Below, piece after piece: positions 1 through 64,000 of a stretch of 64,000 nt of DNA. How positions within the stretch are numbered: position 1 is the stretch's first letter; each line of letters opens with the position of its first letter. The notes below the pieces were generated by a model. That model saw only the letters and a list, made by a program, of their open reading frames with translations. It was not told where the DNA came from and searched no databases. Source of the stretch: a virus; the IMG/VR virus record IMGVR_UViG_3300013127_000002, positions 23,843 through 87,842 of that record; one strand, given 5' to 3'. The position numbers and the translations under genes were made by a program.

Positions 1-120
1 CGTCCGACCCGGTGGTTCGGCAAGCTGTCGCCAATGAAGAAGGGACTTGTCGGCGGAGCCGCAGGGCTCGGGACGCTCGGACTCGGACTTGGTCTGGGTC
101 ACGCGCTGTCGGGAGATTGA
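1..120 (+). CDS. 3' end of a truncated glycine-zipper protein (partial)
   Basis: Frame 1 reads ...SPMKKGLVGGAAGLGTLGLGLGLGHALSGD* to TGA 118-120; same C-terminal pattern as the downstream genes. Confidence 0.65.
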   Translation, partial: RPTRWFGKLSPMKKGLVGGAAGLGTLGLGLGLGHALSGD

Positions 121-123
121 TGA

Positions 124-420
124 GTGACACCGTACGCGAAAGGGTGGTGTTCCGCGCTGGTAAAGCTGGGGCTGTCGAGCTCCGCCGTAGCGGCGACGTC
201 TGGCACCACTTCGGGGGCAAAGCCCGGGGCGACGACGAACACGACAACGGCGCCGAAGCAGTCGAAGCCGTGGCAGTGGTCGGCCGCGAACAACATCGAA
301 CCGAAGTTGCACGAGAACGCGTGGTCGCACGCGCAGAAGGATCTGGACACAGGTGAGTCCCGCGTGATGGCGAAGTTCGATGCGTCACAGAGACAGCCGC
401 AACTCCCGGTGGGAGGGTGA
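124..420 (+). CDS. small putative head-internal protein (G..AL.KLG N-terminal motif)
   Basis: MTPYAKGWCSALVKLG matches the N-termini at 773, 1433 and 5796. Confidence 0.6.
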   Translation: MTPYAKGWCSALVKLGLSSSAVAATSGTTSGAKPGATTNTTTAPKQSKPWQWSAANNIEPKLHENAWSHAQKDLDTGESRVMAKFDASQRQPQLPVGG

Positions 421-421
421 A

Positions 422-763
422 ATGACGAAGACAGCGGAACAGATCTCCCTGGAGATTCTCCAAAAACTCGCGCAGTCGGGCGAAGAGAAGAGCCCAGTTC
501 TGCGGGGCCTCGCGGGAGCGGGAATCGGCGGCGCGGCTGGCGGGTTGACGGGGTTCGGGTCGGCGGTGCATCATGGGGTGAACAACCCAGAGCTCCGCAA
601 GGTCATCGAACAGCAACATGTTCACGGCGCGAAGACTCTGAGGCCCGGACAGGTTGCGAAGATGAATCGCTTCGGAGAGATGGGACGAGCAAGAACAGGC
701 AAGGGCGCCCTCATCGGCGCAGGACTCGGCGCAGGACTCGGAGTGCTGTCCGCGCTTTCATAG
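422..763 (+). CDS. putative head-internal protein with glycine zippers
   Basis: ATG 422 after GGAGGGTGA; MTKTAEQISLEILQKLA motif; two GxxxG segments. Confidence 0.7.
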   Translation: MTKTAEQISLEILQKLAQSGEEKSPVLRGLAGAGIGGAAGGLTGFGSAVHHGVNNPELRKVIEQQHVHGAKTLRPGQVAKMNRFGEMGRARTGKGALIGAGLGAGLGVLSALS

Positions 764-772
764 AGGTGAAAG

Positions 773-1078
773 ATGAACGCATTTCAACAGGGTTACTTGT
801 ACGGACTGTGGAAGTTGGGCTTCTCCGAGGAGTTTGCTGCGGCGCAGCCGCCGATGTCCCACGAGGAGTTCCTCGCGGCCAAGGGCGCAACGACACCCCC
901 GAAGGGGGTTTCGGCAGCAGCCAAGAGTGAAGCGGGCAAGGCGGCGAAGGGCGGCAAGGGTCTCGCGCACCACGGACGTCAACTTGGCGCGACGATCGCG
1001 AAGCACCCCGGCAAGGCGGCACTCATCGGTGGTGCCGGCCTGCTCGGTGCCGGCCTGCTCGGGCGTGCAACAGCGTAG
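773..1078 (+). CDS. putative head-internal protein with C-terminal glycine zipper
   Basis: RBS GAGGTG; MNAFQQGYLYGLWKLG; GKAALIGGAGLLG. Confidence 0.7.
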   Translation: MNAFQQGYLYGLWKLGFSEEFAAAQPPMSHEEFLAAKGATTPPKGVSAAAKSEAGKAAKGGKGLAHHGRQLGATIAKHPGKAALIGGAGLLGAGLLGRATA

Positions 1079-1088
1079 GAGAGGTGTC

Positions 1089-1433
1089 ATGCTGAAGACT
1101 GCATCGCAGATCTCCGACGAGGTGCTGTGGAAGCTCGCCGCGGCGTGGCAGCGTCGTGCTGCTCAAGTGGGAGTACCCCAGCAACAGATCAATGCAGCCA
1201 CGCAGACTCTCAAGGCACAGCGGCCTGACGCGCTTGCGGTGAAGCAGCGTCAGCTGGCTGCCCGGGGTCCGGCGGTGAAGCCCGGTGGCGGGCTCATGGG
1301 CGGCATCAAGAACCTGTGGAGCAAGCCGCTCGGCAAGGCGGGGCTGATCGGCGGTGCTGCGGCTCTCGGCTACGGCGCCTACAAAGCCTTCGGCGGAGGG
1401 CAGAAGCCGCAGCAGCAGTACGGAGGCTACTGA
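1089..1433 (+). CDS. putative head-internal protein with C-terminal glycine zipper
   Basis: RBS GAGGTG, ATG 1089; MLKTASQISDEVLWKLAA; GKAGLIGGAAALG. Confidence 0.7.
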   Translation: MLKTASQISDEVLWKLAAAWQRRAAQVGVPQQQINAATQTLKAQRPDALAVKQRQLAARGPAVKPGGGLMGGIKNLWSKPLGKAGLIGGAAALGYGAYKAFGGGQKPQQQYGGY

Positions 1434-1888
1434 TGTACAAGCTCGCAGCGTGGGAACAGGGGTACATAGAGGCGCTCATCAAGCTGGGTATTGCCTACGG
1501 TCCTGGCGCGGCGGGGATCATGACGTCCGCGGACATGTACGTCCCCGAGCACAAGCCTCCGACGACATCTCTCGCCCAGCGGAAGTCTGAGATGGAAGCG
1601 TCTACCGGCGCAGCCAGGCAGAAGCGTGTCGCTGATCGGATTGCCATGGGTGAGAAGGCGACCAGCCCCGGCGGCAAGGCACTCGCAGCTCCTCTCAAGT
1701 TCCACGAGCACCCGATTACGCGTCAGGTGCAGATCAGCCCGGAGTACAGGGAGTACGCGAACCAGATGCGCGCAAAGGCCCCGGGCGTAGGGGCCGGCCC
1801 GGCCGCGGCGTCCAAGGCGTCACCTCTCAAGCGCATTGCCGGGGGGCTCACGAGTCTCGTTTCCAGGGGCAAGGTTCGCGCAGCCTAG
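1433..1888 (+). CDS. putative head-internal protein
   Basis: TGATG overlap with the previous stop; MYKLAAWEQGYIEALIKLG. Confidence 0.65.
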   Translation: MYKLAAWEQGYIEALIKLGIAYGPGAAGIMTSADMYVPEHKPPTTSLAQRKSEMEASTGAARQKRVADRIAMGEKATSPGGKALAAPLKFHEHPITRQVQISPEYREYANQMRAKAPGVGAGPAAASKASPLKRIAGGLTSLVSRGKVRAA

Positions 1889-1919
1889 TTCTTCCCCTCT
1901 TCTTGCCGTTGACGTATAC

Positions 1920-1937
1920 TCCTCCTTAGTAGGAGGA
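1920..1937 (+). promoter_or_regulatory. hairpin sequestering the Shine-Dalgarno of ORF 1943
   Basis: TCCTCCT-TAGT-AGGAGGA, perfect 7-bp stem containing AGGAGG; TATACT just upstream. Confidence 0.5.
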
Positions 1938-1942
1938 AATAC

Positions 1943-2491
1943 ATGCCATATCCATTCCCGTCCCCTGCATCCTTGCCGCCGTTGGGCGCGAGTCTCGATC
2001 TCGCTGTGGCGTTGGAGTTCGACGTGGGAACCCCCGTGTCCGACAAGGCGGCCAAGCTGGGACAGATGCTGTCGATTCCGTACGACCAGGTCATCATGAT
2101 GACGCACGACATGGAGGCGACCTGGCGGGATAATGACATCTCTGTTCCGATCCGAGATGATTTGATCACGCTCTACACGCCGCTGGCGGACCCTGAAACC
2201 TCCTACGTTGTGGGGATCATCATCACCTGCGAGATGGGAGAGGCGGTTCTCTATTTCTGCACGGACCTCGCCGAGACCGGGGCGTTCGACCCCCCGGACT
2301 ACCACTACATGATCCCGACGCCGATCACTTCAGGCGGGTGTTTCATCTACGTGAACAACCACGACTACGAGCGCGCAAACAACTGGCAGGGGCAGGTGGA
2401 TGTGCCGATCTACATCGGGGAGATTCTCGCCGGGGCGTTTCTGCCGACGCGGTTGACGTCGTACGTTTTCCTGCACACGAAGGGAGTATGA
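1943..2491 (+). CDS. hypothetical (likely virion) protein
   Basis: Strong RBS AGGAGG, 182 aa acidic, beta-rich ORF. Confidence 0.7.
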   Translation: MPYPFPSPASLPPLGASLDLAVALEFDVGTPVSDKAAKLGQMLSIPYDQVIMMTHDMEATWRDNDISVPIRDDLITLYTPLADPETSYVVGIIITCEMGEAVLYFCTDLAETGAFDPPDYHYMIPTPITSGGCFIYVNNHDYERANNWQGQVDVPIYIGEILAGAFLPTRLTSYVFLHTKGV

Positions 2492-2494
2492 CTG

Positions 2495-3097
2495 ATGCAC
2501 ACCCGAGCACCCATTCTCGGACAGTTCATGGAATTGACCCGAGGAAAAGTCACGATGTCTGCGCAGGCTACATTCCCGGCGGGCGGACTGGCAACGGCAG
2601 ATCAGAAGCCGGTCGTCACGTGGGCGCTTGAGCACTACCCGTTCTCGATGCGCATTGGCGGATACGTGGATATCGGGGCGACTGACCCCGCCAGGGATCT
2701 GGATGACTTCACCAAGATCGCTCCGCTTTACATGGATGAGGCGATAAAGGATGGCGGGGAACCGCAGCTCGCGGGGATCAATCCCGTGAAGGCGATCCTC
2801 ATTCGTTGCTTGGTCGGGTCGGGGTTGATATACGTCAACGTTTTTCCGGGCGATCCTCCGGCTCCGCCTCCTCCGATTTCGGAGAGCGTGAAGCAGGCGG
2901 TGTTCCCGCTGCACGCGGGTGTCGGACTGTTCTACTACACGTTCCCGCGGAGAGACCCGTGGCGTTGTGTATTTTCGTCGGACAACTCCGGCCCCCCTCT
3001 GGTTACAGAGAAGATCACGATTCCGTCGTGTATCATCGACCTGGGGCTGCGGACGTTCGAAGACAGCAACCGCTTCCAGATGGAACTTTTTAGGTAA
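2495..3097 (+). CDS. hypothetical (likely virion) protein
   Basis: 200 aa ORF immediately after 2491, same operon. Confidence 0.65.
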   Translation: MHTRAPILGQFMELTRGKVTMSAQATFPAGGLATADQKPVVTWALEHYPFSMRIGGYVDIGATDPARDLDDFTKIAPLYMDEAIKDGGEPQLAGINPVKAILIRCLVGSGLIYVNVFPGDPPAPPPPISESVKQAVFPLHAGVGLFYYTFPRRDPWRCVFSSDNSGPPLVTEKITIPSCIIDLGLRTFEDSNRFQMELFR

Positions 3098-3106
3098 CAA
3101 GGTGGT

Positions 3107-4846
3107 GTGATGCCTTTCAAGAGCGAAGCGCAGCGCCGTAAGTTTCACGTCATGGCCGAGCGGGGAGAGATCTCCGAGAAGAAGGTCAGTGAGTGGGAGC
3201 ACGAGACTCCCAAGAAGGTGAAGGAAAACTTGCCTTACCATGTAAAGAAGTCCTCTCAGGAGATCGCCAACGAGGTTCTGTCGAAGCTGGGTGCCAACCT
3301 GCCCAAAAACATCGGCGTTTTCACTGCGGGATCGGGTGGGCCTAAGGCTTTGGAGCGTGTCATGAAAGCAGAGCGCTCCATCCCACGACCTCCCCCGGCG
3401 AAGCCGGATGTCCCGATCGAGTGGCGGAAGTCGATGGCGCAACGCCCCGCGCCGCAGAACGAGATGTTGAAGTTTTTCTCTCTCAAGGAAGGACAGATCC
3501 CGGCGTCCCCGAACTCACCCGTGGGGTCTTCAGGCATGCCTACCGAGACCCCGACGGCTGCCAGCGTGGGCATGGGGAAAGGCAACCAGGCTCCGGCGTT
3601 CGGCCAGCCCGGCAAGATGGGCAGCGCTCTCGGTCTTCTCGGCAAGTTCGCGTCGGCAGATCCGTCAGCTGTGGAGGCCGCGGTTCTCAAGGCTTCTGGA
3701 CCCGGTGGTGGTTCGAAGCTCTGGCAGAGTCTCACAGGTCTCTCGGATGATGTTCTACTGGCCGGGATGAACATGAAGGAGAAACAGCGCCGGGCCCTGG
3801 AGCGTGGCTCTGAGAAGAACGCGGCTGAGACTCTGGCGTCTTCGATACTGATGCTCACGAAGATGAGCGAGGTTCCGAAGAAGCAGACCGAGGACAAGCT
3901 CAAGGGCGGACTTGCCGACAACAAGCCGGCCAGTGACTTCGACCCGGACCAGATGGAGATGGGCAAGAAGGTCGAGCTCGAACACACGGATGACCCGCAG
4001 CTCGCAGAGGAGATCGCGAAGGACCACCTCGACGAGATCAAGGACTACTACACCCGTCTGAACAAGATGGAGGACGAGGCACCGAAGAGCGCGGCAGCGG
4101 CGTGTGACACCCCCGGCGAGAAGATCCGGAGCAAGGGCAAGGGTCGTGGGGAGGCTCACGGCAAGGGAGAAGGCCCGCTGGGTCGAGTCCGCCAGATGTT
4201 GGAAGACGAAGAGAAGAAGGCGGCGCTGACACGTGCCGAGCGAGGCATCTACGAAAACGAAGACGCGAAACGCCGGCATTTCAGCGCCATGATGGCCAGC
4301 GAATCTCCCATGAAGACCGCAGAGATGCTTCGAGAGTCGCCGCTCTATTCGTCAACCCCGCTCCCACAGTCTTCGCCTTCGGATATTCTCCAGCTTCTCA
4401 AGGCACAGGCGTTGATCGAGCAGCAACAGCAGCAGATGAAGATGGGACAGATCAACGACCCGGGTGACGGGCCGCACCTCCCGTATCAGATGGAAAATGA
4501 GAATTCCGGCGACCAGATGCCGATGGGCGACATCCAGGCAAAGATGCAGCAGCAAGCGATGCTGGAGCGTCTCTACGCCGAGCAGATGCGGGCCAAGCAG
4601 GTCGAGGACACGTACAAGGGCAAGGTCCGCAGGGGTGAGCTCATCGGCGGGATTGGCGGCTTGCTGGGTGGCGGACTCCTGGGTCACGTTGTCAGCGCCG
4701 GCACGGGCGTCCACATGCCTGCGACGTTCCTTAGTGCCGGAGCTGGTGGTTTACTCGGTAAACACATCGGCCAGGGCATCGGACAACAGCAGGGTTTGGA
4801 GTATCTCCACCAGTACAGCGGGGTGCCGTGGGGGATCCAAAGATGA
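3107..4846 (+). CDS. large putative head protein with DUF5661-like domain and C-terminal glycine zipper
   Basis: MPFKSEAQRRKF N-terminus; GGLADNKPASDFDPDQMEMGKKVELEHTDDPQLAEEIAKDHLDEIKDYYTRL resembles phage DUF5661; many KxA sites. Confidence 0.65.
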   Translation: MMPFKSEAQRRKFHVMAERGEISEKKVSEWEHETPKKVKENLPYHVKKSSQEIANEVLSKLGANLPKNIGVFTAGSGGPKALERVMKAERSIPRPPPAKPDVPIEWRKSMAQRPAPQNEMLKFFSLKEGQIPASPNSPVGSSGMPTETPTAASVGMGKGNQAPAFGQPGKMGSALGLLGKFASADPSAVEAAVLKASGPGGGSKLWQSLTGLSDDVLLAGMNMKEKQRRALERGSEKNAAETLASSILMLTKMSEVPKKQTEDKLKGGLADNKPASDFDPDQMEMGKKVELEHTDDPQLAEEIAKDHLDEIKDYYTRLNKMEDEAPKSAAAACDTPGEKIRSKGKGRGEAHGKGEGPLGRVRQMLEDEEKKAALTRAERGIYENEDAKRRHFSAMMASESPMKTAEMLRESPLYSSTPLPQSSPSDILQLLKAQALIEQQQQQMKMGQINDPGDGPHLPYQMENENSGDQMPMGDIQAKMQQQAMLERLYAEQMRAKQVEDTYKGKVRRGELIGGIGGLLGGGLLGHVVSAGTGVHMPATFLSAGAGGLLGKHIGQGIGQQQGLEYLHQYSGVPWGIQR

Positions 4847-5793
4847 AGCACGTTGTCACCCAGATCGTTCAGGCAACACAACAGCTGAACGAGAAACGAT
4901 CGTCCATCTCCCAGCTGTTAGGGAGTGCGGAGCGTTCTCCTGTGTGGCATGACGTGGCGGAAATCGGCGGGTTGGGCCTTCTTGCCGCACCCTCTGTTGC
5001 TGACCTGGCGGGTGATCCCTGGAAAGAGAAGAACAAGGCACTGGCTGAGATCGCAGGACTCGGCATTCTTGCTGCTCCATCGGCGCACAACCTCATCGGA
5101 AAGATCAGACAGCCGAAGGTTGCCGCGGATGAGCGCATCGGAGGGCCATACCTCCGGTACGACAACGAAACGTCGAACAAGGCGATCGGAATGCCCCCCG
5201 AGGAGCCGCAGTCCCCGGCCTTCTCAAGACCCGAACCTCCGTACAACGGCGGCTACACGATGAACGATGTCAGCCTGCCGCGCTACCAGTTCGAAGTGTC
5301 CGAGCAGCCGACGTTGGGGACGTCGAAGGCGCTGCCTTCCGCGAAAGAGTCTGTTGCGTCTGTTATCGACAAGATTGCCCAGGGCGTAGACGACATGAAC
5401 CAGGAGATGGCGCCGTACTACTCCCAGCAGCCGCAGTACATAGTGCTCCCGCCGCGGGAGAAGCCGTCCGGGTCTTTCGTGCCTCCCTTCGTGGGTGCGG
5501 CTGTCGGCGCACCTCTCGGGTGGCATGTCGGAGAACAGATGGGCCTGTCCAAGTACCCCGGGTACAAGACGCTGGATAAGGCCGTGGACTGGCTGGGCAA
5601 TCAGAGCTCGAAGCTCCCGAACTCGCCGCTGGTTCGTGATGCTGCTGACGTAGCCGGCGGAACCTTGTGGGGCAAGTACCAAGGCTTCAAGATGCTCGGG
5701 CCGATTGGTATGTACCGCTTGGGCGGTGCGGCGCTGGGTCTCGGTGGTGGGCTTCTGGCAGGTGCGCTGGTCAACAAGGCGATGGAAGACTAA
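4843..5793 (+). CDS. putative head-internal/membrane-active protein
   Basis: ATGA overlap; repeated AEIgGLGlLAAPS helices; KVAA, KIAQ; C-terminal glycine zipper. Confidence 0.65.
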   Translation: MKHVVTQIVQATQQLNEKRSSISQLLGSAERSPVWHDVAEIGGLGLLAAPSVADLAGDPWKEKNKALAEIAGLGILAAPSAHNLIGKIRQPKVAADERIGGPYLRYDNETSNKAIGMPPEEPQSPAFSRPEPPYNGGYTMNDVSLPRYQFEVSEQPTLGTSKALPSAKESVASVIDKIAQGVDDMNQEMAPYYSQQPQYIVLPPREKPSGSFVPPFVGAAVGAPLGWHVGEQMGLSKYPGYKTLDKAVDWLGNQSSKLPNSPLVRDAADVAGGTLWGKYQGFKMLGPIGMYRLGGAALGLGGGLLAGALVNKAMED

Positions 5794-5795
5794 CA

Positions 5796-6665
5796 ATGAA
5801 CGAGTACTTTTCCCGCGGTGTCTACGCGGCGCTCACCAAATTGGGGATGAGTCCCGAGGTGCTCGCCGAGCATCATGCTCGGATCATTAACGCCGCGAAG
5901 CGACAAGGTCACAAAGTTCCGACGTTCGCCGAGCTTAACGAGATCCTGCCCCCCGGCTGGGAGAAGAAGTACAAGGGCTCCTGGCAGGAAGCGTATCTCG
6001 GATCCGACTGGCTGAAGCAGCGCAACTCCGAAGTGCTGGAAGCCAAAGAGAGAGCACGTGAGAACGCGGCGTACCAGGCGGCACGGGCACGTCAGTCTGC
6101 GTCTTCTTCAAGGCGGCGGCAGTCGACAGGTGCGTCTTCTTATGACCCGTGGGAGGAGTACGCACGAAAGGAGTACGCACGAGCTCGTGAGGCAGGGCGG
6201 TGGGAGGAGTACGCACGAGAGGAGTACGCACGAGCTCGTGAGGCAGGGCGGCAGAAAGCAAAAGAGTCTCCTTACTCCAAGGCTTGGGAGGACTACAAAG
6301 CTCGAAGAGCGGAAGAGCAGGCCGAGTACGCGTCGCAGAAGGCAGAGAATGACCGCAAGTGGGAGGAGTCGAAGCGCCGCTGGGCCGAACAAGACGCCGA
6401 GTCGGCCCGTCGCTACGCTGCGCGCCAGGCCAAGTACGATGCCGCGCAGAACGCAGCAGCCGCACGACGTCGTGCGGCGCAGAGTGAGTTCCACAGTAGC
6501 TTCGAGGGTGGAGGAGGTTCGTCTTCCCGCCCGCGCTCTGGTGGTACTAGCGGCTTGGGTCTCGCCATCGGGTTAGGGGTGCCACTCACCGTAGCCCTGG
6601 CGTATGGACTGTCCGGAAGTTCGGACAGCAGCAAGAAGAAGGCTAAGAAGCGGGCAGCTCGCTGA
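5796..6665 (+). CDS. putative head-internal protein, coiled coil plus C-terminal TM/basic tail
   Basis: ATG 5796; MNEYFSRGVYAALTKLG motif; GLGLAIGLGVPLTVALAYGL. Confidence 0.65.
   Translation: MNEYFSRGVYAALTKLGMSPEVLAEHHARIINAAKRQGHKVPTFAELNEILPPGWEKKYKGSWQEAYLGSDWLKQRNSEVLEAKERARENAAYQAARARQSASSSRRRQSTGASSYDPWEEYARKEYARAREAGRWEEYAREEYARAREAGRQKAKESPYSKAWEDYKARRAEEQAEYASQKAENDRKWEESKRRWAEQDAESARRYAARQAKYDAAQNAAAARRRAAQSEFHSSFEGGGGSSSRPRSGGTSGLGLAIGLGVPLTVALAYGLSGSSDSSKKKAKKRAAR
6149..6250 (+). repeat. 51-bp tandem duplication (in-frame, WEEYARxEYARAREAGR x2)
   Basis: Units 6149-6199 and 6200-6250 are near identical; internal GGAGTACGCACGA occurs four times. Confidence 0.9.
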
Positions 6666-7209
6666 TAGCCTTCTTGAACCACTCCCTCACTTTTGCTTCA
6701 GGCCAAGCGTACAGGTAATCGGGCCCGCTCAACACCTTCACGTAGTGTTCGATGTCCGGGGACCATCCGTACTTCTTTTCTATTTTGTATTCGACGAGAA
6801 ATGCCTCTCTCTCGAACCTGAAGCGGAACCATGAACGCCACGCAGGAAGTGGTACAAATAGATAGAGGAACAGGAACGGCCACATCCCGATCGACGCCTC
6901 TCCCAGACCGAGCGCCGCGCACTGTTTCACGTGGACTGTTTCATGTTTCAGGGTGATGTAGTCACTGAACGTGACGTGCTTCAAGTCGGTGGACTCGGGG
7001 TACGCGATGAGGGGGCCGAGGGTTGTGGCCCGTCGCATGAAGTCGCTTTTCTTGAAGCCCCGCACGACCCAGAAGATCCAGTCTATTGCTTTCCAGAACC
7101 AGCGGTGACGTGCCTTTGTCGTTACAAAACCGCCGTACCTTTCGTCGAGTTCGTCACAGTCGAGGTTGAACCAGGTCTGGATCACCTCGGGATTTTGAGG
7201 AAGAGTCAT
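6643..7209 (-). CDS. putative zinc metallopeptidase-like membrane protein
   Basis: HETVH (HExxH) followed by FEREA; hydrophobic segments; RBS GGAGGTG. Confidence 0.6.
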   Translation of the reverse strand: MTLPQNPEVIQTWFNLDCDELDERYGGFVTTKARHRWFWKAIDWIFWVVRGFKKSDFMRRATTLGPLIAYPESTDLKHVTFSDYITLKHETVHVKQCAALGLGEASIGMWPFLFLYLFVPLPAWRSWFRFRFEREAFLVEYKIEKKYGWSPDIEHYVKVLSGPDYLYAWPEAKVREWFKKAISELPAS

Positions 7210-7342
7210 GTTGCACCTCCATGACTAGGAGTGTAGCACGCTGAAAACAGAAAGGAGTTAGGTATGAGCATTGGCATTACGAGCGCATATTTGACGACCT
7301 CTTCGTCGTACTTGAGACGTACGGCGAGAAAGGGAAAAGCCG

Positions 7343-8626
7343 ATGAACAACTTCCATTTCAGAAGATTCCGCGATCAGTGCCAGCGGTACATCGACGAGT
7401 ACACGGACATCTGGCAGGCGGGATTGCCAGAGTACAGTGGGGACTTCTCCACAGCAGCGAGAGACTACTTCCACCAGATGGCAGAGAGGTTTCATGATCA
7501 GGAGAGGTCGTGGGGATCGGTGGAAAAGAATATCAGGAGCAACCTGATCATCTACCCGGTGTTCGAGAGCATCATCCGGCGTTGTCCTGTGCCGCACAGC
7601 TACTCGGCGCTGGTGTCGATGCCGGAGTTACATTGGCTCACGCAGTTCTTGAGTGTTACGGTCGCGCCTGCCGAGTCAGTGGACGCGTTCATGGAGAGTC
7701 TCCTGACTACGCTCATGATGTGGTTCATGAACCACAGCATGCGGGGATGCGGGGACAAGGCTTACGTCGTAAAGCCGGATCTCCGGTGGGCGCTGGAGAA
7801 CACGGAGCTCAAGGGGTTTCCGTCTGACGACCTGCGGCTTCCGTTTCCGGTTATCTACATCGACGCGGAGGGGTTCATCGATGTCTATAACCCGCTTACC
7901 GGCATGCACAAGTCACTCGGTGTTTACGTCATGGAAGACAACACCAGGACGCCGAGAGTCTGGCGTCTCCTCATTGTCGGCAAGGGCAAGTCCGACAGTG
8001 CGCTGGGACCGGAGTACGACGACGCGCTCTACCACTACCAGATTCTGTTTCCCGAAGGGGGCACGGTTGACGACGCCCTCCAGTACTCCTTTGACTTCAT
8101 GGTGGGCAAGGAGACTCAGACAATCGAGGTCGAGTTCGACGGGCGCAAGTTGAAGGTACAGAGCAGCTTCGGACGGGAGGAGAACAGGGAGAGTTTCATC
8201 ATGATGTGGCAGAACCTTGTGCATCTGTTCAAGTATGTGATGAACGTGATCGTGTATACGACGACGCAGGATGCAGATGTCAGACTCAGGGCCACGTCTC
8301 CGGCGTATCTGGCGCTCAGGGAGCGTGCGATGAAGACGTCTGGTGAAAAACGGAGGCGCCTCTTCGACCGACTGAAGGGTATCGAGCCAAACAACGCGTT
8401 TGTTCTCGGCGGGAACATCACCATCGACCGGCAGCCCAAAGAAGCTTCAGATTTGGTAGAAGAACATGAACGCCGGAAGCAACGTGTGCGCTCGTTGGTG
8501 AGCGGTCACTATCACACGTACAGGATCGGCACCGGCCGGACGGAGTCGATCAGGAAGTGGCTGTCCCCGTACTGGCGGGGACCTGAGCACGCGCCTCTTA
8601 CGACCAAGACGCGCGTCGTGAAGTGA
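7343..8626 (+). CDS. conserved phage hypothetical protein
   Basis: 427 aa; C-terminal VSGHYHTYRIGTGR...WLSPYWRGP motif typical of a phage nucleic-acid-binding hypothetical family. Confidence 0.7.
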   Translation: MNNFHFRRFRDQCQRYIDEYTDIWQAGLPEYSGDFSTAARDYFHQMAERFHDQERSWGSVEKNIRSNLIIYPVFESIIRRCPVPHSYSALVSMPELHWLTQFLSVTVAPAESVDAFMESLLTTLMMWFMNHSMRGCGDKAYVVKPDLRWALENTELKGFPSDDLRLPFPVIYIDAEGFIDVYNPLTGMHKSLGVYVMEDNTRTPRVWRLLIVGKGKSDSALGPEYDDALYHYQILFPEGGTVDDALQYSFDFMVGKETQTIEVEFDGRKLKVQSSFGREENRESFIMMWQNLVHLFKYVMNVIVYTTTQDADVRLRATSPAYLALRERAMKTSGEKRRRLFDRLKGIEPNNAFVLGGNITIDRQPKEASDLVEEHERRKQRVRSLVSGHYHTYRIGTGRTESIRKWLSPYWRGPEHAPLTTKTRVVK

Positions 8627-8635
8627 GGAGGTTGC

Positions 8636-8860
8636 ATGGAGAAAAAGATAGTCGATACTCCGGAGATCCCTCCGGGACTTGAAGACCACTTGACTGTCCG
8701 CAACGGTAAGGTGGTACGGAAGAAGTGGGACATGTTGGGAATTCCTTCTCCGCAGGAAGCGGTCGAGGCGCTCAAGAGGGCGGGCATGCTTACCGACGAG
8801 GACGAGCGCCAGGTGCTTAAGGAAGCGGGTATGCTCGACGATGAGGAGGAACATGAGTAG
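8636..8860 (+). CDS. hypothetical protein
   Basis: RBS GGAGG, 74 aa. Confidence 0.6.
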   Translation: MEKKIVDTPEIPPGLEDHLTVRNGKVVRKKWDMLGIPSPQEAVEALKRAGMLTDEDERQVLKEAGMLDDEEEHE

Positions 8861-9044
8861 CGCGGAAAGATCCCAGAACAAGAAGCGCAACGCGATCGGC
8901 GACCAGTACCCTGATGTCACGCACATCCGGTCGGAGGAGAACAAGACCGAGGCCCTGTGCAAGGCGTCGTCCCCGAAGGCGATGCGGTTCGTTCCGGCCG
9001 ACAAGGCGACGTGCCGGTCTTGCCGCAGGAGGAACGCGAAATGA
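8853..9044 (+). CDS. small Zn-finger-like protein
   Basis: RBS GAGGAGG, ATG 8853; H...C...CxxC. Confidence 0.55.
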   Translation: MSSAERSQNKKRNAIGDQYPDVTHIRSEENKTEALCKASSPKAMRFVPADKATCRSCRRRNAK

Positions 9045-9238
9045 GCTACCGGTGCAAGAAGTGCAACGCGATCGTTCCCTAGAACGCGGCGATGCTGCGT
9101 ATCACCAAGTACAGGACCGTGAAGACCGCGGAGTCCGAGAGGCTGTGGCGGGAGATCGAGTCCGAGATGTCCGTCTGCGCCGAGTGCTTCAAGACGCACA
9201 CGACGCAGGACCTTGCCGAGAAGTTCAAGAACGGTTAA
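9041..9238 (+). pseudogene. small CxxC...CxxC zinc-ribbon gene with in-frame TAG at 9080-9082 (pseudogene or readthrough)
   Basis: MSYRCKKCNAIVP*NAAMLRITKYRTVKTAESERLWREIESEMSVCAECFKTH...; ATGA-coupled to the previous gene. Confidence 0.6.
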
Positions 9239-9275
9239 CCTGGAGTCAACGGGTGTCCAACCCGTCTCCATAATC

Positions 9276-9414
9276 GGCACTGCGCCCCGGGGAGGGTTAA
9301 ATCCCCGCGAGGTTGCCGGAGGGGTCGAGCGGTAAGTGAGCGTGCACGCGTTCCGGACACGAAGTCGCGCAACGATCCGATGAACCCCTTCCGCACTTCG
9401 CGACGAGCGGTGCC
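9276..9414 (+). ncRNA. candidate structured ncRNA / cis-regulatory RNA
   Basis: Closing stem GGCACTGC/GCGGTGCC; hairpin CGGGGA...TCCCCG; long stem 9306-9325 with 9384-9402; in the largest intergenic gap. Confidence 0.5.
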
Positions 9415-9434
9415 CCCTACACTCAGGAGGCGAG

Positions 9435-9761
9435 ATGTCAGGAGCAGAAAGAAAGATGGCGCGGGCGAAACAAAAGAAGGGCGGGGTGAAGATCGAGATC
9501 GATTACACGCAGCTCGGCGAGATGCTCATGCCGCGGATGCTTGAAATCCTCAAGCAGACCCTCCCGCAGAAGGAGACGTACGAGAAGGCCATCGCCGAGC
9601 TGAATTCCGCGAACGTTGATCTCCAACAGAAGAACAAGGTACTTCTCGACCAGCTCGAAAAGTACAACAAGGAGATCGACGGGTCCTTCCAGGACCACGA
9701 AAACCGGCTCCAAGCTCTGGAGGGTAAACGAGAGCAGGTCACACCCGAGACCACACCGTAA
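9435..9761 (+). CDS. coiled-coil hypothetical protein
   Basis: RBS AGGAGG, 108 aa. Confidence 0.7.
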   Translation: MSGAERKMARAKQKKGGVKIEIDYTQLGEMLMPRMLEILKQTLPQKETYEKAIAELNSANVDLQQKNKVLLDQLEKYNKEIDGSFQDHENRLQALEGKREQVTPETTP

Positions 9762-9839
9762 TACCTGAGATTCCACGAGAGACAAAAGAGAGAAAAAACC
9801 AGCAGCGCGGTATGGCACCGTGCGGGAAGGGAAATCGCT

Positions 9840-10457
9840 ATGGCAAGATTCTTCACGAACACAGCCCCCGGGATCATCGTTCAGACGGACCCCTACACCT
9901 TCGTTCCCGTGGGCAATGAGCTGGGGCGACACGTGCGTGTTGCGTGCGGCAAAAAGACGCCGCCGGACCTGGTTCGCAAGAAGGTGGAGGGGATGCAGTT
10001 CGAGCGGGCGTTCATCGAGCGCGGGAGCTACATGCGCCTGAAGCCCAAGCTGATCGAGGAGGGGGTCGGAGGAGAGGAGCAGCCGGTGCGGCAGGAGCAG
10101 AAGGACCGCGTTCTCCTGGTCAACGAGCGGGAGAACGACACCATGAACGCGATCGTTCTGGTGCAGCTGCCCAGCGGCTACAAGGGCGACAGCGTCATCA
10201 GCGTTCACGACAAGGCGCAGATCATCGCGGACTGTTTCGTCGGACACGGCGTGAGAGGCTCCCTCGGGGTGAGCCACCACGTCCTCGCCTACATGGCACC
10301 CGGCGGGGAGTTGCGCGGCCAGGTCACGGGCCACCGGGTCAAGAACCCGTGCAACCGTTGGGTCTTCGACGGTGAAGAGATCGTCTGCATCGAAGGTGGC
10401 GAGGACGTGTTCTACAACGCGTCCGAACACACCGCCCGCCTCGACACCCTCCCCTAG
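9840..10457 (+). CDS. hypothetical protein
   Basis: 205 aa with phage-like codon usage. Confidence 0.65.
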   Translation: MARFFTNTAPGIIVQTDPYTFVPVGNELGRHVRVACGKKTPPDLVRKKVEGMQFERAFIERGSYMRLKPKLIEEGVGGEEQPVRQEQKDRVLLVNERENDTMNAIVLVQLPSGYKGDSVISVHDKAQIIADCFVGHGVRGSLGVSHHVLAYMAPGGELRGQVTGHRVKNPCNRWVFDGEEIVCIEGGEDVFYNASEHTARLDTLP

Positions 10458-10750
10458 TTCGGGGGCATCAACTCTTCGAAGTCCATTTGACGAGGAGGCT
10501 TCCCATCGGGGGAGCTTTCTTTTGCCTCGCCGTCGATGATGATCCCCCGGGCAGTGAGCTTGACGCGCTGGAGGCGGTGAGTCTCACCGTCGGTCATTTC
10601 GATGAAGCCTTGCACGTCCGGGTGTGCAGCATCGATCTCGATGTTCATTCTCCGTACGTGCCCGAGGAGCTTGCCGCCCGGGCTAAAAAGAAGGGCGTCA
10701 CTGATTAGGCCCGTCGGACTCTGGATCCGGTACGTCCCGTTTTTCAACAT
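10454..10750 (-). CDS. hypothetical protein
   Basis: 98 aa, last gene of the - strand operon. Confidence 0.55.
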   Translation of the reverse strand: MLKNGTYRIQSPTGLISDALLFSPGGKLLGHVRRMNIEIDAAHPDVQGFIEMTDGETHRLQRVKLTARGIIIDGEAKESSPDGKPPRQMDFEELMPPN

Positions 10751-11030
10751 TGGCGTTTCCTTTGTTGTAGTTGAGTGCCGCCATGCGGACGAACTTGTCG
10801 ACGTCTGCCTGTCTGCTGTTGAAGGAAACAGCGACGAATCCCATGACGAAGACGATGCCGACCATGAAGGCCGAGAGAGACCAGCCGATCTCGTCTTGCT
10901 TGACGAGTGCTACGATTGCCATTGCGGCGAGCATCGCGTCCACCACGAAGAACGCGATGAACTTCTTGCTGGCATACCATGCTTTCTCGAACACCTCACG
11001 AGTCAGCTCTCTTTTTTCCATCTTCGTCAT
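10698..11030 (-). CDS. small two-TM membrane protein (holin-like candidate)
   Basis: Two hydrophobic helices, charged termini. Confidence 0.5.
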   Translation of the reverse strand: MTKMEKRELTREVFEKAWYASKKFIAFFVVDAMLAAMAIVALVKQDEIGWSLSAFMVGIVFVMGFVAVSFNSRQADVDKFVRMAALNYNKGNANVEKRDVPDPESDGPNQ

Positions 11031-11046
11031 GGGTCGTCTCCTTGTT

Positions 11047-11286
11047 TCAGTGGGATTCCACCGTTTGTGGAAGCACGTGTTCCTTGATGGTGACAGTATA
11101 CGTCCGCGGCTTCGCCCTCACCACCATTCCGAGTTCCTGGTCCCACTCCAGCCCGCGGTCGATGCTGTAGATGACATCGAAGATGTCAGGCTCCTTCTCC
11201 ATCGACTGGCGGAGCCTGCCCAGTGTCTCGATCAGGTTGTCCATCACCTTGAGCATCGAGTCCTTCATTTCCACCGTCAGCTCCAT
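11047..11286 (-). CDS. hypothetical protein
   Basis: RBS AGGAG, 79 aa. Confidence 0.6.
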   Translation of the reverse strand: MELTVEMKDSMLKVMDNLIETLGRLRQSMEKEPDIFDVIYSIDRGLEWDQELGMVVRAKPRTYTVTIKEHVLPQTVESH

Positions 11287-12049
11287 TGTTCTTCTCCTGT
11301 TCCGGCGTCTCGATCACGACGTTCTCCCCGCGGTTCTTGGCTTCCATCCCCAGAAGGATACCCGCGAGTTTCTGCCGGGCGCTGCGGAGCATCTTCATGC
11401 TCTGGCAGCTATCACACTTCAGGTCGACCTGTTGGACGTTTCGCTTCTCCCCGTCGATGCGGTAGAAGCGTTCCTGGATGTTCAGGCCGAACAGCTTCAC
11501 GGACTTCTCCCAGCGCTCCTGGGACAGCTTGTTGTACTCGTCCGCCTTTGCCTTGAGTGTCTTCTCCAGGGTCTCACACTCCTGGAAGAGGGTCTCGATC
11601 TTCTCCGAGAGTTCCTTCAGCTCGGGCTCCTCGTTGAAGAGGCCGGCGGTGCGGGTAGCGACGTGCTTCTCGCACTCGTGGTCGGAGCGGAAGACCAGGG
11701 TGATTGCTTCCGACATCGCGGCGTAGAGTTCGTCTTCATGCCCCGGAGGCACGGGGATCTCCTGCGACTTCTGCAACATCGTGTTCAGCTGCGAGGCTTC
11801 TCGCGGCATCTGACAGCCGGAGTGGGCTTTCAGGACCTGCATGGCTCCTTTGCCGTCGGGTAGCGGGTTGAACCGCTCCTTGCTCGCGGTCTGTTGCTGG
11901 GCCATGCCTGGGGGCATTCCAGGCATTCCGGGCATCCCGCCCATAGCGCCTGGGGGCATGCGGCCGGCCAGCTGCTTCACCATCTCGGGGCTCATTCCGG
12001 GAGGGAGTCCTCCCATGCCTGGAGGCATCGGTCCTCTACGTCCGCTCAT
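11186..12049 (-). CDS. hypothetical protein with Pro/Gly/Met low-complexity N-terminus, coiled coil and CxxC
   Basis: MSGRRGPMPPGMGG...; CDSC. Confidence 0.65.
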   Translation of the reverse strand: MSGRRGPMPPGMGGLPPGMSPEMVKQLAGRMPPGAMGGMPGMPGMPPGMAQQQTASKERFNPLPDGKGAMQVLKAHSGCQMPREASQLNTMLQKSQEIPVPPGHEDELYAAMSEAITLVFRSDHECEKHVATRTAGLFNEEPELKELSEKIETLFQECETLEKTLKAKADEYNKLSQERWEKSVKLFGLNIQERFYRIDGEKRNVQQVDLKCDSCQSMKMLRSARQKLAGILLGMEAKNRGENVVIETPEQEKNNGADGGNEGLDAQGDGQPDRDTGQAPPVDGEGA

Positions 12050-12482
12050 CCTCTTGCTCCTTTTCTTTTTCCTCTTGCGGGGGGAGATCCACACAGATCT
12101 CGTTATGGATGCTATAGCTTCCGGTCGTTAACGTCAATACCGGCTCCTGGATAACGGTGCCTTTTCGTTCGAAACGGATAGCAGGCTCATCCAGGTCCTT
12201 CGGAGTCCACCCTTGATCCTCCATGAAGACGTAAGACAGGATCCTTCTGTCGAGTATCGAAACCTCGATAGGACTATTCTTGGTGATCTCGTGTGTGCAG
12301 ATGACTCCGCGTAGAATGTACTTTCTCTCCGAGGTCGATACACGGTTCATGGCTTGGGCTTCGCCTACCGCGGAGTCCCAGGTCAAAACGATTTGCGTGA
12401 TGATCGACGGGTCTTCAGACGGGTCGGTTTCTACTACTTGGCCTACTCGGGGGTTATCCGGGAACTGTGGCATCGTATCCAC
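12036..12482 (-). CDS. hypothetical protein
   Basis: 148 aa, GAGGA RBS. Confidence 0.55.
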   Translation of the reverse strand: MDTMPQFPDNPRVGQVVETDPSEDPSIITQIVLTWDSAVGEAQAMNRVSTSERKYILRGVICTHEITKNSPIEVSILDRRILSYVFMEDQGWTPKDLDEPAIRFERKGTVIQEPVLTLTTGSYSIHNEICVDLPPQEEKEKEQEDERT

Positions 12483-13015
12483 TCCTCTACGTTGACAGTG
12501 ATTTCCTTGAACATCTCTTCCTGCCGACCCTCCAGGTTGATGAATGCCGTGCGGAACAGGTCGAACGGGATCTTCTCTACGGAGGTCTCGCTGGCGTGTT
12601 GCATCATTGAGGTGCCCTTGTTCGGGTTGTCAGGACGTTGGATAAGGATGAGGTCCCCGCCGAACTTGTTGACTATCGCTTCAGCCTCGTTTGGAAAGCG
12701 CACATCCGTAATGACGATTTTTTCGAACGGGTGATTAAGGAGTTCTCTCCCGAGGTGGGTTACCCAGATATCCGGGTCATAGGCACGCCCGACTTCTGTG
12801 CCCAACTGTTGTAATAGCGTTCTGACCTTTTCTGGTTTGGCTGAGACGCGAAGAACCTCCCACGGCACTCCGAAGTAGTCGTGCGCGATCTCCTTGATCG
12901 GGTCGGCCAACGCCATCCGGATGAACCCGTGTTTGTTTACCAGGTAATCCGCGACCATGTCCTTGCCTGCCCCGGCATGGCCGCAGATTCCCAGAACGTA
13001 GTTGATACTACACAT
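12443..13015 (-). CDS. deoxynucleoside monophosphate kinase
   Basis: P-loop GICGHAGAGKD, LADPIK, RTLLQQLGTEVGR, ITDVRFPNEA, HASE; start chosen at ATG 13015. Confidence 0.88.
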   Translation of the reverse strand: MCSINYVLGICGHAGAGKDMVADYLVNKHGFIRMALADPIKEIAHDYFGVPWEVLRVSAKPEKVRTLLQQLGTEVGRAYDPDIWVTHLGRELLNHPFEKIVITDVRFPNEAEAIVNKFGGDLILIQRPDNPNKGTSMMQHASETSVEKIPFDLFRTAFINLEGRQEEMFKEITVNVEEWIRCHSSRITPE

Positions 13016-13322
13016 CTTCCTCATCTTCGGGCTCTGGTGGCGGAGCTGGAGGCTCCGGAAGGTCAACCGTGTTTTCGGTTTCCACGACGTCCACTCTCTC
13101 GGCAGCAGCGATTCCGTCATCGAGTCCGATGAGCAGGAAGCGTTTGCCCTGGTTCCTCAGAAGGAACACGGGCAGGACGTTCTTCTTCTCGTCGAGGACG
13201 ACGTCTTCCAGGTAGACTATCTTCTGGAAGACGGACGGGATGGAATCCTTCCACGTCCCATCGACGATGAGGATGCTCCCGGAGTCAGTCTCTACATGTC
13301 CTATCAGTTTCTGGTCTCCCAT
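13008..13322 (-). CDS. hypothetical protein
   Basis: 104 aa, RBS AAGGAG. Confidence 0.6.
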   Translation of the reverse strand: MGDQKLIGHVETDSGSILIVDGTWKDSIPSVFQKIVYLEDVVLDEKKNVLPVFLLRNQGKRFLLIGLDDGIAAAERVDVVETENTVDLPEPPAPPPEPEDEEDV

Positions 13323-13333
13323 GTTCGCTCCTT

Positions 13334-14542
13334 CTATCTGGTACGTTCTACCCGGTAGCGAGGTTTCTTTCTAGACGTATCGATTATGACGTGGCCTCGC
13401 TCGATCTCGTCCTTCCGAGCACCTAGCCAGCGTGCTACGGATGTGATTTTCGAGTCGTACACGAGTGCCCTGTCTGTGCGTGGGTTCCATCCAGGCCACA
13501 ACATCCAGGGACGCGGGTGTGGTTCCTTTATCTTGTAGCGGTACGAGTACTGGATGGCCCGGCGGGTCATCTCTTGGATACCCATGTGGATCCCGGGAAC
13601 CATTGAGGTCTGTTTGTTGAACCGGTCACGGCTGAGTTTCTTGATCGAGGTTCTCAGCTGCCACGGTCCGATGTCGCTCTTCCCGCAGATCTTCACCTTC
13701 TTACCGTTGGGCATCGTTGTCGTGGCGCTGGGGTAGTATGAGTCCTGCAAGATGGCCCACACGGTTTCCCGGTCGTAGGAAAGCTGGAACTTTTCCACGA
13801 GCTTCTTCGACACCTTGCGTCTGGTAGTTTTGCCGTGCCAGGTTTCCGAAACGAGACGTCTCTCTTCAGATTCCGACGCCCACTTGCGAGTGGGGTAATC
13901 GAGAGCACACGGATCGAAGCCTCCTTCGTTTGCGTGAGACGCGAATACCCCCCAGAGAGGCATGGTGACTCCAGTACGTTTCTCGACGTCTTCCATCGAC
14001 GATAAGAACAGCGCCGCCCACTCCCCGGCTTGCTGGACGACGTCTTCTGTGGGGACTGCTTTTCCGCACTTCTGCCAAAAGACCGCGCGGGGTTTGTTTT
14101 TGCCGGCGGGCACAGTACGCGAGCGTAGAATTGCGACGGAAAGACGGTAGAGCAACGTGGCTTCAGGGCCGGGATTAGCCCAAAGGTTATCCAGATCAAT
14201 GTTTCCGACAATCTCGTTTTCGATACGTGTTTTCCATTCATCTGACAGGTCAGGGGCAGGTTCTTCCTCCTCTGCTTGAATGGACTCTTCGGCGAAGTTC
14301 TCTGACTCTATCCTGAGGATTTCTTCGATATCAGGGATAAGCTCCCCTGCCATCTGTATGTCGTCTTGCGCTTCTCGGTTGAACGAGCTCCCGGATGGGT
14401 TGTCGGGGGCTTCTAGTTCGTCGGTCAGTGCTACTGCGGCTCCCATTAACATGGCCGCGATGGTACAGGCGATTAACGATACGGGCACTCTCATGTTACC
14501 TCCTCCCTCGGACCCCTGCGGGCCGGGATTGGTGTAAAGCAC
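13334..14542 (-). CDS. secreted protein with divergent lysozyme/transglycosylase-like motifs
   Basis: Signal peptide (MRVPVSLIACTIAAMLMGAAVA, probable start after GGAGG); ANEGGFDPCA and SDIGPWQL resemble the SLT ES and GLMQ motifs. Confidence 0.5.
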   Translation of the reverse strand: MLYTNPGPQGSEGGGNMRVPVSLIACTIAAMLMGAAVALTDELEAPDNPSGSSFNREAQDDIQMAGELIPDIEEILRIESENFAEESIQAEEEEPAPDLSDEWKTRIENEIVGNIDLDNLWANPGPEATLLYRLSVAILRSRTVPAGKNKPRAVFWQKCGKAVPTEDVVQQAGEWAALFLSSMEDVEKRTGVTMPLWGVFASHANEGGFDPCALDYPTRKWASESEERRLVSETWHGKTTRRKVSKKLVEKFQLSYDRETVWAILQDSYYPSATTTMPNGKKVKICGKSDIGPWQLRTSIKKLSRDRFNKQTSMVPGIHMGIQEMTRRAIQYSYRYKIKEPHPRPWMLWPGWNPRTDRALVYDSKITSVARWLGARKDEIERGHVIIDTSRKKPRYRVERTR

Positions 14543-14616
14543 ACTTTTTGTGCAGACGAACTCCTTTCGTTTGATGTGTGTGTAGGCCGATTATAGCGGA
14601 AAGAGCGGAGAGGGTG

Positions 14617-14964
14617 CTAGGCTTTCTTGACGTTTTCCTGGAACCAGGACCAGACGTCCTTGCAGATGTTATCGAACTTCACGAGTCCGTCGGGATAGAA
14701 GTGCCGATTGTTGCAGTTTTCCAGGTAGACCGCTGCCACGATCTCCTCCTGGGTCAGACCATGGTCCTGGCCGTACAGTCGGATGTAATCGTTGAGGGAC
14801 TGAGTACAAGCCCCTACCCTCTTGAAGAAGTCTGCTTCTTGGGCTTGTGCCATCGCTTGTGACGCCTTGTTGGGGTCCTGTTTGCTGCCAGGAACGCGTG
14901 TTGCTTCGATTTTCTTCCATCCACCGTTGCCGTCGGGGACAGACACCATTTCGTTTTCGGACAT
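14617..14964 (-). CDS. hypothetical protein
   Basis: MSENEMV..., coupled to the upstream gene. Confidence 0.6.
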   Translation of the reverse strand: MSENEMVSVPDGNGGWKKIEATRVPGSKQDPNKASQAMAQAQEADFFKRVGACTQSLNDYIRLYGQDHGLTQEEIVAAVYLENCNNRHFYPDGLVKFDNICKDVWSWFQENVKKA

Positions 14965-15224
14965 CACTCTTCCACTCCTCTCTTCTCCCACCACGGGCAC
15001 GTGGTGATGATGTCGTTCTCGTGCACCATGAAGATCTTGGCTTGCATGGTCGGGAGTTCTTCTACGATCGCCCCGGGAGGAAAGACGTGGTCCCCTACCT
15101 TGTTTTTCGGGTAGACCGACCGCTTCAGGCAGGGACCGCTGTGCAGCTTTTTCGGGGGAGCGTTCTTCTGCACTTTTCTCAGGGCCCAGTAATACTTGCA
15201 GGTACCGCAGGATTTCGTCGCCAT
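14964..15224 (-). CDS. small Cys-containing protein
   Basis: MATKSCGTCKYY...C...CPWW. Confidence 0.55.
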   Translation of the reverse strand: MATKSCGTCKYYWALRKVQKNAPPKKLHSGPCLKRSVYPKNKVGDHVFPPGAIVEELPTMQAKIFMVHENDIITTCPWWEKRGVEE

Positions 15225-15229
15225 GTTGT

Positions 15230-15694
15230 TTATCCTCTCACGTGGAGTTTTGCTTTGTGCTTTGCCAGAAGACTGGTGACCGGGAGACTGTGCAGGGCGT
15301 GTGCGATTCGCCTGAACGCCGTGGCCTCGGTTTGCATGACCCCGGTCGAGACCACAATCACCGCAGTCTTGGAGCGCAGAACCATCTCCCCGGGTTCCGC
15401 GATGTAGGCAATTGTTGGGCGCAGTACTTTTATACCACATTCTCGCAGTTCTGCGCGAAAGCGCTCGTTTACTTCGTAAAGAAGTTTGGACAGGCGCTCG
15501 GAAACTTCTCCGATTTCGTCGTCATCTGCGTCATCGAGATCACCGAAACTCACGCCGAAGGAGTCTCCATCCAGCCGTACACGGAGTTCGCTCGGTGGCA
15601 TTTCGGGGTCGGCGTCTTTCTTGAGGAATTTCGGGTCTTCCTTTCCCGGTTCAGGTTCTCGGTACGGGTTGAAGATCCCTGCGGGGTTGTTCAT
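15230..15694 (-). CDS. hypothetical protein
   Basis: 154 aa, RBS GGAGTAGG. Confidence 0.6.
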   Translation of the reverse strand: MNNPAGIFNPYREPEPGKEDPKFLKKDADPEMPPSELRVRLDGDSFGVSFGDLDDADDDEIGEVSERLSKLLYEVNERFRAELRECGIKVLRPTIAYIAEPGEMVLRSKTAVIVVSTGVMQTEATAFRRIAHALHSLPVTSLLAKHKAKLHVRG

Positions 15695-15906
15695 GATAGT
15701 CCTACTCCTTTCGAGAGATCAGGATCGCGGCAGTCTATGTGGACAAGTTCAAACTCTTCGAGGAAGAAAGCTCCGAGCGATGCTAGATTCAGAGGGTGAA
15801 CGCCCACATGGTCGATGATGAACGCTTGCGTTACACGATCGCCGGGTTCGAACCGCTTTCGGCATCGACCGCAGGTGGTTGAGTCTACTGTTGGGTGGTG
15901 TGCCAT
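15691..15906 (-). CDS. small zinc-binding protein
   Basis: CGRC...HIDC. Confidence 0.6.
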   Translation of the reverse strand: MAHHPTVDSTTCGRCRKRFEPGDRVTQAFIIDHVGVHPLNLASLGAFFLEEFELVHIDCRDPDLSKGVGLS

Positions 15907-15911
15907 GTTCG

Positions 15912-15950
15912 AAAAAAAAGAGCGACTCCGCCGTTAAGCGGAGTCTGCTC
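15912..15950 (-). terminator. rho-independent terminator
   Basis: Stem GAGC(A)GACTCCGC/GCGGAGTCGCTC followed by 8 T on the - strand. Confidence 0.8.
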
Positions 15951-15955
15951 GGTTC

Positions 15956-16105
15956 TTACTTCTTGCCCAGATCGGCGAGAAGCTTCTTGGTGATGCGAAC
16001 CTTCGTGCCGCAGGACTTGCATACCCCGATCTCTCCGGGCATGGCCACGACCTTGGTGTCGCACTTGGGGCAGGGCACTACTTTCGAACCGGGTTGCCTG
16101 GGCAT
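15956..16105 (-). CDS. 49-aa zinc-ribbon protein (not in ORF track)
   Basis: MPRQPGSKVVPCPKCDTKVVAMPGEIGVCKSCGTKVRITKKLLADLGKK; RBS AAGGAG; followed by the terminator. Confidence 0.7.
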   Translation of the reverse strand: MPRQPGSKVVPCPKCDTKVVAMPGEIGVCKSCGTKVRITKKLLADLGKK

Positions 16106-16126
16106 CGTCTTTCTCCTTTTTGCTGG

Positions 16127-18421
16127 TTAATGTCCGTTAACGTCTGTTAACGGCTCATTAAGGAAGTTAACAGCTGTAAAGAAGTTGTCAACCACGTTTT
16201 CGAATCCCAAGGATAAAACGATCATCTTTCCGTAACCTGCTGGCCCATACGGTTTGCCTGATGCGACTTTCTTTTCGAGCTTGTCCCAATTTGAGGCATG
16301 CGCTTCCGGGTTTGAGGTCGAGGTCCAGAGCCGGGTGTCCAGGATCGCAATGACCCCCTTGTCGGACGTCGAGCGGATAAGTCGTCCTGTTCCTTGTCGG
16401 AGGTCGAAGATCATCTTCGGAACGTAAACGTCGTGGAACCAACTCTTCCCCGCGCGCTTGACCAACTCCTTGATGACGGCGTCAGACTGGTTGGGGAAAG
16501 GCAGCTTGGGGATGATGACGAGTCGCAGCTTCTCTCCTACGACGTCGATCCCCTCCCAGAAACTCTTCAGCCCGAATAGCACGCTCTTGGGAGTGTTTCG
16601 GTACTCTTCTAGAAGGGCTTCCGCGCCTTCATCCTGTTGTGCGAGCAGGTTGAGCCCGTAACTCTTGAAGTGCTCTTCGGTCATTGCCTTCACGTCTCGG
16701 AGGTCTGTCCTTGCCGTGAAGAGTACAAAGGCGTCTCCGTTCGAGTACCGGCACAGCCGGAGGATCTCCATGGAGACGGCCTTCAACCAGTTCTCGTGGT
16801 TGGCCTGGTCAGACGGATTCGGGATCGGCGTGTCGTACGTGTAGCGGGGCGTGTAGAGCCGCGCCTGTCTGTTGTAGTCGAAGGGGCTCTCGTAGAAGCG
16901 CTCGACGGTGTTGTATTTGTCTAAAGTGGTGATTGTTCGGGTTCTTGGAGTCGCGGGTACCCTCGGAAGAGGTGTAAGATCCAACCCTATGCGTTTCTTG
17001 AAGTAGTCGAACTTCTTGTTCACGGCCAGCGTGGCGGAGACGAATGCCTTGGTATTGATCTTCTCCAGCGCGGCCTGTACCAGCGGGCCAATTTCGATGG
17101 GTGTTCGGATGAGGTGAGCGTCTCCGTTGCGCTCTTCGTACAGGAGAACAAATTGTTTTTCAGGATCAGGTGTCTGGAGCTGTAGGACCAACTCTTCAAG
17201 GGACTTCATCCTGCTGCACATTTTCTTCAGCTTGCTTATGCCCAGGAAGACGTGGGCCTGCGAGTACTCCCCTGTCGCAGTATTGGACATCTTGCTCATG
17301 GTGGTCTCGAACAGCGCACTCATGACTTTGAGTCGGTCCGTGTAGTCTTTCATCATGGAGGCCGCGACTTCTCGCAGCTTGTCCTGATTGATGACCTTGG
17401 AGGATGAGTCCATGTAGTCCCGCGCATACGCGGCTAAAGACGTTATGCCGTCTTGAAGTTTGGAGAGTCCTCCCAGCAGGTTCGAGGCGGACGTGTTTGC
17501 CAGATCCTCGATCATCATTTCAAGGTCGTGGTCTTCCCGGAGAATCCGCATGGATTTCTTGAAGTGGTTTACGCTGACCGTGTCTGTGTAAGCGGAACGT
17601 ACCGCTTCTTCGAAGTGGTGGGCCTCGTCTACGATGAGAATGTCGAATCTACCGAGAATCTTTTCCCCGTACCGAAGCTGGTAGGCCAGCACGTGGTGGT
17701 TGGTCACGATGATGTTGTAGTTCTTCGGTTTGGGACGACAAGCGATCCGGCACCCGCCCATGTTCGGACAATTGTCGGTTGAGATGTCTGCGAAGTGGTC
17801 GGACAGCTCAGGAAAATCGGACCGCTCGATCCAGGTCCTGAGGACCCCGTACTTCACCCCGGTAGTGATGTAGGCGAGTCTGCGTAGGAGTGCAGCACTC
17901 TTCTCCTTGTTGAAGGGGTTTTTCTTCAACACCTCTGATACGAGGTCCGGACAGAGATAGTTAGTCTTGCCTTTGATGTTGATGAAGTTGAACTTTCCGT
18001 CCGTTTCCGCGTCGAGAGATTCCTCGTCTCCTTCGGTGTTGTTATCGAAGCTGGCGGCAACGTACGGCATCTTCTCTCTCAGAGTTGGCAAGTCCTTGTC
18101 GTAGAGCTGGTGTTGCAGGGTTTTCTTGGCTGTGGCGATGACCAGTCTCTTCCCGGACAGGATTCCGGGGACCAGGTAGCCGTAGCTCTTTCCGATGCCC
18201 GTACCGCCTTCGGCCAGGAGGATCTCTCCGTTATCGATCGCGTGCTCGATGTCCACAGCCAGCCGGTACTGTCCTTCTCTTTTTTCTTTTCCGATGCTGA
18301 ACTTTCCGTCCCGGAACACGTCATCGGCGGTTGTGCTGAATGGTTTTCGGCAGATGGTGCACAGCTTGATGTCTTTGGCTCCGTCCCACGGCAGGACCAG
18401 GCCGCACGTTTTACAAATCAT
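16127..18421 (-). CDS. dinG: DinG/YoaA-family ATP-dependent helicase
   Basis: REGQ Q-motif, EGGTGIGKS, KGKTNYLC, DEAHH, SATL, SFWEGIDV, PKLPF, QGTGRLIRS; N-terminal CxxC-CxxC. Confidence 0.92.
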   Translation of the reverse strand: MICKTCGLVLPWDGAKDIKLCTICRKPFSTTADDVFRDGKFSIGKEKREGQYRLAVDIEHAIDNGEILLAEGGTGIGKSYGYLVPGILSGKRLVIATAKKTLQHQLYDKDLPTLREKMPYVAASFDNNTEGDEESLDAETDGKFNFINIKGKTNYLCPDLVSEVLKKNPFNKEKSAALLRRLAYITTGVKYGVLRTWIERSDFPELSDHFADISTDNCPNMGGCRIACRPKPKNYNIIVTNHHVLAYQLRYGEKILGRFDILIVDEAHHFEEAVRSAYTDTVSVNHFKKSMRILREDHDLEMMIEDLANTSASNLLGGLSKLQDGITSLAAYARDYMDSSSKVINQDKLREVAASMMKDYTDRLKVMSALFETTMSKMSNTATGEYSQAHVFLGISKLKKMCSRMKSLEELVLQLQTPDPEKQFVLLYEERNGDAHLIRTPIEIGPLVQAALEKINTKAFVSATLAVNKKFDYFKKRIGLDLTPLPRVPATPRTRTITTLDKYNTVERFYESPFDYNRQARLYTPRYTYDTPIPNPSDQANHENWLKAVSMEILRLCRYSNGDAFVLFTARTDLRDVKAMTEEHFKSYGLNLLAQQDEGAEALLEEYRNTPKSVLFGLKSFWEGIDVVGEKLRLVIIPKLPFPNQSDAVIKELVKRAGKSWFHDVYVPKMIFDLRQGTGRLIRSTSDKGVIAILDTRLWTSTSNPEAHASNWDKLEKKVASGKPYGPAGYGKMIVLSLGFENVVDNFFTAVNFLNEPLTDVNGH

Positions 18422-18981
18422 TTTCCTCCTAGTGCGAGCCTGTGTGCTCGACTAATGTGTCGTAGAAACGCAAAGTAGATCTCGTCGGACGAGTGCCGGG
18501 AAACGTACGACGGGTGGAACGTGAGAATGGCGGTGATGTCACCCCGGTAGTAGACGACTTTTCCGCTGTTATCCACAACTGGAATCCTGTGCGGGTTTTC
18601 TCCCAGGATGAACGCCTGTGCGAACCTTCCCAGGGCGACAATGACCTTTGGCTTTACGGCGGAAAGTTGCTTGACCAAGAAGGGTCGACAGTTGTTCAGC
18701 TCCTCGTCAGTCGGGTTCCTGTTTTCGGGTGGCCGGCACTTTACACAGTTGAGGATGTTGTACTCTCCGGGTTTGAATCCTACCCGGGACATGCAGGATC
18801 TCAGCAAGGTTCCGGCACGGCCGATGAATGGCACACCTTGTTCGTCTTCTTTCTCCCCCGGGGCCTCCCCGAGAAAGACGCACGGCGCGGGGACTGCTCC
18901 TTCCCCGATCACGACGTTCCGTCTCCCGAGGGCCAGCTCGGGGCACTTCTGGCAGGTTAGCATCTGCTCGGTGAGCTTCAT
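18418..18981 (-). CDS. udg: uracil-DNA glycosylase, family 4 (Fe-S)
   Basis: CQKCPEL, GEAPG, PFIGRAG, NCVKCRPPENRNP, HPSY. Confidence 0.93.
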   Translation of the reverse strand: MKLTEQMLTCQKCPELALGRRNVVIGEGAVPAPCVFLGEAPGEKEDEQGVPFIGRAGTLLRSCMSRVGFKPGEYNILNCVKCRPPENRNPTDEELNNCRPFLVKQLSAVKPKVIVALGRFAQAFILGENPHRIPVVDNSGKVVYYRGDITAILTFHPSYVSRHSSDEIYFAFLRHISRAHRLALGGK

Positions 18982-19020
18982 TTGGTGACCCTCCTTGGTT
19001 GGCGCTTGTCTTTTACCACA

Positions 19021-19066
19021 GAATATCTTAAAGCTTGGTTAACCCCTCTTTAACAAGGAGATATTC
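19021..19066 (+). promoter_or_regulatory. hairpin overlapping the RBS of the tail chaperone gene
   Basis: GAATATCT/AGATATTC outer stem, CTTGGTTAA/TTAACAAG inner stem covering AAGGAG. Confidence 0.45.
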
Positions 19067-19068
19067 AA

Positions 19069-19719
19069 ATGGCAGATCCCACCACCAAGGCGCCGCCCCT
19101 CATCGGGCATTTCGACGGACAGGCTCGCGGACCGCAGCAGAACTCCCCGCGCGTACCGCGCAAGGAACCGCCATCAGGGGAACCGAATGACCCGGCGGAC
19201 AAGGCCGTCCAAGAGACCATGGACATTGTCGACAAGCAGATCCTGGAACCCATGATCAAGGAAGGTACGCCGGAAGGGGTTGCTGAGACCTACGAGGAAG
19301 GGCTGAAGAAGGTCGGGCTGACACTGGCGGATGCCCGGGCCATCATGGAGCAGGTTCTCGTCAACAACTTCTACGAAGAGACCTACTACATCCAGAGCCT
19401 TCCGGTGACCTTCAGGACGCGGAGCTACCACGACACCGTGCGGCTTCACAAGTTCCTGACTGCGGAGAGCCCGGTCTACCAGGCGAGCATCCAGGATCTC
19501 ATTGCCCGACACAACCTGGCGGCGGCGCTCAAGAAGTACGGGGACCGGGAATTTGCGTTTCCGGATGATGCATCGAAGGCGGAAGATGCGTTCGACGAAC
19601 GGATGACCTTCGTGGAGAGTCGGGTCGAGCACGTCACTACACGCCTCATGAAGCTGGCCTACAAGTTCGACGAGAAGCTGACGAAGGTCTTCGCTGACGG
19701 GGCTCCCCAGGATTTTTGA
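19069..19719 (+). CDS. tail assembly chaperone (gpG-like)
   Basis: Position upstream of tape measure; ends in CAG GAT TTT TGA slippery site. Confidence 0.6.
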   Translation: MADPTTKAPPLIGHFDGQARGPQQNSPRVPRKEPPSGEPNDPADKAVQETMDIVDKQILEPMIKEGTPEGVAETYEEGLKKVGLTLADARAIMEQVLVNNFYEETYYIQSLPVTFRTRSYHDTVRLHKFLTAESPVYQASIQDLIARHNLAAALKKYGDREFAFPDDASKAEDAFDERMTFVESRVEHVTTRLMKLAYKFDEKLTKVFADGAPQDF

Positions 19720-20138
19720 ACGCGGCAACGGGGCAGGTTAGAGCGTATGCATTTCTGCATAACGCTCCGTTGCCGGATGCAGGGTCATTCCAGGAACGAC
19801 TTCTCAACGAGGTCATCGTTCGCGAGCGCAACGCGCAGTTCGCGATGGTGTCCTTGATGGCTCGTTTGCTGGGTACGATCGCCGGGATCCAGCCGAAATC
19901 GATGGTGCTCCTGCTCGAAGAGTATAGGGAAGAACTCTTCCAGTTGCGCTATAATCCAAGGTACAGGAGCGTCAGTCGAGTCCTGGCTGACATGGAGATG
20001 TCGAAGGCGGCGGAAGAGACTCGGATGATGCGGCGGGTTGCGGCCATGACGATTTCCGACGAGGAACTCGAAAAGTTCCGGCGGGATTCGCGCGAGAAAG
20101 CCGAAAAGAAAAAGAAGAAGAAAAAGGCTAAGGGCTGA
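19716..20138 (+). CDS. tail assembly chaperone C-terminal extension (gpT-like, -1 frame)
   Basis: Open -1 frame beginning at the slippery run, no RBS. Confidence 0.55.
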   Translation: MNAATGQVRAYAFLHNAPLPDAGSFQERLLNEVIVRERNAQFAMVSLMARLLGTIAGIQPKSMVLLLEEYREELFQLRYNPRYRSVSRVLADMEMSKAAEETRMMRRVAAMTISDEELEKFRRDSREKAEKKKKKKKAKG

Positions 20139-23100
20139 TGCCGTACGACGATACTACTACGAACTCAATGCAGGTTAGTCTGGGTCTGACTCCGGGATGG
20201 ACACCGCCTCAGCCGATGTTCGTTCCCCCCGCGATGGCGGCGCAACAGCTTCAGAATCAGGCCAGCCAGCAGTTGGCGGCGGGGACGGCGATGACGCGTC
20301 TTCCGTCTGCGGCCCCGGTTGGGCTGTTCAACCAGCAGTTCCAGCAGCAGTTCCAGGGCATCCAGGCCCAGCAGTCCTACAACCCGTACATGGCGCAGGC
20401 CCTGTCGGGGAACATGCTCGGTGCGGGAATGGGGGCTATGGGAGGGTACTCTCCCGGGATGTTGCCCTCTCCTCTCATGATGACGCCACCGTCTACCGGA
20501 GCCTTCCGGCCCATGCCGCAGTTGTCGATGTCCCCGATCCCGCCCCAGCAGGTAGCACCTATCATGCCAGGGCCGTTTGTACCCCGGCTTCCGCAGCCGA
20601 TGTTCCAGACGGCGTGGGACCGGGAGCTTCAACAGCGAGACTTCCGGGAGGATAAACTCTATTCCATGGCCTCCCAGGCACCCAGAGGCATGGGCATGGC
20701 CGCGGGGTTTGGTGCTGGAGCCGCGGCCGGCGCCGCGGTAGGTGGGATGTTCGGCGGGGTTGGTCGGGTAGTAGGGGCGTTAGGTGGAGGTGCCCTCGCA
20801 GGGATCAGCGGTTTTGCAGGGTCTGCGGGGGAGATGGCGATGTCCCCGATGCGGCCGTCCCTCGATGTTCACGAGATGGGCGCGTCTCTACAGAGGATGT
20901 CCCAGCAGTGGATGCTGACCGGGCCGCAGATGCATCAGCAAGGTGCGGGATTCTCCCGGTTGTCGTCGTTGCATCTGGCAGACCAGATTCGCACGATGTC
21001 CACGGAACGCGGGTTCAAGGCGGAGACGGGTGAGGCGTTCAATCGCGAAGACTTGATGAAGATCACCGAGCAGTCCGGGCGGGCCGGGCTCATGGACATG
21101 GAGCAGGGCACCGAGGCGGTGCGTAACAATCTTCGTCAGGTGAGCCGGGTTATCCGTCGTTTCATGCAGCTGACTGGGGATCCGGATGTCGTAAGTGTCA
21201 TCCGGGAGATGGGACAGATGCGTGCGTTCGGCATGTCCGTTAACGACATGGAGCGTGCAGCACAGAACATGAAGTCGTATGCTCGGGCGGCGGGTGTTTC
21301 GGTTCAGGGACTTCAGCAGATGGGTGGCGTGCCGGGTGCGATGACGTACACACAGGTGGGGCTGTCGGCCGCGTCCGGGATGGAGATGGGAAATTACGCG
21401 TTTGCGGCAGCACGACAAGCAGTAGCTACCGGCACGTACAACCCGAGAGAGCTGGCGATGATGGGCGGGGTCTCGGGTATCGCGCAGAGAAACGTGCAGG
21501 CGCAGGCGGCGCTCACGTCCATGCCTCTCTTCGGCGCTGCGGTCGGCGGGTACGGGCAGGGCGGCTGGGGAGTCAACTACGGGCAGCTTGCCCAGGTGGC
21601 CCGAGGAGGACAAGGCGGTCTCGGAGCGACCGGGATGGTCATGGGCGCGGTGCAGAACATCGGGCAGGCAGTCGCACAGGGAGGTATCGGAGCCCTGGCG
21701 GAGTTTCCGATCAGACAGCGTTTCCTCCAGGAGCAGGCGGCCCAGTCCATGCATCCTGCTCAGCAGATGGCCATGCGGTTCAAGATGGCCATGCAGACGG
21801 GTCAGACTCTCGGTTTACAAGGTAAAGCTGCTTTCACGACCGGGGCCCGGGCGCTGTACGGGGATGAAGTTGCCGAGCAGATGTTCATGGAAGCTCGCAA
21901 CCCGCAGGCGTTCCGGGAGCAGGCGGCTATGCTCCGGAGAGAGAACCAGGAGATTGCCCGGGAACAACGCGCTTCGGTCATGTCGAACGCTCCGGGGTTT
22001 GCGGATACTCTTGGACGCCGACTGGGGATCTCTACGTCTACCCGTGGAGTCTTTACTGGTGGTGGGTCTATCGGCAATGCGTTGAGCGATTTGGGTACGT
22101 CCTTCTCGCACAACGCACTCTTCCACTATTTTGAAGATGTAGAGGCTCGCAAGAACGGTGAGCGCATCAATCGAGTGTCCGCCTTGGCGGGTATCGAGAC
22201 AGAGGCACAACGCCGGAATGTAGTCAAAGCCGTCCGCGGCGGACTGTTGCAGGGTAGTACCGTAAAGAGGATGGCCGCGGGGGCACGAGGTGCAGAAGCC
22301 GAGATCGGGATGGCGCAGGCTGGTGATGTACTCTCGCTGGCGAATGCCCAGCTGGGTGACCTCATGGCAGACCAACAGACTGGTGCCAGAATGGCCAGTG
22401 CGGTAGCGGGAGTGGCGGCTTTCATTCCTATTCCTCCGCTGAGTGCTGCCATGGCCGGGATGTCTGCCGCGATGGGTGTTATGGGTCAAGAGGGCATGAC
22501 CGCCAAGGCGTACATGGAGGCTACGGGAGGTACCGAGAATTATCTTCCTAGGACTCTACAGGAAGCAGAACAGCGTAATTTTGTTATCACAGCTTCTCGT
22601 AATGTGACGACCGAAGGTATCCGCGGGATGGCTTCCGCTGTAGGTAAGAGGTTTGGTGTCGGGGAAGACAAAATGGTGTTGTCCATGGGGACGGCTGCGT
22701 CGGAGCTCGCGAAGCTGGCGAGAGGTAAAGTGGCGCTGGTTGGCCAAGACAAAAACCTATCCATGAAGGACGTTACGTCCGCGATATTCAAGGGGCTGAC
22801 CTCTACAGGCATGTCGGCAAGTCAAGCAACCGAGATGATCAAGGGGATGAGCAGAGAGCAGCTGGCGCAGTACACGGGTACGGTCATGCGTGACGCGCAG
22901 GCTCAAGGAGGAACGGAGACAGCCGCTATTTTCCAAAGGTTCAAAGATCAAGCAGGGCTTCTTACGGGAGGGGGTGTAACCGGAAAGAAACTCGAAGAAG
23001 ATCTGGCAGCGCGTGCCGCGGGATATGAGCGCATGGCGGGTTGGGGTGAAGAGGGAGATGTCGGCGCCATGACTATACGCGGTAAAGCGCGTGAGTACTC

Positions 23101-23830
23101 TACAGAGGAGTTCCTGGGACTGGCGTACGCGGCGGCGGAGTCGGACGAGCGTCGGGAAGAGATTGTGAAGCTGGCCAAGGAATCCGGAGTCAAGGACATC
23201 ACAGGATTCACCGAGGCAGGAAAAGCACGATTCCGCGGCCTGGGAACACAAGAAGCCAAAGAAGCGATGACGGCGCTTGTTAAGGGGAATACTGCGGAGC
23301 AGCTTGCGGGGTTCAGCAAGACCAAGCTGCGAGAAGCCGGATTTGGGTCCTTCAAGTTGGGCGCGAGGAAACTTGGAAAGTCGTTGGGTATCGCAGGACT
23401 CGGAGGAGAGACCGGAGACTTCCAATCTGTATTTGCCGAGCTTGCTACGACCTCTAATATCTCGAAGTTGAGCAAGAGTGAAGCAACCAAGGATCTTGCG
23501 GGTCTTCTGGACAAGTACCGAACAGCTACTGGAACGGCAAAAGACAATCTGGAAGCACAACTCCAAGGTGCGCTTTCCGAGATGGGGAGTCAGGACTTCA
23601 AGCCGGGAGATACCTTGGAGTCCTTGTCGGAGGCGGAAGGAACCGCGGCAGACCAGAACAGGACGGCGGCAGACTCGCTTGAAGGTCTTGCGGAAACACT
23701 GGAAGATGTTGGTTTTGACGACTTCAAAGCCGGGGCCGTGGACTTCTTGGAGGGGGCGAAGAAGTTGAAAGAAGCCATGGAAACTGAGACAATGAGTAGG
23801 GTTCTCGATGAGGTCAAAGAAAAAGAATGA
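20138..23830 (+). CDS. tail tape measure protein
   Basis: 1230 aa Ala/Gly/Met-rich helical protein following the chaperone pair. Confidence 0.75.
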   Translation: MPYDDTTTNSMQVSLGLTPGWTPPQPMFVPPAMAAQQLQNQASQQLAAGTAMTRLPSAAPVGLFNQQFQQQFQGIQAQQSYNPYMAQALSGNMLGAGMGAMGGYSPGMLPSPLMMTPPSTGAFRPMPQLSMSPIPPQQVAPIMPGPFVPRLPQPMFQTAWDRELQQRDFREDKLYSMASQAPRGMGMAAGFGAGAAAGAAVGGMFGGVGRVVGALGGGALAGISGFAGSAGEMAMSPMRPSLDVHEMGASLQRMSQQWMLTGPQMHQQGAGFSRLSSLHLADQIRTMSTERGFKAETGEAFNREDLMKITEQSGRAGLMDMEQGTEAVRNNLRQVSRVIRRFMQLTGDPDVVSVIREMGQMRAFGMSVNDMERAAQNMKSYARAAGVSVQGLQQMGGVPGAMTYTQVGLSAASGMEMGNYAFAAARQAVATGTYNPRELAMMGGVSGIAQRNVQAQAALTSMPLFGAAVGGYGQGGWGVNYGQLAQVARGGQGGLGATGMVMGAVQNIGQAVAQGGIGALAEFPIRQRFLQEQAAQSMHPAQQMAMRFKMAMQTGQTLGLQGKAAFTTGARALYGDEVAEQMFMEARNPQAFREQAAMLRRENQEIAREQRASVMSNAPGFADTLGRRLGISTSTRGVFTGGGSIGNALSDLGTSFSHNALFHYFEDVEARKNGERINRVSALAGIETEAQRRNVVKAVRGGLLQGSTVKRMAAGARGAEAEIGMAQAGDVLSLANAQLGDLMADQQTGARMASAVAGVAAFIPIPPLSAAMAGMSAAMGVMGQEGMTAKAYMEATGGTENYLPRTLQEAEQRNFVITASRNVTTEGIRGMASAVGKRFGVGEDKMVLSMGTAASELAKLARGKVALVGQDKNLSMKDVTSAIFKGLTSTGMSASQATEMIKGMSREQLAQYTGTVMRDAQAQGGTETAAIFQRFKDQAGLLTGGGVTGKKLEEDLAARAAGYERMAGWGEEGDVGAMTIRGKAREYSTEEFLGLAYAAAESDERREEIVKLAKESGVKDITGFTEAGKARFRGLGTQEAKEAMTALVKGNTAEQLAGFSKTKLREAGFGSFKLGARKLGKSLGIAGLGGETGDFQSVFAELATTSNISKLSKSEATKDLAGLLDKYRTATGTAKDNLEAQLQGALSEMGSQDFKPGDTLESLSEAEGTAADQNRTAADSLEGLAETLEDVGFDDFKAGAVDFLEGAKKLKEAMETETMSRVLDEVKEKE

Positions 23831-24051
23831 CGAATCTCAATCCACGTGTACGTAGAATCCCACCCCGGGCAGAGAGCCTGGTGAGGTACATCAATGACGT
23901 GATCGTGCACAATCTCCGTGTGGGAAGTGACGAGGACATCATCATCAACCTTCCTGCGACGGTCTCTTTGGCGTACATGGTGACGTACGAGACCGGAACT
24001 ATTGCGGTTCAAGAGTTTGGAAACGACGTTGTTTTTGTGCCTGCGCAGTAG
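23827..24051 (+). CDS. hypothetical protein
   Basis: ATGA coupling, 74 aa. Confidence 0.55.
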   Translation: MTNLNPRVRRIPPRAESLVRYINDVIVHNLRVGSDEDIIINLPATVSLAYMVTYETGTIAVQEFGNDVVFVPAQ

Positions 24052-24059
24052 AGGAGCTG

Positions 24060-25142
24060 ATGGCCGACCAACCTAAATCCTGGCAGTTTCTCGGCCCGTT
24101 TGGGGCGGATGTTTACGAGAATATTCACAAGCAGGCCGCCCTTGTAAAACCGTCTGGCGGGGATGAGCTGCTCAATAATTCTGTTTATGCCAGTAAGTAC
24201 GGTGTACGTTCCCGGTTTCCGAGAAGCACCCCCAAGTACGCCAGGTACAACAGAGTGCGCCATCACGAGTTTCTTGAGACCACGGCGAGGATGTACATCC
24301 GGGCAAATAGCGCGAGTCCAAAATATATAACGAAACTCGTGAACGATATGGGTTCAGACCAGCACATCAAGGCGATTGCGCGGGTACTGGTCGGGGGACA
24401 GCAAACTGACGACAAGGGGATTATAACGAATGCATCTCCGGTTGGGGGGAGTGGGTACATCGATTTCTTGTTGCAACAAGCGGCCCACTCTTTCAATGAG
24501 AAGGTGCAGGTGATCGAGACCCTGTCCGACAATTACGTCGCGTTCTTCTTTGGGCAGTCTGCGCCGATCTTTCAGTATAGCGGTACGTTGATGAACACGT
24601 ACCAGGATGACTGGATGATCAACATGCTGCGGCTGTACCGGGAGATCGCGCGAGGATCCCAGCTTGCTCGACGCGGGCTCATGTTCTACCTCAAGTACGA
24701 CTCTATGATCATCTCTGGCTCGTTGCTGAACCTCAACTTTACGTTGTCCGGGGATACTGAAATTGCTGTGCCGTTCGGGTTCAATTTCCTCGTGCGAAAG
24801 ATACACATCATTTACGGAGGTCTTGAGCCTGCTACGGACTTCACGCTGGACAATACGATAGACATTGTGAATTCCCAGTCATTCTTTCCTTCAGGATATG
24901 CTCCCAATGAGAGTGGGAGGGCAGCAGTGCAGGGGAAGATCAACGACAGTCTGGAATTGGACAGCACGTATGGGGCCAGTACTACGAATGCGGTTTCATC
25001 GGCCTCCCTCAACAAGCCTAAGAATGCGGAAGGGACGCCGGTTGATATCAAGGCGGACGGAGACCCCACACCTGCGGTTAAGGTTGAAGATTACGGCGTA
25101 CAAAAAGCCTACGATGACGCGGGGGCGGTGGGTTTAGGTTGA
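24060..25142 (+). CDS. baseplate/tail tube initiator-like virion protein
   Basis: Follows tape measure; EKVQVIETLSDNYVAFFFGQ...YSGTL beta-rich core. Confidence 0.55.
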   Translation: MADQPKSWQFLGPFGADVYENIHKQAALVKPSGGDELLNNSVYASKYGVRSRFPRSTPKYARYNRVRHHEFLETTARMYIRANSASPKYITKLVNDMGSDQHIKAIARVLVGGQQTDDKGIITNASPVGGSGYIDFLLQQAAHSFNEKVQVIETLSDNYVAFFFGQSAPIFQYSGTLMNTYQDDWMINMLRLYREIARGSQLARRGLMFYLKYDSMIISGSLLNLNFTLSGDTEIAVPFGFNFLVRKIHIIYGGLEPATDFTLDNTIDIVNSQSFFPSGYAPNESGRAAVQGKINDSLELDSTYGASTTNAVSSASLNKPKNAEGTPVDIKADGDPTPAVKVEDYGVQKAYDDAGAVGLG

Positions 25143-25155
25143 CGAGGAGGACCGG

Positions 25156-27840
25156 ATGAGTGCAGTTTTCAGAATCAGCCAAGGTGTGCCGTTCCCGCTG
25201 TACGGACGGTCACGTGATGATATCCAGCCGTTCTCGCTTGGTGGGATTGTTACCCTGGATGCCGCGGACCTGACGCATTTCAGCTATGCCTGGGACATTC
25301 TCGGTAAGCCGATCGACGGACTTTCTCCTGTTCTCGTTCCCGCAGGGCCGATTTGCCAACTCCAGGCGGAAGAGCGGGGTGGGTATCTCGTGCGTCTGAC
25401 GGTAGACGCCGGGCTCCCGACCGAGGATGTCTCTATTCTCTATCTTGGTCTCCCGCTGGCGAATAGTGGCCTACCCCTTCCCGCGGTGTACGAGACCAAC
25501 TTCGATAACATCCCTCCTCCGAACGACGGGAGTCAGGGTTGGTGGTACAAAGTCGAGCGGTGGATGAAGTGGGTTGACGCTGCTGTAGGCGCGGGTTTGG
25601 GAGATCTTCCTCAGACGCAAACCGTGTATGTGGACGGCGGTCGTACAGACGTTTACGTAGAGACAGGAACGTTTGCGTTCCCGTACAAGACCATTCAACC
25701 TGCCATACTGCTGGCACAGACTCTTGCGGACGCTGTTGGTGGTGAAGCGTGTGTTCATATTCGTCCGTGGTTATACACAGAGGCGGATGTTCTTCTTCCC
25801 GCCAACGTACATATTGACGGGGAGATGGGCGCGGAGTTGCGTCCGGGAGTTAATGGCAACGGGTTCATTGTTGTGCCCGGGGCGTTTACTGCGGCGCTGG
25901 GTGTAACATTCATTCGGGGCTTCAATGTGGCTGGGCGGGGTCTAGGCAATTACGGGTTGAAGATCACAGATGGGGGAGCGCCGCCTCCTCCGCATGGATT
26001 GCCCACAGTTGCGCATCTTGACGGAGGTATAGGGGCCTACGACCAGGCGTGTCCAGTACTCGTAGAGGCAGGAGCGTTTTACGTTACTGACGCGGGGGGC
26101 ACTTATGGGGATAATACTAATCCCTACGGCGTAGTAGTTCAGCCCGGCGGTTTTGCCCCACCATTTGGGGCTTTCGCTATGGTGGGAAAGTGGAACATTG
26201 GGGCCTGTCTAAGTCCCTTCAAGGTTGGTCCCAATGGGGCGGTAATATCTTCCGGGACGAGTCTTACTGATGACGGATCGAGTCCGTTAATCTCCTATAT
26301 CGAAATCGACGGAGGACTTGCTCCGGACATGGCTCTGTTTATAGGACAGAACCTGCGGCTACAGGGCAGTGCTCTGTCCATGGTTCGTGGTATTCGCAAT
26401 TCAGTAGTAACACTCAATTCTTCGGAAGGTGGAATGGCGTTCTTCGGGGGTTTCCAGGGAGACATCTTCGATTTTTCGGGCAATGTCCTGAACCTGGCGG
26501 GAGGTGTATACCGTACTACAGAGGGTCACGGCCTTGTTTTGGATGGAACAGTGAATCCCGTACACTGTGAGTGTCGCGATACGGATATCACTGCGGACAA
26601 GTATTCTGATCCACTCAACTCCCAGGTTTTGTGGACGCGAGGAGTGGTTACGCTCCAGACGTTCGATACACGCTTCCGGGCGGACCAGCAAGTTGACGGG
26701 CGTGTGATTTCTAGGTTTGATCATATTGGAAATGATGTACAGATCAATGGCGGCATGGTTGAGGGCGGGAGTACCGGGGGAGGACCTCCAGCAACAGTTA
26801 TTGGTATTCTTAGTGGCGGGGTGTGGCTGACGGGTGGTTGTGATGTTGGTACTTACCAGCCTAATGATATCGCTATAAACGTAGCTCCCGGGGCGACACT
26901 ATTTCGGGGACACTCCAATGCTCGTGCCGGGCAAATAGTGATTGCGGGTAGTGAGGTTCCGCTCACATCCACAATGGCCAATCTTGTTTTAGGTAAGTTT
27001 GATGCCCGCACCAAGTGGACGTCTCGCGCTACTCTTGCAGAGGTAGCCGCAGAACCTTTCGAATATGAGCACGGATCCATTGTTGTAGTTACTGGAGGCG
27101 CCAAGCCCCTGGTCTATATCAACTACGGTACCAACGCCGTTCGCGATTGGCGGCTGCTTGGGAGTGACTATGTCCGGGCACAGATGGAGGCGTGTGGGGT
27201 TGTCGATATCTCTACGGGGTTTCCTATAGTAATGCCTATACCGTTTACGGTTACGACCTATCTAGATACTCCTCCTTACGCATTTCTCCCAGGAGGGATA
27301 TTCCGGTTAGATGAGGACGGGGATTATCGTCTGTCCTATAACTTGCCGTTCAAGACCGATTCAGGATTTCTTGCCGGAACATCAGTAGGGGCTCGTTGGG
27401 AATACAGTTTGGATTCCGGGGCCAGTTGGAGTGCGATTACTCAGACGACCACTTTCGATACCGTGCACGGGGATAGTCATGATAGTGGTTCTTTGAGTCT
27501 CCCTCCGTATGAGGTTTTCTTGTCATCCCGGATGTGGTTACGTGTGGTGGGGTTCCATACTATACCCACGGGCGTAATTGCTCCGTCGTTGGTAAACCAT
27601 AACACCTCAGGAATAACGCCGCCCGCAGACCCAGACCCCAAGAACTGGGCATGGGCCAGAATCGAGCGGGGATCAGTAGGTGGGAGTGGAGGAGGGGCTC
27701 GCCCAGCGTTCGTCACTGCGGTTGGGAACCCGAATGTTTTGTTGATTCCAGGTGTTGCGGGAGATTTCTATCGTGATTCTTTTGCCGATATTCTTTATAT
27801 TTGTCAGGCTAGTGGGACAGGAAATTGGCGTGTTCTTTAG
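25156..27840 (+). CDS. tail fibre/spike-like protein (Ig-like N-terminus, beta-helix middle)
   Basis: 894 aa Gly-rich; YVDG..GT..PYKTIQ beta-helix cap; C-terminal GNPN...GDFYRD...W module. Confidence 0.6.
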   Translation: MSAVFRISQGVPFPLYGRSRDDIQPFSLGGIVTLDAADLTHFSYAWDILGKPIDGLSPVLVPAGPICQLQAEERGGYLVRLTVDAGLPTEDVSILYLGLPLANSGLPLPAVYETNFDNIPPPNDGSQGWWYKVERWMKWVDAAVGAGLGDLPQTQTVYVDGGRTDVYVETGTFAFPYKTIQPAILLAQTLADAVGGEACVHIRPWLYTEADVLLPANVHIDGEMGAELRPGVNGNGFIVVPGAFTAALGVTFIRGFNVAGRGLGNYGLKITDGGAPPPPHGLPTVAHLDGGIGAYDQACPVLVEAGAFYVTDAGGTYGDNTNPYGVVVQPGGFAPPFGAFAMVGKWNIGACLSPFKVGPNGAVISSGTSLTDDGSSPLISYIEIDGGLAPDMALFIGQNLRLQGSALSMVRGIRNSVVTLNSSEGGMAFFGGFQGDIFDFSGNVLNLAGGVYRTTEGHGLVLDGTVNPVHCECRDTDITADKYSDPLNSQVLWTRGVVTLQTFDTRFRADQQVDGRVISRFDHIGNDVQINGGMVEGGSTGGGPPATVIGILSGGVWLTGGCDVGTYQPNDIAINVAPGATLFRGHSNARAGQIVIAGSEVPLTSTMANLVLGKFDARTKWTSRATLAEVAAEPFEYEHGSIVVVTGGAKPLVYINYGTNAVRDWRLLGSDYVRAQMEACGVVDISTGFPIVMPIPFTVTTYLDTPPYAFLPGGIFRLDEDGDYRLSYNLPFKTDSGFLAGTSVGARWEYSLDSGASWSAITQTTTFDTVHGDSHDSGSLSLPPYEVFLSSRMWLRVVGFHTIPTGVIAPSLVNHNTSGITPPADPDPKNWAWARIERGSVGGSGGGARPAFVTAVGNPNVLLIPGVAGDFYRDSFADILYICQASGTGNWRVL

Positions 27841-27934
27841 TTCTTTAGTGCGGTGATTCTTTGCAGTATAATTTACGGAGTAAACCAAGATTTCGGGGAC
27901 GTTGAACGTCCTCGTTCGATAAAGGAGCAGGTCC

Positions 27935-30256
27935 ATGGGATTCCCGAATCAAACACCTTGGAGGCAACACAACTTCATTGGTGAATTTGCGAACTCTGGT
28001 TCGGACGCTGAGGCGATAGCGTGGCTTACGACAGTAGGATGGACCGCGGGTGCCGGTCTCCTTTACTGGGACACCACTAACGGACAGTTCCGTATCCGCA
28101 AGTCTTCGGGATGGGACACGCTGGAGACAGGAACGCCAGCTACGCCTACCCTGGCAGCGGTGCTGGCTGCGGGCAATTCTGCTGGTACTTACACCATCGA
28201 CATGAACAGTCACAAGATCACCGGACTGTCTACGCCTAGCGACCCGAGCGATGCTGTTAACAAAAGCTATGTAGACGGGTTAGTTCAAGGTATCGATTGG
28301 CAAGAGTCCGTTCTTGGAGAGGAGTCTACACCTCCTGGTACTCCCGGTACTGGAGATCGTTATCTTGTCGTAGCTACGGCTACTGGAGACTGGGCGGGAC
28401 ATGAGGATGACATTGCCGAGTATAACGGAGCAAGCTGGGACTTCACATCTCCCAATGACGGCATGGCCGCCTGGATTGAAGATGACGATAAGCTCAAGGT
28501 TTACAATGGTACATCGTGGGTAACGTTCGGTTCGACTGTTGACCACACTACTCTCAGCAGCCTGAACTCGGTCAGTTACTACCACCTAACGCAGGCCGAA
28601 TACAACTCGGTAACGGGCCACCTTTCGTCCACTAGCAATCCACACAGTACCACGCTTGATCAGGCTTATACGGCGGGCCAGTCGATAGACGTAGACACGG
28701 CCGATCTGTCCGTAGGGTTTACCGGAGCGTACTCCTTCTTAGTCAACCTCGGAGGGATTACGGGTGACGCGGACGGCTTCTTTATTGAAGATTCGTCGGG
28801 AAAGTATTTCCGTATTACCAAAAACAACACGGATGCGACGCTTGATTGGACGGTGGACGTAGGCGGGGTCAATATCTATGGCGGTTCGAGTATGGTCTTT
28901 GAGACCGCCCCCGGTTCGGGTATCAGTATTTCGGCCGGAAAGGGACTTACGCTTGCAGCCACCACTAGTGCCATGCTGCGCGGCGTAGTCGCAACTCTGC
29001 GGAGCGAGAATACGGGAACCGGATCGGCAGAAACAAATATTCAAGCAGAGGCGCTAGGTGGGGCTGCGGGGGATGACGCCACTATTGAAATAAACGCCAT
29101 TGCGGCGGGGTCCGGTGTCAGTACTCTATATATTGGTCGGGATGCTGCTCTAACAGCCATTGCCGATGCTGTGTATATAGGCGACGCAAGTGGTTTTATC
29201 CAGATAGGTCATGGAGGATCATCTGACGCGCAGGGTGTTGCGATCTACGGTGGTTCCGGTGGGTTGGCGCTCCATAACAAGAATGGTGATACCCATGTCG
29301 TAGCGTCTGATGACGTTACAGTTACTGCGGGTGTCGGTCTCACACTGGAAATCAACGTTGACGATACTGCGACACATACGATAACCATCAGCGCAGAGAA
29401 CGCAAACGTAGCAGGCAAAGCTTACATAGATATCTATTCTGATGACGAGGCCAAGCTCCGATCTACTGCCGGGACCGTAATAGTCAGTGCCTATGGGGAT
29501 CTGTTCCTCCAGACCAGTAATGGAGACATGGTTCTCTCGGATCAGTTCAAGGCAGGGTCAACTTATGTTGGTGAGCTGCATCTGTCCAATTCCAGCGCGG
29601 AGTGGTCGCTGTTCGAGACTAATTTCGGCGAGGTGTCGATCCTCAACGCGATCAATCAGGCATACGCTTCTGCGGGCGGCGTGAATCTGGATGGCGCCTA
29701 CAACAACTTCGGGGCGGCGGCTGCGGTAGTGGTCATCGACCGGGCGCAGAGCCAAACGACAGAATTGGTCTGGCAACTTGAGGATGGCCGGAGCATGTTC
29801 GTGCGTGCCGGGGCGTCGGGGAATACTTGGGAATGGCGTGAGGCACGAACGTGGGGTATGGATGTTTTCGGTGTCTTCGGCACCTTCAATTTGGATATCA
29901 GCTCGTTTGTCTTGGATGCTGATACAGGTATTTCGATCAAGACTACGGGAGGTGGTGGCGGTGCCATAGATCTAGACTCTGTAGGGTCGATGACTTTGAA
30001 AGATGTAAATCTTACAGCATCCATCTTCCTGTCAGAGTCGGGAGTAACTGGCCTCGCTGCGGGCTTCACCGCGACAAGCATTATCGGAGCCATCAACGAG
30101 CTGGAGACTGAAGCTGTAAAGGTGTCCTCCAACGCAGGTAATCCCAACAGCACAGTGACCGGGAAGATCGGAGATCTTTGTTGGGATAGTACCAACTCGG
30201 TAATGTACTGCAAGAGCACCGCTACCGGGAATACCGGTTGGGTAGTCATCGGGTAG
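27935..30256 (+). CDS. tail fibre protein with DUF2793-like domain
   Basis: KITGLSTPSDPSDAVNKSYVD; TPPGTPGTGDRYLV...GDWAGHEDDIAEYNG..W. Confidence 0.7.
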   Translation: MGFPNQTPWRQHNFIGEFANSGSDAEAIAWLTTVGWTAGAGLLYWDTTNGQFRIRKSSGWDTLETGTPATPTLAAVLAAGNSAGTYTIDMNSHKITGLSTPSDPSDAVNKSYVDGLVQGIDWQESVLGEESTPPGTPGTGDRYLVVATATGDWAGHEDDIAEYNGASWDFTSPNDGMAAWIEDDDKLKVYNGTSWVTFGSTVDHTTLSSLNSVSYYHLTQAEYNSVTGHLSSTSNPHSTTLDQAYTAGQSIDVDTADLSVGFTGAYSFLVNLGGITGDADGFFIEDSSGKYFRITKNNTDATLDWTVDVGGVNIYGGSSMVFETAPGSGISISAGKGLTLAATTSAMLRGVVATLRSENTGTGSAETNIQAEALGGAAGDDATIEINAIAAGSGVSTLYIGRDAALTAIADAVYIGDASGFIQIGHGGSSDAQGVAIYGGSGGLALHNKNGDTHVVASDDVTVTAGVGLTLEINVDDTATHTITISAENANVAGKAYIDIYSDDEAKLRSTAGTVIVSAYGDLFLQTSNGDMVLSDQFKAGSTYVGELHLSNSSAEWSLFETNFGEVSILNAINQAYASAGGVNLDGAYNNFGAAAAVVVIDRAQSQTTELVWQLEDGRSMFVRAGASGNTWEWREARTWGMDVFGVFGTFNLDISSFVLDADTGISIKTTGGGGGAIDLDSVGSMTLKDVNLTASIFLSESGVTGLAAGFTATSIIGAINELETEAVKVSSNAGNPNSTVTGKIGDLCWDSTNSVMYCKSTATGNTGWVVIG

Positions 30257-30259
30257 TTC

Positions 30260-30607
30260 ATGCCTCTTACTCGACCATATGGTCAAGCGAATTATATGGG
30301 CGAGTGGCCTGTCGAGACGGGTGTCGGTAGCGTTCTGGAATTCATTCAAGCCAACAAGTGGGACTCTGTCGGGGATGGGACTGGAGATCCTCGTCCTGGC
30401 ATGTACTACTACAATACGGCAACAGGAAAGTACCGATATGCCGACGCTACCGGCACCTGGATCAGTGAGCACGACGCATCTTTCCCAAGTGATGTTATCC
30501 AAGACGGAGACGTGCTTTTTGTGGAAGATGGACGACAGTATTTGGTATACGGAAAGCTAACGCTAGATGGTGAGTACCGAATAGACGGTACAGGGGTAGT
30601 GCTATAA
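30260..30607 (+). CDS. tail fibre-associated protein
   Basis: N-terminus resembles that of the 27935 protein. Confidence 0.6.
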   Translation: MPLTRPYGQANYMGEWPVETGVGSVLEFIQANKWDSVGDGTGDPRPGMYYYNTATGKYRYADATGTWISEHDASFPSDVIQDGDVLFVEDGRQYLVYGKLTLDGEYRIDGTGVVL

Positions 30608-31602
30608 TGGGCGAACTCAATATAAAGAATGCGGATACGCACGATACGCCCTCGTCGGGCTACACCAAGCTTTATCCAAAAACAGATGGCAAGTTCTATG
30701 TCAAAGACGATGCCGGTGTTGAGGTTGCGCTTGGAGCAGACGCATTATCTCTAGACAGTGTTCCCCTTGATATCGCTGATTTGACCAACGGGGCGAAGCT
30801 TTATTACGACGAAGCAAGTGACGAATGGAAGAACGAGCCGCTGCCACTGCTGACCTACGGAGCATTAATAACGGCGGATTGGGCCCCCACATGGGCACAG
30901 TTGTATGCTAACGGACCTGTGATCCTGGCCTACCCCTCTACCGGGCCTATCACAATCACATTGCCAGCACCAAGCGGTCTTCCGGAAGACGGCATGCTGC
31001 GGCGTGCGTGGGTGGGTAATTTTGGGGGGCTGTACTCTGTAAAGGTTGTGATTGCTGGTGGCGGGACTTTTGTAGACGGGCTGTCTCAGTTGTGGGTTGA
31101 TGGTAATGGTACAGCAGTACATTTGGGTGCTGTCAATGGGGCAGTAGCTGACACCTGGATGAGAATTTCGACACTGCGCAATGTTTTACAGATTCGCCGG
31201 GCCGCCACTTGGGCTGCCGCTAATTTTTCCAGTGCTACCCCGTTGCCTTTTGCTACGCAGGATTTTGAGGGGAACCCTTACATCATGGATTGGGCGAGCG
31301 AGATTCCTTCGCGCCTCAGTGCAGTTCTTGGCGGCACGTACTGGATTGCTGGTTTTGCCAACATCGATTCCACGGGCGGAGTAACCTGGAATGTAGCGTG
31401 TTGGTTGCGTAAGAATGGTACCACGGAGATTCCAGGAACACGGTTGAGAGGGGGCAACTACGGAGGAGAAGACGATAGTGTTACTCTGCCTCAAACTCGC
31501 GTGTCATTGGCCGCGGGAGACTATTTGGAGTGGGTATTTCAACAGACTGGTCTGACAGGAACACTATATTCAGCAACAATGTCCTCGGAGATTTTGGTAT
31601 GA
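30607..31602 (+). CDS. tail fibre/receptor-binding protein, C1q-like C-terminus
   Basis: TPSSGYTKLYPKTDGKFYVKDDAG; GTYWI...WLRKNG...LAAGDYLE. Confidence 0.6.
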   Translation: MGELNIKNADTHDTPSSGYTKLYPKTDGKFYVKDDAGVEVALGADALSLDSVPLDIADLTNGAKLYYDEASDEWKNEPLPLLTYGALITADWAPTWAQLYANGPVILAYPSTGPITITLPAPSGLPEDGMLRRAWVGNFGGLYSVKVVIAGGGTFVDGLSQLWVDGNGTAVHLGAVNGAVADTWMRISTLRNVLQIRRAATWAAANFSSATPLPFATQDFEGNPYIMDWASEIPSRLSAVLGGTYWIAGFANIDSTGGVTWNVACWLRKNGTTEIPGTRLRGGNYGGEDDSVTLPQTRVSLAAGDYLEWVFQQTGLTGTLYSATMSSEILV

Positions 31603-32057
31603 AATACCGCTATGACAATCTAGTTCCGCTGGCGTGCCTGGCGTATGTAGAGGACAAAGTCCACACATCTGCCATGACTGATAAGGCATACACGGATATA
31701 TCACTCAATCCGGAAGAGGGTTGGCTGGATATCTGGTTCGACACTAACTTGTCTGTAGGGGACAAGACAATTCTCGATGGTATTGTAAGTGACAGCCAGG
31801 GGATCATCCTTATCAAGAAGCCCCGTACCCGGATCATGGCCGAGATACTTTTCACGGCCGAACCAGATCCAGCGCAATTGTCGCGATTGCTTGATGCGCT
31901 CGACAGCTACCCGTCTGTGGCTATTGCTTTGGATGGTATGAATTACGAGCTAGCTCGGATGCGCGTAGCGAAGGTGCTTGCAGACGGAGCAATTACGGAA
32001 GATGATTATGATTTGGTTATGGCTATAATCCCGGCAAGCAAGTACCAGACTCTCTAA
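31599..32057 (+). CDS. tail fibre assembly-like protein
   Basis: ATGA coupling at 31599; follows the fibre gene. Confidence 0.5.
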   Translation: MKYRYDNLVPLACLAYVEDKVHTSAMTDKAYTDISLNPEEGWLDIWFDTNLSVGDKTILDGIVSDSQGIILIKKPRTRIMAEILFTAEPDPAQLSRLLDALDSYPSVAIALDGMNYELARMRVAKVLADGAITEDDYDLVMAIIPASKYQTL

Positions 32058-32132
32058 TCTCTCTAAACAAGAGTTGTCTTTTAGTAGCGTGTCTGCTAAA
32101 CATATCTCTATCATCTCAAAAAGGAGCATGTT

Positions 32133-32660
32133 ATGCCCAAGAACGTAGAGCTGGACCTCAAGAGAATTGACATGTTGTTTAACCTTTTGACCTCTCTCGG
32201 GAGCATACAACAGGCCAAGTTGTCTTACGCTATCGCCAAGAACAAGAACCACCTCAAGACGTTTTTAGAGGCATACCAAGAGGCAATCAAGCCTCCGCAG
32301 ACTGTTTTGGATTTCGAAAAAGCCCGACAGAAACTTCTGGAAGAAAGTGCAGAGAAGGACTCCAAGGGCAAGCCTAAGAAGGTTCCTGTTCCTGGGCGTA
32401 CCGGGGTTTGGCAGTATATTCTGGCCAACGAGGAGGATTATCAGGATGCCCTGGAGGCTCTCAAGTTGGAGCATGAACAGGGGGTTCATGACCTAGAAGA
32501 GCTGGAAGCGAAACAGAAGCAGCTATTGGAGGAGATGGAGACCGTGAGCCTTCATCAAATCAAGTACTCTGATCTCAAAGAAGATGCGCAAGGTAACTTC
32601 CCGATTAGCTCATCGCAGTTGAGTGATTTGTTGGATATTGGTATTATTGTAGAGGATTGA
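32133..32660 (+). CDS. conserved phage helical protein (DUF1617-like)
   Basis: KLSYAIAKN motif; RBS AAGGAG. Confidence 0.6.
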   Translation: MPKNVELDLKRIDMLFNLLTSLGSIQQAKLSYAIAKNKNHLKTFLEAYQEAIKPPQTVLDFEKARQKLLEESAEKDSKGKPKKVPVPGRTGVWQYILANEEDYQDALEALKLEHEQGVHDLEELEAKQKQLLEEMETVSLHQIKYSDLKEDAQGNFPISSSQLSDLLDIGIIVED

Positions 32661-32682
32661 TTTTCCTTCATGAGGCTAGCAC

Positions 32683-33114
32683 ATGACCTATTTTGGCGGT
32701 TGCGGAATCGATTCCTGCGGGAGGTCTGAGTGCGGTAACGCCAAGAGTGACATCGAGCCTCGCTTTTCTTTTTCCCAGCCTCCTGATCACTCGCGCAACA
32801 ACCCCGTAAACGTCCAGTTGAAGTTCAACACGTATTGTTTTTCCAGTTATCTGGATGAGCATGATTCTACGTTTATGGTGGAGATCAGTGAAGACGGTGG
32901 TCTGACGTTCAACGTGGCGTACTCGGCCTTGGCTTTTGTAGCTCCGTATGACGGAGCCAACTCGAAGCTACGCCATACCGACGGGCAGACTACAACGTTC
33001 TGGATCCAGAAGACGATCCCTTGGCCTATCCGTACCAAGGTGATTATCCGGTTGACCGGGAAGGACGAATACGGCAATCCTGTAAGCAAGACCCTTCCTG
33101 TGAAATGGAGCTGA
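32683..33114 (+). CDS. Ig-like virion protein
   Basis: 143 aa beta-rich. Confidence 0.55.
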   Translation: MTYFGGCGIDSCGRSECGNAKSDIEPRFSFSQPPDHSRNNPVNVQLKFNTYCFSSYLDEHDSTFMVEISEDGGLTFNVAYSALAFVAPYDGANSKLRHTDGQTTTFWIQKTIPWPIRTKVIIRLTGKDEYGNPVSKTLPVKWS

Positions 33115-33115
33115 G

Positions 33116-33610
33116 ATGCCGTACGAATGGGAGTTCGAAACTTCCGGACGCCCGCTGACCCCCCTCGGGAAGAAGTGCCACCGCGGCCCGATGATCGATG
33201 TCGAGGTTCGGATGTCCAAGCCGTGCTTGTCGATTCCCGAAGCCGAGCGCTTGCGGCAGCACCTCTTACAGCACATCGTGGATATCAATTACGTTGCTGT
33301 GCAGACGCGAGAAACGATTCTCAGGACGCTCAACAGCAACCTTGGTCCCATGTTCTTCAAGCTGTATTCGCGTGCTAAGGGGTTACAGGTAGAAATCTGC
33401 GAGAAGCGGAACAGCTTGATCATCGACGAAGAGCTGAAGGTCAATGACGTTTTCTACAGACAGGTGGTGGAGTCGTTGAAGAAATACAACGTATCGAAGC
33501 AGCACCTGGACCTGATGCTGGAGGGACTCGCGTCCAACAGCGCCATCATGCGTGTTGCCGCACGGTGCTCAGTGGTTCTGATGGTCACCTTCGTCGAGAT
33601 GGACCTGTAA
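33116..33610 (+). CDS. hypothetical protein
   Basis: 164 aa in operon. Confidence 0.6.
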   Translation: MPYEWEFETSGRPLTPLGKKCHRGPMIDVEVRMSKPCLSIPEAERLRQHLLQHIVDINYVAVQTRETILRTLNSNLGPMFFKLYSRAKGLQVEICEKRNSLIIDEELKVNDVFYRQVVESLKKYNVSKQHLDLMLEGLASNSAIMRVAARCSVVLMVTFVEMDL

Positions 33611-33611
33611 G

Positions 33612-36600
33612 ATGTCAGAGGCGTTCACTAATTACACCGTAAACTATCCGCACCAGGCGGCGTGGATTGTGTACATGAACGGGCTGGAGGTTCCAGTCAG
33701 TAGCGTCTTCTGCGACTTCGGGGTCAACAAGATCCCGTCTTGCACTATCGACATGCCACCGGATCCCCGCCTGACACGTTTGGGATTCGAGGACCGGATT
33801 GAGGTTGATGTCTTCTACTTGGACGAATTCCACAATCCTGACAATCCCGAGTTCTGTCTCATGGGCGAGTTTGACATCATGGGGTGGGCGTATTCGAATT
33901 CAGGATCGGGGAGGAGTCTCCGGTTCATGTGTGTCGGTACGGTCCAGATCTTCCAGCAGCTCAACATGTTTTACATGTCGGCAGTTGACGATATTGTTAA
34001 CGCGTACTTGCCCGCGACAGACACCTCGGCCACTACGGTCACTCCCATGGTCTACTTTCCGGCGTCCCTGTTCCTGCAAGGTATCATGCCGAGGTTGACT
34101 GCGGAGAAGGATGTTGAGGGGGATACAGAAGTCGTAACAAGAACAGACTTTATCAAGACCCCGTATCAATTCATCCGCAACATATTCAAGTCGATGTTGG
34201 GGAAGGTAGATGTAGGTAACGCGGACGTTAACGCTACTTCCGATCCTGCGAACATGGTTCCCCAGAGTGCCACTTCAGCGCCGGGGAGGAATTTCTTTGC
34301 CAGGTACATGAAGAGGAGGGACATCTATCGCCGGTTTGTGGGTCTTCCGTTTATAGACAGGGACATGCAGAACCCTGTAGATGGTTGTTTTCCGCTTATC
34401 AAAGCTGTGCAGGGCACCGAGGTGCTCAATGCCATACAGAGTCAGCTCGGGGCGTCTATCGGGTCTGCGGGGACCATCTGGGAACTTTTGCGTTCGGTAC
34501 TCGGTACCATGTATATGGAGGTTGTTTCCATCCCGGCCCCCACCATCGCCATGGCGGAAAAAGAGACCGGGGTGATGGTCGATCTCTTCAAGGGTGAGCG
34601 CAATAGCGGGGATTTGATGGGAGTCATTGCGTCGAACTTCATTAAACCGCAGTGTTTCTTCGGACTCCCACCGACATGCAACATCATCTTTCCTTCGATG
34701 GTAGAGTCGTTGCATATCGAGGAGAACTACACTAATCAACCAACTCGCGTGTATCTAGGAGAGCAATTTCTATCGAACATCCTGGCGGCTAAGGCGTCGG
34801 GCAGTGCGGCACAATTGGTGACGAGTACCCTCACTACCGGATATCCCCCCGTTGTGAAGTCCCGCATGAAGCAATACATGCTCGACGCAAAGCAGAACAC
34901 CAAGAACTTCCTGATCTGGCCAGAAGAGTTTTTCAGAGGTCCAGTAGTCAAGCAGGCTGCGGCTCCTCCGTGGTTGTGGATGCTCGACAAGTTCCGGGCG
35001 GCCATCGAGGGTACTTACGGTACGGGTACTGGAACTGGAGGCGGGGGAGCTGGATGGCAGTCCATGGGTGCGCGGAAAATGCGGAAGTTCATAGAGCCCT
35101 ACATCCAGGAAGCGGTGTCGAATTGGCAGGTAGACCGTTACTGGATCTTGTCGACGATTGCAAAAGAGTCCGGGTTCCATGTGCATGACGGTCGCATTCC
35201 TTCTCCGAAGGGTCAGATTTCCCGCGGTCTGATGCAGGTCAACACGGACTTGTTCTACAACATGATCAAGCTTCTCCGAAAAGAGGGAAAGATTCCCAAG
35301 GACATGACGGATGAGCAGATCAGCTACAACGATCCTAAGTGGAACATTTTTGCAGGTGTTCGGTATGCACGACAGGTCATGAACATCTGCAAGTTGAATC
35401 CGAAGAACGTGAACCGGCAGAACCTGTTTTTCGATCCGACAAAGCCCATCAACGACATGCACGTATTCATTGTTGGATACGGTGGGGGTATTGGTAAGGG
35501 CAAGTGGATGAAGAAGCAGATGGACGCTGGCAAGAAGCTCGGAGATTTACGGCGTACAGCAGTTAGTCGTCCTGGCAACGAGGGGTGGCAGAATTTTCTG
35601 GAGCGTGCGACTGCGAGAATGGCAAAGGCGTGGGATGCCATCAAGGCGGACGACTTGCAGATGCAGGCCAGCGAAGACCCGGCGCAAGATCTCAAAGATG
35701 TTGCTGGTGGTGATCTTCTGGCAGAAGAATACGCAGCAGGTAATCCGGACGTGGGTTCTTCACAGATGACGCCGGATCCTACGGAGAACAAGGAAAAGCC
35801 AAAGCAGATTCCCGATCCTGCACAATCGCAGAACAAGTCGGAATCCAGCCAGACTACATCACAAACGTCTTCTTCGTCTCAGGGAGATTTCTACGACCCG
35901 TCCAAAAAACCACAACAGCCTCAGTCCATCCCGGACGCGCCCCCGGAGCAATCCCAAGTAGTAGACACTACAATCGCAGGGATGAGCCAGATGGAGCAAG
36001 ATGGGCTCGGTCAACTATTTGATTACTATGCTCAGTACGAGTACTTCCGGTCTCGGTATGAGAACCGGATTGGTGGTGCGACACTGGCGTTCAACCCGTA
36101 TATAGTGCCGGCGTTTCCGGCGGTGCTGTTTGACTCGAAGTATTCCGGCGTGAGCACGATCGGGTACATCATGAATGTTACGCACCAGATGTCCGCGAAT
36201 GCGAATGCTTGCATGATGTCGACTACGGTGAATACGGCTTTCCAGCGTACCCTTCCTGAGTTTCTCGGCGATATGCGTACGGGCTGGGACGCGGCTTTCT
36301 GGGCAGACAGGCCCTTCCCGTACACGTGTTTCCCGATCGATCCGATTCCGGATGTCGCGGCGATCTTCCAGCAATTGTCGATGGCTAATCTCTTCTACGC
36401 GAAATTCTTTCACAGGGCAGCTTTGGATGTTCCGATTCCTGAAAATAAGATGGAAGAAGAGGCCAAAGCACAGGCGGAAGAGGACTGGGCTACTGAGTCC
36501 AGTGAAGCGGAGAATGCGATAGCGGATGAGAACAAGAAAGCAATGGCGGAGGCGGCCGGGACTACCTACCAAGATTCTGCGGTCATGGACGCAGAACAAC

Positions 36601-37229
36601 GTAAAGAGAAGTTGAAGTCTTATAAAGGCCCGGCTTTTGTTTTCAATCTCCATCAGATGATCAGCATCGTTAAGAAGAATCCCGAAGGTAGAGTGGTCGA
36701 AGAGGACGTACCGTTCTGGGAGTTTACCGAGGACATGGAGATCAAACCCAACCCCCGGTACCGGGAACTCTTCCGGAGTTATGACGCGGCTATGGGGTAC
36801 GTTTCTCGGCCAGTCTGTACCCTCCGCGAGTACATTGCGTTGAAGCACGGGATGTCTGTAGCGGCGGCCATCGAAGCAGGGTTTGTTACAGGAGAAGAGA
36901 GGTCGTTTTACAGTCATCTCTTGAATTCTCAGGGGATAAAAAAGTTGAAAAAGGGTGGGAATACGGCCCAAGGTGGTGCCGTATTCTGGGCGAGGATCTT
37001 TACCCTCCACCAAGGTCCTGGAAGTCAGAGCGGTGACATTCAGACGATAATTCAGAAGTACTCTAACATCGGGCCGGCGGAGGAGAACTACCCGCCCATG
37101 GACCCCTGGTACATGATCGACAGGGCAAACAATCTGCCGCAGACCCGGCAAGACTGGGATAGTATATTGTTGAGCTACCGCAATACCGTGCGGGCTCAGG
37201 GCGGGGACAAGGGAGTCCCGAGGCGTTAA
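33612..37229 (+). CDS. baseplate hub-like protein with internal lytic transglycosylase (SLT) domain
   Basis: AKESGF, RGLMQV, DPKWNIFAGVRY, GYGGG; hub-like flanks (FNPYIVPAFP, GYIMNVTHQ). Confidence 0.75.
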   Translation: MSEAFTNYTVNYPHQAAWIVYMNGLEVPVSSVFCDFGVNKIPSCTIDMPPDPRLTRLGFEDRIEVDVFYLDEFHNPDNPEFCLMGEFDIMGWAYSNSGSGRSLRFMCVGTVQIFQQLNMFYMSAVDDIVNAYLPATDTSATTVTPMVYFPASLFLQGIMPRLTAEKDVEGDTEVVTRTDFIKTPYQFIRNIFKSMLGKVDVGNADVNATSDPANMVPQSATSAPGRNFFARYMKRRDIYRRFVGLPFIDRDMQNPVDGCFPLIKAVQGTEVLNAIQSQLGASIGSAGTIWELLRSVLGTMYMEVVSIPAPTIAMAEKETGVMVDLFKGERNSGDLMGVIASNFIKPQCFFGLPPTCNIIFPSMVESLHIEENYTNQPTRVYLGEQFLSNILAAKASGSAAQLVTSTLTTGYPPVVKSRMKQYMLDAKQNTKNFLIWPEEFFRGPVVKQAAAPPWLWMLDKFRAAIEGTYGTGTGTGGGGAGWQSMGARKMRKFIEPYIQEAVSNWQVDRYWILSTIAKESGFHVHDGRIPSPKGQISRGLMQVNTDLFYNMIKLLRKEGKIPKDMTDEQISYNDPKWNIFAGVRYARQVMNICKLNPKNVNRQNLFFDPTKPINDMHVFIVGYGGGIGKGKWMKKQMDAGKKLGDLRRTAVSRPGNEGWQNFLERATARMAKAWDAIKADDLQMQASEDPAQDLKDVAGGDLLAEEYAAGNPDVGSSQMTPDPTENKEKPKQIPDPAQSQNKSESSQTTSQTSSSSQGDFYDPSKKPQQPQSIPDAPPEQSQVVDTTIAGMSQMEQDGLGQLFDYYAQYEYFRSRYENRIGGATLAFNPYIVPAFPAVLFDSKYSGVSTIGYIMNVTHQMSANANACMMSTTVNTAFQRTLPEFLGDMRTGWDAAFWADRPFPYTCFPIDPIPDVAAIFQQLSMANLFYAKFFHRAALDVPIPENKMEEEAKAQAEEDWATESSEAENAIADENKKAMAEAAGTTYQDSAVMDAEQRKEKLKSYKGPAFVFNLHQMISIVKKNPEGRVVEEDVPFWEFTEDMEIKPNPRYRELFRSYDAAMGYVSRPVCTLREYIALKHGMSVAAAIEAGFVTGEERSFYSHLLNSQGIKKLKKGGNTAQGGAVFWARIFTLHQGPGSQSGDIQTIIQKYSNIGPAEENYPPMDPWYMIDRANNLPQTRQDWDSILLSYRNTVRAQGGDKGVPRR

Positions 37230-37231
37230 CA

Positions 37232-37933
37232 ATGACCCTTCAACGGCAACAGCAGGACCTGGAACTCTGGCGACAGTGGAAGCAGTCGAACGACCCGGAG
37301 CATCTCAAGCTTCTGTTGGATCGCATGAATCCCCTAGTTCAACGGGAGGTCCAGAAGTGGGGTGCTGCGGTTCCCCGGGAGGCTCTCGAATCGAAGGGCA
37401 GGCTTCTGACGGTGCAAGCTCTCCGTACGTACGATCCGAGTAGAGGTGCGGCGATTGGCACACACGTAACGAGCAGGTTACGGAAGCTGTCCCGGGACGT
37501 GTATCCGTACCAGAACGTTGCTCGGTTGCCGGAAAACAAGCAGCTCCTTTACAATACGTTTCAGGTTGCGACGAACAACCTGATTGACCAACACGGAAGA
37601 GAGCCGACAGTGGACGAGCTGTCGGATGAGTTGAAGTGGCACCCCAAGAAAGTAGCTGATTTCCAGAAGTCGTTTAGTCGAAAAGAGCTCGTGGAATCTG
37701 CCGGCGCTTTCATGGAGGAAGGGTCCGCGGATGAGGGGTTGGTGGATTTCTACCACCACGGTTTGGCCCCGGCGGATAAGCTCATGTTTGAAGATCTCAT
37801 AGGATTCAAAGGCCGGTCTGCTCTGAATAACGCCCAGTTGATGAAGAAGTACGATCTCACACAGGGACAGCTCAGCTACAAGAAGCGCAAGTTCATCAAC
37901 GACCTCCGAGACATTCAACAAGGACGACGCTGA
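37232..37933 (+). CDS. phage sigma-70-family RNA polymerase sigma factor
   Basis: YDPSRGAAIGTHV (region 2), ARLPE, GREPTVDELSDEL (region 3). Confidence 0.82.
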   Translation: MTLQRQQQDLELWRQWKQSNDPEHLKLLLDRMNPLVQREVQKWGAAVPREALESKGRLLTVQALRTYDPSRGAAIGTHVTSRLRKLSRDVYPYQNVARLPENKQLLYNTFQVATNNLIDQHGREPTVDELSDELKWHPKKVADFQKSFSRKELVESAGAFMEEGSADEGLVDFYHHGLAPADKLMFEDLIGFKGRSALNNAQLMKKYDLTQGQLSYKKRKFINDLRDIQQGRR

Positions 37934-39285
37934 TGGCGGATGAATCCCTCACGTCTCTGGCCAGCGGGGAAGTAGCGCAGGCGTTCATGGACCACATGGG
38001 CGGAGCTGCGTACATTCGGGATTACGTAGAGTCGGATGGCACGTGGATGGACATGGTGACGCAGCTGACGCAATTCATGGAAAAGAACGTTGCGTACTAC
38101 GTCAATGCCGGGGTTGTGGACGCCCCCGAAACCCAAAAACGGAGAATGATTAGCGAGGATGGGTTTCCGGCGTACGTCAAGATCAACTATACCTTCCTTT
38201 CTCCAGGAGGATTTACGCCGTGGTCTTCGATAGAAGACCGTGAGATCAAACAAGTGGTTCTACACTCGTTCGGACAACAGTGGCATGCGTTCCAGAGCAG
38301 CGGCAAGTGGTTTGGTGTGATGAACAGTCCGGACAAGATGGAGATGTACTTCTATGAGGAGACCGGCCAGAAGATGCGCTGGATCCCCAAGGGGTCTGAC
38401 CCCGACCAGGGTATGGCACACAAGGGGCGCCTAGCGGCAGCCCTGAACGCCTGCATGTTCCCCTCTCCAGGCACTGCCGGAGTACATTTCATCATCAGCA
38501 GGTCGGGGGATTTGTATATTCTGGCAGACTGTAACGACGTCATGAACTCCGCACAGGATCTGAGCCCCACAGCATTGACGATTGCCTTGGAAGAGGCTTT
38601 GTACATCGAAGTGGAGAGCGGGCAATCCCGACCGGTTGCGACGTGGCTTCCTACGGGCAGTCCTTTAGGGACGGACGGGACGTTGGGATACTGGGATTGG
38701 TCCGAGCAACAGTACTTGACCCTCTCAATCCTTCTGAAGAAGTTGCAGACGGCGTATCCCGCGTTGGCGGTTCGGACCCACACAAGTTCGCCGGGCGAGG
38801 CTACGTCGGACTTTGTCGGCTATACAATGCATAGCCACATCTCAGGGGCGGACCCGCGGTATACCGACGTTTCCCCTCACCTCCAGACAGCAGATGCATG
38901 GACTGACTTGTTCGATCTGGTTGATCAACAGAAACAGATCACGGCCACCAACGTGTGGGTGTCTCCCGCGAAAGGGTACGAAGGTCGTCTTGCGTGGGCG
39001 GAGAACATCGTTGGGACGTTGCAGAATCTGGGCACCGCGGGGCTCACACAGCAGATGATGACCAATCCTAGCCTGGTTTCCCTTATGGGAACATTGAGGG
39101 CGCATCGCGAGTTCCAGAACGACAATACCGCCTACAGGAAGAAGGCAGCGAAAAACGCGGCTCTGGCCAGTTCCGCCAAAAAGGTTCAGACTGGAATGGA
39201 TCGTGCGGTTGACCGAGCGATGCAGTCTCCCCTGAACACTCCGTCCAAGGTCGAAGGCGAGTCCGAGTGTGAGTGGGATATATGA
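37933..39285 (+). CDS. N-acetylmuramoyl-L-alanine amidase-like virion protein
   Basis: QVVLHS, GVHFIISRSGDLY, IALE, HSHIS (Amidase_2-like). Confidence 0.65.
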   Translation: MADESLTSLASGEVAQAFMDHMGGAAYIRDYVESDGTWMDMVTQLTQFMEKNVAYYVNAGVVDAPETQKRRMISEDGFPAYVKINYTFLSPGGFTPWSSIEDREIKQVVLHSFGQQWHAFQSSGKWFGVMNSPDKMEMYFYEETGQKMRWIPKGSDPDQGMAHKGRLAAALNACMFPSPGTAGVHFIISRSGDLYILADCNDVMNSAQDLSPTALTIALEEALYIEVESGQSRPVATWLPTGSPLGTDGTLGYWDWSEQQYLTLSILLKKLQTAYPALAVRTHTSSPGEATSDFVGYTMHSHISGADPRYTDVSPHLQTADAWTDLFDLVDQQKQITATNVWVSPAKGYEGRLAWAENIVGTLQNLGTAGLTQQMMTNPSLVSLMGTLRAHREFQNDNTAYRKKAAKNAALASSAKKVQTGMDRAVDRAMQSPLNTPSKVEGESECEWDI

Positions 39286-39293
39286 GGTGATCG

Positions 39294-39746
39294 ATGCCGA
39301 GATACGACATCCACTTCCAGCCAGTCATGCCTCCCGAAGACCAGCGCGGGTTCAAGTCGTTCACGTTCGGCTTCACGTCTGCCCTGAGAGTCCGAGGGAC
39401 ACAATCACTGGTTAACCGTTGGGTGAAGACGTTCTACACTCCCAAGGGTAGTGATCTTTTGCATCCAGGTTACGGGACTGATTTCGGGAGTCTGGCAGGG
39501 TCGAACATCGTTAATGACTTCTCTACGCTCCAAGATACGGTTATCATGGCCATAGACGATGCGAGCGAGCAGGTTCGCCGTCAGGACGAGGCCGAGTCTT
39601 TGGACGATGATGAATCCTTGGAGTCTGCGGAGCTGGGCAGTTTTGTTCCAACGTCTTCAAGAGACGGTTTCGACTTTTGGGTCGTTCTTACCAACCGACT
39701 GGGAACGAGCCTACAAGTGAAATTGACCACGTTGGCTTCGAGGTAA
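39294..39746 (+). CDS. baseplate wedge protein, gp25-like
   Basis: TPKGSDLLHPGYGT motif. Confidence 0.75.
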   Translation: MPRYDIHFQPVMPPEDQRGFKSFTFGFTSALRVRGTQSLVNRWVKTFYTPKGSDLLHPGYGTDFGSLAGSNIVNDFSTLQDTVIMAIDDASEQVRRQDEAESLDDDESLESAELGSFVPTSSRDGFDFWVVLTNRLGTSLQVKLTTLASR

Positions 39747-39750
39747 ACAC

Positions 39751-41841
39751 ATGGCGCGTCAAATCACAGTCAGCCAGGAAGATCTCCAGAATGCCGAATC
39801 CTTTCTGGTTGAGTTTCTCGCAGAGTCAGTACCGGAAGCGTCTTTTGTTGAAGGCAGTGCGGTGCGGGATCTTGCCGTCAAGGCGTTCTCCTACATCTTC
39901 GCGTATCTCCGCAAGGAGAATGCGTTGTTGGACGCCAAGCGGTCTTTGAAGCAGGTTCTCGATGCTGCTACCAGCGGACAAGACATTACAAACGTCAATG
40001 ACATCGTTGACGAGATCATGTCCAACTGGTTCATCACGCGTAGGGACGGTATCGTTGCGAGGTTGACTGCCACGTTGCATTTCAGCAAGAAGACTTCCGT
40101 ATCGGTCCCCCAAGAGACGCGTTTCTGGAGGACCAGCACGCTGGCCTTCTACGTGGATTCGTCTTCGTACCCGTACGTGATCTCCGAGCTCGACATGCTT
40201 CCGGTATTCGATATCCGGGGACGACTTGTTGATTACACCGTAAACGTCCCCCTCCGTGCGGCCAGGATCGGTGAAGGATACAACTTCCCTCCTGGGATAT
40301 TCACACGTGTCGAGGCTCCCGGCGGGTTGCCGTACTTTACGTACGCAGACCACAAGGTTTCTGCCAGCGGGGGGACAGCGGTGGAATCGAATGTCGAGGT
40401 TATCGACCGCGCTCAAACAGCCATTTCGGTACGAAACCTCATCAACAGCAGGTCGTGTGATGTTGTGCTTCGTGAAGAGTTCCCAGACGTGCAGGACGTT
40501 CTCACGATCGGGATGGCGGAACCGGAAATGATGCGGGATGTGCGTCCGGAGATGGCGGCACACATCCGCATCCACGTAGGCGGCTGTTACGACACGTACA
40601 TTGAATTGCCGCTAGTTCCGGTGGAAGAGAATCTTCGGGTGGGCGGGTTCTATGTACGTCCGGATAATGTCATCAACATCTTCCGGGATCCTGACTACAC
40701 GTACGGCGTTCTGGATTTTGTTGCCAGCGGAGTACAAGTCGGACACATCTTCCATATCCAGTCCGGCATTTCTGGGACTCCCCGGGGGTTTGTCATCACA
40801 CACGTCTCGGATCACGAGCTTGAGGTGAGTGAGAATGTTCCGTTCCCGGAGGCTTCGGATGAGTTGGATGTCAACGCGGTGGTCTACTCCATCGGGGAAT
40901 ACGAACCCAGTTTCTTCGATGTCATCTTCACACGCACGGCTACGAATTTGGCGAATCCCAGTATTCCATGCGGCACCTCTCGGCACATCCAGACTCCGGG
41001 CATGGTCGTTCTCTCTGGGAGGCCGATACAGGATATCCTGACCGTTGAACTGCGAGATCCGGATGCCGCAGACGCCGGGATCACGGATCCGTCGACCAAG
41101 ACAATCTTTTTTACTGATCGCAGGAATGGACCTCCGGCAGTTGTGGCTATTCCGGGGATGTCTCAATATCAGTTCATGACGAGGAATCCGTACAAGGCTC
41201 AATCCGGAGAGGCCCTGAACATGATCAATGTGGGTTACCCTTCTCCCGATGAGGGGCACTTTGACGGAAAGACTTTGCGGATCTCGTACACTACGCTGAG
41301 CGGATTCGAGAACGTAGATGAGTACACGAAATCCCGGGATGTTCGAATTCTGGCGGGAAGTCAGCTTGTCCGTACGCGTAACCCGGTTTGGATAAGCTGT
41401 ACGATCCCGTATCGCTTGAAGCCCACGGCGGCAATCACACTGGATGAGACAGCAGCCGCGGAATTGATTTCCGCGTACATCAATTCCTTCGACCCGAACG
41501 ACGATCTCGACATGAACGATTTGGCCACGCAGGTCCGACTGGCCTATCCGATTGTGGGGACGGTGTTTCCGTTCAATATCTATTACGACCTCTTCTCTCC
41601 GGACGGTCAGCTGATCCAGTTCTCGACGTCTGATATCGTGTCCATCTTCTCGTTGTCCACGAATGGTGTCGTACTGGAGAACTCGGCGGACATTTTGGTC
41701 CCGCCCCTGATGGTCGCGGAGGGGGTCACAGTCATCGACGACACGACGCTGTCGGAATACCTGACCCTCATGGGCGTGAGCGACCGTACGGTGCGCTATA
41801 GGTGCAAGCCGGAGCTCATCACCTTTGTTCTCCAGGGGTAA
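39751..41841 (+). CDS. baseplate J/gp6-like wedge protein
   Basis: EGSAVRDL, SNWFITRRDG, GEGYN, SGGTAVES. Confidence 0.75.
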   Translation: MARQITVSQEDLQNAESFLVEFLAESVPEASFVEGSAVRDLAVKAFSYIFAYLRKENALLDAKRSLKQVLDAATSGQDITNVNDIVDEIMSNWFITRRDGIVARLTATLHFSKKTSVSVPQETRFWRTSTLAFYVDSSSYPYVISELDMLPVFDIRGRLVDYTVNVPLRAARIGEGYNFPPGIFTRVEAPGGLPYFTYADHKVSASGGTAVESNVEVIDRAQTAISVRNLINSRSCDVVLREEFPDVQDVLTIGMAEPEMMRDVRPEMAAHIRIHVGGCYDTYIELPLVPVEENLRVGGFYVRPDNVINIFRDPDYTYGVLDFVASGVQVGHIFHIQSGISGTPRGFVITHVSDHELEVSENVPFPEASDELDVNAVVYSIGEYEPSFFDVIFTRTATNLANPSIPCGTSRHIQTPGMVVLSGRPIQDILTVELRDPDAADAGITDPSTKTIFFTDRRNGPPAVVAIPGMSQYQFMTRNPYKAQSGEALNMINVGYPSPDEGHFDGKTLRISYTTLSGFENVDEYTKSRDVRILAGSQLVRTRNPVWISCTIPYRLKPTAAITLDETAAAELISAYINSFDPNDDLDMNDLATQVRLAYPIVGTVFPFNIYYDLFSPDGQLIQFSTSDIVSIFSLSTNGVVLENSADILVPPLMVAEGVTVIDDTTLSEYLTLMGVSDRTVRYRCKPELITFVLQG

Positions 41842-41844
41842 CGA

Positions 41845-44742
41845 ATGCCGCAACCACTTCAAATCGGGGACAAGAACTCCGCGCTCTTCGACGGGCTGAC
41901 AGGATTCTGGACTCGTTTCTGGAGGGACACGCAGGACCTCCACGCGTATTACAACGCGTCGGAGATCTACATCGGTCAGGCGTACCTCGACATGCTGAGT
42001 GGTGTTTTGAACCACGGAATCGTGGACCAGCCGGTGTTCAATAAAGAGTACTGGCGGCTGTTCGAGATAAAAGAAAACGAGATCTCGTTCAAGGAGGGCG
42101 TGTCTGTTGCGGAAGATAGGTATGTCTACGACATGCCTGGTTCAATTCGGACAGCCGACTTCTTGCAGAATTCAATTTTCGACCCCACCGTTCTTTACGA
42201 GCGCGGGGTTGACTTCGACGTTCTGGATATTGATGGATACGCGAGGTTCAAGACAGACCCGTTCCGTGAGTATCTAGACACTGACGGGGCGCTGTTACCC
42301 AAACCCGGCATTGCGTGGCGCAGTGTTGATATCCAAGTCGGCAATCAGTTCCGGGATGTTGAACGCGAGGTGGACTGGCGTGACGACTCGGAGACCAAGC
42401 CCGGGGACATTCTTCGGCTTCTGGCTCAGGCGGTGGATATCCGGAGAGATGACGCCGGAGCCAATCCTGGTTTGATCTTCTATGCCTTGGGCGCGTACCG
42501 GTTTTATACCGCGTATGACTTGTCCTTGGACGCCGGTGTGGGAGATGTCATCCAGGTCTATGGTTCTGGAACAGTGTACGACGGGTACTACATCATCAAG
42601 GAGATACCTGTTCCGTATTTCCCCGGCGGGTACGTAGAGCTTGAAGAGACGTTCTATGCTCCTCTCATTACGAGCCCAGGTACTCTCAACTGGAAGCTCA
42701 TCAAGATGTCGTACTTCGACTTCTTCTCCAAGGACTTCCTGGTTGATTACATCGAAGCGCAGTACCTGGTCGGAGGGATTGAAGCACCGTACCAACTGGG
42801 CCTCAAGGAACCAATTGTTTATGCTGTGGTTCGGGATGTGGCGGAGCCGGATGTTATTGGGCTTCCCGTGAGTCCGGTGTTGCCGACAGATCTTGGTTAC
42901 ACACACATCATTCCGGGGTCCTTGAAGGTTTTCGCTCTCCGCGATGACGGGGAGGGGAAGGTTCGGGAAGGTGAGGATTACACCGTAAATTACCTTACAG
43001 GTTGGCTCTACCCGATGACGGTACCCCCGGGACACTGGGACCCGGCCAGCATCAACACGTGCAGCTTCCAGTACCAGCGTGAGCTGGTCAAGTCCGCGGG
43101 AGGGGCCGTGGTAGAGCGGGCAGTAGGTACGGTCAAACAGCTCGGGATGTGGGTACCGGAAGTGGAAGTAGACAGGTTCAACCTGTACTACCACTACGGA
43201 TATCTCCTCAATCGTTTTGAGGCGTCGTCCGAGACCTACAAAGCATTTCTCCGCGGGATCATGCACCTTTACGTTCATGGTCCGATCTTCGAGCGTATGG
43301 TCTCCGGAATGAATGTCGTGGCAGGATACCCGCTCATCCGAATGGATGGGGAAGTTCTCCAGAGCTACTTCAACGGCATCGATGCTCAGAGTCCTACAGA
43401 CGGCCAGATTGTAGGGGCGGCTAAAACCTTTACGACAACGGCGGTCACATACACGTTTACCGAGTTGGATATTGGCGGCTATATCATTTTCCCGAATGCC
43501 TTGAGTGCGTTTAACCGGGGTAAGTTCCGGATTCTCGATCTCATAGACGCCCAGACTGTTTTGTTGGAGTCTCCTTACGTAATGGTCGATGAAGGACCTC
43601 CCCTCGAATGGGTTCTGTCTCGTGATTACGCGAAGGTGGTTGTCACGGACAAGTACACGTACAAGTACCCGTATTTCGTTCCGATGCGTCCAGATATCGA
43701 AGACCCGTTGAGCATCGGTACGTTGACGTTCAAGGCGTTCGAGGCGATCACCCTGGCGTTTACGTTGACGGACTACGTGGAATCTCCGCTGTGGTGGGTC
43801 AACAAGACCATTCCGTACACGCTGTTTCCGACGACCAATCTTTTCCGGAGAATTGCGTCGGACGGGCTGATCGAGAACATTTTCGATCCCGATGACCTGG
43901 CGATGTTCGATGATCCTGGTTTGTTTTTTGACGCGGATGAAGATGGAGTCGTATCCACGTTGGATCACCAGTATCGGCACAGTGTGGGGTTCATCCTTTT
44001 CGATAAGTATCTCAAGTACCACATGTTCTATGTGGAGATCAGCCCGGACCTCGAACTCCCGGCGTCGTTCAAGAGCGATTTCGAGGATATGGTTCTCGTT
44101 ACCAAGCCGGCGTATACGTATCCCTACGTGGAACCTAACGAGGCGTTCCTCGATGTGGGGTGGTTGACCGACACGTTCAACATCTCGGCGTTCAAGTTCT
44201 ACTGGGGAGAGCTGGAAAGCATCCTCCTGGCTGGCAATGAGTTGACCTTTGATGCGGAGACGGATCTCGCGTTTGACGACTATTTCACATATGTCGAGCA
44301 CATGGGAGTGCCGCTGGTGTTTCCTACACCTCCTGTATTCCCCCTGGTTCTGGCTCCCGGAGAACGGCCTATAGTTGTCAATATCCGGGCTACGGCCGGG
44401 GGGCTACCCGTACTGGAAGGTATACACTATGCCGTTCACTACGACCCGAACGACCCGATGTTCGGCATGGTCGAATTGAACTTGGCGTACCCTCCGTGGG
44501 ACCCGGGAGGATTCGTGGATCTGGAATGTGCCGCAATCGTGAATGCTGCTGCGATTTTACCGCTCATCCCGGATACGACTGTAGGGTACACCCCTCTGAT
44601 ATTCGATGGAGGTGATCCTGCGTATGTTCGGGAAGCTATGAGCGCAGTGTCTGCCAAAACGGAGCATGTGGACCGTCCTCTGAGTCTTAAAATCGATGTT
44701 AACTGGCCTGGGGGGGTTTCCTACGATTATGATTCCGTGTAA
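41845..44742 (+). CDS. large baseplate wedge/structural protein
   Basis: 965 aa acidic; YKAFLRGI...GP; KPAYT motif. Confidence 0.6.
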   Translation: MPQPLQIGDKNSALFDGLTGFWTRFWRDTQDLHAYYNASEIYIGQAYLDMLSGVLNHGIVDQPVFNKEYWRLFEIKENEISFKEGVSVAEDRYVYDMPGSIRTADFLQNSIFDPTVLYERGVDFDVLDIDGYARFKTDPFREYLDTDGALLPKPGIAWRSVDIQVGNQFRDVEREVDWRDDSETKPGDILRLLAQAVDIRRDDAGANPGLIFYALGAYRFYTAYDLSLDAGVGDVIQVYGSGTVYDGYYIIKEIPVPYFPGGYVELEETFYAPLITSPGTLNWKLIKMSYFDFFSKDFLVDYIEAQYLVGGIEAPYQLGLKEPIVYAVVRDVAEPDVIGLPVSPVLPTDLGYTHIIPGSLKVFALRDDGEGKVREGEDYTVNYLTGWLYPMTVPPGHWDPASINTCSFQYQRELVKSAGGAVVERAVGTVKQLGMWVPEVEVDRFNLYYHYGYLLNRFEASSETYKAFLRGIMHLYVHGPIFERMVSGMNVVAGYPLIRMDGEVLQSYFNGIDAQSPTDGQIVGAAKTFTTTAVTYTFTELDIGGYIIFPNALSAFNRGKFRILDLIDAQTVLLESPYVMVDEGPPLEWVLSRDYAKVVVTDKYTYKYPYFVPMRPDIEDPLSIGTLTFKAFEAITLAFTLTDYVESPLWWVNKTIPYTLFPTTNLFRRIASDGLIENIFDPDDLAMFDDPGLFFDADEDGVVSTLDHQYRHSVGFILFDKYLKYHMFYVEISPDLELPASFKSDFEDMVLVTKPAYTYPYVEPNEAFLDVGWLTDTFNISAFKFYWGELESILLAGNELTFDAETDLAFDDYFTYVEHMGVPLVFPTPPVFPLVLAPGERPIVVNIRATAGGLPVLEGIHYAVHYDPNDPMFGMVELNLAYPPWDPGGFVDLECAAIVNAAAILPLIPDTTVGYTPLIFDGGDPAYVREAMSAVSAKTEHVDRPLSLKIDVNWPGGVSYDYDSV

Positions 44743-44777
44743 GAGTGTGCTAAAGTAAGTCATTCACCTGAGAGGCC

Positions 44778-45329
44778 ATGATGAGCGCAAAAACTTCGCT
44801 GGTATCCAACGGGCACCTGTACGGACACATGACCGTGACCGTTTACGACGTAAAGAACGGCAAGAAGCGAAAGGTGCTCCGGATCACTAAGAAAAACCAG
44901 GTCACGAATGGCGGACGAGAATCAGTACTCGCATTGCTGGCGCAGGATCCCGCGGGGTTGGTAATTCAACAGCACCCTGAATACAACCAGATCTGGTCTC
45001 TGGCTATCGGGTCGGACGGGACCCCGGTCAGTATCTTGGACATGTCGTTGTACGCGGAGATTGATCGTTTGGCGCTCACGATACCTGCTGAGAGGGAGTA
45101 CATTGTAGTCCCTCCCGCCATCTTCGAGATCCACATCCACAAGGAAGTTCCTCCTGGGGTACACACAGGAGTACACTTTCAGGAGGCGGGGTTGTATACT
45201 CGGGGTGACGGCGTGGACCCAATGACGCAAGTTCTCTATGCCCGGCAGACCCATCCAGAGTTCGAAAAAGGAGCGTCCATGGCCGTCGAGTACGATTGGC
45301 GTCTTGGTATGCTCGTCCAGGCACCATAG
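44778..45329 (+). CDS. tail collar/fibre-attachment protein
   Basis: KNQVTNGGR, AIGSDGT, EAGLY...LYAR...EK. Confidence 0.6.
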   Translation: MMSAKTSLVSNGHLYGHMTVTVYDVKNGKKRKVLRITKKNQVTNGGRESVLALLAQDPAGLVIQQHPEYNQIWSLAIGSDGTPVSILDMSLYAEIDRLALTIPAEREYIVVPPAIFEIHIHKEVPPGVHTGVHFQEAGLYTRGDGVDPMTQVLYARQTHPEFEKGASMAVEYDWRLGMLVQAP

Positions 45330-45338
45330 GAGTAGAGA

Positions 45339-48260
45339 ATGGCTAGCCAAGAAGTTGTCTACACACACGGTTCTGATACTGGCGAACGAGACTCTGCGGC
45401 TATCGCCCCTATCGTTCCTGGTGAGAAGGTGAAGTCGGCGATCGTTGACCGACCGCTGGACAATCTACGTAATCGTTCCGAGGTTCTTCGGGACGAAATG
45501 ATCGACCAGAAGTACCTGCAAGACACAGATATCATGTGGCTTGCTGCCGACGGTGATGCCGTAACGGGACTGAATCCGGGAAACAACCTTCCGCAAATTC
45601 TGTGGGATCCGGCGCTAGGTAAGTTCCTGCTCGGACCGACACCCGGCGCGTCCATGATCCTTCAGCCGATCAAAACACCTGGTGTGGATACGCACGATGT
45701 CGTGACGTACACCTTCGTGACGGACACTCTCGCCATTGAGTCCATCTTCCGGAACTACAAGGGGGGCAATCGACGCGAAGTGCGGTGGGTCTGGGATGCG
45801 GGAATCACGCTGACTGCGCTGGCAGTCCTTTCTGGTTCTCCGGATCACATCCTGACCATTCACGTAGCGAGTGACTTCACCTCCACCGTAACCGATGTGG
45901 ACAACGCACTCATTGCTCTTGGCGGAGCACTCGGCGCTGCGGGGTTCTCACACGTGGTTACGGGAGGGTCGGATTTCATCACAGCCCTGCCCTCGGATTA
46001 CGTGTTCACGAAAATCTTCGAACGCGAGATGCACCGGATTCCGGATAGCCAGTTCTTTGCGTTCTTCGACCCGCTTGGGTTGAACAAGAGTCTTGCAGAC
46101 GGGGATACGCTCGCGATTGCCTACGAGATGATGGCCGAACCTTCTCCCGGTATTGGCGGGCGTCGTCAAGCCTGTCCCACGAACGGTAATATCAGTCTCA
46201 TGGCGGCACAGTTGTTCATCACGACTGAAGAGCCGGAGAAGATTCCGATCGCCGTACCGATCTGCAAGCGCATTGGTGACGATCTCATCTTCGTGGATGG
46301 TACGGTGTGTTACGGTCACGCAACACCCGCGATTCCACCTCTCTACTTGGGGGAGCATGGGTATACCGTTGAGCGCATCATTAACGTGTCGACCTGGGCA
46401 TCTGCTGCAATCACGAATCAGTGGTACGGGTCTATCCCTCTCTCAGGGGGTCCGACATGGACCATCAACACCGCCCTGAACAACATCATCGGGGATCTGG
46501 CTCTGTCGAGTGCGCCTTCTGGAGCAGCCCGGATCGGCATGAGTGCAACGACAAGCGTGCCGACGAGCTTGGGCTCCTACAATGTGCCCGGTCCTGGAGG
46601 GGCGTCAATCGCGACAGCGCTTCTGTCGATGATCGCGCTGCTCAATACGAAAGCGTCTTTGGGTCTTGGTGGAGTGTTCGGTGCGGAAGAAATCATCACA
46701 GGCCGGTGGAAGTTCAACAACCACGTACGGATGGGACAGCACCAGGTCTTGATGTGGGATGCTCCGGCAGACGGTTGGTGGCACCTTGTCTCCAGAAACT
46801 TCCGTTCGGCTCCGGGTCAGACAGAGACGAATTCCGAAGTTACGCGTCAGACATATTCCGTTTACGAGAACGGGAACCCTACATTCCATTACGGAGAACG
46901 CCTGGAAGTGATTGGTGGATACTCCTCTGCCTCTGATGCGATTACGTCTTCTCCGGATGGTGCAGGTAGTGTGTTCTTCATCAAGACGTCCAACCACATG
47001 TCGGCTTCCGGTGGTGATTACATAATGGGAGTGCGCTGGAGTGTTCCGGCCAGTACTCCCCTGAACATTTACGTTCCCAGTGATTGGGACTACTACCAGA
47101 ATCTCAAGTATGACAGCGGACCGTCGCCGGTCGAGATTGCCAACCACGTTCATGGGTGGGATGGAACGGTGACTCGGCCTCTTGCGAAGCAGTACTGGCA
47201 CATCCCACAAAAAGTCGAAAACGATATCGACTTTGCAGGGTATGACACGGGGGATGTTTTCGGCGAGTACTCCCGCATCCAGGTATGCAGCCTTCCGTGG
47301 TCTACAGTACTCGAAGGCATGTATGCACAGCCGGAGGACCCGCTCAATACGGCTATCTGGTCGCCAGATACTATCCGGTTGAGTCCCGGGAGAGCTCTCG
47401 TTAACGGAAGGCCGATTTCTCGTGTGATTGCTCCCGGTCAACTCATTACTGGACTGTCGAGCAAGTTGATGAATACCGTGGTTCTTCCGACTTCGGCGGA
47501 CGACGGAGACAGTACGAAGATACCGGCCTGGTATTACCTGTGGATGCGGTCTGACCGGAATGTATTCCTGGGAAAGGCGATTCCGAACGACAACTACGGG
47601 ACTTTTGTTCCGGGAAATTCTCTCTATCGTCCCAACCCCTCGGAAGTACATCCCGGGTACTCCATGGCGGACTACACGCTTCTCGACGTTGTGTACCTTG
47701 CGCAGGTTTACAACCCGGGAACAGGGGACGAATACTACTGGGACGTTGCCCCGCCTTGCGGAGGGACGGAGCGGCGGTTTGTTCCTCGCCTTCTCCCGTC
47801 TACGGGTCTGCCCATTTGGCGCCATTTCGTGATTGATGTTGCGGATCACGGCGCCGCTCCCGTGACGGTGTCCATGATCCAGAACGGTACAGGAGCGGGG
47901 TTCCCGAGGATTCGAGTTCCTGGGTATCCTTCAGGAGTTACGGAAAAGGCGATCATCGGATACAACGTTGAATTCACTCTGGCTACTATGGGCGTAGCCG
48001 GGGCAGCTCTCGTGTCGGCGCTTCTCAGTACAAACCCCTTCTTCGAGCCTGCGTGGATTACGGAGGCGCCGAGGATGCTATGGTTCCAGTCCACAACGAA
48101 CAACACGTCCGTTGTCGTGTCTCACGGCGGGGAGTTCGATCTGACATCGCTGGTTAACACGTTCATATACACGTCGTATCTTTTGAACGATGCCGCGTAC
48201 GAAGCGCGGTTCTACCTCGAAGGTTTCCACTGGGATCGTGCTGCGGGCGCCCAAAGCTGA
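45339..48260 (+). CDS. large virion structural (fibre-like) protein
   Basis: DRPLDNLRNRSEVLR N-terminal motif; 973 aa. Confidence 0.6.
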   Translation: MASQEVVYTHGSDTGERDSAAIAPIVPGEKVKSAIVDRPLDNLRNRSEVLRDEMIDQKYLQDTDIMWLAADGDAVTGLNPGNNLPQILWDPALGKFLLGPTPGASMILQPIKTPGVDTHDVVTYTFVTDTLAIESIFRNYKGGNRREVRWVWDAGITLTALAVLSGSPDHILTIHVASDFTSTVTDVDNALIALGGALGAAGFSHVVTGGSDFITALPSDYVFTKIFEREMHRIPDSQFFAFFDPLGLNKSLADGDTLAIAYEMMAEPSPGIGGRRQACPTNGNISLMAAQLFITTEEPEKIPIAVPICKRIGDDLIFVDGTVCYGHATPAIPPLYLGEHGYTVERIINVSTWASAAITNQWYGSIPLSGGPTWTINTALNNIIGDLALSSAPSGAARIGMSATTSVPTSLGSYNVPGPGGASIATALLSMIALLNTKASLGLGGVFGAEEIITGRWKFNNHVRMGQHQVLMWDAPADGWWHLVSRNFRSAPGQTETNSEVTRQTYSVYENGNPTFHYGERLEVIGGYSSASDAITSSPDGAGSVFFIKTSNHMSASGGDYIMGVRWSVPASTPLNIYVPSDWDYYQNLKYDSGPSPVEIANHVHGWDGTVTRPLAKQYWHIPQKVENDIDFAGYDTGDVFGEYSRIQVCSLPWSTVLEGMYAQPEDPLNTAIWSPDTIRLSPGRALVNGRPISRVIAPGQLITGLSSKLMNTVVLPTSADDGDSTKIPAWYYLWMRSDRNVFLGKAIPNDNYGTFVPGNSLYRPNPSEVHPGYSMADYTLLDVVYLAQVYNPGTGDEYYWDVAPPCGGTERRFVPRLLPSTGLPIWRHFVIDVADHGAAPVTVSMIQNGTGAGFPRIRVPGYPSGVTEKAIIGYNVEFTLATMGVAGAALVSALLSTNPFFEPAWITEAPRMLWFQSTTNNTSVVVSHGGEFDLTSLVNTFIYTSYLLNDAAYEARFYLEGFHWDRAAGAQS

Positions 48261-48269
48261 TTGTAGCTT

Positions 48270-48773
48270 TTACATAAAAACAGCAGTGACGCCTGGAGGA
48301 GGCGGTGTGATCGCGATTACCGGTCCGCTTCCAGGAGTGGTCAGCCACTTGAGAATGGCATTCGCTACTTTTCCCTTTGCTGACGGCTGAGACGGGTCTG
48401 GCGCACTGATCGAACTCATGGCCGTGGAAAGTTTCCCCCCGGGAGCAATGGACGCGATGGTAGGCGTAGGCGTGAACATCGCGGTGATAGGGGTGCCGTT
48501 CCAGTAGGCAAAAAAAGCGGCCTCCAAGAGGTCGCAGACTGCCGTAGGACCTCCCGTTGCTTCGAACGCCGCCTGAACCCCACTGACCAGGGCACTCCTC
48601 GCGATCTGAGAAGTGCCCGGGTTCATTGGGGCTCCGTTGACTTGTGCGTTTTCGAAGAACGCGATGAAGGCATCTGAGAACTTCTGAGCCGCTTCAGCTG
48701 CACTGGCGGCGCCGGGAGTTTCTGCCTTCTCCAGGTCCTTTGCGAATTTCGATACGAACGCGGAGAGTGCCAT
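48270..48773 (-). CDS. hypothetical protein
   Basis: 167 aa Ala-rich, RBS GAGGTG. Confidence 0.6.
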   Translation of the reverse strand: MALSAFVSKFAKDLEKAETPGAASAAEAAQKFSDAFIAFFENAQVNGAPMNPGTSQIARSALVSGVQAAFEATGGPTAVCDLLEAAFFAYWNGTPITAMFTPTPTIASIAPGGKLSTAMSSISAPDPSQPSAKGKVANAILKWLTTPGSGPVIAITPPPPGVTAVFM

Positions 48774-48774
48774 G

Positions 48775-48966
48775 TCACCTCGGGTTGGGGATGTTTTGCA
48801 TTTCCTTCAGCTCAAACGTACCATCTTTCATGCGCTGAACAAAGAGTCGGAGACCGTTCACGCCATTCATGCACGTGCCGCACACGAACCCGATTTCGAC
48901 GCCTTGATGCATGACCTCGATGTAGTCCTTGTTTTTCTTGGTGGATTTGCAATTGATGCATTTCAT
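48775..48966 (-). CDS. small CxxC-CxxC protein
   Basis: MKCINC...CGTC; ATGA overlap with the RNR stop. Confidence 0.6.
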   Translation of the reverse strand: MKCINCKSTKKNKDYIEVMHQGVEIGFVCGTCMNGVNGLRLFVQRMKDGTFELKEMQNIPNPR

Positions 48967-51644
48967 GAGCACACTCCGTTTCCGTGTCCGCAGACCCGGC
49001 ACACACTACATGTGCCGGTCTTGACCATGGGGCTTCCGCAGTTGGAGCAGGGATCTTCGCTGAGGTCGTAATCCATTTCGTCGTGTTCCAGGGAGTCCGA
49101 TGCCGCGGCAGTCCGGAATTTCTTTTCTCGGCGGTCCTCGATTTCTTTCTGTTTGTCAGGAGTGAGGTACCGCTTCTTCATCCACTTGAATACGTAGTCG
49201 ATGATCGAGGTGGCAAACATGATGTCAGGGTTGGAAGTGATCCCTCCCGGGCTGAACTTAACACCCTCGAAACTCCGAACGAGTTCTTCCACAGGAACAC
49301 CGTACTGCAACAGGAAGGAACACGCCTTTGCGAAAGAGTCCAGCAACCCACTCACCATAGACCCCGGTTTTGCCATCCGGATGAACATCTCACCCGGTCG
49401 GCCGTCCTCGTAGTACCCGATGATCAGGTAGCCGGCGTACCCGCCGACACTGAACTTGTGTGTGTGAGACTCTCGGTCATTCGGGAGTTCTTCCCGAGAC
49501 AAGGTAGGTTTCTTTTTCCTTAACTCCTGCAATATCTCTTCGGCCCGCATAGGCTCGCTGAGCTTGCTTCCCTTTCGGTAGATGGAGATGGCTTTCACGC
49601 CACGCTCCCATGCCTTCAGGAAAGTCAGTTCGACGTCTTTTACGGAGGCGTTGTGCGGCATGTTGAACGTTTTGGATATTGCCCCTGACAGGAAGGGCTG
49701 TACGGCCGCGACCATTTCGATGTGTGCGTCCACCGACAGGAATCTCTTGGCTCCTTTTACGGCAGAAGCACAGTCGAATACTGCGAGGTGTTCCTCCTTC
49801 AGCCCGGATCTTTCCAGGTGCCGATTGTCGATGACGTAGGCGAGAAGATCCAGCCGCTCTTTCTCTGAGTATCCAAGAACAGTAAGTGCCCGGTCTATGT
49901 TCGGGTTCACGTAGTCCATGGTCTCCCCTTGGATGAGTATCTTCGTTTTCTTCAGTGCGTAATCCGGTTCGATCCCGGTGGTTGCACAGTCCATTACGAA
50001 GCCGATAGTGCCTGTGGGGGCAAGGAGGGTGACCTGACAGTTTCGGAACCCAACACCCTCTTCACCTCTCTTCCCGAAACCCGCACCTACTGCTTCTCTC
50101 CAGGTGGTGAGTGCCTTGGTGTGGATTCCTGCTATGTCTCGCTTCAAGGACTTGGTGGACGTAACGTGCTTGGAAAGCACATCCTCCATGGAGATCTTGT
50201 TGGCTTCGAAGCGCTCGAACGGCCCTTTGACTTCTGCCAGTTCGGTGCTGACCAGATACGCCTGTCCTGTCATCAAGCTGGTGATAGATGCTGCCAGATT
50301 TCGTCCGTCGTCGCTGTCGTACGGAAAGCCCCAAGCCATCAGGAGTCCCCCGAGGTTCGAGTACCCTAGACCCAGCGGGCGGTATTTGTGGCTATTCTCC
50401 TCGATCTTCTTGGTCGGGTATCCGGCCATTCCCACCAGGATGTCTTGTGCGGTTATGAAAATCCGGATGACGTGTTTGAACGTCTTTACGTCGAAGTTTC
50501 TTTCCGGCAGAGAGAAACGGTCCAAGTTGATGCTGGCCAGGTTACAGGCGGAGTCGTTCAGCCACATGAACTCAGAGCACGGGTTGCTTCCGTGGATTTC
50601 TCCGTCATTGGCGCACGTGTTCATCTTGTTGACGGTGTCGTGGAACTGGATTCCCGGGTCCCCACACTTGTGCGCCGCTTCGGCAATGGAAAAGAACAGA
50701 TCCTTGATCGAGACAATCTCCGCGAGGGACTGATCTGTGCGGTTGATGAGATGCCACGAGAAGTCTTCCTTGTATCCGTGAAGGACTTCACGTACCCGCT
50801 TCATGAACTCGTCCGTAACGCGGACAGAGTGGTTCTCGTTCTGGTATCGAACGATGGAGTAGGCCCCGTTTACTTCCTGGAATTCCGGGCTGAGTCCTCC
50901 TTCGACGAGGATACGTACGATATCCTCCTGGTTTCCCTTACTCCAGATGAACGCTTCGATGTCCGGGTGGTCGGCATTCAGGATGCACATTTTGGCGGCT
51001 CTGCGAGTCCTGCCGCCGGACAGGATGATGCTGGCGACGGAGTCGTAGATGTACATGAAGGAGACAGGGCCTGAAGCGTGACCGCCCCCGCGGATGCTCT
51101 CGGTAGACGCGCGTAGCGGAGAGAAGTTCACGCCCGAACCCGCCCCCTCCTTGTAAATCAGCCCCTCGGTTTTTGCCAACTCCAGGATGCTGGCCATGTC
51201 ATCTTCTACGGAGTTGATGAAGCACGCAGACGCTAGCGGTTTTGCTACTCCCGAAACGCCCACGTTGAAGAGCACAGGAGAGTTGAACATTGCGAGTTGT
51301 TTTACGAGTATGGTAATCAACTCGTCGGAGAAGATCTTTGCGTTGTTTTCGTCGAAGTACTCTTTCGCTACCCCCTCCGCCGCGATTGCCTTCACAATGC
51401 GAGAGAAGGTTTGTTTTGCGCTGGTTTCCCGTTCTGAAGATACCCGGGATTGCCGGAGGTATTTCTGGGCGAAGATCCCGCAAGCATCGAGAGACCAGAA
51501 GTCCGGAAATTCTGCATCGGTGCACTCGTAGAGGATCTTCCCGTTCTTGTCCTTACTGATGATGTGGTGTTTCGTCCAGTGCACTGCGCCAAAGGGGTCC
51601 GTGTTCTCCTGCGACAGGAGTCGTGGGAATTCGAGCATGTTCAC
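48963..51644 (-). CDS. nrdJ: class II (adenosylcobalamin-dependent) ribonucleotide reductase
   Basis: FNSPVLFN, SACFI, GGRTRRAAKM, SNPCSEF, RPLGLG, APTGTI, GAISKT; TSCPD-like C-terminal domain plus Zn ribbon. Confidence 0.93.
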   Translation of the reverse strand: MNMLEFPRLLSQENTDPFGAVHWTKHHIISKDKNGKILYECTDAEFPDFWSLDACGIFAQKYLRQSRVSSERETSAKQTFSRIVKAIAAEGVAKEYFDENNAKIFSDELITILVKQLAMFNSPVLFNVGVSGVAKPLASACFINSVEDDMASILELAKTEGLIYKEGAGSGVNFSPLRASTESIRGGGHASGPVSFMYIYDSVASIILSGGRTRRAAKMCILNADHPDIEAFIWSKGNQEDIVRILVEGGLSPEFQEVNGAYSIVRYQNENHSVRVTDEFMKRVREVLHGYKEDFSWHLINRTDQSLAEIVSIKDLFFSIAEAAHKCGDPGIQFHDTVNKMNTCANDGEIHGSNPCSEFMWLNDSACNLASINLDRFSLPERNFDVKTFKHVIRIFITAQDILVGMAGYPTKKIEENSHKYRPLGLGYSNLGGLLMAWGFPYDSDDGRNLAASITSLMTGQAYLVSTELAEVKGPFERFEANKISMEDVLSKHVTSTKSLKRDIAGIHTKALTTWREAVGAGFGKRGEEGVGFRNCQVTLLAPTGTIGFVMDCATTGIEPDYALKKTKILIQGETMDYVNPNIDRALTVLGYSEKERLDLLAYVIDNRHLERSGLKEEHLAVFDCASAVKGAKRFLSVDAHIEMVAAVQPFLSGAISKTFNMPHNASVKDVELTFLKAWERGVKAISIYRKGSKLSEPMRAEEILQELRKKKPTLSREELPNDRESHTHKFSVGGYAGYLIIGYYEDGRPGEMFIRMAKPGSMVSGLLDSFAKACSFLLQYGVPVEELVRSFEGVKFSPGGITSNPDIMFATSIIDYVFKWMKKRYLTPDKQKEIEDRREKKFRTAAASDSLEHDEMDYDLSEDPCSNCGSPMVKTGTCSVCRVCGHGNGVCS

Positions 51645-51648
51645 TCCT

Positions 51649-52221
51649 TCAGAGATTGGTGGTTGTACGGCTCAGACGAACCGTTTCCTTCTTGGCTCTA
51701 GGCATTCTCATACCAAAGATTACAGCTATCTGTGCCCTGGTTAAACCATGTAATGGCTCGGGGCTGAAATACGCGTAGGCGATGTATGCTAACCAGGAGG
51801 CGTCTGCTTCATCTTCGGTCATTTTCTGGTTCCAGAAGTCTTCCGCGGCCGAGATCATCTTGTTTTTGGAGGCTCCACCATTACCGGTCGCAAACTTCTT
51901 TACCGAAGTGGGGGCTACTCGGAGCACAGGGCTTCCCAGGTCCTCCATCGTCAGAGAGAGACGGCCGCGTAGGTCTCCCAGGTCATCCGCCCGATTTACG
52001 CTGTAAAGTGATGGGCCTTCGATAGCGGTGAAGATGGGGGAGAGTCCCCGAACAAACTCCTGGAGTTGTGTCCTGTGGTACTGGAGTCTGGGTGTGCCGC
52101 GGAGGTCTTTGGGGACGGTGTGTGTCACCCGGGTTTCGAGCAGTCCGTTGTCGTCGATGATGAGGGAGAGACCTGTTTTTCGGAGGGAGGGGTCGATGCC
52201 TAAATATGCGTGTACACCCAT
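51649..52221 (-). CDS. ruvC: RuvC-like Holliday junction resolvase
   Basis: LGIDPSLRKTG, AIEG, PTSVKKFATGNGGASK, DEADA. Confidence 0.88.
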   Translation of the reverse strand: MGVHAYLGIDPSLRKTGLSLIIDDNGLLETRVTHTVPKDLRGTPRLQYHRTQLQEFVRGLSPIFTAIEGPSLYSVNRADDLGDLRGRLSLTMEDLGSPVLRVAPTSVKKFATGNGGASKNKMISAAEDFWNQKMTEDEADASWLAYIAYAYFSPEPLHGLTRAQIAVIFGMRMPRAKKETVRLSRTTTNL

Positions 52222-52287
52222 CGTTGTTGACCTCCACCTTAGGTCCCGTTACTATCAGAAAGAAACCATAGAACCCGTGGTGATGCA

Positions 52288-52971
52288 ATGCCATTTCCTC
52301 CAGACGCTAAGCTAACTCTTGAAATGGAGCGGTTTATTCTGGGGTCAGGATATTACCTTCATACGAAGGTCATTACCGGGCCTACGAATACCGATCCTGT
52401 GGAACTGGAACCTTCTCTTTTGGTGCGTCTGAATACGAACACGCAGCCTGATGCGCTCGCGCGTGTCTGCTCTCGTACAGATCTTGAGGCGTACCCCGAG
52501 GTGCTGTACCCCGTACGAGATCTCTTCGAGCTGACAGGTCCGAGTATCGTGGCGGCTCTGGGTCTTGGGTCAATAGTTGTGGGGGATGATGTTATCATTA
52601 CGTGTCCGGATTTGTGGCAGCATATCAACCCGCTGGTTACCAGTTTTATCACAACCGTTGCAGCCATTGGGGCATACAATACGTCGATTCTTGTGGTGGA
52701 CAAATTCCCGGCCCCGTATGACTTGGGCATGGATTACGTGATTTCTAGTGGCATGGTCACTCACGCGGCAGGATCGGACGCGATTGCGCAGAGATACAAC
52801 CTGAACCACGAGCTGTACTGCCGAGTGAAAGACGACTACACGCGGTTTGATGACCTTTCCGAGGCGATCAACAAGCTCAACTCTGTGAAACTTGAAGCAC
52901 AAGGGCTTGTGAACGATTACGAGACCTCAGGTTCTTCCTTCGAGGGGGACGAGACGGAGACGTTCACATGA
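52288..52971 (+). CDS. putative virion protein (paralog 1)
   Basis: Shares RV..DLE...Y.R...A pattern with the next two ORFs. Confidence 0.6.
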   Translation: MPFPPDAKLTLEMERFILGSGYYLHTKVITGPTNTDPVELEPSLLVRLNTNTQPDALARVCSRTDLEAYPEVLYPVRDLFELTGPSIVAALGLGSIVVGDDVIITCPDLWQHINPLVTSFITTVAAIGAYNTSILVVDKFPAPYDLGMDYVISSGMVTHAAGSDAIAQRYNLNHELYCRVKDDYTRFDDLSEAINKLNSVKLEAQGLVNDYETSGSSFEGDETETFT

Positions 52972-53342
52972 GCGTAACGATCGACTACACGCAATTCCGT
53001 ACGATCATCGAGGGCCCGAAGTACCAGATAGAAACGACGGTCACGTACGTTGCAGGAATCGCTCGGGAGATCTTTGTGATGAACACCGAGCTCGGGACTT
53101 TCGAACATGTTGCTACGGTGTGGGACATGGAGCACGTTGTCCCGAGTCGTGATCAGGCCATACTTGAGGGTCGGGGGTACTACAGAGACAGCGCGTGCAT
53201 GGTAGTATATGATACCGACCTTGCGGCGATAGAGTTTACGGAGTATACGAAAGACCGCGTGCAGGATCTGGTCACCAAGTACGCCCGGGCCGTCGGAGAG
53301 TTCACAGGGACCGTCAACTACCACATCGAGAACGCACCATGA
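52968..53342 (+). CDS. putative virion protein (paralog 2)
   Basis: YQIETTV...FEHVATVWDME...YYR. Confidence 0.65.
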   Translation: MSVTIDYTQFRTIIEGPKYQIETTVTYVAGIAREIFVMNTELGTFEHVATVWDMEHVVPSRDQAILEGRGYYRDSACMVVYDTDLAAIEFTEYTKDRVQDLVTKYARAVGEFTGTVNYHIENAP

Positions 53343-54391
53343 TCAAGACAGAGGTTACGCAGGAATGTATCCCGGTCGAACTCGATGACGGGATGAAGTA
53401 CCAAATCACGACGACTGTGGTTGTTCCGGGAGAGCTCCCGGACGTTTACCTTTTCGTGCACGACGTGATCGATCTAGTGGACCCCAAGCAAGATGTTTTC
53501 GTGCGGGTAGCTAATCCCTATGATCTTGAAAACATCGTCACTACCCGCGCGGCGGCTATCACCAACGGAACCAAGAGGTACCGGGCCAACGCATTTGTAG
53601 TTAGGTACACAGACGTAGAGTTGGCAGTTCAGGCGAAGCAGGCTGTTCTTCAGCGTGTCGATACCGCAGTAAACACATGGTACGTGTTCCGGTCCGAGTT
53701 TGAGGTTCCTGCTCCGCCTCCGCCATTGCCGATTCTGTACCGGCCGGAGACTGATGAGGAATATCTCCAGACTCTCGTTAACGCGTACAAGGCGGCGATA
53801 GAAGCCCGAGTCGCGGCCGAGGCAGATGCTGTAACCGCACAGGCTGCGGTTACGACCGCAGAGGCAGAGGCGGCTGCCGCTGCGGCCATGGTTCTCATCT
53901 ACGAGAAGGAGACCACCTTCTGTCAGACGGCGAGGACTACGTACTGGTTGAGTCCTTTGGGTTTGCTGAGCGGTGTATCGAATCTGTCCAGCAAGTCTCA
54001 ACAGTTCTTCAACGACTCGAAGACGATTTACAACACGTACGGAGCGTGTGGAACGTATCCTGCGTGTTCTGCTCTTCCAGGCACATGGCAGTACGATCTC
54101 CACGCAAAACTCCTGGTTATGGAGGCGGCGCTTACAGGTACAGGCGGATGGTCTACGAGCGAACCGTACATGGGTCTCATGGATACGGTTCTCGCCTCGT
54201 TCTGTAGTGCGGCGACAGTCGGGTACACAACGGCGGTCAATACCAAGAGCTCCAAGGATCTGGCAGTGGCCAATGCCCAGACAGCAAAAGAAAAGGCGGA
54301 CGCGAGTGTCGCGACCGCCCAAGCAAACGAAGATGCAGCTCTCGCTGCCATTATGACTGCGTGTCCAACGTTCGATATCTCCTCAATATGA
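53339..54391 (+). CDS. putative virion protein (paralog 3) with Ala-rich coiled coil
   Basis: YQITTTV...FVRVANPYDLE...RYR. Confidence 0.65.
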   Translation: MIKTEVTQECIPVELDDGMKYQITTTVVVPGELPDVYLFVHDVIDLVDPKQDVFVRVANPYDLENIVTTRAAAITNGTKRYRANAFVVRYTDVELAVQAKQAVLQRVDTAVNTWYVFRSEFEVPAPPPPLPILYRPETDEEYLQTLVNAYKAAIEARVAAEADAVTAQAAVTTAEAEAAAAAAMVLIYEKETTFCQTARTTYWLSPLGLLSGVSNLSSKSQQFFNDSKTIYNTYGACGTYPACSALPGTWQYDLHAKLLVMEAALTGTGGWSTSEPYMGLMDTVLASFCSAATVGYTTAVNTKSSKDLAVANAQTAKEKADASVATAQANEDAALAAIMTACPTFDISSI

Positions 54392-55705
54392 CTTGATGGT
54401 GTCGTACGGAGTTCTATTTACTGAACTTAAAGGACTGACTGTTTTCGACACGAAGGGGATCCTTCCGTGTGAGCGGTAAACATCAGTCAAGTCTTTGACG
54501 TAGAAGGACCAGGACGCGATTTCGTTTGACCGCTTGTAGTAGAAATACTGCCGGAAGCCGTCGTCTTCGTAGCGGGTGTAGCGTGCGGCGTAGGACGTCT
54601 TGTGCCAACCACTTCCCATTGTCGGACTTTGTGAAAAGCTGGACACGACAGCCAACAACGCTTTCAGGCGTTTTGTGATCCGCAGCTTTTCCGGGTAACT
54701 TGTGCCGTATCCGCATTTCTGGATGATTTCCTGCGCCTGCTTGTACGTCATTGGGCGCTCTTCTCCGGTTCGCATATTGCCCAGCATGTATTGCAGTCCG
54801 TCACGGTACCGGAAAGTCAGGTAGTGCTCTTTCCCTTGGAAGTAACTCGATAGCCGTCCGGAGTTCTTTAACAAGTAAGCCAGTTGCGCATTCGTGTACG
54901 GGATGTTGCACACTTCCAGGATATGTTCGTAGTATGCGTCTTCGGACTTGTCGTAGGCTCCTTCGCACCATCTGGAACGATCGTTTGGGCAGCAGTGATT
55001 TACCAGACAGATTCCGCACACGTTTTTTCTAAACCGGTCCTTTTGTACCCGGGACTGTGCTGCCTCTTTTCTGGCTTCTATGTTCCGGTCTATTGCATCG
55101 AAATTTACAGACCCGACGGCGAGTCTCCTAGACGAGAAGCTGGTCTGGCCCGCGGTGTATATGGGGCTGATGAAGGTGTATCCTTCGAGCTGCATCTTGA
55201 GATGTTTCCAGCGCTCCAGTGTATCCATTATTTCTGAAGGTACGCGTTGTGTCTTTTGTGCTTGGTATATCTTCTTTATCTCGCAATGTAGTTCCGGATT
55301 TTCAACTTCGTTGAGACATTCGCTACACCCCAAGATCAGTTTGTGCGGCAGGGTACACGCGTCCTGTATGGTTTTCGGGTACATGAGTTTGTACTCCCCG
55401 TCTATGACGGCCGGGACTCGCTGTGCTTTCCCTTCTGTGAAACCCGGAGACATGATGTTGATGTCGTCTGTGATGGTATATCCCTGTTGAGTATTGAAGC
55501 CGAAACGCAACACAGGAAAGAACGCATCGAGTGCGGGCGACTGTAGCAGTCTCTTGGCGTTTTCCGCCTTCAGCGTGTCGCGGAACAGGAAGTACAGGTT
55601 GCGCAGGGTGTCCATGCCGTTTCCTCTGTGCCTCCGCCAGGTTTCACGACCGCTGAAGGCGTACGTGAATATCTTGTCGGGAATTTCGGCAGGTATATCA
55701 GCCAT
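54383..55705 (-). CDS. Cys-rich hypothetical protein downstream of the RT
   Basis: C..CSEC..C and CGICLVNHCC...C clusters; 8-bp overlap with the RT stop. Confidence 0.7.
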   Translation of the reverse strand: MADIPAEIPDKIFTYAFSGRETWRRHRGNGMDTLRNLYFLFRDTLKAENAKRLLQSPALDAFFPVLRFGFNTQQGYTITDDINIMSPGFTEGKAQRVPAVIDGEYKLMYPKTIQDACTLPHKLILGCSECLNEVENPELHCEIKKIYQAQKTQRVPSEIMDTLERWKHLKMQLEGYTFISPIYTAGQTSFSSRRLAVGSVNFDAIDRNIEARKEAAQSRVQKDRFRKNVCGICLVNHCCPNDRSRWCEGAYDKSEDAYYEHILEVCNIPYTNAQLAYLLKNSGRLSSYFQGKEHYLTFRYRDGLQYMLGNMRTGEERPMTYKQAQEIIQKCGYGTSYPEKLRITKRLKALLAVVSSFSQSPTMGSGWHKTSYAARYTRYEDDGFRQYFYYKRSNEIASWSFYVKDLTDVYRSHGRIPFVSKTVSPLSSVNRTPYDTIKSY

Positions 55706-56828
55706 GGAGTTCTTTCTCCCACGCTGGTTTGGCTTCCTGGAAGGCGACCATCAGCTTGTTTCCCTTTTCGGGGTTGATGAACTGCACGAACCCTATTCGG
55801 CCTTGGAGGTAATCCATGAGAGCCTGCGGGGTTTTCTTACCGGCCTTCTTGTGCTGAGAACTCAAGCCGTGCCGGCTTGCATTGGTAATGATTGCACGTA
55901 ACTTCCGGTATTCTTCCTTCGGGATGTTCAACTTTTTGTTGATGACTATCCCGAGTACGCGTTTCCGAAAGTAGCTGTGCGGCGTACGTACCTTCTTTGC
56001 GTTTACGCGGTAACCGCATTCCCGGATGATTCCCCGCAGCCGGTACACGATTGCAGTTCGGTCTTCCTGGGACAGGAGTTTCCCGCAGGTGATGATGAGG
56101 TCATCCGAGTACCGCGTGTAGCACCAGTTCCATGGCGGCGTCAGTCCTGCGGTCAGGTCCAGTTCTGCGAGGTAGCTCTTTATGGCGCCGTCTAGGCGCC
56201 GATCCGCTACCAGGTTGCAGATGGCTCCAGATGCGGGGCTGCCTTGAGGTATCACGTCTTTTTTCCGGGTTCCATCCGGACCTATGGACACTGTAGTCAA
56301 GTTGGAGAGCAGGTCGGATACGTAGTGGCTGTATCCTATTTCCTTGAAGCAGTTGCGTACCCAGGACTTCTTGGTTGAATGAAAGAAGTCCTTGAGGTCG
56401 ATCTTGATGAACGTTCCGTACTTGGGACAGTCGTGCTTTTTCGGGGATACAGCATTCGGAAAACTGTCGCAGATAGGACAAGGCCGCAGATGTTGCATGA
56501 CTGCGGTTCGGATTGACCTCTGTTTACGGTATGCCGAAACGTGATCCCCCAGAGGTTCCTGCAACGGATTCAAGAGCCGCTTATTCAGGAGTTTCAAGGC
56601 ACGCTTCATACTCCCCTGTGGGGCATGGATGATCCGGGTTTTGTTGTGTGCCTTGGGAATGGTCCACGACTTGTAGAGGGTGTTCCGGTGCAGTATCAAA
56701 TGCCAGAGAGTCTTCGTCCGGTACTTCAGCAGACTGGCTAACGTGTAGTCGTCTACTACGGCTGGATTGGGGAGTCCGTCCGGGACGCTGATTTTCGTGA
56801 CTGATGATTTTCCGAATCCAACAGGCAT
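55698..56828 (-). CDS. retron-like reverse transcriptase
   Basis: IPK..RIIHAP, SAYRKQRSI..H, KIDLKDFF, PQGSPASGAICN, YTRYSDDLIIT, VNAKK, VLGIVIN. Confidence 0.92.
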   Translation of the reverse strand: MPVGFGKSSVTKISVPDGLPNPAVVDDYTLASLLKYRTKTLWHLILHRNTLYKSWTIPKAHNKTRIIHAPQGSMKRALKLLNKRLLNPLQEPLGDHVSAYRKQRSIRTAVMQHLRPCPICDSFPNAVSPKKHDCPKYGTFIKIDLKDFFHSTKKSWVRNCFKEIGYSHYVSDLLSNLTTVSIGPDGTRKKDVIPQGSPASGAICNLVADRRLDGAIKSYLAELDLTAGLTPPWNWCYTRYSDDLIITCGKLLSQEDRTAIVYRLRGIIRECGYRVNAKKVRTPHSYFRKRVLGIVINKKLNIPKEEYRKLRAIITNASRHGLSSQHKKAGKKTPQALMDYLQGRIGFVQFINPEKGNKLMVAFQEAKPAWEKELHG

Positions 56829-57364
56829 TCTTCATCCCCTTTCTGTTTTGGGATATCCAGTGCGATTAACTCTCTGCACTTGCTGTCCGTGAGTTGGCAC
56901 TCACCTGCGTATTTGTGCGACAGGTTTACGCACTGATAGCAAATGGATGGAATGATCATGTTCGGCGTGTACAGGCTGAGTTCGATCCCCTGGGCCTTTG
57001 CGGTTTTCAGGTAGGACCAGAGGTACCCTAGTTTTTTCTTGTACACGTACGTAGGGATGACGATTCGTTTTTCATTGAGACGCGGCATGGCGTCCTCGAT
57101 AGTTCTTCGGATCGTGTGGCGCGGCCTACTAGTCCTCGGTTCTGGGTTTCCAGTTTCTTCGATGACGATCTCTGCATCGCAGTCCATCTTCTCAAGGACG
57201 TCGAGCAACGCTTTGGGTGACTCGGCGACAAGCATGTACGGGAATACCCGCTTCCAGTAGTCGTTTTCGAAGAACGTAGAGGGGACGACGTACATCCGCT
57301 CGAACGGAAAGTACTCACGGTTTCGGAGTCGGCGCTGCCGAATCTTCACGCAGTAAATATCCAT
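56756..57364 (-). CDS. Cys-rich hypothetical protein upstream of the RT
   Basis: ATG 57364, 2 nt after the vWA stop; CYQC...GEC...C. Confidence 0.65.
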   Translation of the reverse strand: MDIYCVKIRQRRLRNREYFPFERMYVVPSTFFENDYWKRVFPYMLVAESPKALLDVLEKMDCDAEIVIEETGNPEPRTSRPRHTIRRTIEDAMPRLNEKRIVIPTYVYKKKLGYLWSYLKTAKAQGIELSLYTPNMIIPSICYQCVNLSHKYAGECQLTDSKCRELIALDIPKQKGDEECLLDSENHQSRKSASRTDSPIQP

Positions 57365-57366
57365 GG

Positions 57367-58749
57367 CTACTCCAGTTTCACGATCCGCGAGCCCATCGCG
57401 GGGTGGGATTTTCGACCTCCTACCAGGACCCAGATGACGGGGCACGGCGGAAGCCACGCAGGACAAGGACCTCCAGGAGACTCGATGGGGGCTTCTCCGT
57501 CTGTGAGTATGATCACCACGTCCCAGCTTTTTCGCATGGGCGGGAGTTCCTGCACGGAGTTATCCATGCGGGTTTCCAGTCCGAGGATGTACTGGAACGG
57601 AGGATTGAAGTCTGTCCCCCCACATGAATACCTGTAGTGGTTTTTGAACTTTTCCGGGTCTAGGTCGAGTTGCTCAACGTGTTGTACCGCGGCGTCAAAG
57701 TAGACGAGGGTGGCGCTGGCTCCTCTTTCGGCTTGCGAGATTCCTTGGAGCTCTCCCATGAAGGTCTGATAATCGTCATCCCCGATGGACCCCGAACTGT
57801 CTATCAGGACCGCCATGTTGAAGCTGAATTCCTTCTGATACCCGGTGTACGGCTCTATCTCCCCGGTCAGCGCCAAGGGGAACAGCGCAGGATTGGGGTA
57901 CGCGGAGCTCTCGGCGAGCTTCGATGACAGGGCCGTCTTCAGGTATCCTCGGAAGACTTGAGGCCACGGGACTTTTGGCTCTACGAAAATGCTGTCGATC
58001 CATGATTTCAGATGTGCGGGTACGGTTCCTCGGGATCTCTCGGTCTGCTCGATGGCTTTCTTGATGAGCATGTTGGATTCGCCGTGTGCAGTACTGATGA
58101 TCCTCTCGATTTCCGCGTCTGTCAGATCCTGAAGAGGTACGTTGATTACCGGATCCAGCATGGGTGCGGGACATTTCCCGACCAGGTCGGAAAACCACTG
58201 TGGGTAGGGCTTTCCAGGCTCCCAACCGTCGTTTTTCATGTCTTCCAGGAGTCGTGCGAGGTACTCCTCGAAGGTTTCACCTTTCGGGTACGGTTTCGGT
58301 TCTCGGTGTTCTGGGAGTCGGAATCGTTTGAACTCCTTTCCGTACGTCGAGAGTCCTGCCTCCTGTACGAAAGGTCGCAGAACCGTGTCATTAGCTGCCA
58401 TGTCTGCGGCTGCGTTGACGATCTCGTGGATCTGCTCGTATTTCTTAGGGTCCGCCATTTGAAGGCGGATTCGAAGGATCCGCTCCAAGTGTTTCAGTAC
58501 GAGGTGGGCGACCTCGTGCAAGACGACCAAGATCTGGAAGGCCCGCGGCTGTTCTTCATACCAATCGGAATCCCACAGGAACTTGTAGTGTCCCTCCTGG
58601 GTCAGCGTGACGGCACAGGTTTTCAGGTTCGGCACAGGCATTCGACCACACCCGTTCAACACTCTTCCGTAGAAGTTGTTGCCGGCGCGCGGATTGCAGG
58701 AGCAGAGCCACTGCAAAACGTCGTGCATAGCGTTAGCTTTACTTTCCAC
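57367..58749 (-). CDS. metallopeptidase-vWA domain protein (DUF2201-like)
   Basis: HEVAH...AADMAAN; MIDAS DSSGS, GGTDF, LTDGE. Confidence 0.85.
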   Translation of the reverse strand: MESKANAMHDVLQWLCSCNPRAGNNFYGRVLNGCGRMPVPNLKTCAVTLTQEGHYKFLWDSDWYEEQPRAFQILVVLHEVAHLVLKHLERILRIRLQMADPKKYEQIHEIVNAAADMAANDTVLRPFVQEAGLSTYGKEFKRFRLPEHREPKPYPKGETFEEYLARLLEDMKNDGWEPGKPYPQWFSDLVGKCPAPMLDPVINVPLQDLTDAEIERIISTAHGESNMLIKKAIEQTERSRGTVPAHLKSWIDSIFVEPKVPWPQVFRGYLKTALSSKLAESSAYPNPALFPLALTGEIEPYTGYQKEFSFNMAVLIDSSGSIGDDDYQTFMGELQGISQAERGASATLVYFDAAVQHVEQLDLDPEKFKNHYRYSCGGTDFNPPFQYILGLETRMDNSVQELPPMRKSWDVVIILTDGEAPIESPGGPCPAWLPPCPVIWVLVGGRKSHPAMGSRIVKLE

Positions 58750-58794
58750 GGCTTTCTCCTTATACTTTTAGCTGGTTGAGGACAGGAGGTTCTG

Positions 58795-59796
58795 ATGATC
58801 ATCGACCAGACAAACGATACGGGTTACTCGCGACTCAAGGTCATGCTGATGCAGTTTCCTGAGATGCGAGAAATGACCAAGACCGCAAACGTTGGTCCGG
58901 AGGAGTTTCAGGATCTTCCGGCTACGGCATTCGCGTGGCCCGGGTGTCGCCAGTTCCCGATTCACACGAGAGAACATGCCGCCATGTCCTTGGGGTACCG
59001 GAAGTTCGCGTCCGCGGTCCCGCAGGAAGTGGATATGATGTTGAAGAAGGCGGCGGAGCTCTACGAGATTGATACCAAAATATTCGACCAAACGGTGACG
59101 AAGCAGGCGTCCCAAGACCAGTGGCTTCTGCCCGAAAAGCAGCGGTTCAAGGTAGCCTCTGCCGGGGACGTCAAGTTCGCGGAGCGCGTGCTCCACGAGA
59201 AGTACGCAACCCTGTCTGTCGAAGACCGCACACAGGCGTTCTACCGGCTTTGCAAGTTTGCAGAGCAGTATGACGTTCCTCTGATGCCCGCCACGCACAA
59301 GCTCGCAGGCTTTACCATCACGAGTACGCGGATGCTGAAGTCGGCATTCGAATCTCGGGAGATGGCTGCCAAGAATCTCGGGTCAAATCTTGCCGCTGCC
59401 TACGAGAAGGTAGCGCAGATGTTCGACAACACGGATCCGTATCTGAAAGATCGGTCGTACCAGCTCAAGCTAGCGTCTGAGCTTGCCCGACTGGACCGGG
59501 AGTCGGGAGTGGACCGCTTTTACGGCAAGTCGATTCCTGATCCGGTTCGAACGGTCTTCAATATGGACAAGCTCGCATCCGAGCACATCAAGATCGGGAC
59601 CGGTATGTTGGCGAACAAGCAGCTCCTTTCGTCGCTCCCCCTGACCTTCTGGGAGGATGTTCTTGGTCCCGAGATCGCCCAGGAGATCGCCCCGTCTGGA
59701 GAAGTGAATCTCGAACTCTTGGAGCAGGTCCTGCCTACCCTGCCTGCGGACATCAAGGCGACGGTCCAGCGCCAGCTGGCGGCGTACAACAAGTGA
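58795..59796 (+). CDS. putative head morphogenesis/internal protein rich in KxA motifs
   Basis: FAWPG.R.FPIHT..HA; KTAN, KFAS, KQAS, KVAS, KLAG, KLAS; RBS AGGAGG. Confidence 0.6.
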   Translation: MIIDQTNDTGYSRLKVMLMQFPEMREMTKTANVGPEEFQDLPATAFAWPGCRQFPIHTREHAAMSLGYRKFASAVPQEVDMMLKKAAELYEIDTKIFDQTVTKQASQDQWLLPEKQRFKVASAGDVKFAERVLHEKYATLSVEDRTQAFYRLCKFAEQYDVPLMPATHKLAGFTITSTRMLKSAFESREMAAKNLGSNLAAAYEKVAQMFDNTDPYLKDRSYQLKLASELARLDRESGVDRFYGKSIPDPVRTVFNMDKLASEHIKIGTGMLANKQLLSSLPLTFWEDVLGPEIAQEIAPSGEVNLELLEQVLPTLPADIKATVQRQLAAYNK

Positions 59797-60566
59797 CCTC
59801 CTCCCTCGAAATCCTCGTCCAGAAAGCACCCGTCTTCCAGAATTACCTGGTAAAGACGGCGTCCCGGGAGTCCACCGCGCGTCAGCTTCTGTTGAACAGC
59901 GAGGGACATGCGGCGGCGTCTCTCTATATGGCTGTGCGCGTTCTGTACGGGGTAGACATCCTGCACTGGGAGCCGGAAACGATCTGGATGACTTTGCAGC
60001 ATGACGGGATCGAGCTTCCAGTAGTTTCGCGCAACAAGTTGATGGCGGCGATAACACTACAACTCAATCCGGCGTTCTATTGGGACAACATCGTCTTTCA
60101 GCATACGGTCCAGACACTCAACGACGAGTTGACCAACCCCGAGTCGATACAGGAGTGCCATCCTGCGCATATGGCGTGGGCGGTACACGAGGCAGGGTTC
60201 ATCCGGGGGTTGGACCCGCACGGTCACGAGATCCCGGAATTCGACGAGGACGTGCAGTTGTATATCGCGGTCTGTCTCAAGCGAGCAGGTTTTTTGATTC
60301 CCCCTAAAGAACTCGACAGCGAGGAGATTCAAAAGACCTTGGATTGTCAGTACCCCGATTGCCGGTTACCGTTAGAAGCAAAATACGCACGTAGCGAGGT
60401 GCGCGAAGCCTGGAACAAACTGCCCAAGAACAGGCTCCAGCATACTGAGTTTGCTGAAGACTCTCTTGGGGTACAGTTGTCCAGGCTTGCGTCCTGCTAC
60501 GTGTATGTCGAGATGAAGGCGGAAGAGCTGGCGTCTGAGATTAGTGACCTGAAGGTTACTACTTGA
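59793..60566 (+). CDS. conserved phage hypothetical protein
   Basis: GTGA overlap; WEPETIW motif. Confidence 0.6.
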   Translation: MTSSLEILVQKAPVFQNYLVKTASRESTARQLLLNSEGHAAASLYMAVRVLYGVDILHWEPETIWMTLQHDGIELPVVSRNKLMAAITLQLNPAFYWDNIVFQHTVQTLNDELTNPESIQECHPAHMAWAVHEAGFIRGLDPHGHEIPEFDEDVQLYIAVCLKRAGFLIPPKELDSEEIQKTLDCQYPDCRLPLEAKYARSEVREAWNKLPKNRLQHTEFAEDSLGVQLSRLASCYVYVEMKAEELASEISDLKVTT

Positions 60567-61791
60567 GCCCGGAATCTACCCTCTTCTGTCCGTCGTCCGC
60601 GCGTTTGTGTATCTCGACCCATTCAGGGAATTTGTTCATGGCGATCATGAGCTTTTGTCGGTATTCGATAGCGTTGTTTTCCTTCGATATGGTGTTCAGT
60701 TGGGTAAAGATCGACATGGACATGTCCGGAGTGAGTGTCTTCAGGAAGAGGACGAAGTTTCGAGCAACCTCGTCTACCGGGGGCTGGTCCGCAAAGAGCA
60801 TCATGAGCACCCCCTGCATAGCCTCGTGAAGAACTTCTTGCCGGCCGCTGTTGATGAGATCCACGATCTCGTCTTGCACTTTGGGGAACTTGAACAGTAC
60901 TTCTCTGGGGTCAATGGATCGGTCTTCGTCTCTCAGGAACGCGACGAGTTGGTCGGCGTGTGGAAGACCGATAGACGCGGCGTAGCGCATCCGCGCAAAG
61001 TCGCTTGTCAGGTCCATCCGTTCTTTTTCCATGAGGTACATGTCGAGGGAAATCGTTTGGATGGTCGCGGGACACGCGTATTGTTTCTGTGCTTTCTGCC
61101 CCTTGAAGTCGTAGAACATCGTTGGGTGCTGTTCGTAGAATTTGGTGAGGAGCGGATGACACGGCCGCGCGTTGCCCAGTGCGTGAAGGTCTGTCTGGTG
61201 AAACTCAGGAGTGATTGCGTGGCGCTTCCAGACCTCGTAGCTCGGGATAGCGTAAAACATCTTCAGCCGTCGGCGGAGTGCCATGTTGCTTTCGATCTGT
61301 GTAACCGCGTATTGTGCTGTATTCGGGTTCATCAGCCCAAGAACGAGGCAGTCATCCGGAAGCTTGTAGTTGAACATTTGACGATCTTCGATCAAAGAGA
61401 AGAACATGCTGATCGCGTGTTGCAACCCCTGGTTGATTTCGTCAAATACCAGAATGGCCTTCTCCCCTGGTTTAGGGAAGACGGACGGCAGGACAATGTC
61501 GAAGAAACCCCGGTCCTGATGTTTCACGGACGGGATACCCGCGCTCATCAGGCCCCAGTGTGCGGTTCGGACGTCGCAGATCTTTGCTCCGTATTCCCGG
61601 CTGAGTTGTCCACACAGTTGGCTCTTCCCGATGCCGGCCTCCCCGACCACGAGGATGGCGCCGCGGTGCTGGTTGTACTTCCACGTCAGGACTATCTGTT
61701 TCTTGATTTCTTCGATGCTTGCCCGGGGAATACTGTACAGGTCCGCGTACTTCTGGTCGTTCTGGTCGTGTTCCGGTTCTTTCTTTGCCAT
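60559..61791 (-). CDS. MoxR-family AAA+ ATPase
   Basis: Walker A GEAGIGKS, Walker B LVFDEIN, MNP sensor, ALRRR arginine finger. Confidence 0.85.
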   Translation of the reverse strand: MAKKEPEHDQNDQKYADLYSIPRASIEEIKKQIVLTWKYNQHRGAILVVGEAGIGKSQLCGQLSREYGAKICDVRTAHWGLMSAGIPSVKHQDRGFFDIVLPSVFPKPGEKAILVFDEINQGLQHAISMFFSLIEDRQMFNYKLPDDCLVLGLMNPNTAQYAVTQIESNMALRRRLKMFYAIPSYEVWKRHAITPEFHQTDLHALGNARPCHPLLTKFYEQHPTMFYDFKGQKAQKQYACPATIQTISLDMYLMEKERMDLTSDFARMRYAASIGLPHADQLVAFLRDEDRSIDPREVLFKFPKVQDEIVDLINSGRQEVLHEAMQGVLMMLFADQPPVDEVARNFVLFLKTLTPDMSMSIFTQLNTISKENNAIEYRQKLMIAMNKFPEWVEIHKRADDGQKRVDSGLK

Positions 61792-61838
61792 CGTTCTCCT
61801 CTTGTGGCCTTTGTAGCTATTCGCTATTTTGAGGGTGT

Positions 61839-63467
61839 ATGAAGACTAAACCTACAGCGCGATTCAGCGAGCTGGCAGAAGCATGGCTGAAGCTGGACGG
61901 TAGGTCGTTCCGCTTTGATTTATACCCCATGCACCGGGCCTTTTATGATGGGCGTTTTCGTCGCACGCTCTTCAAGACCGGTCGTCAGGTAGCAAAGTCC
62001 ACTTCACTGGCGAACTTCAACATCCTGGAGTGCTCAGTCATCCCGCACTTCAAGACCATGTACGTGAGCCCACAGAAAGAGAAGACGGTTATCTTCTCTA
62101 CTACGCGTGTGGCCAAGGTCATGCGCTATTCCCCGCATATCAGTCGTCGGTTCTTGACCTCAGACCTCTCGGACCGTGTTCTTCAGAAACAGTTCACGAA
62201 CGGCTCCGTGATGCACTTCATGTACGCCGATGAGGACCCGGAGCGTCTGCGTAGTATCTCGTCGGACCGGAATATGTTCGACGAGGTCCAGGACATTTTG
62301 TACGACCCGGTCATCATCATCGGAAACGAGACAATGGCCAACTCCAGTTACGGTTTCGAGACGTACGCGGGGACCCCTAAGACGATGGAGAACACCATCC
62401 AGAGTCTCTGGGAACAGAGCACGCAGTCCGAATGGGTGATGCGATGCGACGCGTGCAACACGCACCAGTTTGTGGACTCTGCAAAGTCGATGGGCAAGGA
62501 AGGGATCATCTGTCTCAAGTGCGGAGAGTACTTGGACCCCTATACCGGGCAGTGGATCGATTTCAACCGGCCGAAAGAGATGGATTATGAGCCAGCCTTT
62601 GCGATGCACGGTTTTCATATTTCTCAGCTCATCATGCCGGCGAACCTTCCCAAGGCGTGTGCCAAGCGGGGGTTTTCAAGTGCGATTGTTGAGAGAGCGC
62701 ACGAGCGGTGGACGCGCATTGTCGTGAAGATGAACGATCCGAACTACTCCCAGACACTGTTCAAGAATGAGGTCCTGGGAGTGTCGGATTCTCTAGGCGA
62801 GCGTATGATAACCAAGGAAGAGCTGGAGTCGCTTTGTGGAAACCGACAGCTCTTGCCGATTCCCAATAGCCTGCACGTTTCCGGATTCACACACATCGTG
62901 GCTGGAGTTGACTGGTCGGGCGGAGGGATGGACGGGGTTTCCCGGACGGTCTTGTGGATTTGGGGGTACCGACCGGCAGATGACAAGCTGGTTACTCTCT
63001 TCTACAAGATCTACCCGGGCATGAATCCGGTTAACTCTATCGAGGAAATCGCGTTCACGTGTAGTGCGTACAACGTTGCGCTGGTTGTGGGTGACGCGGG
63101 AGGTGGGGCAATAGCGAACAACCTCTTGCAACAGAAGCTGGGATATCATCGAGTGACTCAGGTGCAGTACGGAGCTCCCGCCAAGGCTCTGATCTTCAAC
63201 GGAGAAGACCGTTACATAGGAAATCGGACAACCCTGATCGACAATTATTTGATGCTGCTGAAGAACAAGAGAGCGGAATTCGGCAGGCTTCAAGATATGA
63301 CGATAGCGATCGAGGACATACTTAACGAATACGAGGAGCTCACGTCCTCAGGCAAAAAAGTATGGAGACACTCTCCGCAGAAATCGGATGACTGTCTCCA
63401 CGCGGGTGTGTTCGGGTGGATTGCACACAAGATTATTGCCGCGGACCTGCGGTTCTACCAGCGCTAA
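61839..63467 (+). CDS. terminase large subunit (gpA-like)
   Basis: GRQVAKST, DEVQD, GTPKT, CxxC Zn site, GVDWSGGG, DDCLHA. Confidence 0.85.
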   Translation: MKTKPTARFSELAEAWLKLDGRSFRFDLYPMHRAFYDGRFRRTLFKTGRQVAKSTSLANFNILECSVIPHFKTMYVSPQKEKTVIFSTTRVAKVMRYSPHISRRFLTSDLSDRVLQKQFTNGSVMHFMYADEDPERLRSISSDRNMFDEVQDILYDPVIIIGNETMANSSYGFETYAGTPKTMENTIQSLWEQSTQSEWVMRCDACNTHQFVDSAKSMGKEGIICLKCGEYLDPYTGQWIDFNRPKEMDYEPAFAMHGFHISQLIMPANLPKACAKRGFSSAIVERAHERWTRIVVKMNDPNYSQTLFKNEVLGVSDSLGERMITKEELESLCGNRQLLPIPNSLHVSGFTHIVAGVDWSGGGMDGVSRTVLWIWGYRPADDKLVTLFYKIYPGMNPVNSIEEIAFTCSAYNVALVVGDAGGGAIANNLLQQKLGYHRVTQVQYGAPAKALIFNGEDRYIGNRTTLIDNYLMLLKNKRAEFGRLQDMTIAIEDILNEYEELTSSGKKVWRHSPQKSDDCLHAGVFGWIAHKIIAADLRFYQR

Positions 63468-64000
63468 CCTACGTCCGCCAGCTCGTCCTTGATCTCCTGC
63501 TCGATGAACGCGTCGGGGTCTTCTGCGATCTTCTCTTCTGTGTCGATGGAAGAAAGCTCGCCGTAGGACGGTCCTGCTCCGATGTCCCACTTGAAGGGGA
63601 CAGGTAGCCACGGGTAGAGCTTGCCCACCTTCTTTACTCCGTAATGGTCTATCAGGTCTGCTGCCTGAGAGAGGTACTTTTTCGGGATCTCGAAGCCAAT
63701 CGAGTCATGCACAGTCAGGAGGACCTGCCCGCCGAGGTCATGTCGTAAGGGTTCGTCGATATCACAGAGTACTTTCAGAACAATGTCTGAGGACGTGCTC
63801 TGGATCTTGAAGTTCACGCCTTGACGTTCGGCCTTGTTTCTCATGATGAAGGGCAGGTTGTGGATGTCCAAGCGCCGCCGACGGCCGAAGTACGTCTCTA
63901 CCACTCCGATGGTACGTACCTGTTGTTTGGTCATCTCGACGTATGCTTTGATGGTCGGGAACATGCGGTCGAGTGTTTCGATGATGACCCGGGCCTGTTC
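63464..64000 (-). CDS. polA: family A DNA polymerase, C-terminal part (partial)
   Basis: ETYFGRRRRL, AERQGVNFKIQSTSSD, TVHDSI (motif C). Confidence 0.9.
   Translation of the reverse strand, partial: EQARVIIETLDRMFPTIKAYVEMTKQQVRTIGVVETYFGRRRRLDIHNLPFIMRNKAERQGVNFKIQSTSSDIVLKVLCDIDEPLRHDLGGQVLLTVHDSIGFEIPKKYLSQAADLIDHYGVKKVGKLYPWLPVPFKWDIGAGPSYGELSSIDTEEKIAEDPDAFIEQEIKDELADVG

What the first reader, a model, noticed from the sequence alone, without database searches (positions are those of the whole stretch)
54383..61791. Phage operon coupling a retron-like RT to two Cys-rich unknowns and a MoxR/peptidase-vWA pair
Seen: four - strand genes are packed without gaps: vWA-peptidase (57367-58749), Cys-rich 202 aa (starts 2 nt later), RT (73-nt overlap), Cys-rich 440 aa (8-nt overlap). 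A MoxR ATPase lies on the same strand ~1.8 kb upstream. Established: the RT has retron-type hallmarks (region X-like SI.TAVMQH in place of NAxxH, YSDD, region Y-like VLG in place of VTG); retrons usually pair an RT with an adjacent ncRNA and an effector; MoxR-vWA pairs act as chaperones for assembly or metal-cofactor loading. Inference: this may be an undescribed phage RT system (counter-defence, phage-vs-phage, or DNA synthesis) whose metal-binding partners are matured by MoxR/vWA.
Basis: partly seen in the sequence, partly recalled or inferred. Interest (0 to 1): 0.9.

Follow-up and report, generated by a model that had tools for sequence, protein, structure and literature searches.

The report
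Phage-inherited retron-like RT with zinc-cluster partners
A group of large uncultured phages passes down a retron-type reverse transcriptase wedged between two fast-evolving cysteine-cluster proteins, beside a chaperone pair and with no template RNA next to it, so what DNA it makes, and why, is still open.

Summary
On the minus strand lie a HExxH-peptidase/vWA gene (57367-58749), a 202-aa gene (56756-57364), a reverse transcriptase (RT, 55698-56828) and a 440-aa gene (54383-55705). A MoxR-type ATPase gene (60559-61791) lies 1.8 kb upstream, beyond two plus-strand genes.

The RT belongs to the retron branch. Its best PADLOC model is RT_XIII and its best solved relatives are Ec67 and Ec86. Catalytic residues are intact in 124 of 124 clade members.

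Both cysteine-rich ORFs are real protein families. Each has invariant Cys4 motifs and no detectable relative of known function.

The cassette sits at one fixed genome position in 54 IMG/VR contigs; related complete records are 168-198 kb. No msr-msd RNA lies beside the RT.

MoxR/vWA and the RT trio can be separated. One lineage keeps MoxR/vWA but lacks the trio. Others lack all five genes. N4-like vibriophages carry an ATPase/vWA pair and no RT.

My reading is a phage-owned, retron-derived DNA-synthesis module of unknown product. A role in conflict is more likely than a housekeeping one, and any link to MoxR/vWA is unproven.

This scan reported the same phage clade before on other DNA (e1-5987656, e1-5996938, e1-5745589). 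My literature searches found no printed description.

The parts
60559..61791 (-). MoxR-type AAA+ ATPase (410 aa)
   Evidence: Pfam AAA_5 at 1.4e-05; PHROG 1297 'ATPase' at 7e-34. Among the 39 p333-anchored loci with enough DNA, it is present exactly where the vWA gene is present.
58795..60566 (+). Two intervening plus-strand genes, p333 (58795-59796) and p257 (59793-60566). They are context, not part of the module.
   Evidence: Conserved in the clade at median 40% and 38% identity. Also present, directly adjoining p350 and TerL, in relatives that lack all five minus-strand genes.
57367..58749 (-). Zincin-like metallopeptidase fused to a vWA domain (460 aa; DUF2201_N + DUF2201)
   Evidence: Pfam 1.7e-10 and 8e-14; PHROG 1314 at 3.6e-37. 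HExxH and MIDAS DxSxS are present in 59 of 59 unique full-length clade members.
56756..57364 (-). C202: 202-aa protein of a family private to this clade, with an invariant CxxC-x10-C-x6-C motif (C142, C145, C156, C163)
   Evidence: Alignment A2 of 40 sequences. HMM hits in 54 of 54 syntenic loci and in 0 of 106 other RT loci. No match in Pfam, PHROG, NCBIfam, PADLOC, PDB or the Atlas.
55698..56828 (-). Retron-clade reverse transcriptase (376 aa) with a CxxC...HxC insert after the NAxxH-like region
   Evidence: PADLOC RT_XIII at 1.5e-56. NCBIfam retron St85 and Ec67 at 1e-38 and 6e-35, both below their cut-offs. PDB profile best hits Ec67 at 3.7e-30 and Ec86 at 2.6e-27, against group II at 1e-8. 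D144, Y240, D242 and D243 are conserved in 124 of 124 clade RTs. The insert is present in 97-98 of 124 clade RTs and in 0 of 114 others.
54383..55705 (-). C440: 440-aa protein of a family private to this clade, with two Cys4 clusters (C117/C127/C130/C141 and C230/C233/C239/C247)
   Evidence: Alignment A3 of 37 sequences. 385 representatives at E<=1e-3 in the 50%-cluster library; the 150 listed are 269-562 aa, most 400-560 aa. No family, PDB or Atlas match. Only a sub-threshold, motif-level resemblance to DDE_Tnp_1_6 in 5 of 37 members.
9276..9414 (+). Candidate structured RNA with a retron-like closed topology: an 8-bp terminal stem, a small hairpin and a long hairpin. NOT linked to the RT by any evidence.
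   Evidence: MFE -66.1 kcal/mol, z -2.42, with 2 of 200 shuffles folding as well; the opposite strand of the wider region has z -0.14. A single-sequence covariance model found only itself in 32 genomes. Neighbouring ORFs are not conserved.

Best explanation
This is a phage-owned module derived from a retron. It comprises a catalytically intact retron-branch RT flanked by two private cysteine-cluster proteins, C202 and C440, which presumably bind zinc. A clade of uncultured phages (complete relatives 168-198 kb) inherits it vertically at one fixed genome position, next to a MoxR ATPase and a peptidase-vWA co-chaperone pair. Shown: the gene identities, the conserved order and tight junctions, the intact active site, the lack of space for an msr-msd RNA beside the RT, and the fact that MoxR/vWA and the trio are separable. 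Inferred: the RT forms a complex with C202 and C440 and copies an RNA encoded elsewhere in the phage genome, or a stretch of its own mRNA, into DNA. Also inferred: the product serves the phage in conflict with host defences or rival phages, not in essential replication. This is because the trio has been lost in some lineages and its two partners are the fastest-evolving genes in the block. MoxR/vWA is most likely an independent chaperone-protease pair that may, but need not, assemble or process the complex.
For: RT class: PADLOC RT_XIII at 1.5e-56, and every listed hit among the best 25 of 48 is a retron-type RT model. The PDB profile search puts retron RTs at 1e-30 to 1e-15 and group II at 1e-8. 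The nearest cellular relatives are RTs of Myxococcota, Planctomycetota and Verrucomicrobiota at 27-32% identity. Active site intact in 124 of 124. Synteny: 54 IMG/VR loci share the order TerL, MoxR, p257, p333, vWA, C202, RT, C440, p350. C202 is found in 54 of 54 and C440 in 46 of 47. The C202/RT and RT/C440 junctions overlap or abut in 76 of 77 and 70 of 71 loci. Vertical descent: the 124 RTs form an exclusive group in the tree, while TerL identity to the window falls to 39%. Dispensability: L200 lacks the trio and L222 lacks all five genes, and both nest inside the clade on the TerL tree, at nodes 0.968 and 0.988. Fast partners: median identity to the window is 29.7% for C202 and 28.8% for C440, against RT 39.8%, MoxR 39.0% and TerL 53.6%. 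In the nearest relative the values are 49% and 38%, against 64-88% for the neighbours. No trio was seen without MoxR/vWA in the 39 informative loci.
Against: No RNA, cDNA, protein-interaction or expression data exist. No template RNA was identified. The one candidate (9276-9414) is 46 kb away, only moderately significant, and not detected in relatives. p350 and p124 evolve almost as fast as C202 and C440, at 32-33% median identity, so the 'fast partners' signal is modest. The C440 median rests on only 18 of 44 loci, those that aligned over at least half its length. Retention over deep divergence is also what a housekeeping function would predict. The node uniting the 124 RTs alone has weak support (0.25); support of 0.98 is reached only when L064 is included. 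The L211-217 lineage, which lacks all five genes, falls outside the clade on the TerL tree but inside it on the p333 tree. The number of losses is therefore uncertain.
Confidence: 0.55

Rival explanations
1. Housekeeping DNA-metabolism role. The RT and its two zinc proteins prime or complete replication of the phage genome, for example at the terminal repeats. They are expressed together with the minus-strand nucleotide and replication genes.
For: The cassette shares its strand with the class II RNR (48963-51644) and a DinG-like helicase (16127-18421). The plus strand carries baseplate, tail and TerL genes. It keeps a fixed position over deep divergence. Three related complete genomes have direct terminal repeats. 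In N4-like vibriophages the ATPase/vWA pair sits beside a helicase and a DNA polymerase.
Against: L200 lost the trio and L222 lost all five genes while keeping the surrounding genes. The partner proteins are the least conserved genes of the block. No primase or polymerase signature was found in C202 or C440.
Confidence: 0.2
2. A defence-type retron carried by the phage, acting in superinfection exclusion or abortive infection. C202 and/or C440 would be the effector, held in check by RT and its DNA product.
For: Characterised retrons are tripartite anti-phage systems (PMC7736814 and PMC8632793, passages read). Phages and satellites carry defence systems (PMC9122126, search listing only). The partners evolve fast and the module is occasionally lost.
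Against: Accessory defence genes normally sit in variable hotspots. This module holds one position in 54 of 54 loci. Neither partner matches any PADLOC effector model, apart from one weak JetB hit at E 5e-4. There is no adjacent ncRNA. The contigs show no sign of a temperate lifestyle in the part I examined, but I made no dedicated search for an integrase.
Confidence: 0.15
3. Two unrelated neighbours. MoxR and peptidase-vWA form a virion-assembly chaperone/protease, as proposed for group 2.2 jumbo phages. The RT trio merely lies next to them.
For: Published proposal in PMC7824862 (passages read). L200 keeps MoxR/vWA without the trio. N4-like phages have the pair without an RT. MoxR lies beside TerL.
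Against: Only 2 nt separate the vWA stop from the C202 start. No trio occurs without MoxR/vWA in 39 loci. MoxR and vWA lie on the strand of the RNR and helicase genes, not on the strand of the structural genes. This rival is compatible with the best explanation on every point except whether a link exists.
Confidence: 0.4

Closest known systems
Type XIII retrons (RT clade 10 of Mestre et al. 2020, PMC7736814); the Mx162/Mx65 label is from recall and earlier scan notes
   Same: Best-scoring RT model (PADLOC RT_XIII, 190 bits). The nearest cellular RTs come from Myxococcota and PVC bacteria. They form the sister group in my tree, although the joining node is weak at 0.53. The retron hallmarks, the H of NAxxH and the G of VTG, are kept in 123 of 124.
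   Different: There is no WH-SWIM or HEAT/ARM partner. PADLOC gave no hit, and hhalign of A3 and A2 against the type XIII partner alignment A4 gave probability 0.2% or less. There is no ncRNA gap upstream of the RT. The setting is a phage genome. The CxxC...HxC insert is absent from all 76 cellular relatives.
MoxR AAA+ plus metallopeptidase-vWA pair of group 2.2 jumbo phages (Iyer et al. 2021, PMC7824862)
   Same: Same two-gene architecture: a MoxR ATPase and a vWA protein with an N-terminal zincin peptidase.
   Different: That paper's passages mention no RT or Cys-cluster partners. Here the vWA gene heads a four-gene cassette that includes an RT.
Retron-like RTs of lytic Staphylococcus jumbo phages (MarsHill gp206; bioRxiv 10.1101/2020.12.14.422802)
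   Same: A retron-type RT in a large phage, with no recognised effector and unknown function (passages read). Related Staphylococcus phage records match the window RT at 28.5% identity over 60% of its length.
   Different: MarsHill has a 1.2-kb non-coding region upstream of its RT, presumed to hold the ncRNA. Here the flanks are coding and there are two private partners plus MoxR/vWA.
Viral retron-like RT clusters RTC3 and RTC5 (hLife 2024, PMC13681634)
   Same: That metagenomic survey notes retron-like RT clades in viruses (passages read).
   Different: The survey concludes that viral RTs are frequently gained and lost and are not core genes, and it describes no cassette. I could not map this clade to its clusters because the supplements are closed.

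Membership tests
Retron (RT + msr-msd ncRNA + effector) | RT belongs to the retron/retron-like branch and carries the NAxxH-like and VTG-like regions | tested here: met
   H113 and G293 are kept in 123 of 124. The N of NAxxH is replaced (SIRTAVMQH) and VTG reads VLG. NCBIfam retron models score below their curated cut-offs (132.6 against 235).
Retron (RT + msr-msd ncRNA + effector) | msr-msd ncRNA with a1/a2 inverted repeats next to the RT gene | tested here: not met
   No Rfam hit in 52000-64000 at E<=1. The junctions are coding in 76 of 77 and 70 of 71 loci. The duplex energy between the RT start zone and the upstream 400 nt is no better than controls (-24.0 against -24.8 kcal/mol over 40 loci). 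There is no marked synonymous-site conservation against the 66% relative. An RNA embedded in coding sequence, or one encoded in trans, is not excluded.
Retron (RT + msr-msd ncRNA + effector) | Production of msDNA branched to a priming guanosine | not testable with these tools
   No RNA runs hold the locus. This needs wet-lab work.
Type XIII retron | WH-SWIM (cluster 114) and HEAT/ARM (cluster 216) partner genes | tested here: not met
   No PADLOC hits for the neighbours. hhalign of A3 and A2 against A4 gave E 0.38 and 0.68.
Diversity-generating retroelement | DGR-clade RT with a template/variable repeat pair | tested here: not met
   No DGR model appears among the RT hits. Relaxed blastn found no repeat partner for the DUF1566 3' end anywhere in the 87.8-kb contig. 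About half the genome is missing, however.
Group II intron RT/maturase | Intron RNA domains and a maturase-type RT | tested here: not met
   TIGR04416 scores 50.7 bits against a cut-off of 300. No Rfam intron hit.
MoxR-vWA chaperone pair | An AAA+ MoxR-type ATPase together with a vWA protein carrying a MIDAS motif, the two co-occurring | tested here: met
   Pfam AAA_5 and DUF2201. MIDAS present in 59 of 59. MoxR and vWA are present together or absent together in 39 of 39 informative loci. A strict Walker-motif regex matched only 46 and 45 of 58, which I attribute to the narrowness of the pattern.

The most novel reading that the evidence does not exclude
The trio is an 'offensive' or self-serving retron. 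On this reading, a phage RT has lost its adjacent msr-msd. Held by two zinc-cluster proteins and assembled by MoxR/vWA, it copies a template encoded in trans (or its own mRNA) into single-stranded DNA. The phage would use this DNA during infection as a decoy or sponge against host nucleases and DNA-sensing defences. That would be a retron-derived system working for the virus and not against it.
Probability: 0.2. Interest if true: 0.85.

Novelty: new variant of a known kind. Interest (0 to 1): 0.62.

Why it matters
Retrons are known as bacterial anti-phage systems and as genome-editing tools. Here a retron-branch RT has been kept by a whole lineage of large phages. Its partner proteins have no known relatives, and no template RNA lies beside it. 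That implies a use of reverse transcription by DNA phages other than DGR mutagenesis. It also points to a different way of recruiting a template. If the product and template can be identified, the module offers a new RT scaffold, carrying a zinc-finger insert, for biotechnology. It would also give a testable case of a defence-type enzyme taken over by the virus. The clean natural 'knock-outs' (L200, L222 and L211-217) provide ready comparators.

Tried and rejected
Searches that led nowhere:
- DNA similarity to 50,697 phage records gave no match.
- Single-protein scans of IMG/VR with RT and with C440 found nothing. The alignment-based scan then worked.
- Salmonella phage Arash has the nearest isolate TerL (28.7% identity) but no vWA homologue.
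- The ESM Atlas gave no usable lead for C440 or C202: scores were 0.83 or lower and TM below 0.4.
- The PDB profile search for C440 gave only insignificant hits, Hax3 at E 0.014 with no stretch passing and WhiB3 at E 1.6. C202 gave none.
- hhalign of C202 against C440 found no relationship (E 0.098).

DGR idea: rejected.

Canonical a1/a2 pairing upstream of the RT: rejected. The 10-nt pair I20, which ends at the RT start codon, is at chance level and is not reproduced across loci.

Distal RNA:
- DNA search found only short chance matches.
- The single-sequence covariance model hit only itself.
- The upstream 427-aa ORF has relatives in only 5 of 31 genomes.
- The 330-aa ORF has relatives in 0 of 31 genomes.
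- So no comparative test was possible. This is a weak negative, not evidence of absence.

Other structured gaps (window 7205-7345, z -3.4; genome 18440-18564, z -4.7) have other topologies and look like a leader or terminator.

MoxR/vWA beside other retron-like RTs: 0 MoxR hits and 1 weak vWA hit among 78 cellular and 28 other viral RT loci. The earlier scan notes of bacterial retron-MoxR-vWA systems could therefore not be checked on my data.

L227's flanking ORFs against C202 and C440 profiles: E 0.0041 at 8% probability, and E 0.36. Not significant.

Sequencing runs: no RNA holder listed. Five freshwater-sediment DNA runs hold 98% or more of the words and may be the source.

No shared promoter motif was seen by eye upstream of vWA, MoxR and o190.

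Supplements of PMC7736814 and PMC13681634 were closed, so I could not check whether this clade sits in their tables.

Full report
**Source and setting.** The window is bases 23843-87842 of an 87,842-bp IMG/VR virus record that CheckV rates as about 49% complete. The plus strand of the window carries baseplate, tail, amidase and TerL genes. The minus strand carries a DinG-like helicase, a class II ribonucleotide reductase and the genes of the finding. DNA of this locus is held by five freshwater-sediment metagenome runs, which may be its source. No RNA run is listed.

**Observation.** All coordinates check out.
- Peptidase-vWA: 57367-58749, with a GTG start seven bases after AAGGAG.
- C202: 56756-57364, starting 2 nt after the vWA stop.
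- RT: 55698-56828, overlapping C202 by 73 nt.
- C440: 54383-55705, overlapping the RT by 8 nt.
- MoxR: 60559-61791, on the same strand but beyond two plus-strand genes, p333 and p257.

Pfam finds RVT_1, DUF2201_N plus DUF2201, and AAA_5. The 73-nt overlap is unusual. In relatives the C202 stop and RT start typically overlap by 1-4 nt. The nearest relative has a 176-aa C202 with no overlap. The window's C202 therefore carries a C-terminal extension of about 26 aa.

**The RT.**
- Model hits: 48 PADLOC models match. The 25 listed are all retron-type RT models, the best being RT_XIII at 1.5e-56. NCBIfam retron models score well but stay below their cut-offs. Group II and Drt2 are far weaker. A profile of 37 family members finds solved retron RTs first (Ec67 3.7e-30, Ec86 2.6e-27, Kva2, Ec78, Ec83). 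Group II RTs come in at 1e-8.
- Relatives: the family is large. There are 92 cluster representatives, and about 75 of them have 36% identity or more to the window RT. Many sit on contigs of 120-180 kb.
- Tree: I built a FastTree of 238 unique RTs over 322 columns. The 124 RTs of this family form an exclusive group. That node alone has support 0.25. Support is 0.98 with the long-branched viral L064 included, and 0.97 with L063 and L056 as well. The sister group is 81 cellular RTs, mostly from Myxococcota, Planctomycetota and Verrucomicrobiota. The joining node has support 0.53 under midpoint rooting.
- Conserved residues: D144, Y240, D242 and D243 are conserved in 124 of 124. H113 and G293 are conserved in 123 of 124.
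- Insert: the CxxC...HxC insert is present in 97-98 of 124 clade members and in none of 114 RTs outside the clade. It is therefore a derived feature of part of the phage clade.

**The two Cys-rich proteins.** Both are real and private to this clade.
- C202 (alignment A2, 40 sequences) has invariant P20, Y25 and a CxxC-x10-C-x6-C motif.
- C440 (alignment A3, 37 sequences) has invariant C117/C127/C130/C141 and C233/C239/C247, with C230 conserved in at least 90%.
- A profile search of 1.84 billion representatives finds 385 C440 relatives at E 1e-3 or better (337 at 1e-10 or better). The 150 listed are 269-562 aa, and most are 400-560 aa.
- Neither protein matches Pfam, PHROGs, NCBIfam, PADLOC, PDB sequences or the ESM Atlas.
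- The only recurrent weak signal is a 40-residue resemblance between C440's second Cys cluster and positions 9-54 of Pfam DDE_Tnp_1_6. It appears in 5 of 37 members with best E 7e-4. The two hits seen in detail scored 11-12 bits against a cut-off of 25. I treat this as a lead only.
- They are unrelated to the WH-SWIM partner of type XIII retrons.

**Conservation of the cassette.**
- An alignment-based scan of IMG/VR returned 80 loci. Of these, 54 (RT at 29-48% identity) share the order TerL, MoxR, p257, p333, vWA, C202, RT, C440, p350, p124 ... RNR.
- HMMs find C202 in 54 of 54. They find C440 in 46 of the 47 loci with enough downstream DNA; L054 is the exception. Seven loci were dropped because they are truncated. 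The HMMs hit none of 106 other RT loci (26 + 2 viral, 78 cellular).
- Related complete genomes are 168-198 kb, and three have direct terminal repeats.
- In GTDB genomes the only in-clade hits are two MAG contigs labelled Archaeoglobales and Bathyarchaeia. The first is the same 78,677-bp contig that IMG/VR holds. The host is unknown.

**Is MoxR/vWA tied to the RT?** I anchored a second scan on p333 and obtained 43 loci.
- Four loci end before the vWA position. Of the other 39:
  - 25 have MoxR, vWA and the RT region. Of these, 22 have all five genes. L188 and L208 are cut inside the cassette. L221 is divergent.
  - 1 (L200) has MoxR and vWA but no C202, RT or C440; its vWA gene abuts p350 with a 49-nt gap.
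  - 12 have none of the five, with p350-p333 contiguous. p257-TerL is also contiguous in L211-L217.
  - 1 (L227) has only a distant RT at the same position.
- On a TerL tree, L200 and L222 nest inside the five-gene clade (n=53 node 0.968; L222 sister to L054 at 0.988). These are losses.
- L211-217 fall outside the clade on the TerL tree but inside it on the p333 tree. Their history is ambiguous.
- MoxR and vWA are always present or absent together. The trio never occurs without them, but they occur once without the trio.
- Outside the clade, N4-like vibriophages carry an ATPase plus a DUF2201-type protein next to a helicase and a DNA polymerase, with no RT.
- Iyer et al. 2021 described the MoxR plus peptidase-vWA pair in group 2.2 jumbo phages and proposed a virion-assembly role (PMC7824862, passages read).
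- HExxH and MIDAS are intact in 59 of 59 clade vWA proteins, including L200.
- Taken together, the pair has a function of its own. A dependence of the trio on the pair is possible but rests on an absence in 39 loci and on a 2-nt gene junction.

**The missing template.**
- There is no Rfam hit and no intergenic room beside the RT.
- There is no a1/a2-type pairing above control level.
- There is no striking synonymous constraint.
I confirm a closed fold with an 8-bp terminal stem, a small hairpin and a 95-nt hairpin. It has z -2.42 and is strand-specific. This is the general topology of a retron ncRNA.
- That element is 46 kb from the RT. It lies in a region whose ORFs are not conserved, and a single-sequence model finds nothing in 31 relatives. 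Nothing ties it to the RT.

**Mechanism.** I commit to a phage-owned, retron-derived DNA-synthesis complex of RT, C202 and C440.
- The enzyme is under purifying selection.
- The three genes are translationally packed and inherited together.
- The two partners evolve fastest. Their median identity to the window is 29.7% and 28.8%, against 39.8% for the RT and 53.6% for TerL. In the nearest relative the values are 49% and 38%, against 64-88% for the neighbours.
- The trio has been lost at least twice.

Together these points favour a conditionally useful conflict role over essential replication. This step is inference, and p350 and p124 evolve nearly as fast. The template is probably encoded in trans or within an mRNA, which is also inference. 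The rivals are a replication or genome-end role, a phage-borne exclusion retron, and mere adjacency of two modules.

**Prior knowledge.**
- Printed sources:
  - Mestre et al. 2020 for the retron types (passages).
  - A 2024 survey noting retron-like viral RT clusters, which argues that RTs are not core genes (passages).
  - The MarsHill jumbo-phage RT (passages).
  - Kaur et al. 2020 on MoxR-vWA conflict systems with DGRs, not retrons (passages).
- Searches for retron with 'type XIII', phage-encoded, MoxR, DUF2201 and retron-like terms found no description of this cassette.
- The scan itself reported the same clade before on other DNA: e1-5987656, e1-5996938 and e1-5745589. My results agree with those notes. 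They add the natural loss lineages and the phyletic pattern of MoxR/vWA against the trio.

**Limits.** There are therefore no folds, no interaction test and no contexts for the closest RT relatives (P0002-P0010) beyond three short JGI contigs. The trees are FastTree with midpoint roots. Paper supplements were closed.

Noticed in passing
window 9276-9414 (+): A 139-nt intergenic element folds into a closed structure resembling the topology of a retron ncRNA (z -2.42, strand-specific). CATAAT lies just upstream, preceded by a hairpin.
   Followed up: partly
window 7205-7345 (+): A strongly structured, strand-specific intergenic leader (z -3.4 to -4.1, against about 0 on the other strand) lies between divergent genes and ends at the RBS of the 427-aa gene.
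   Followed up: partly
G000:C1:18440-18564 (5.3 kb before the window): An intergenic region with a very stable, near-perfect hairpin of 17 pairs with one internal mismatch (z -4.7 on + and -3.2 on -), probably a bidirectional terminator.
   Followed up: no
L227:3930-7772: In a sister phage lineage, a distant RT (442 aa, E 1e-27 to the clade profile) sits at the same position upstream of p333. It has no MoxR or vWA. It is flanked by 222-aa and 405-aa ORFs whose sizes mimic C202 and C440, with no significant similarity. This may be an ancestral or parallel state.
   Followed up: partly
L064:8260-11053: A 35% GC viral contig has the nearest outgroup RT placed back to back with its TerL gene, with none of the partner genes.
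   Followed up: no
L200:5095-7681: A natural 'knock-out': a phage of the clade in which the peptidase-vWA gene abuts p350 and the C202-RT-C440 trio is cleanly absent.
   Followed up: yes
window 54383-55705 (C440 residues ~215-275): The second Cys cluster of the C440 family gives recurrent sub-threshold hits to the N-terminal part of Pfam DDE_Tnp_1_6 (5 of 37 members). This recalls the transposase-derived partner proposed for type XIII retrons.
   Followed up: partly
window 6149-6251 (G000:C1:29991-30093): A 52-nt unit is repeated in tandem at 98% identity.
   Followed up: no
L169 (Vibrio phage VCO139 19241-22271): The ATPase gene that precedes the peptidase-vWA gene appears to be split into two annotated ATPase pieces, with HNH endonuclease genes interspersed.
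   Followed up: no
window 48963-51644 (-): A class II (B12-dependent) ribonucleotide reductase with a C-terminal TSCPD domain lies on the same strand as the RT cassette.
   Followed up: no
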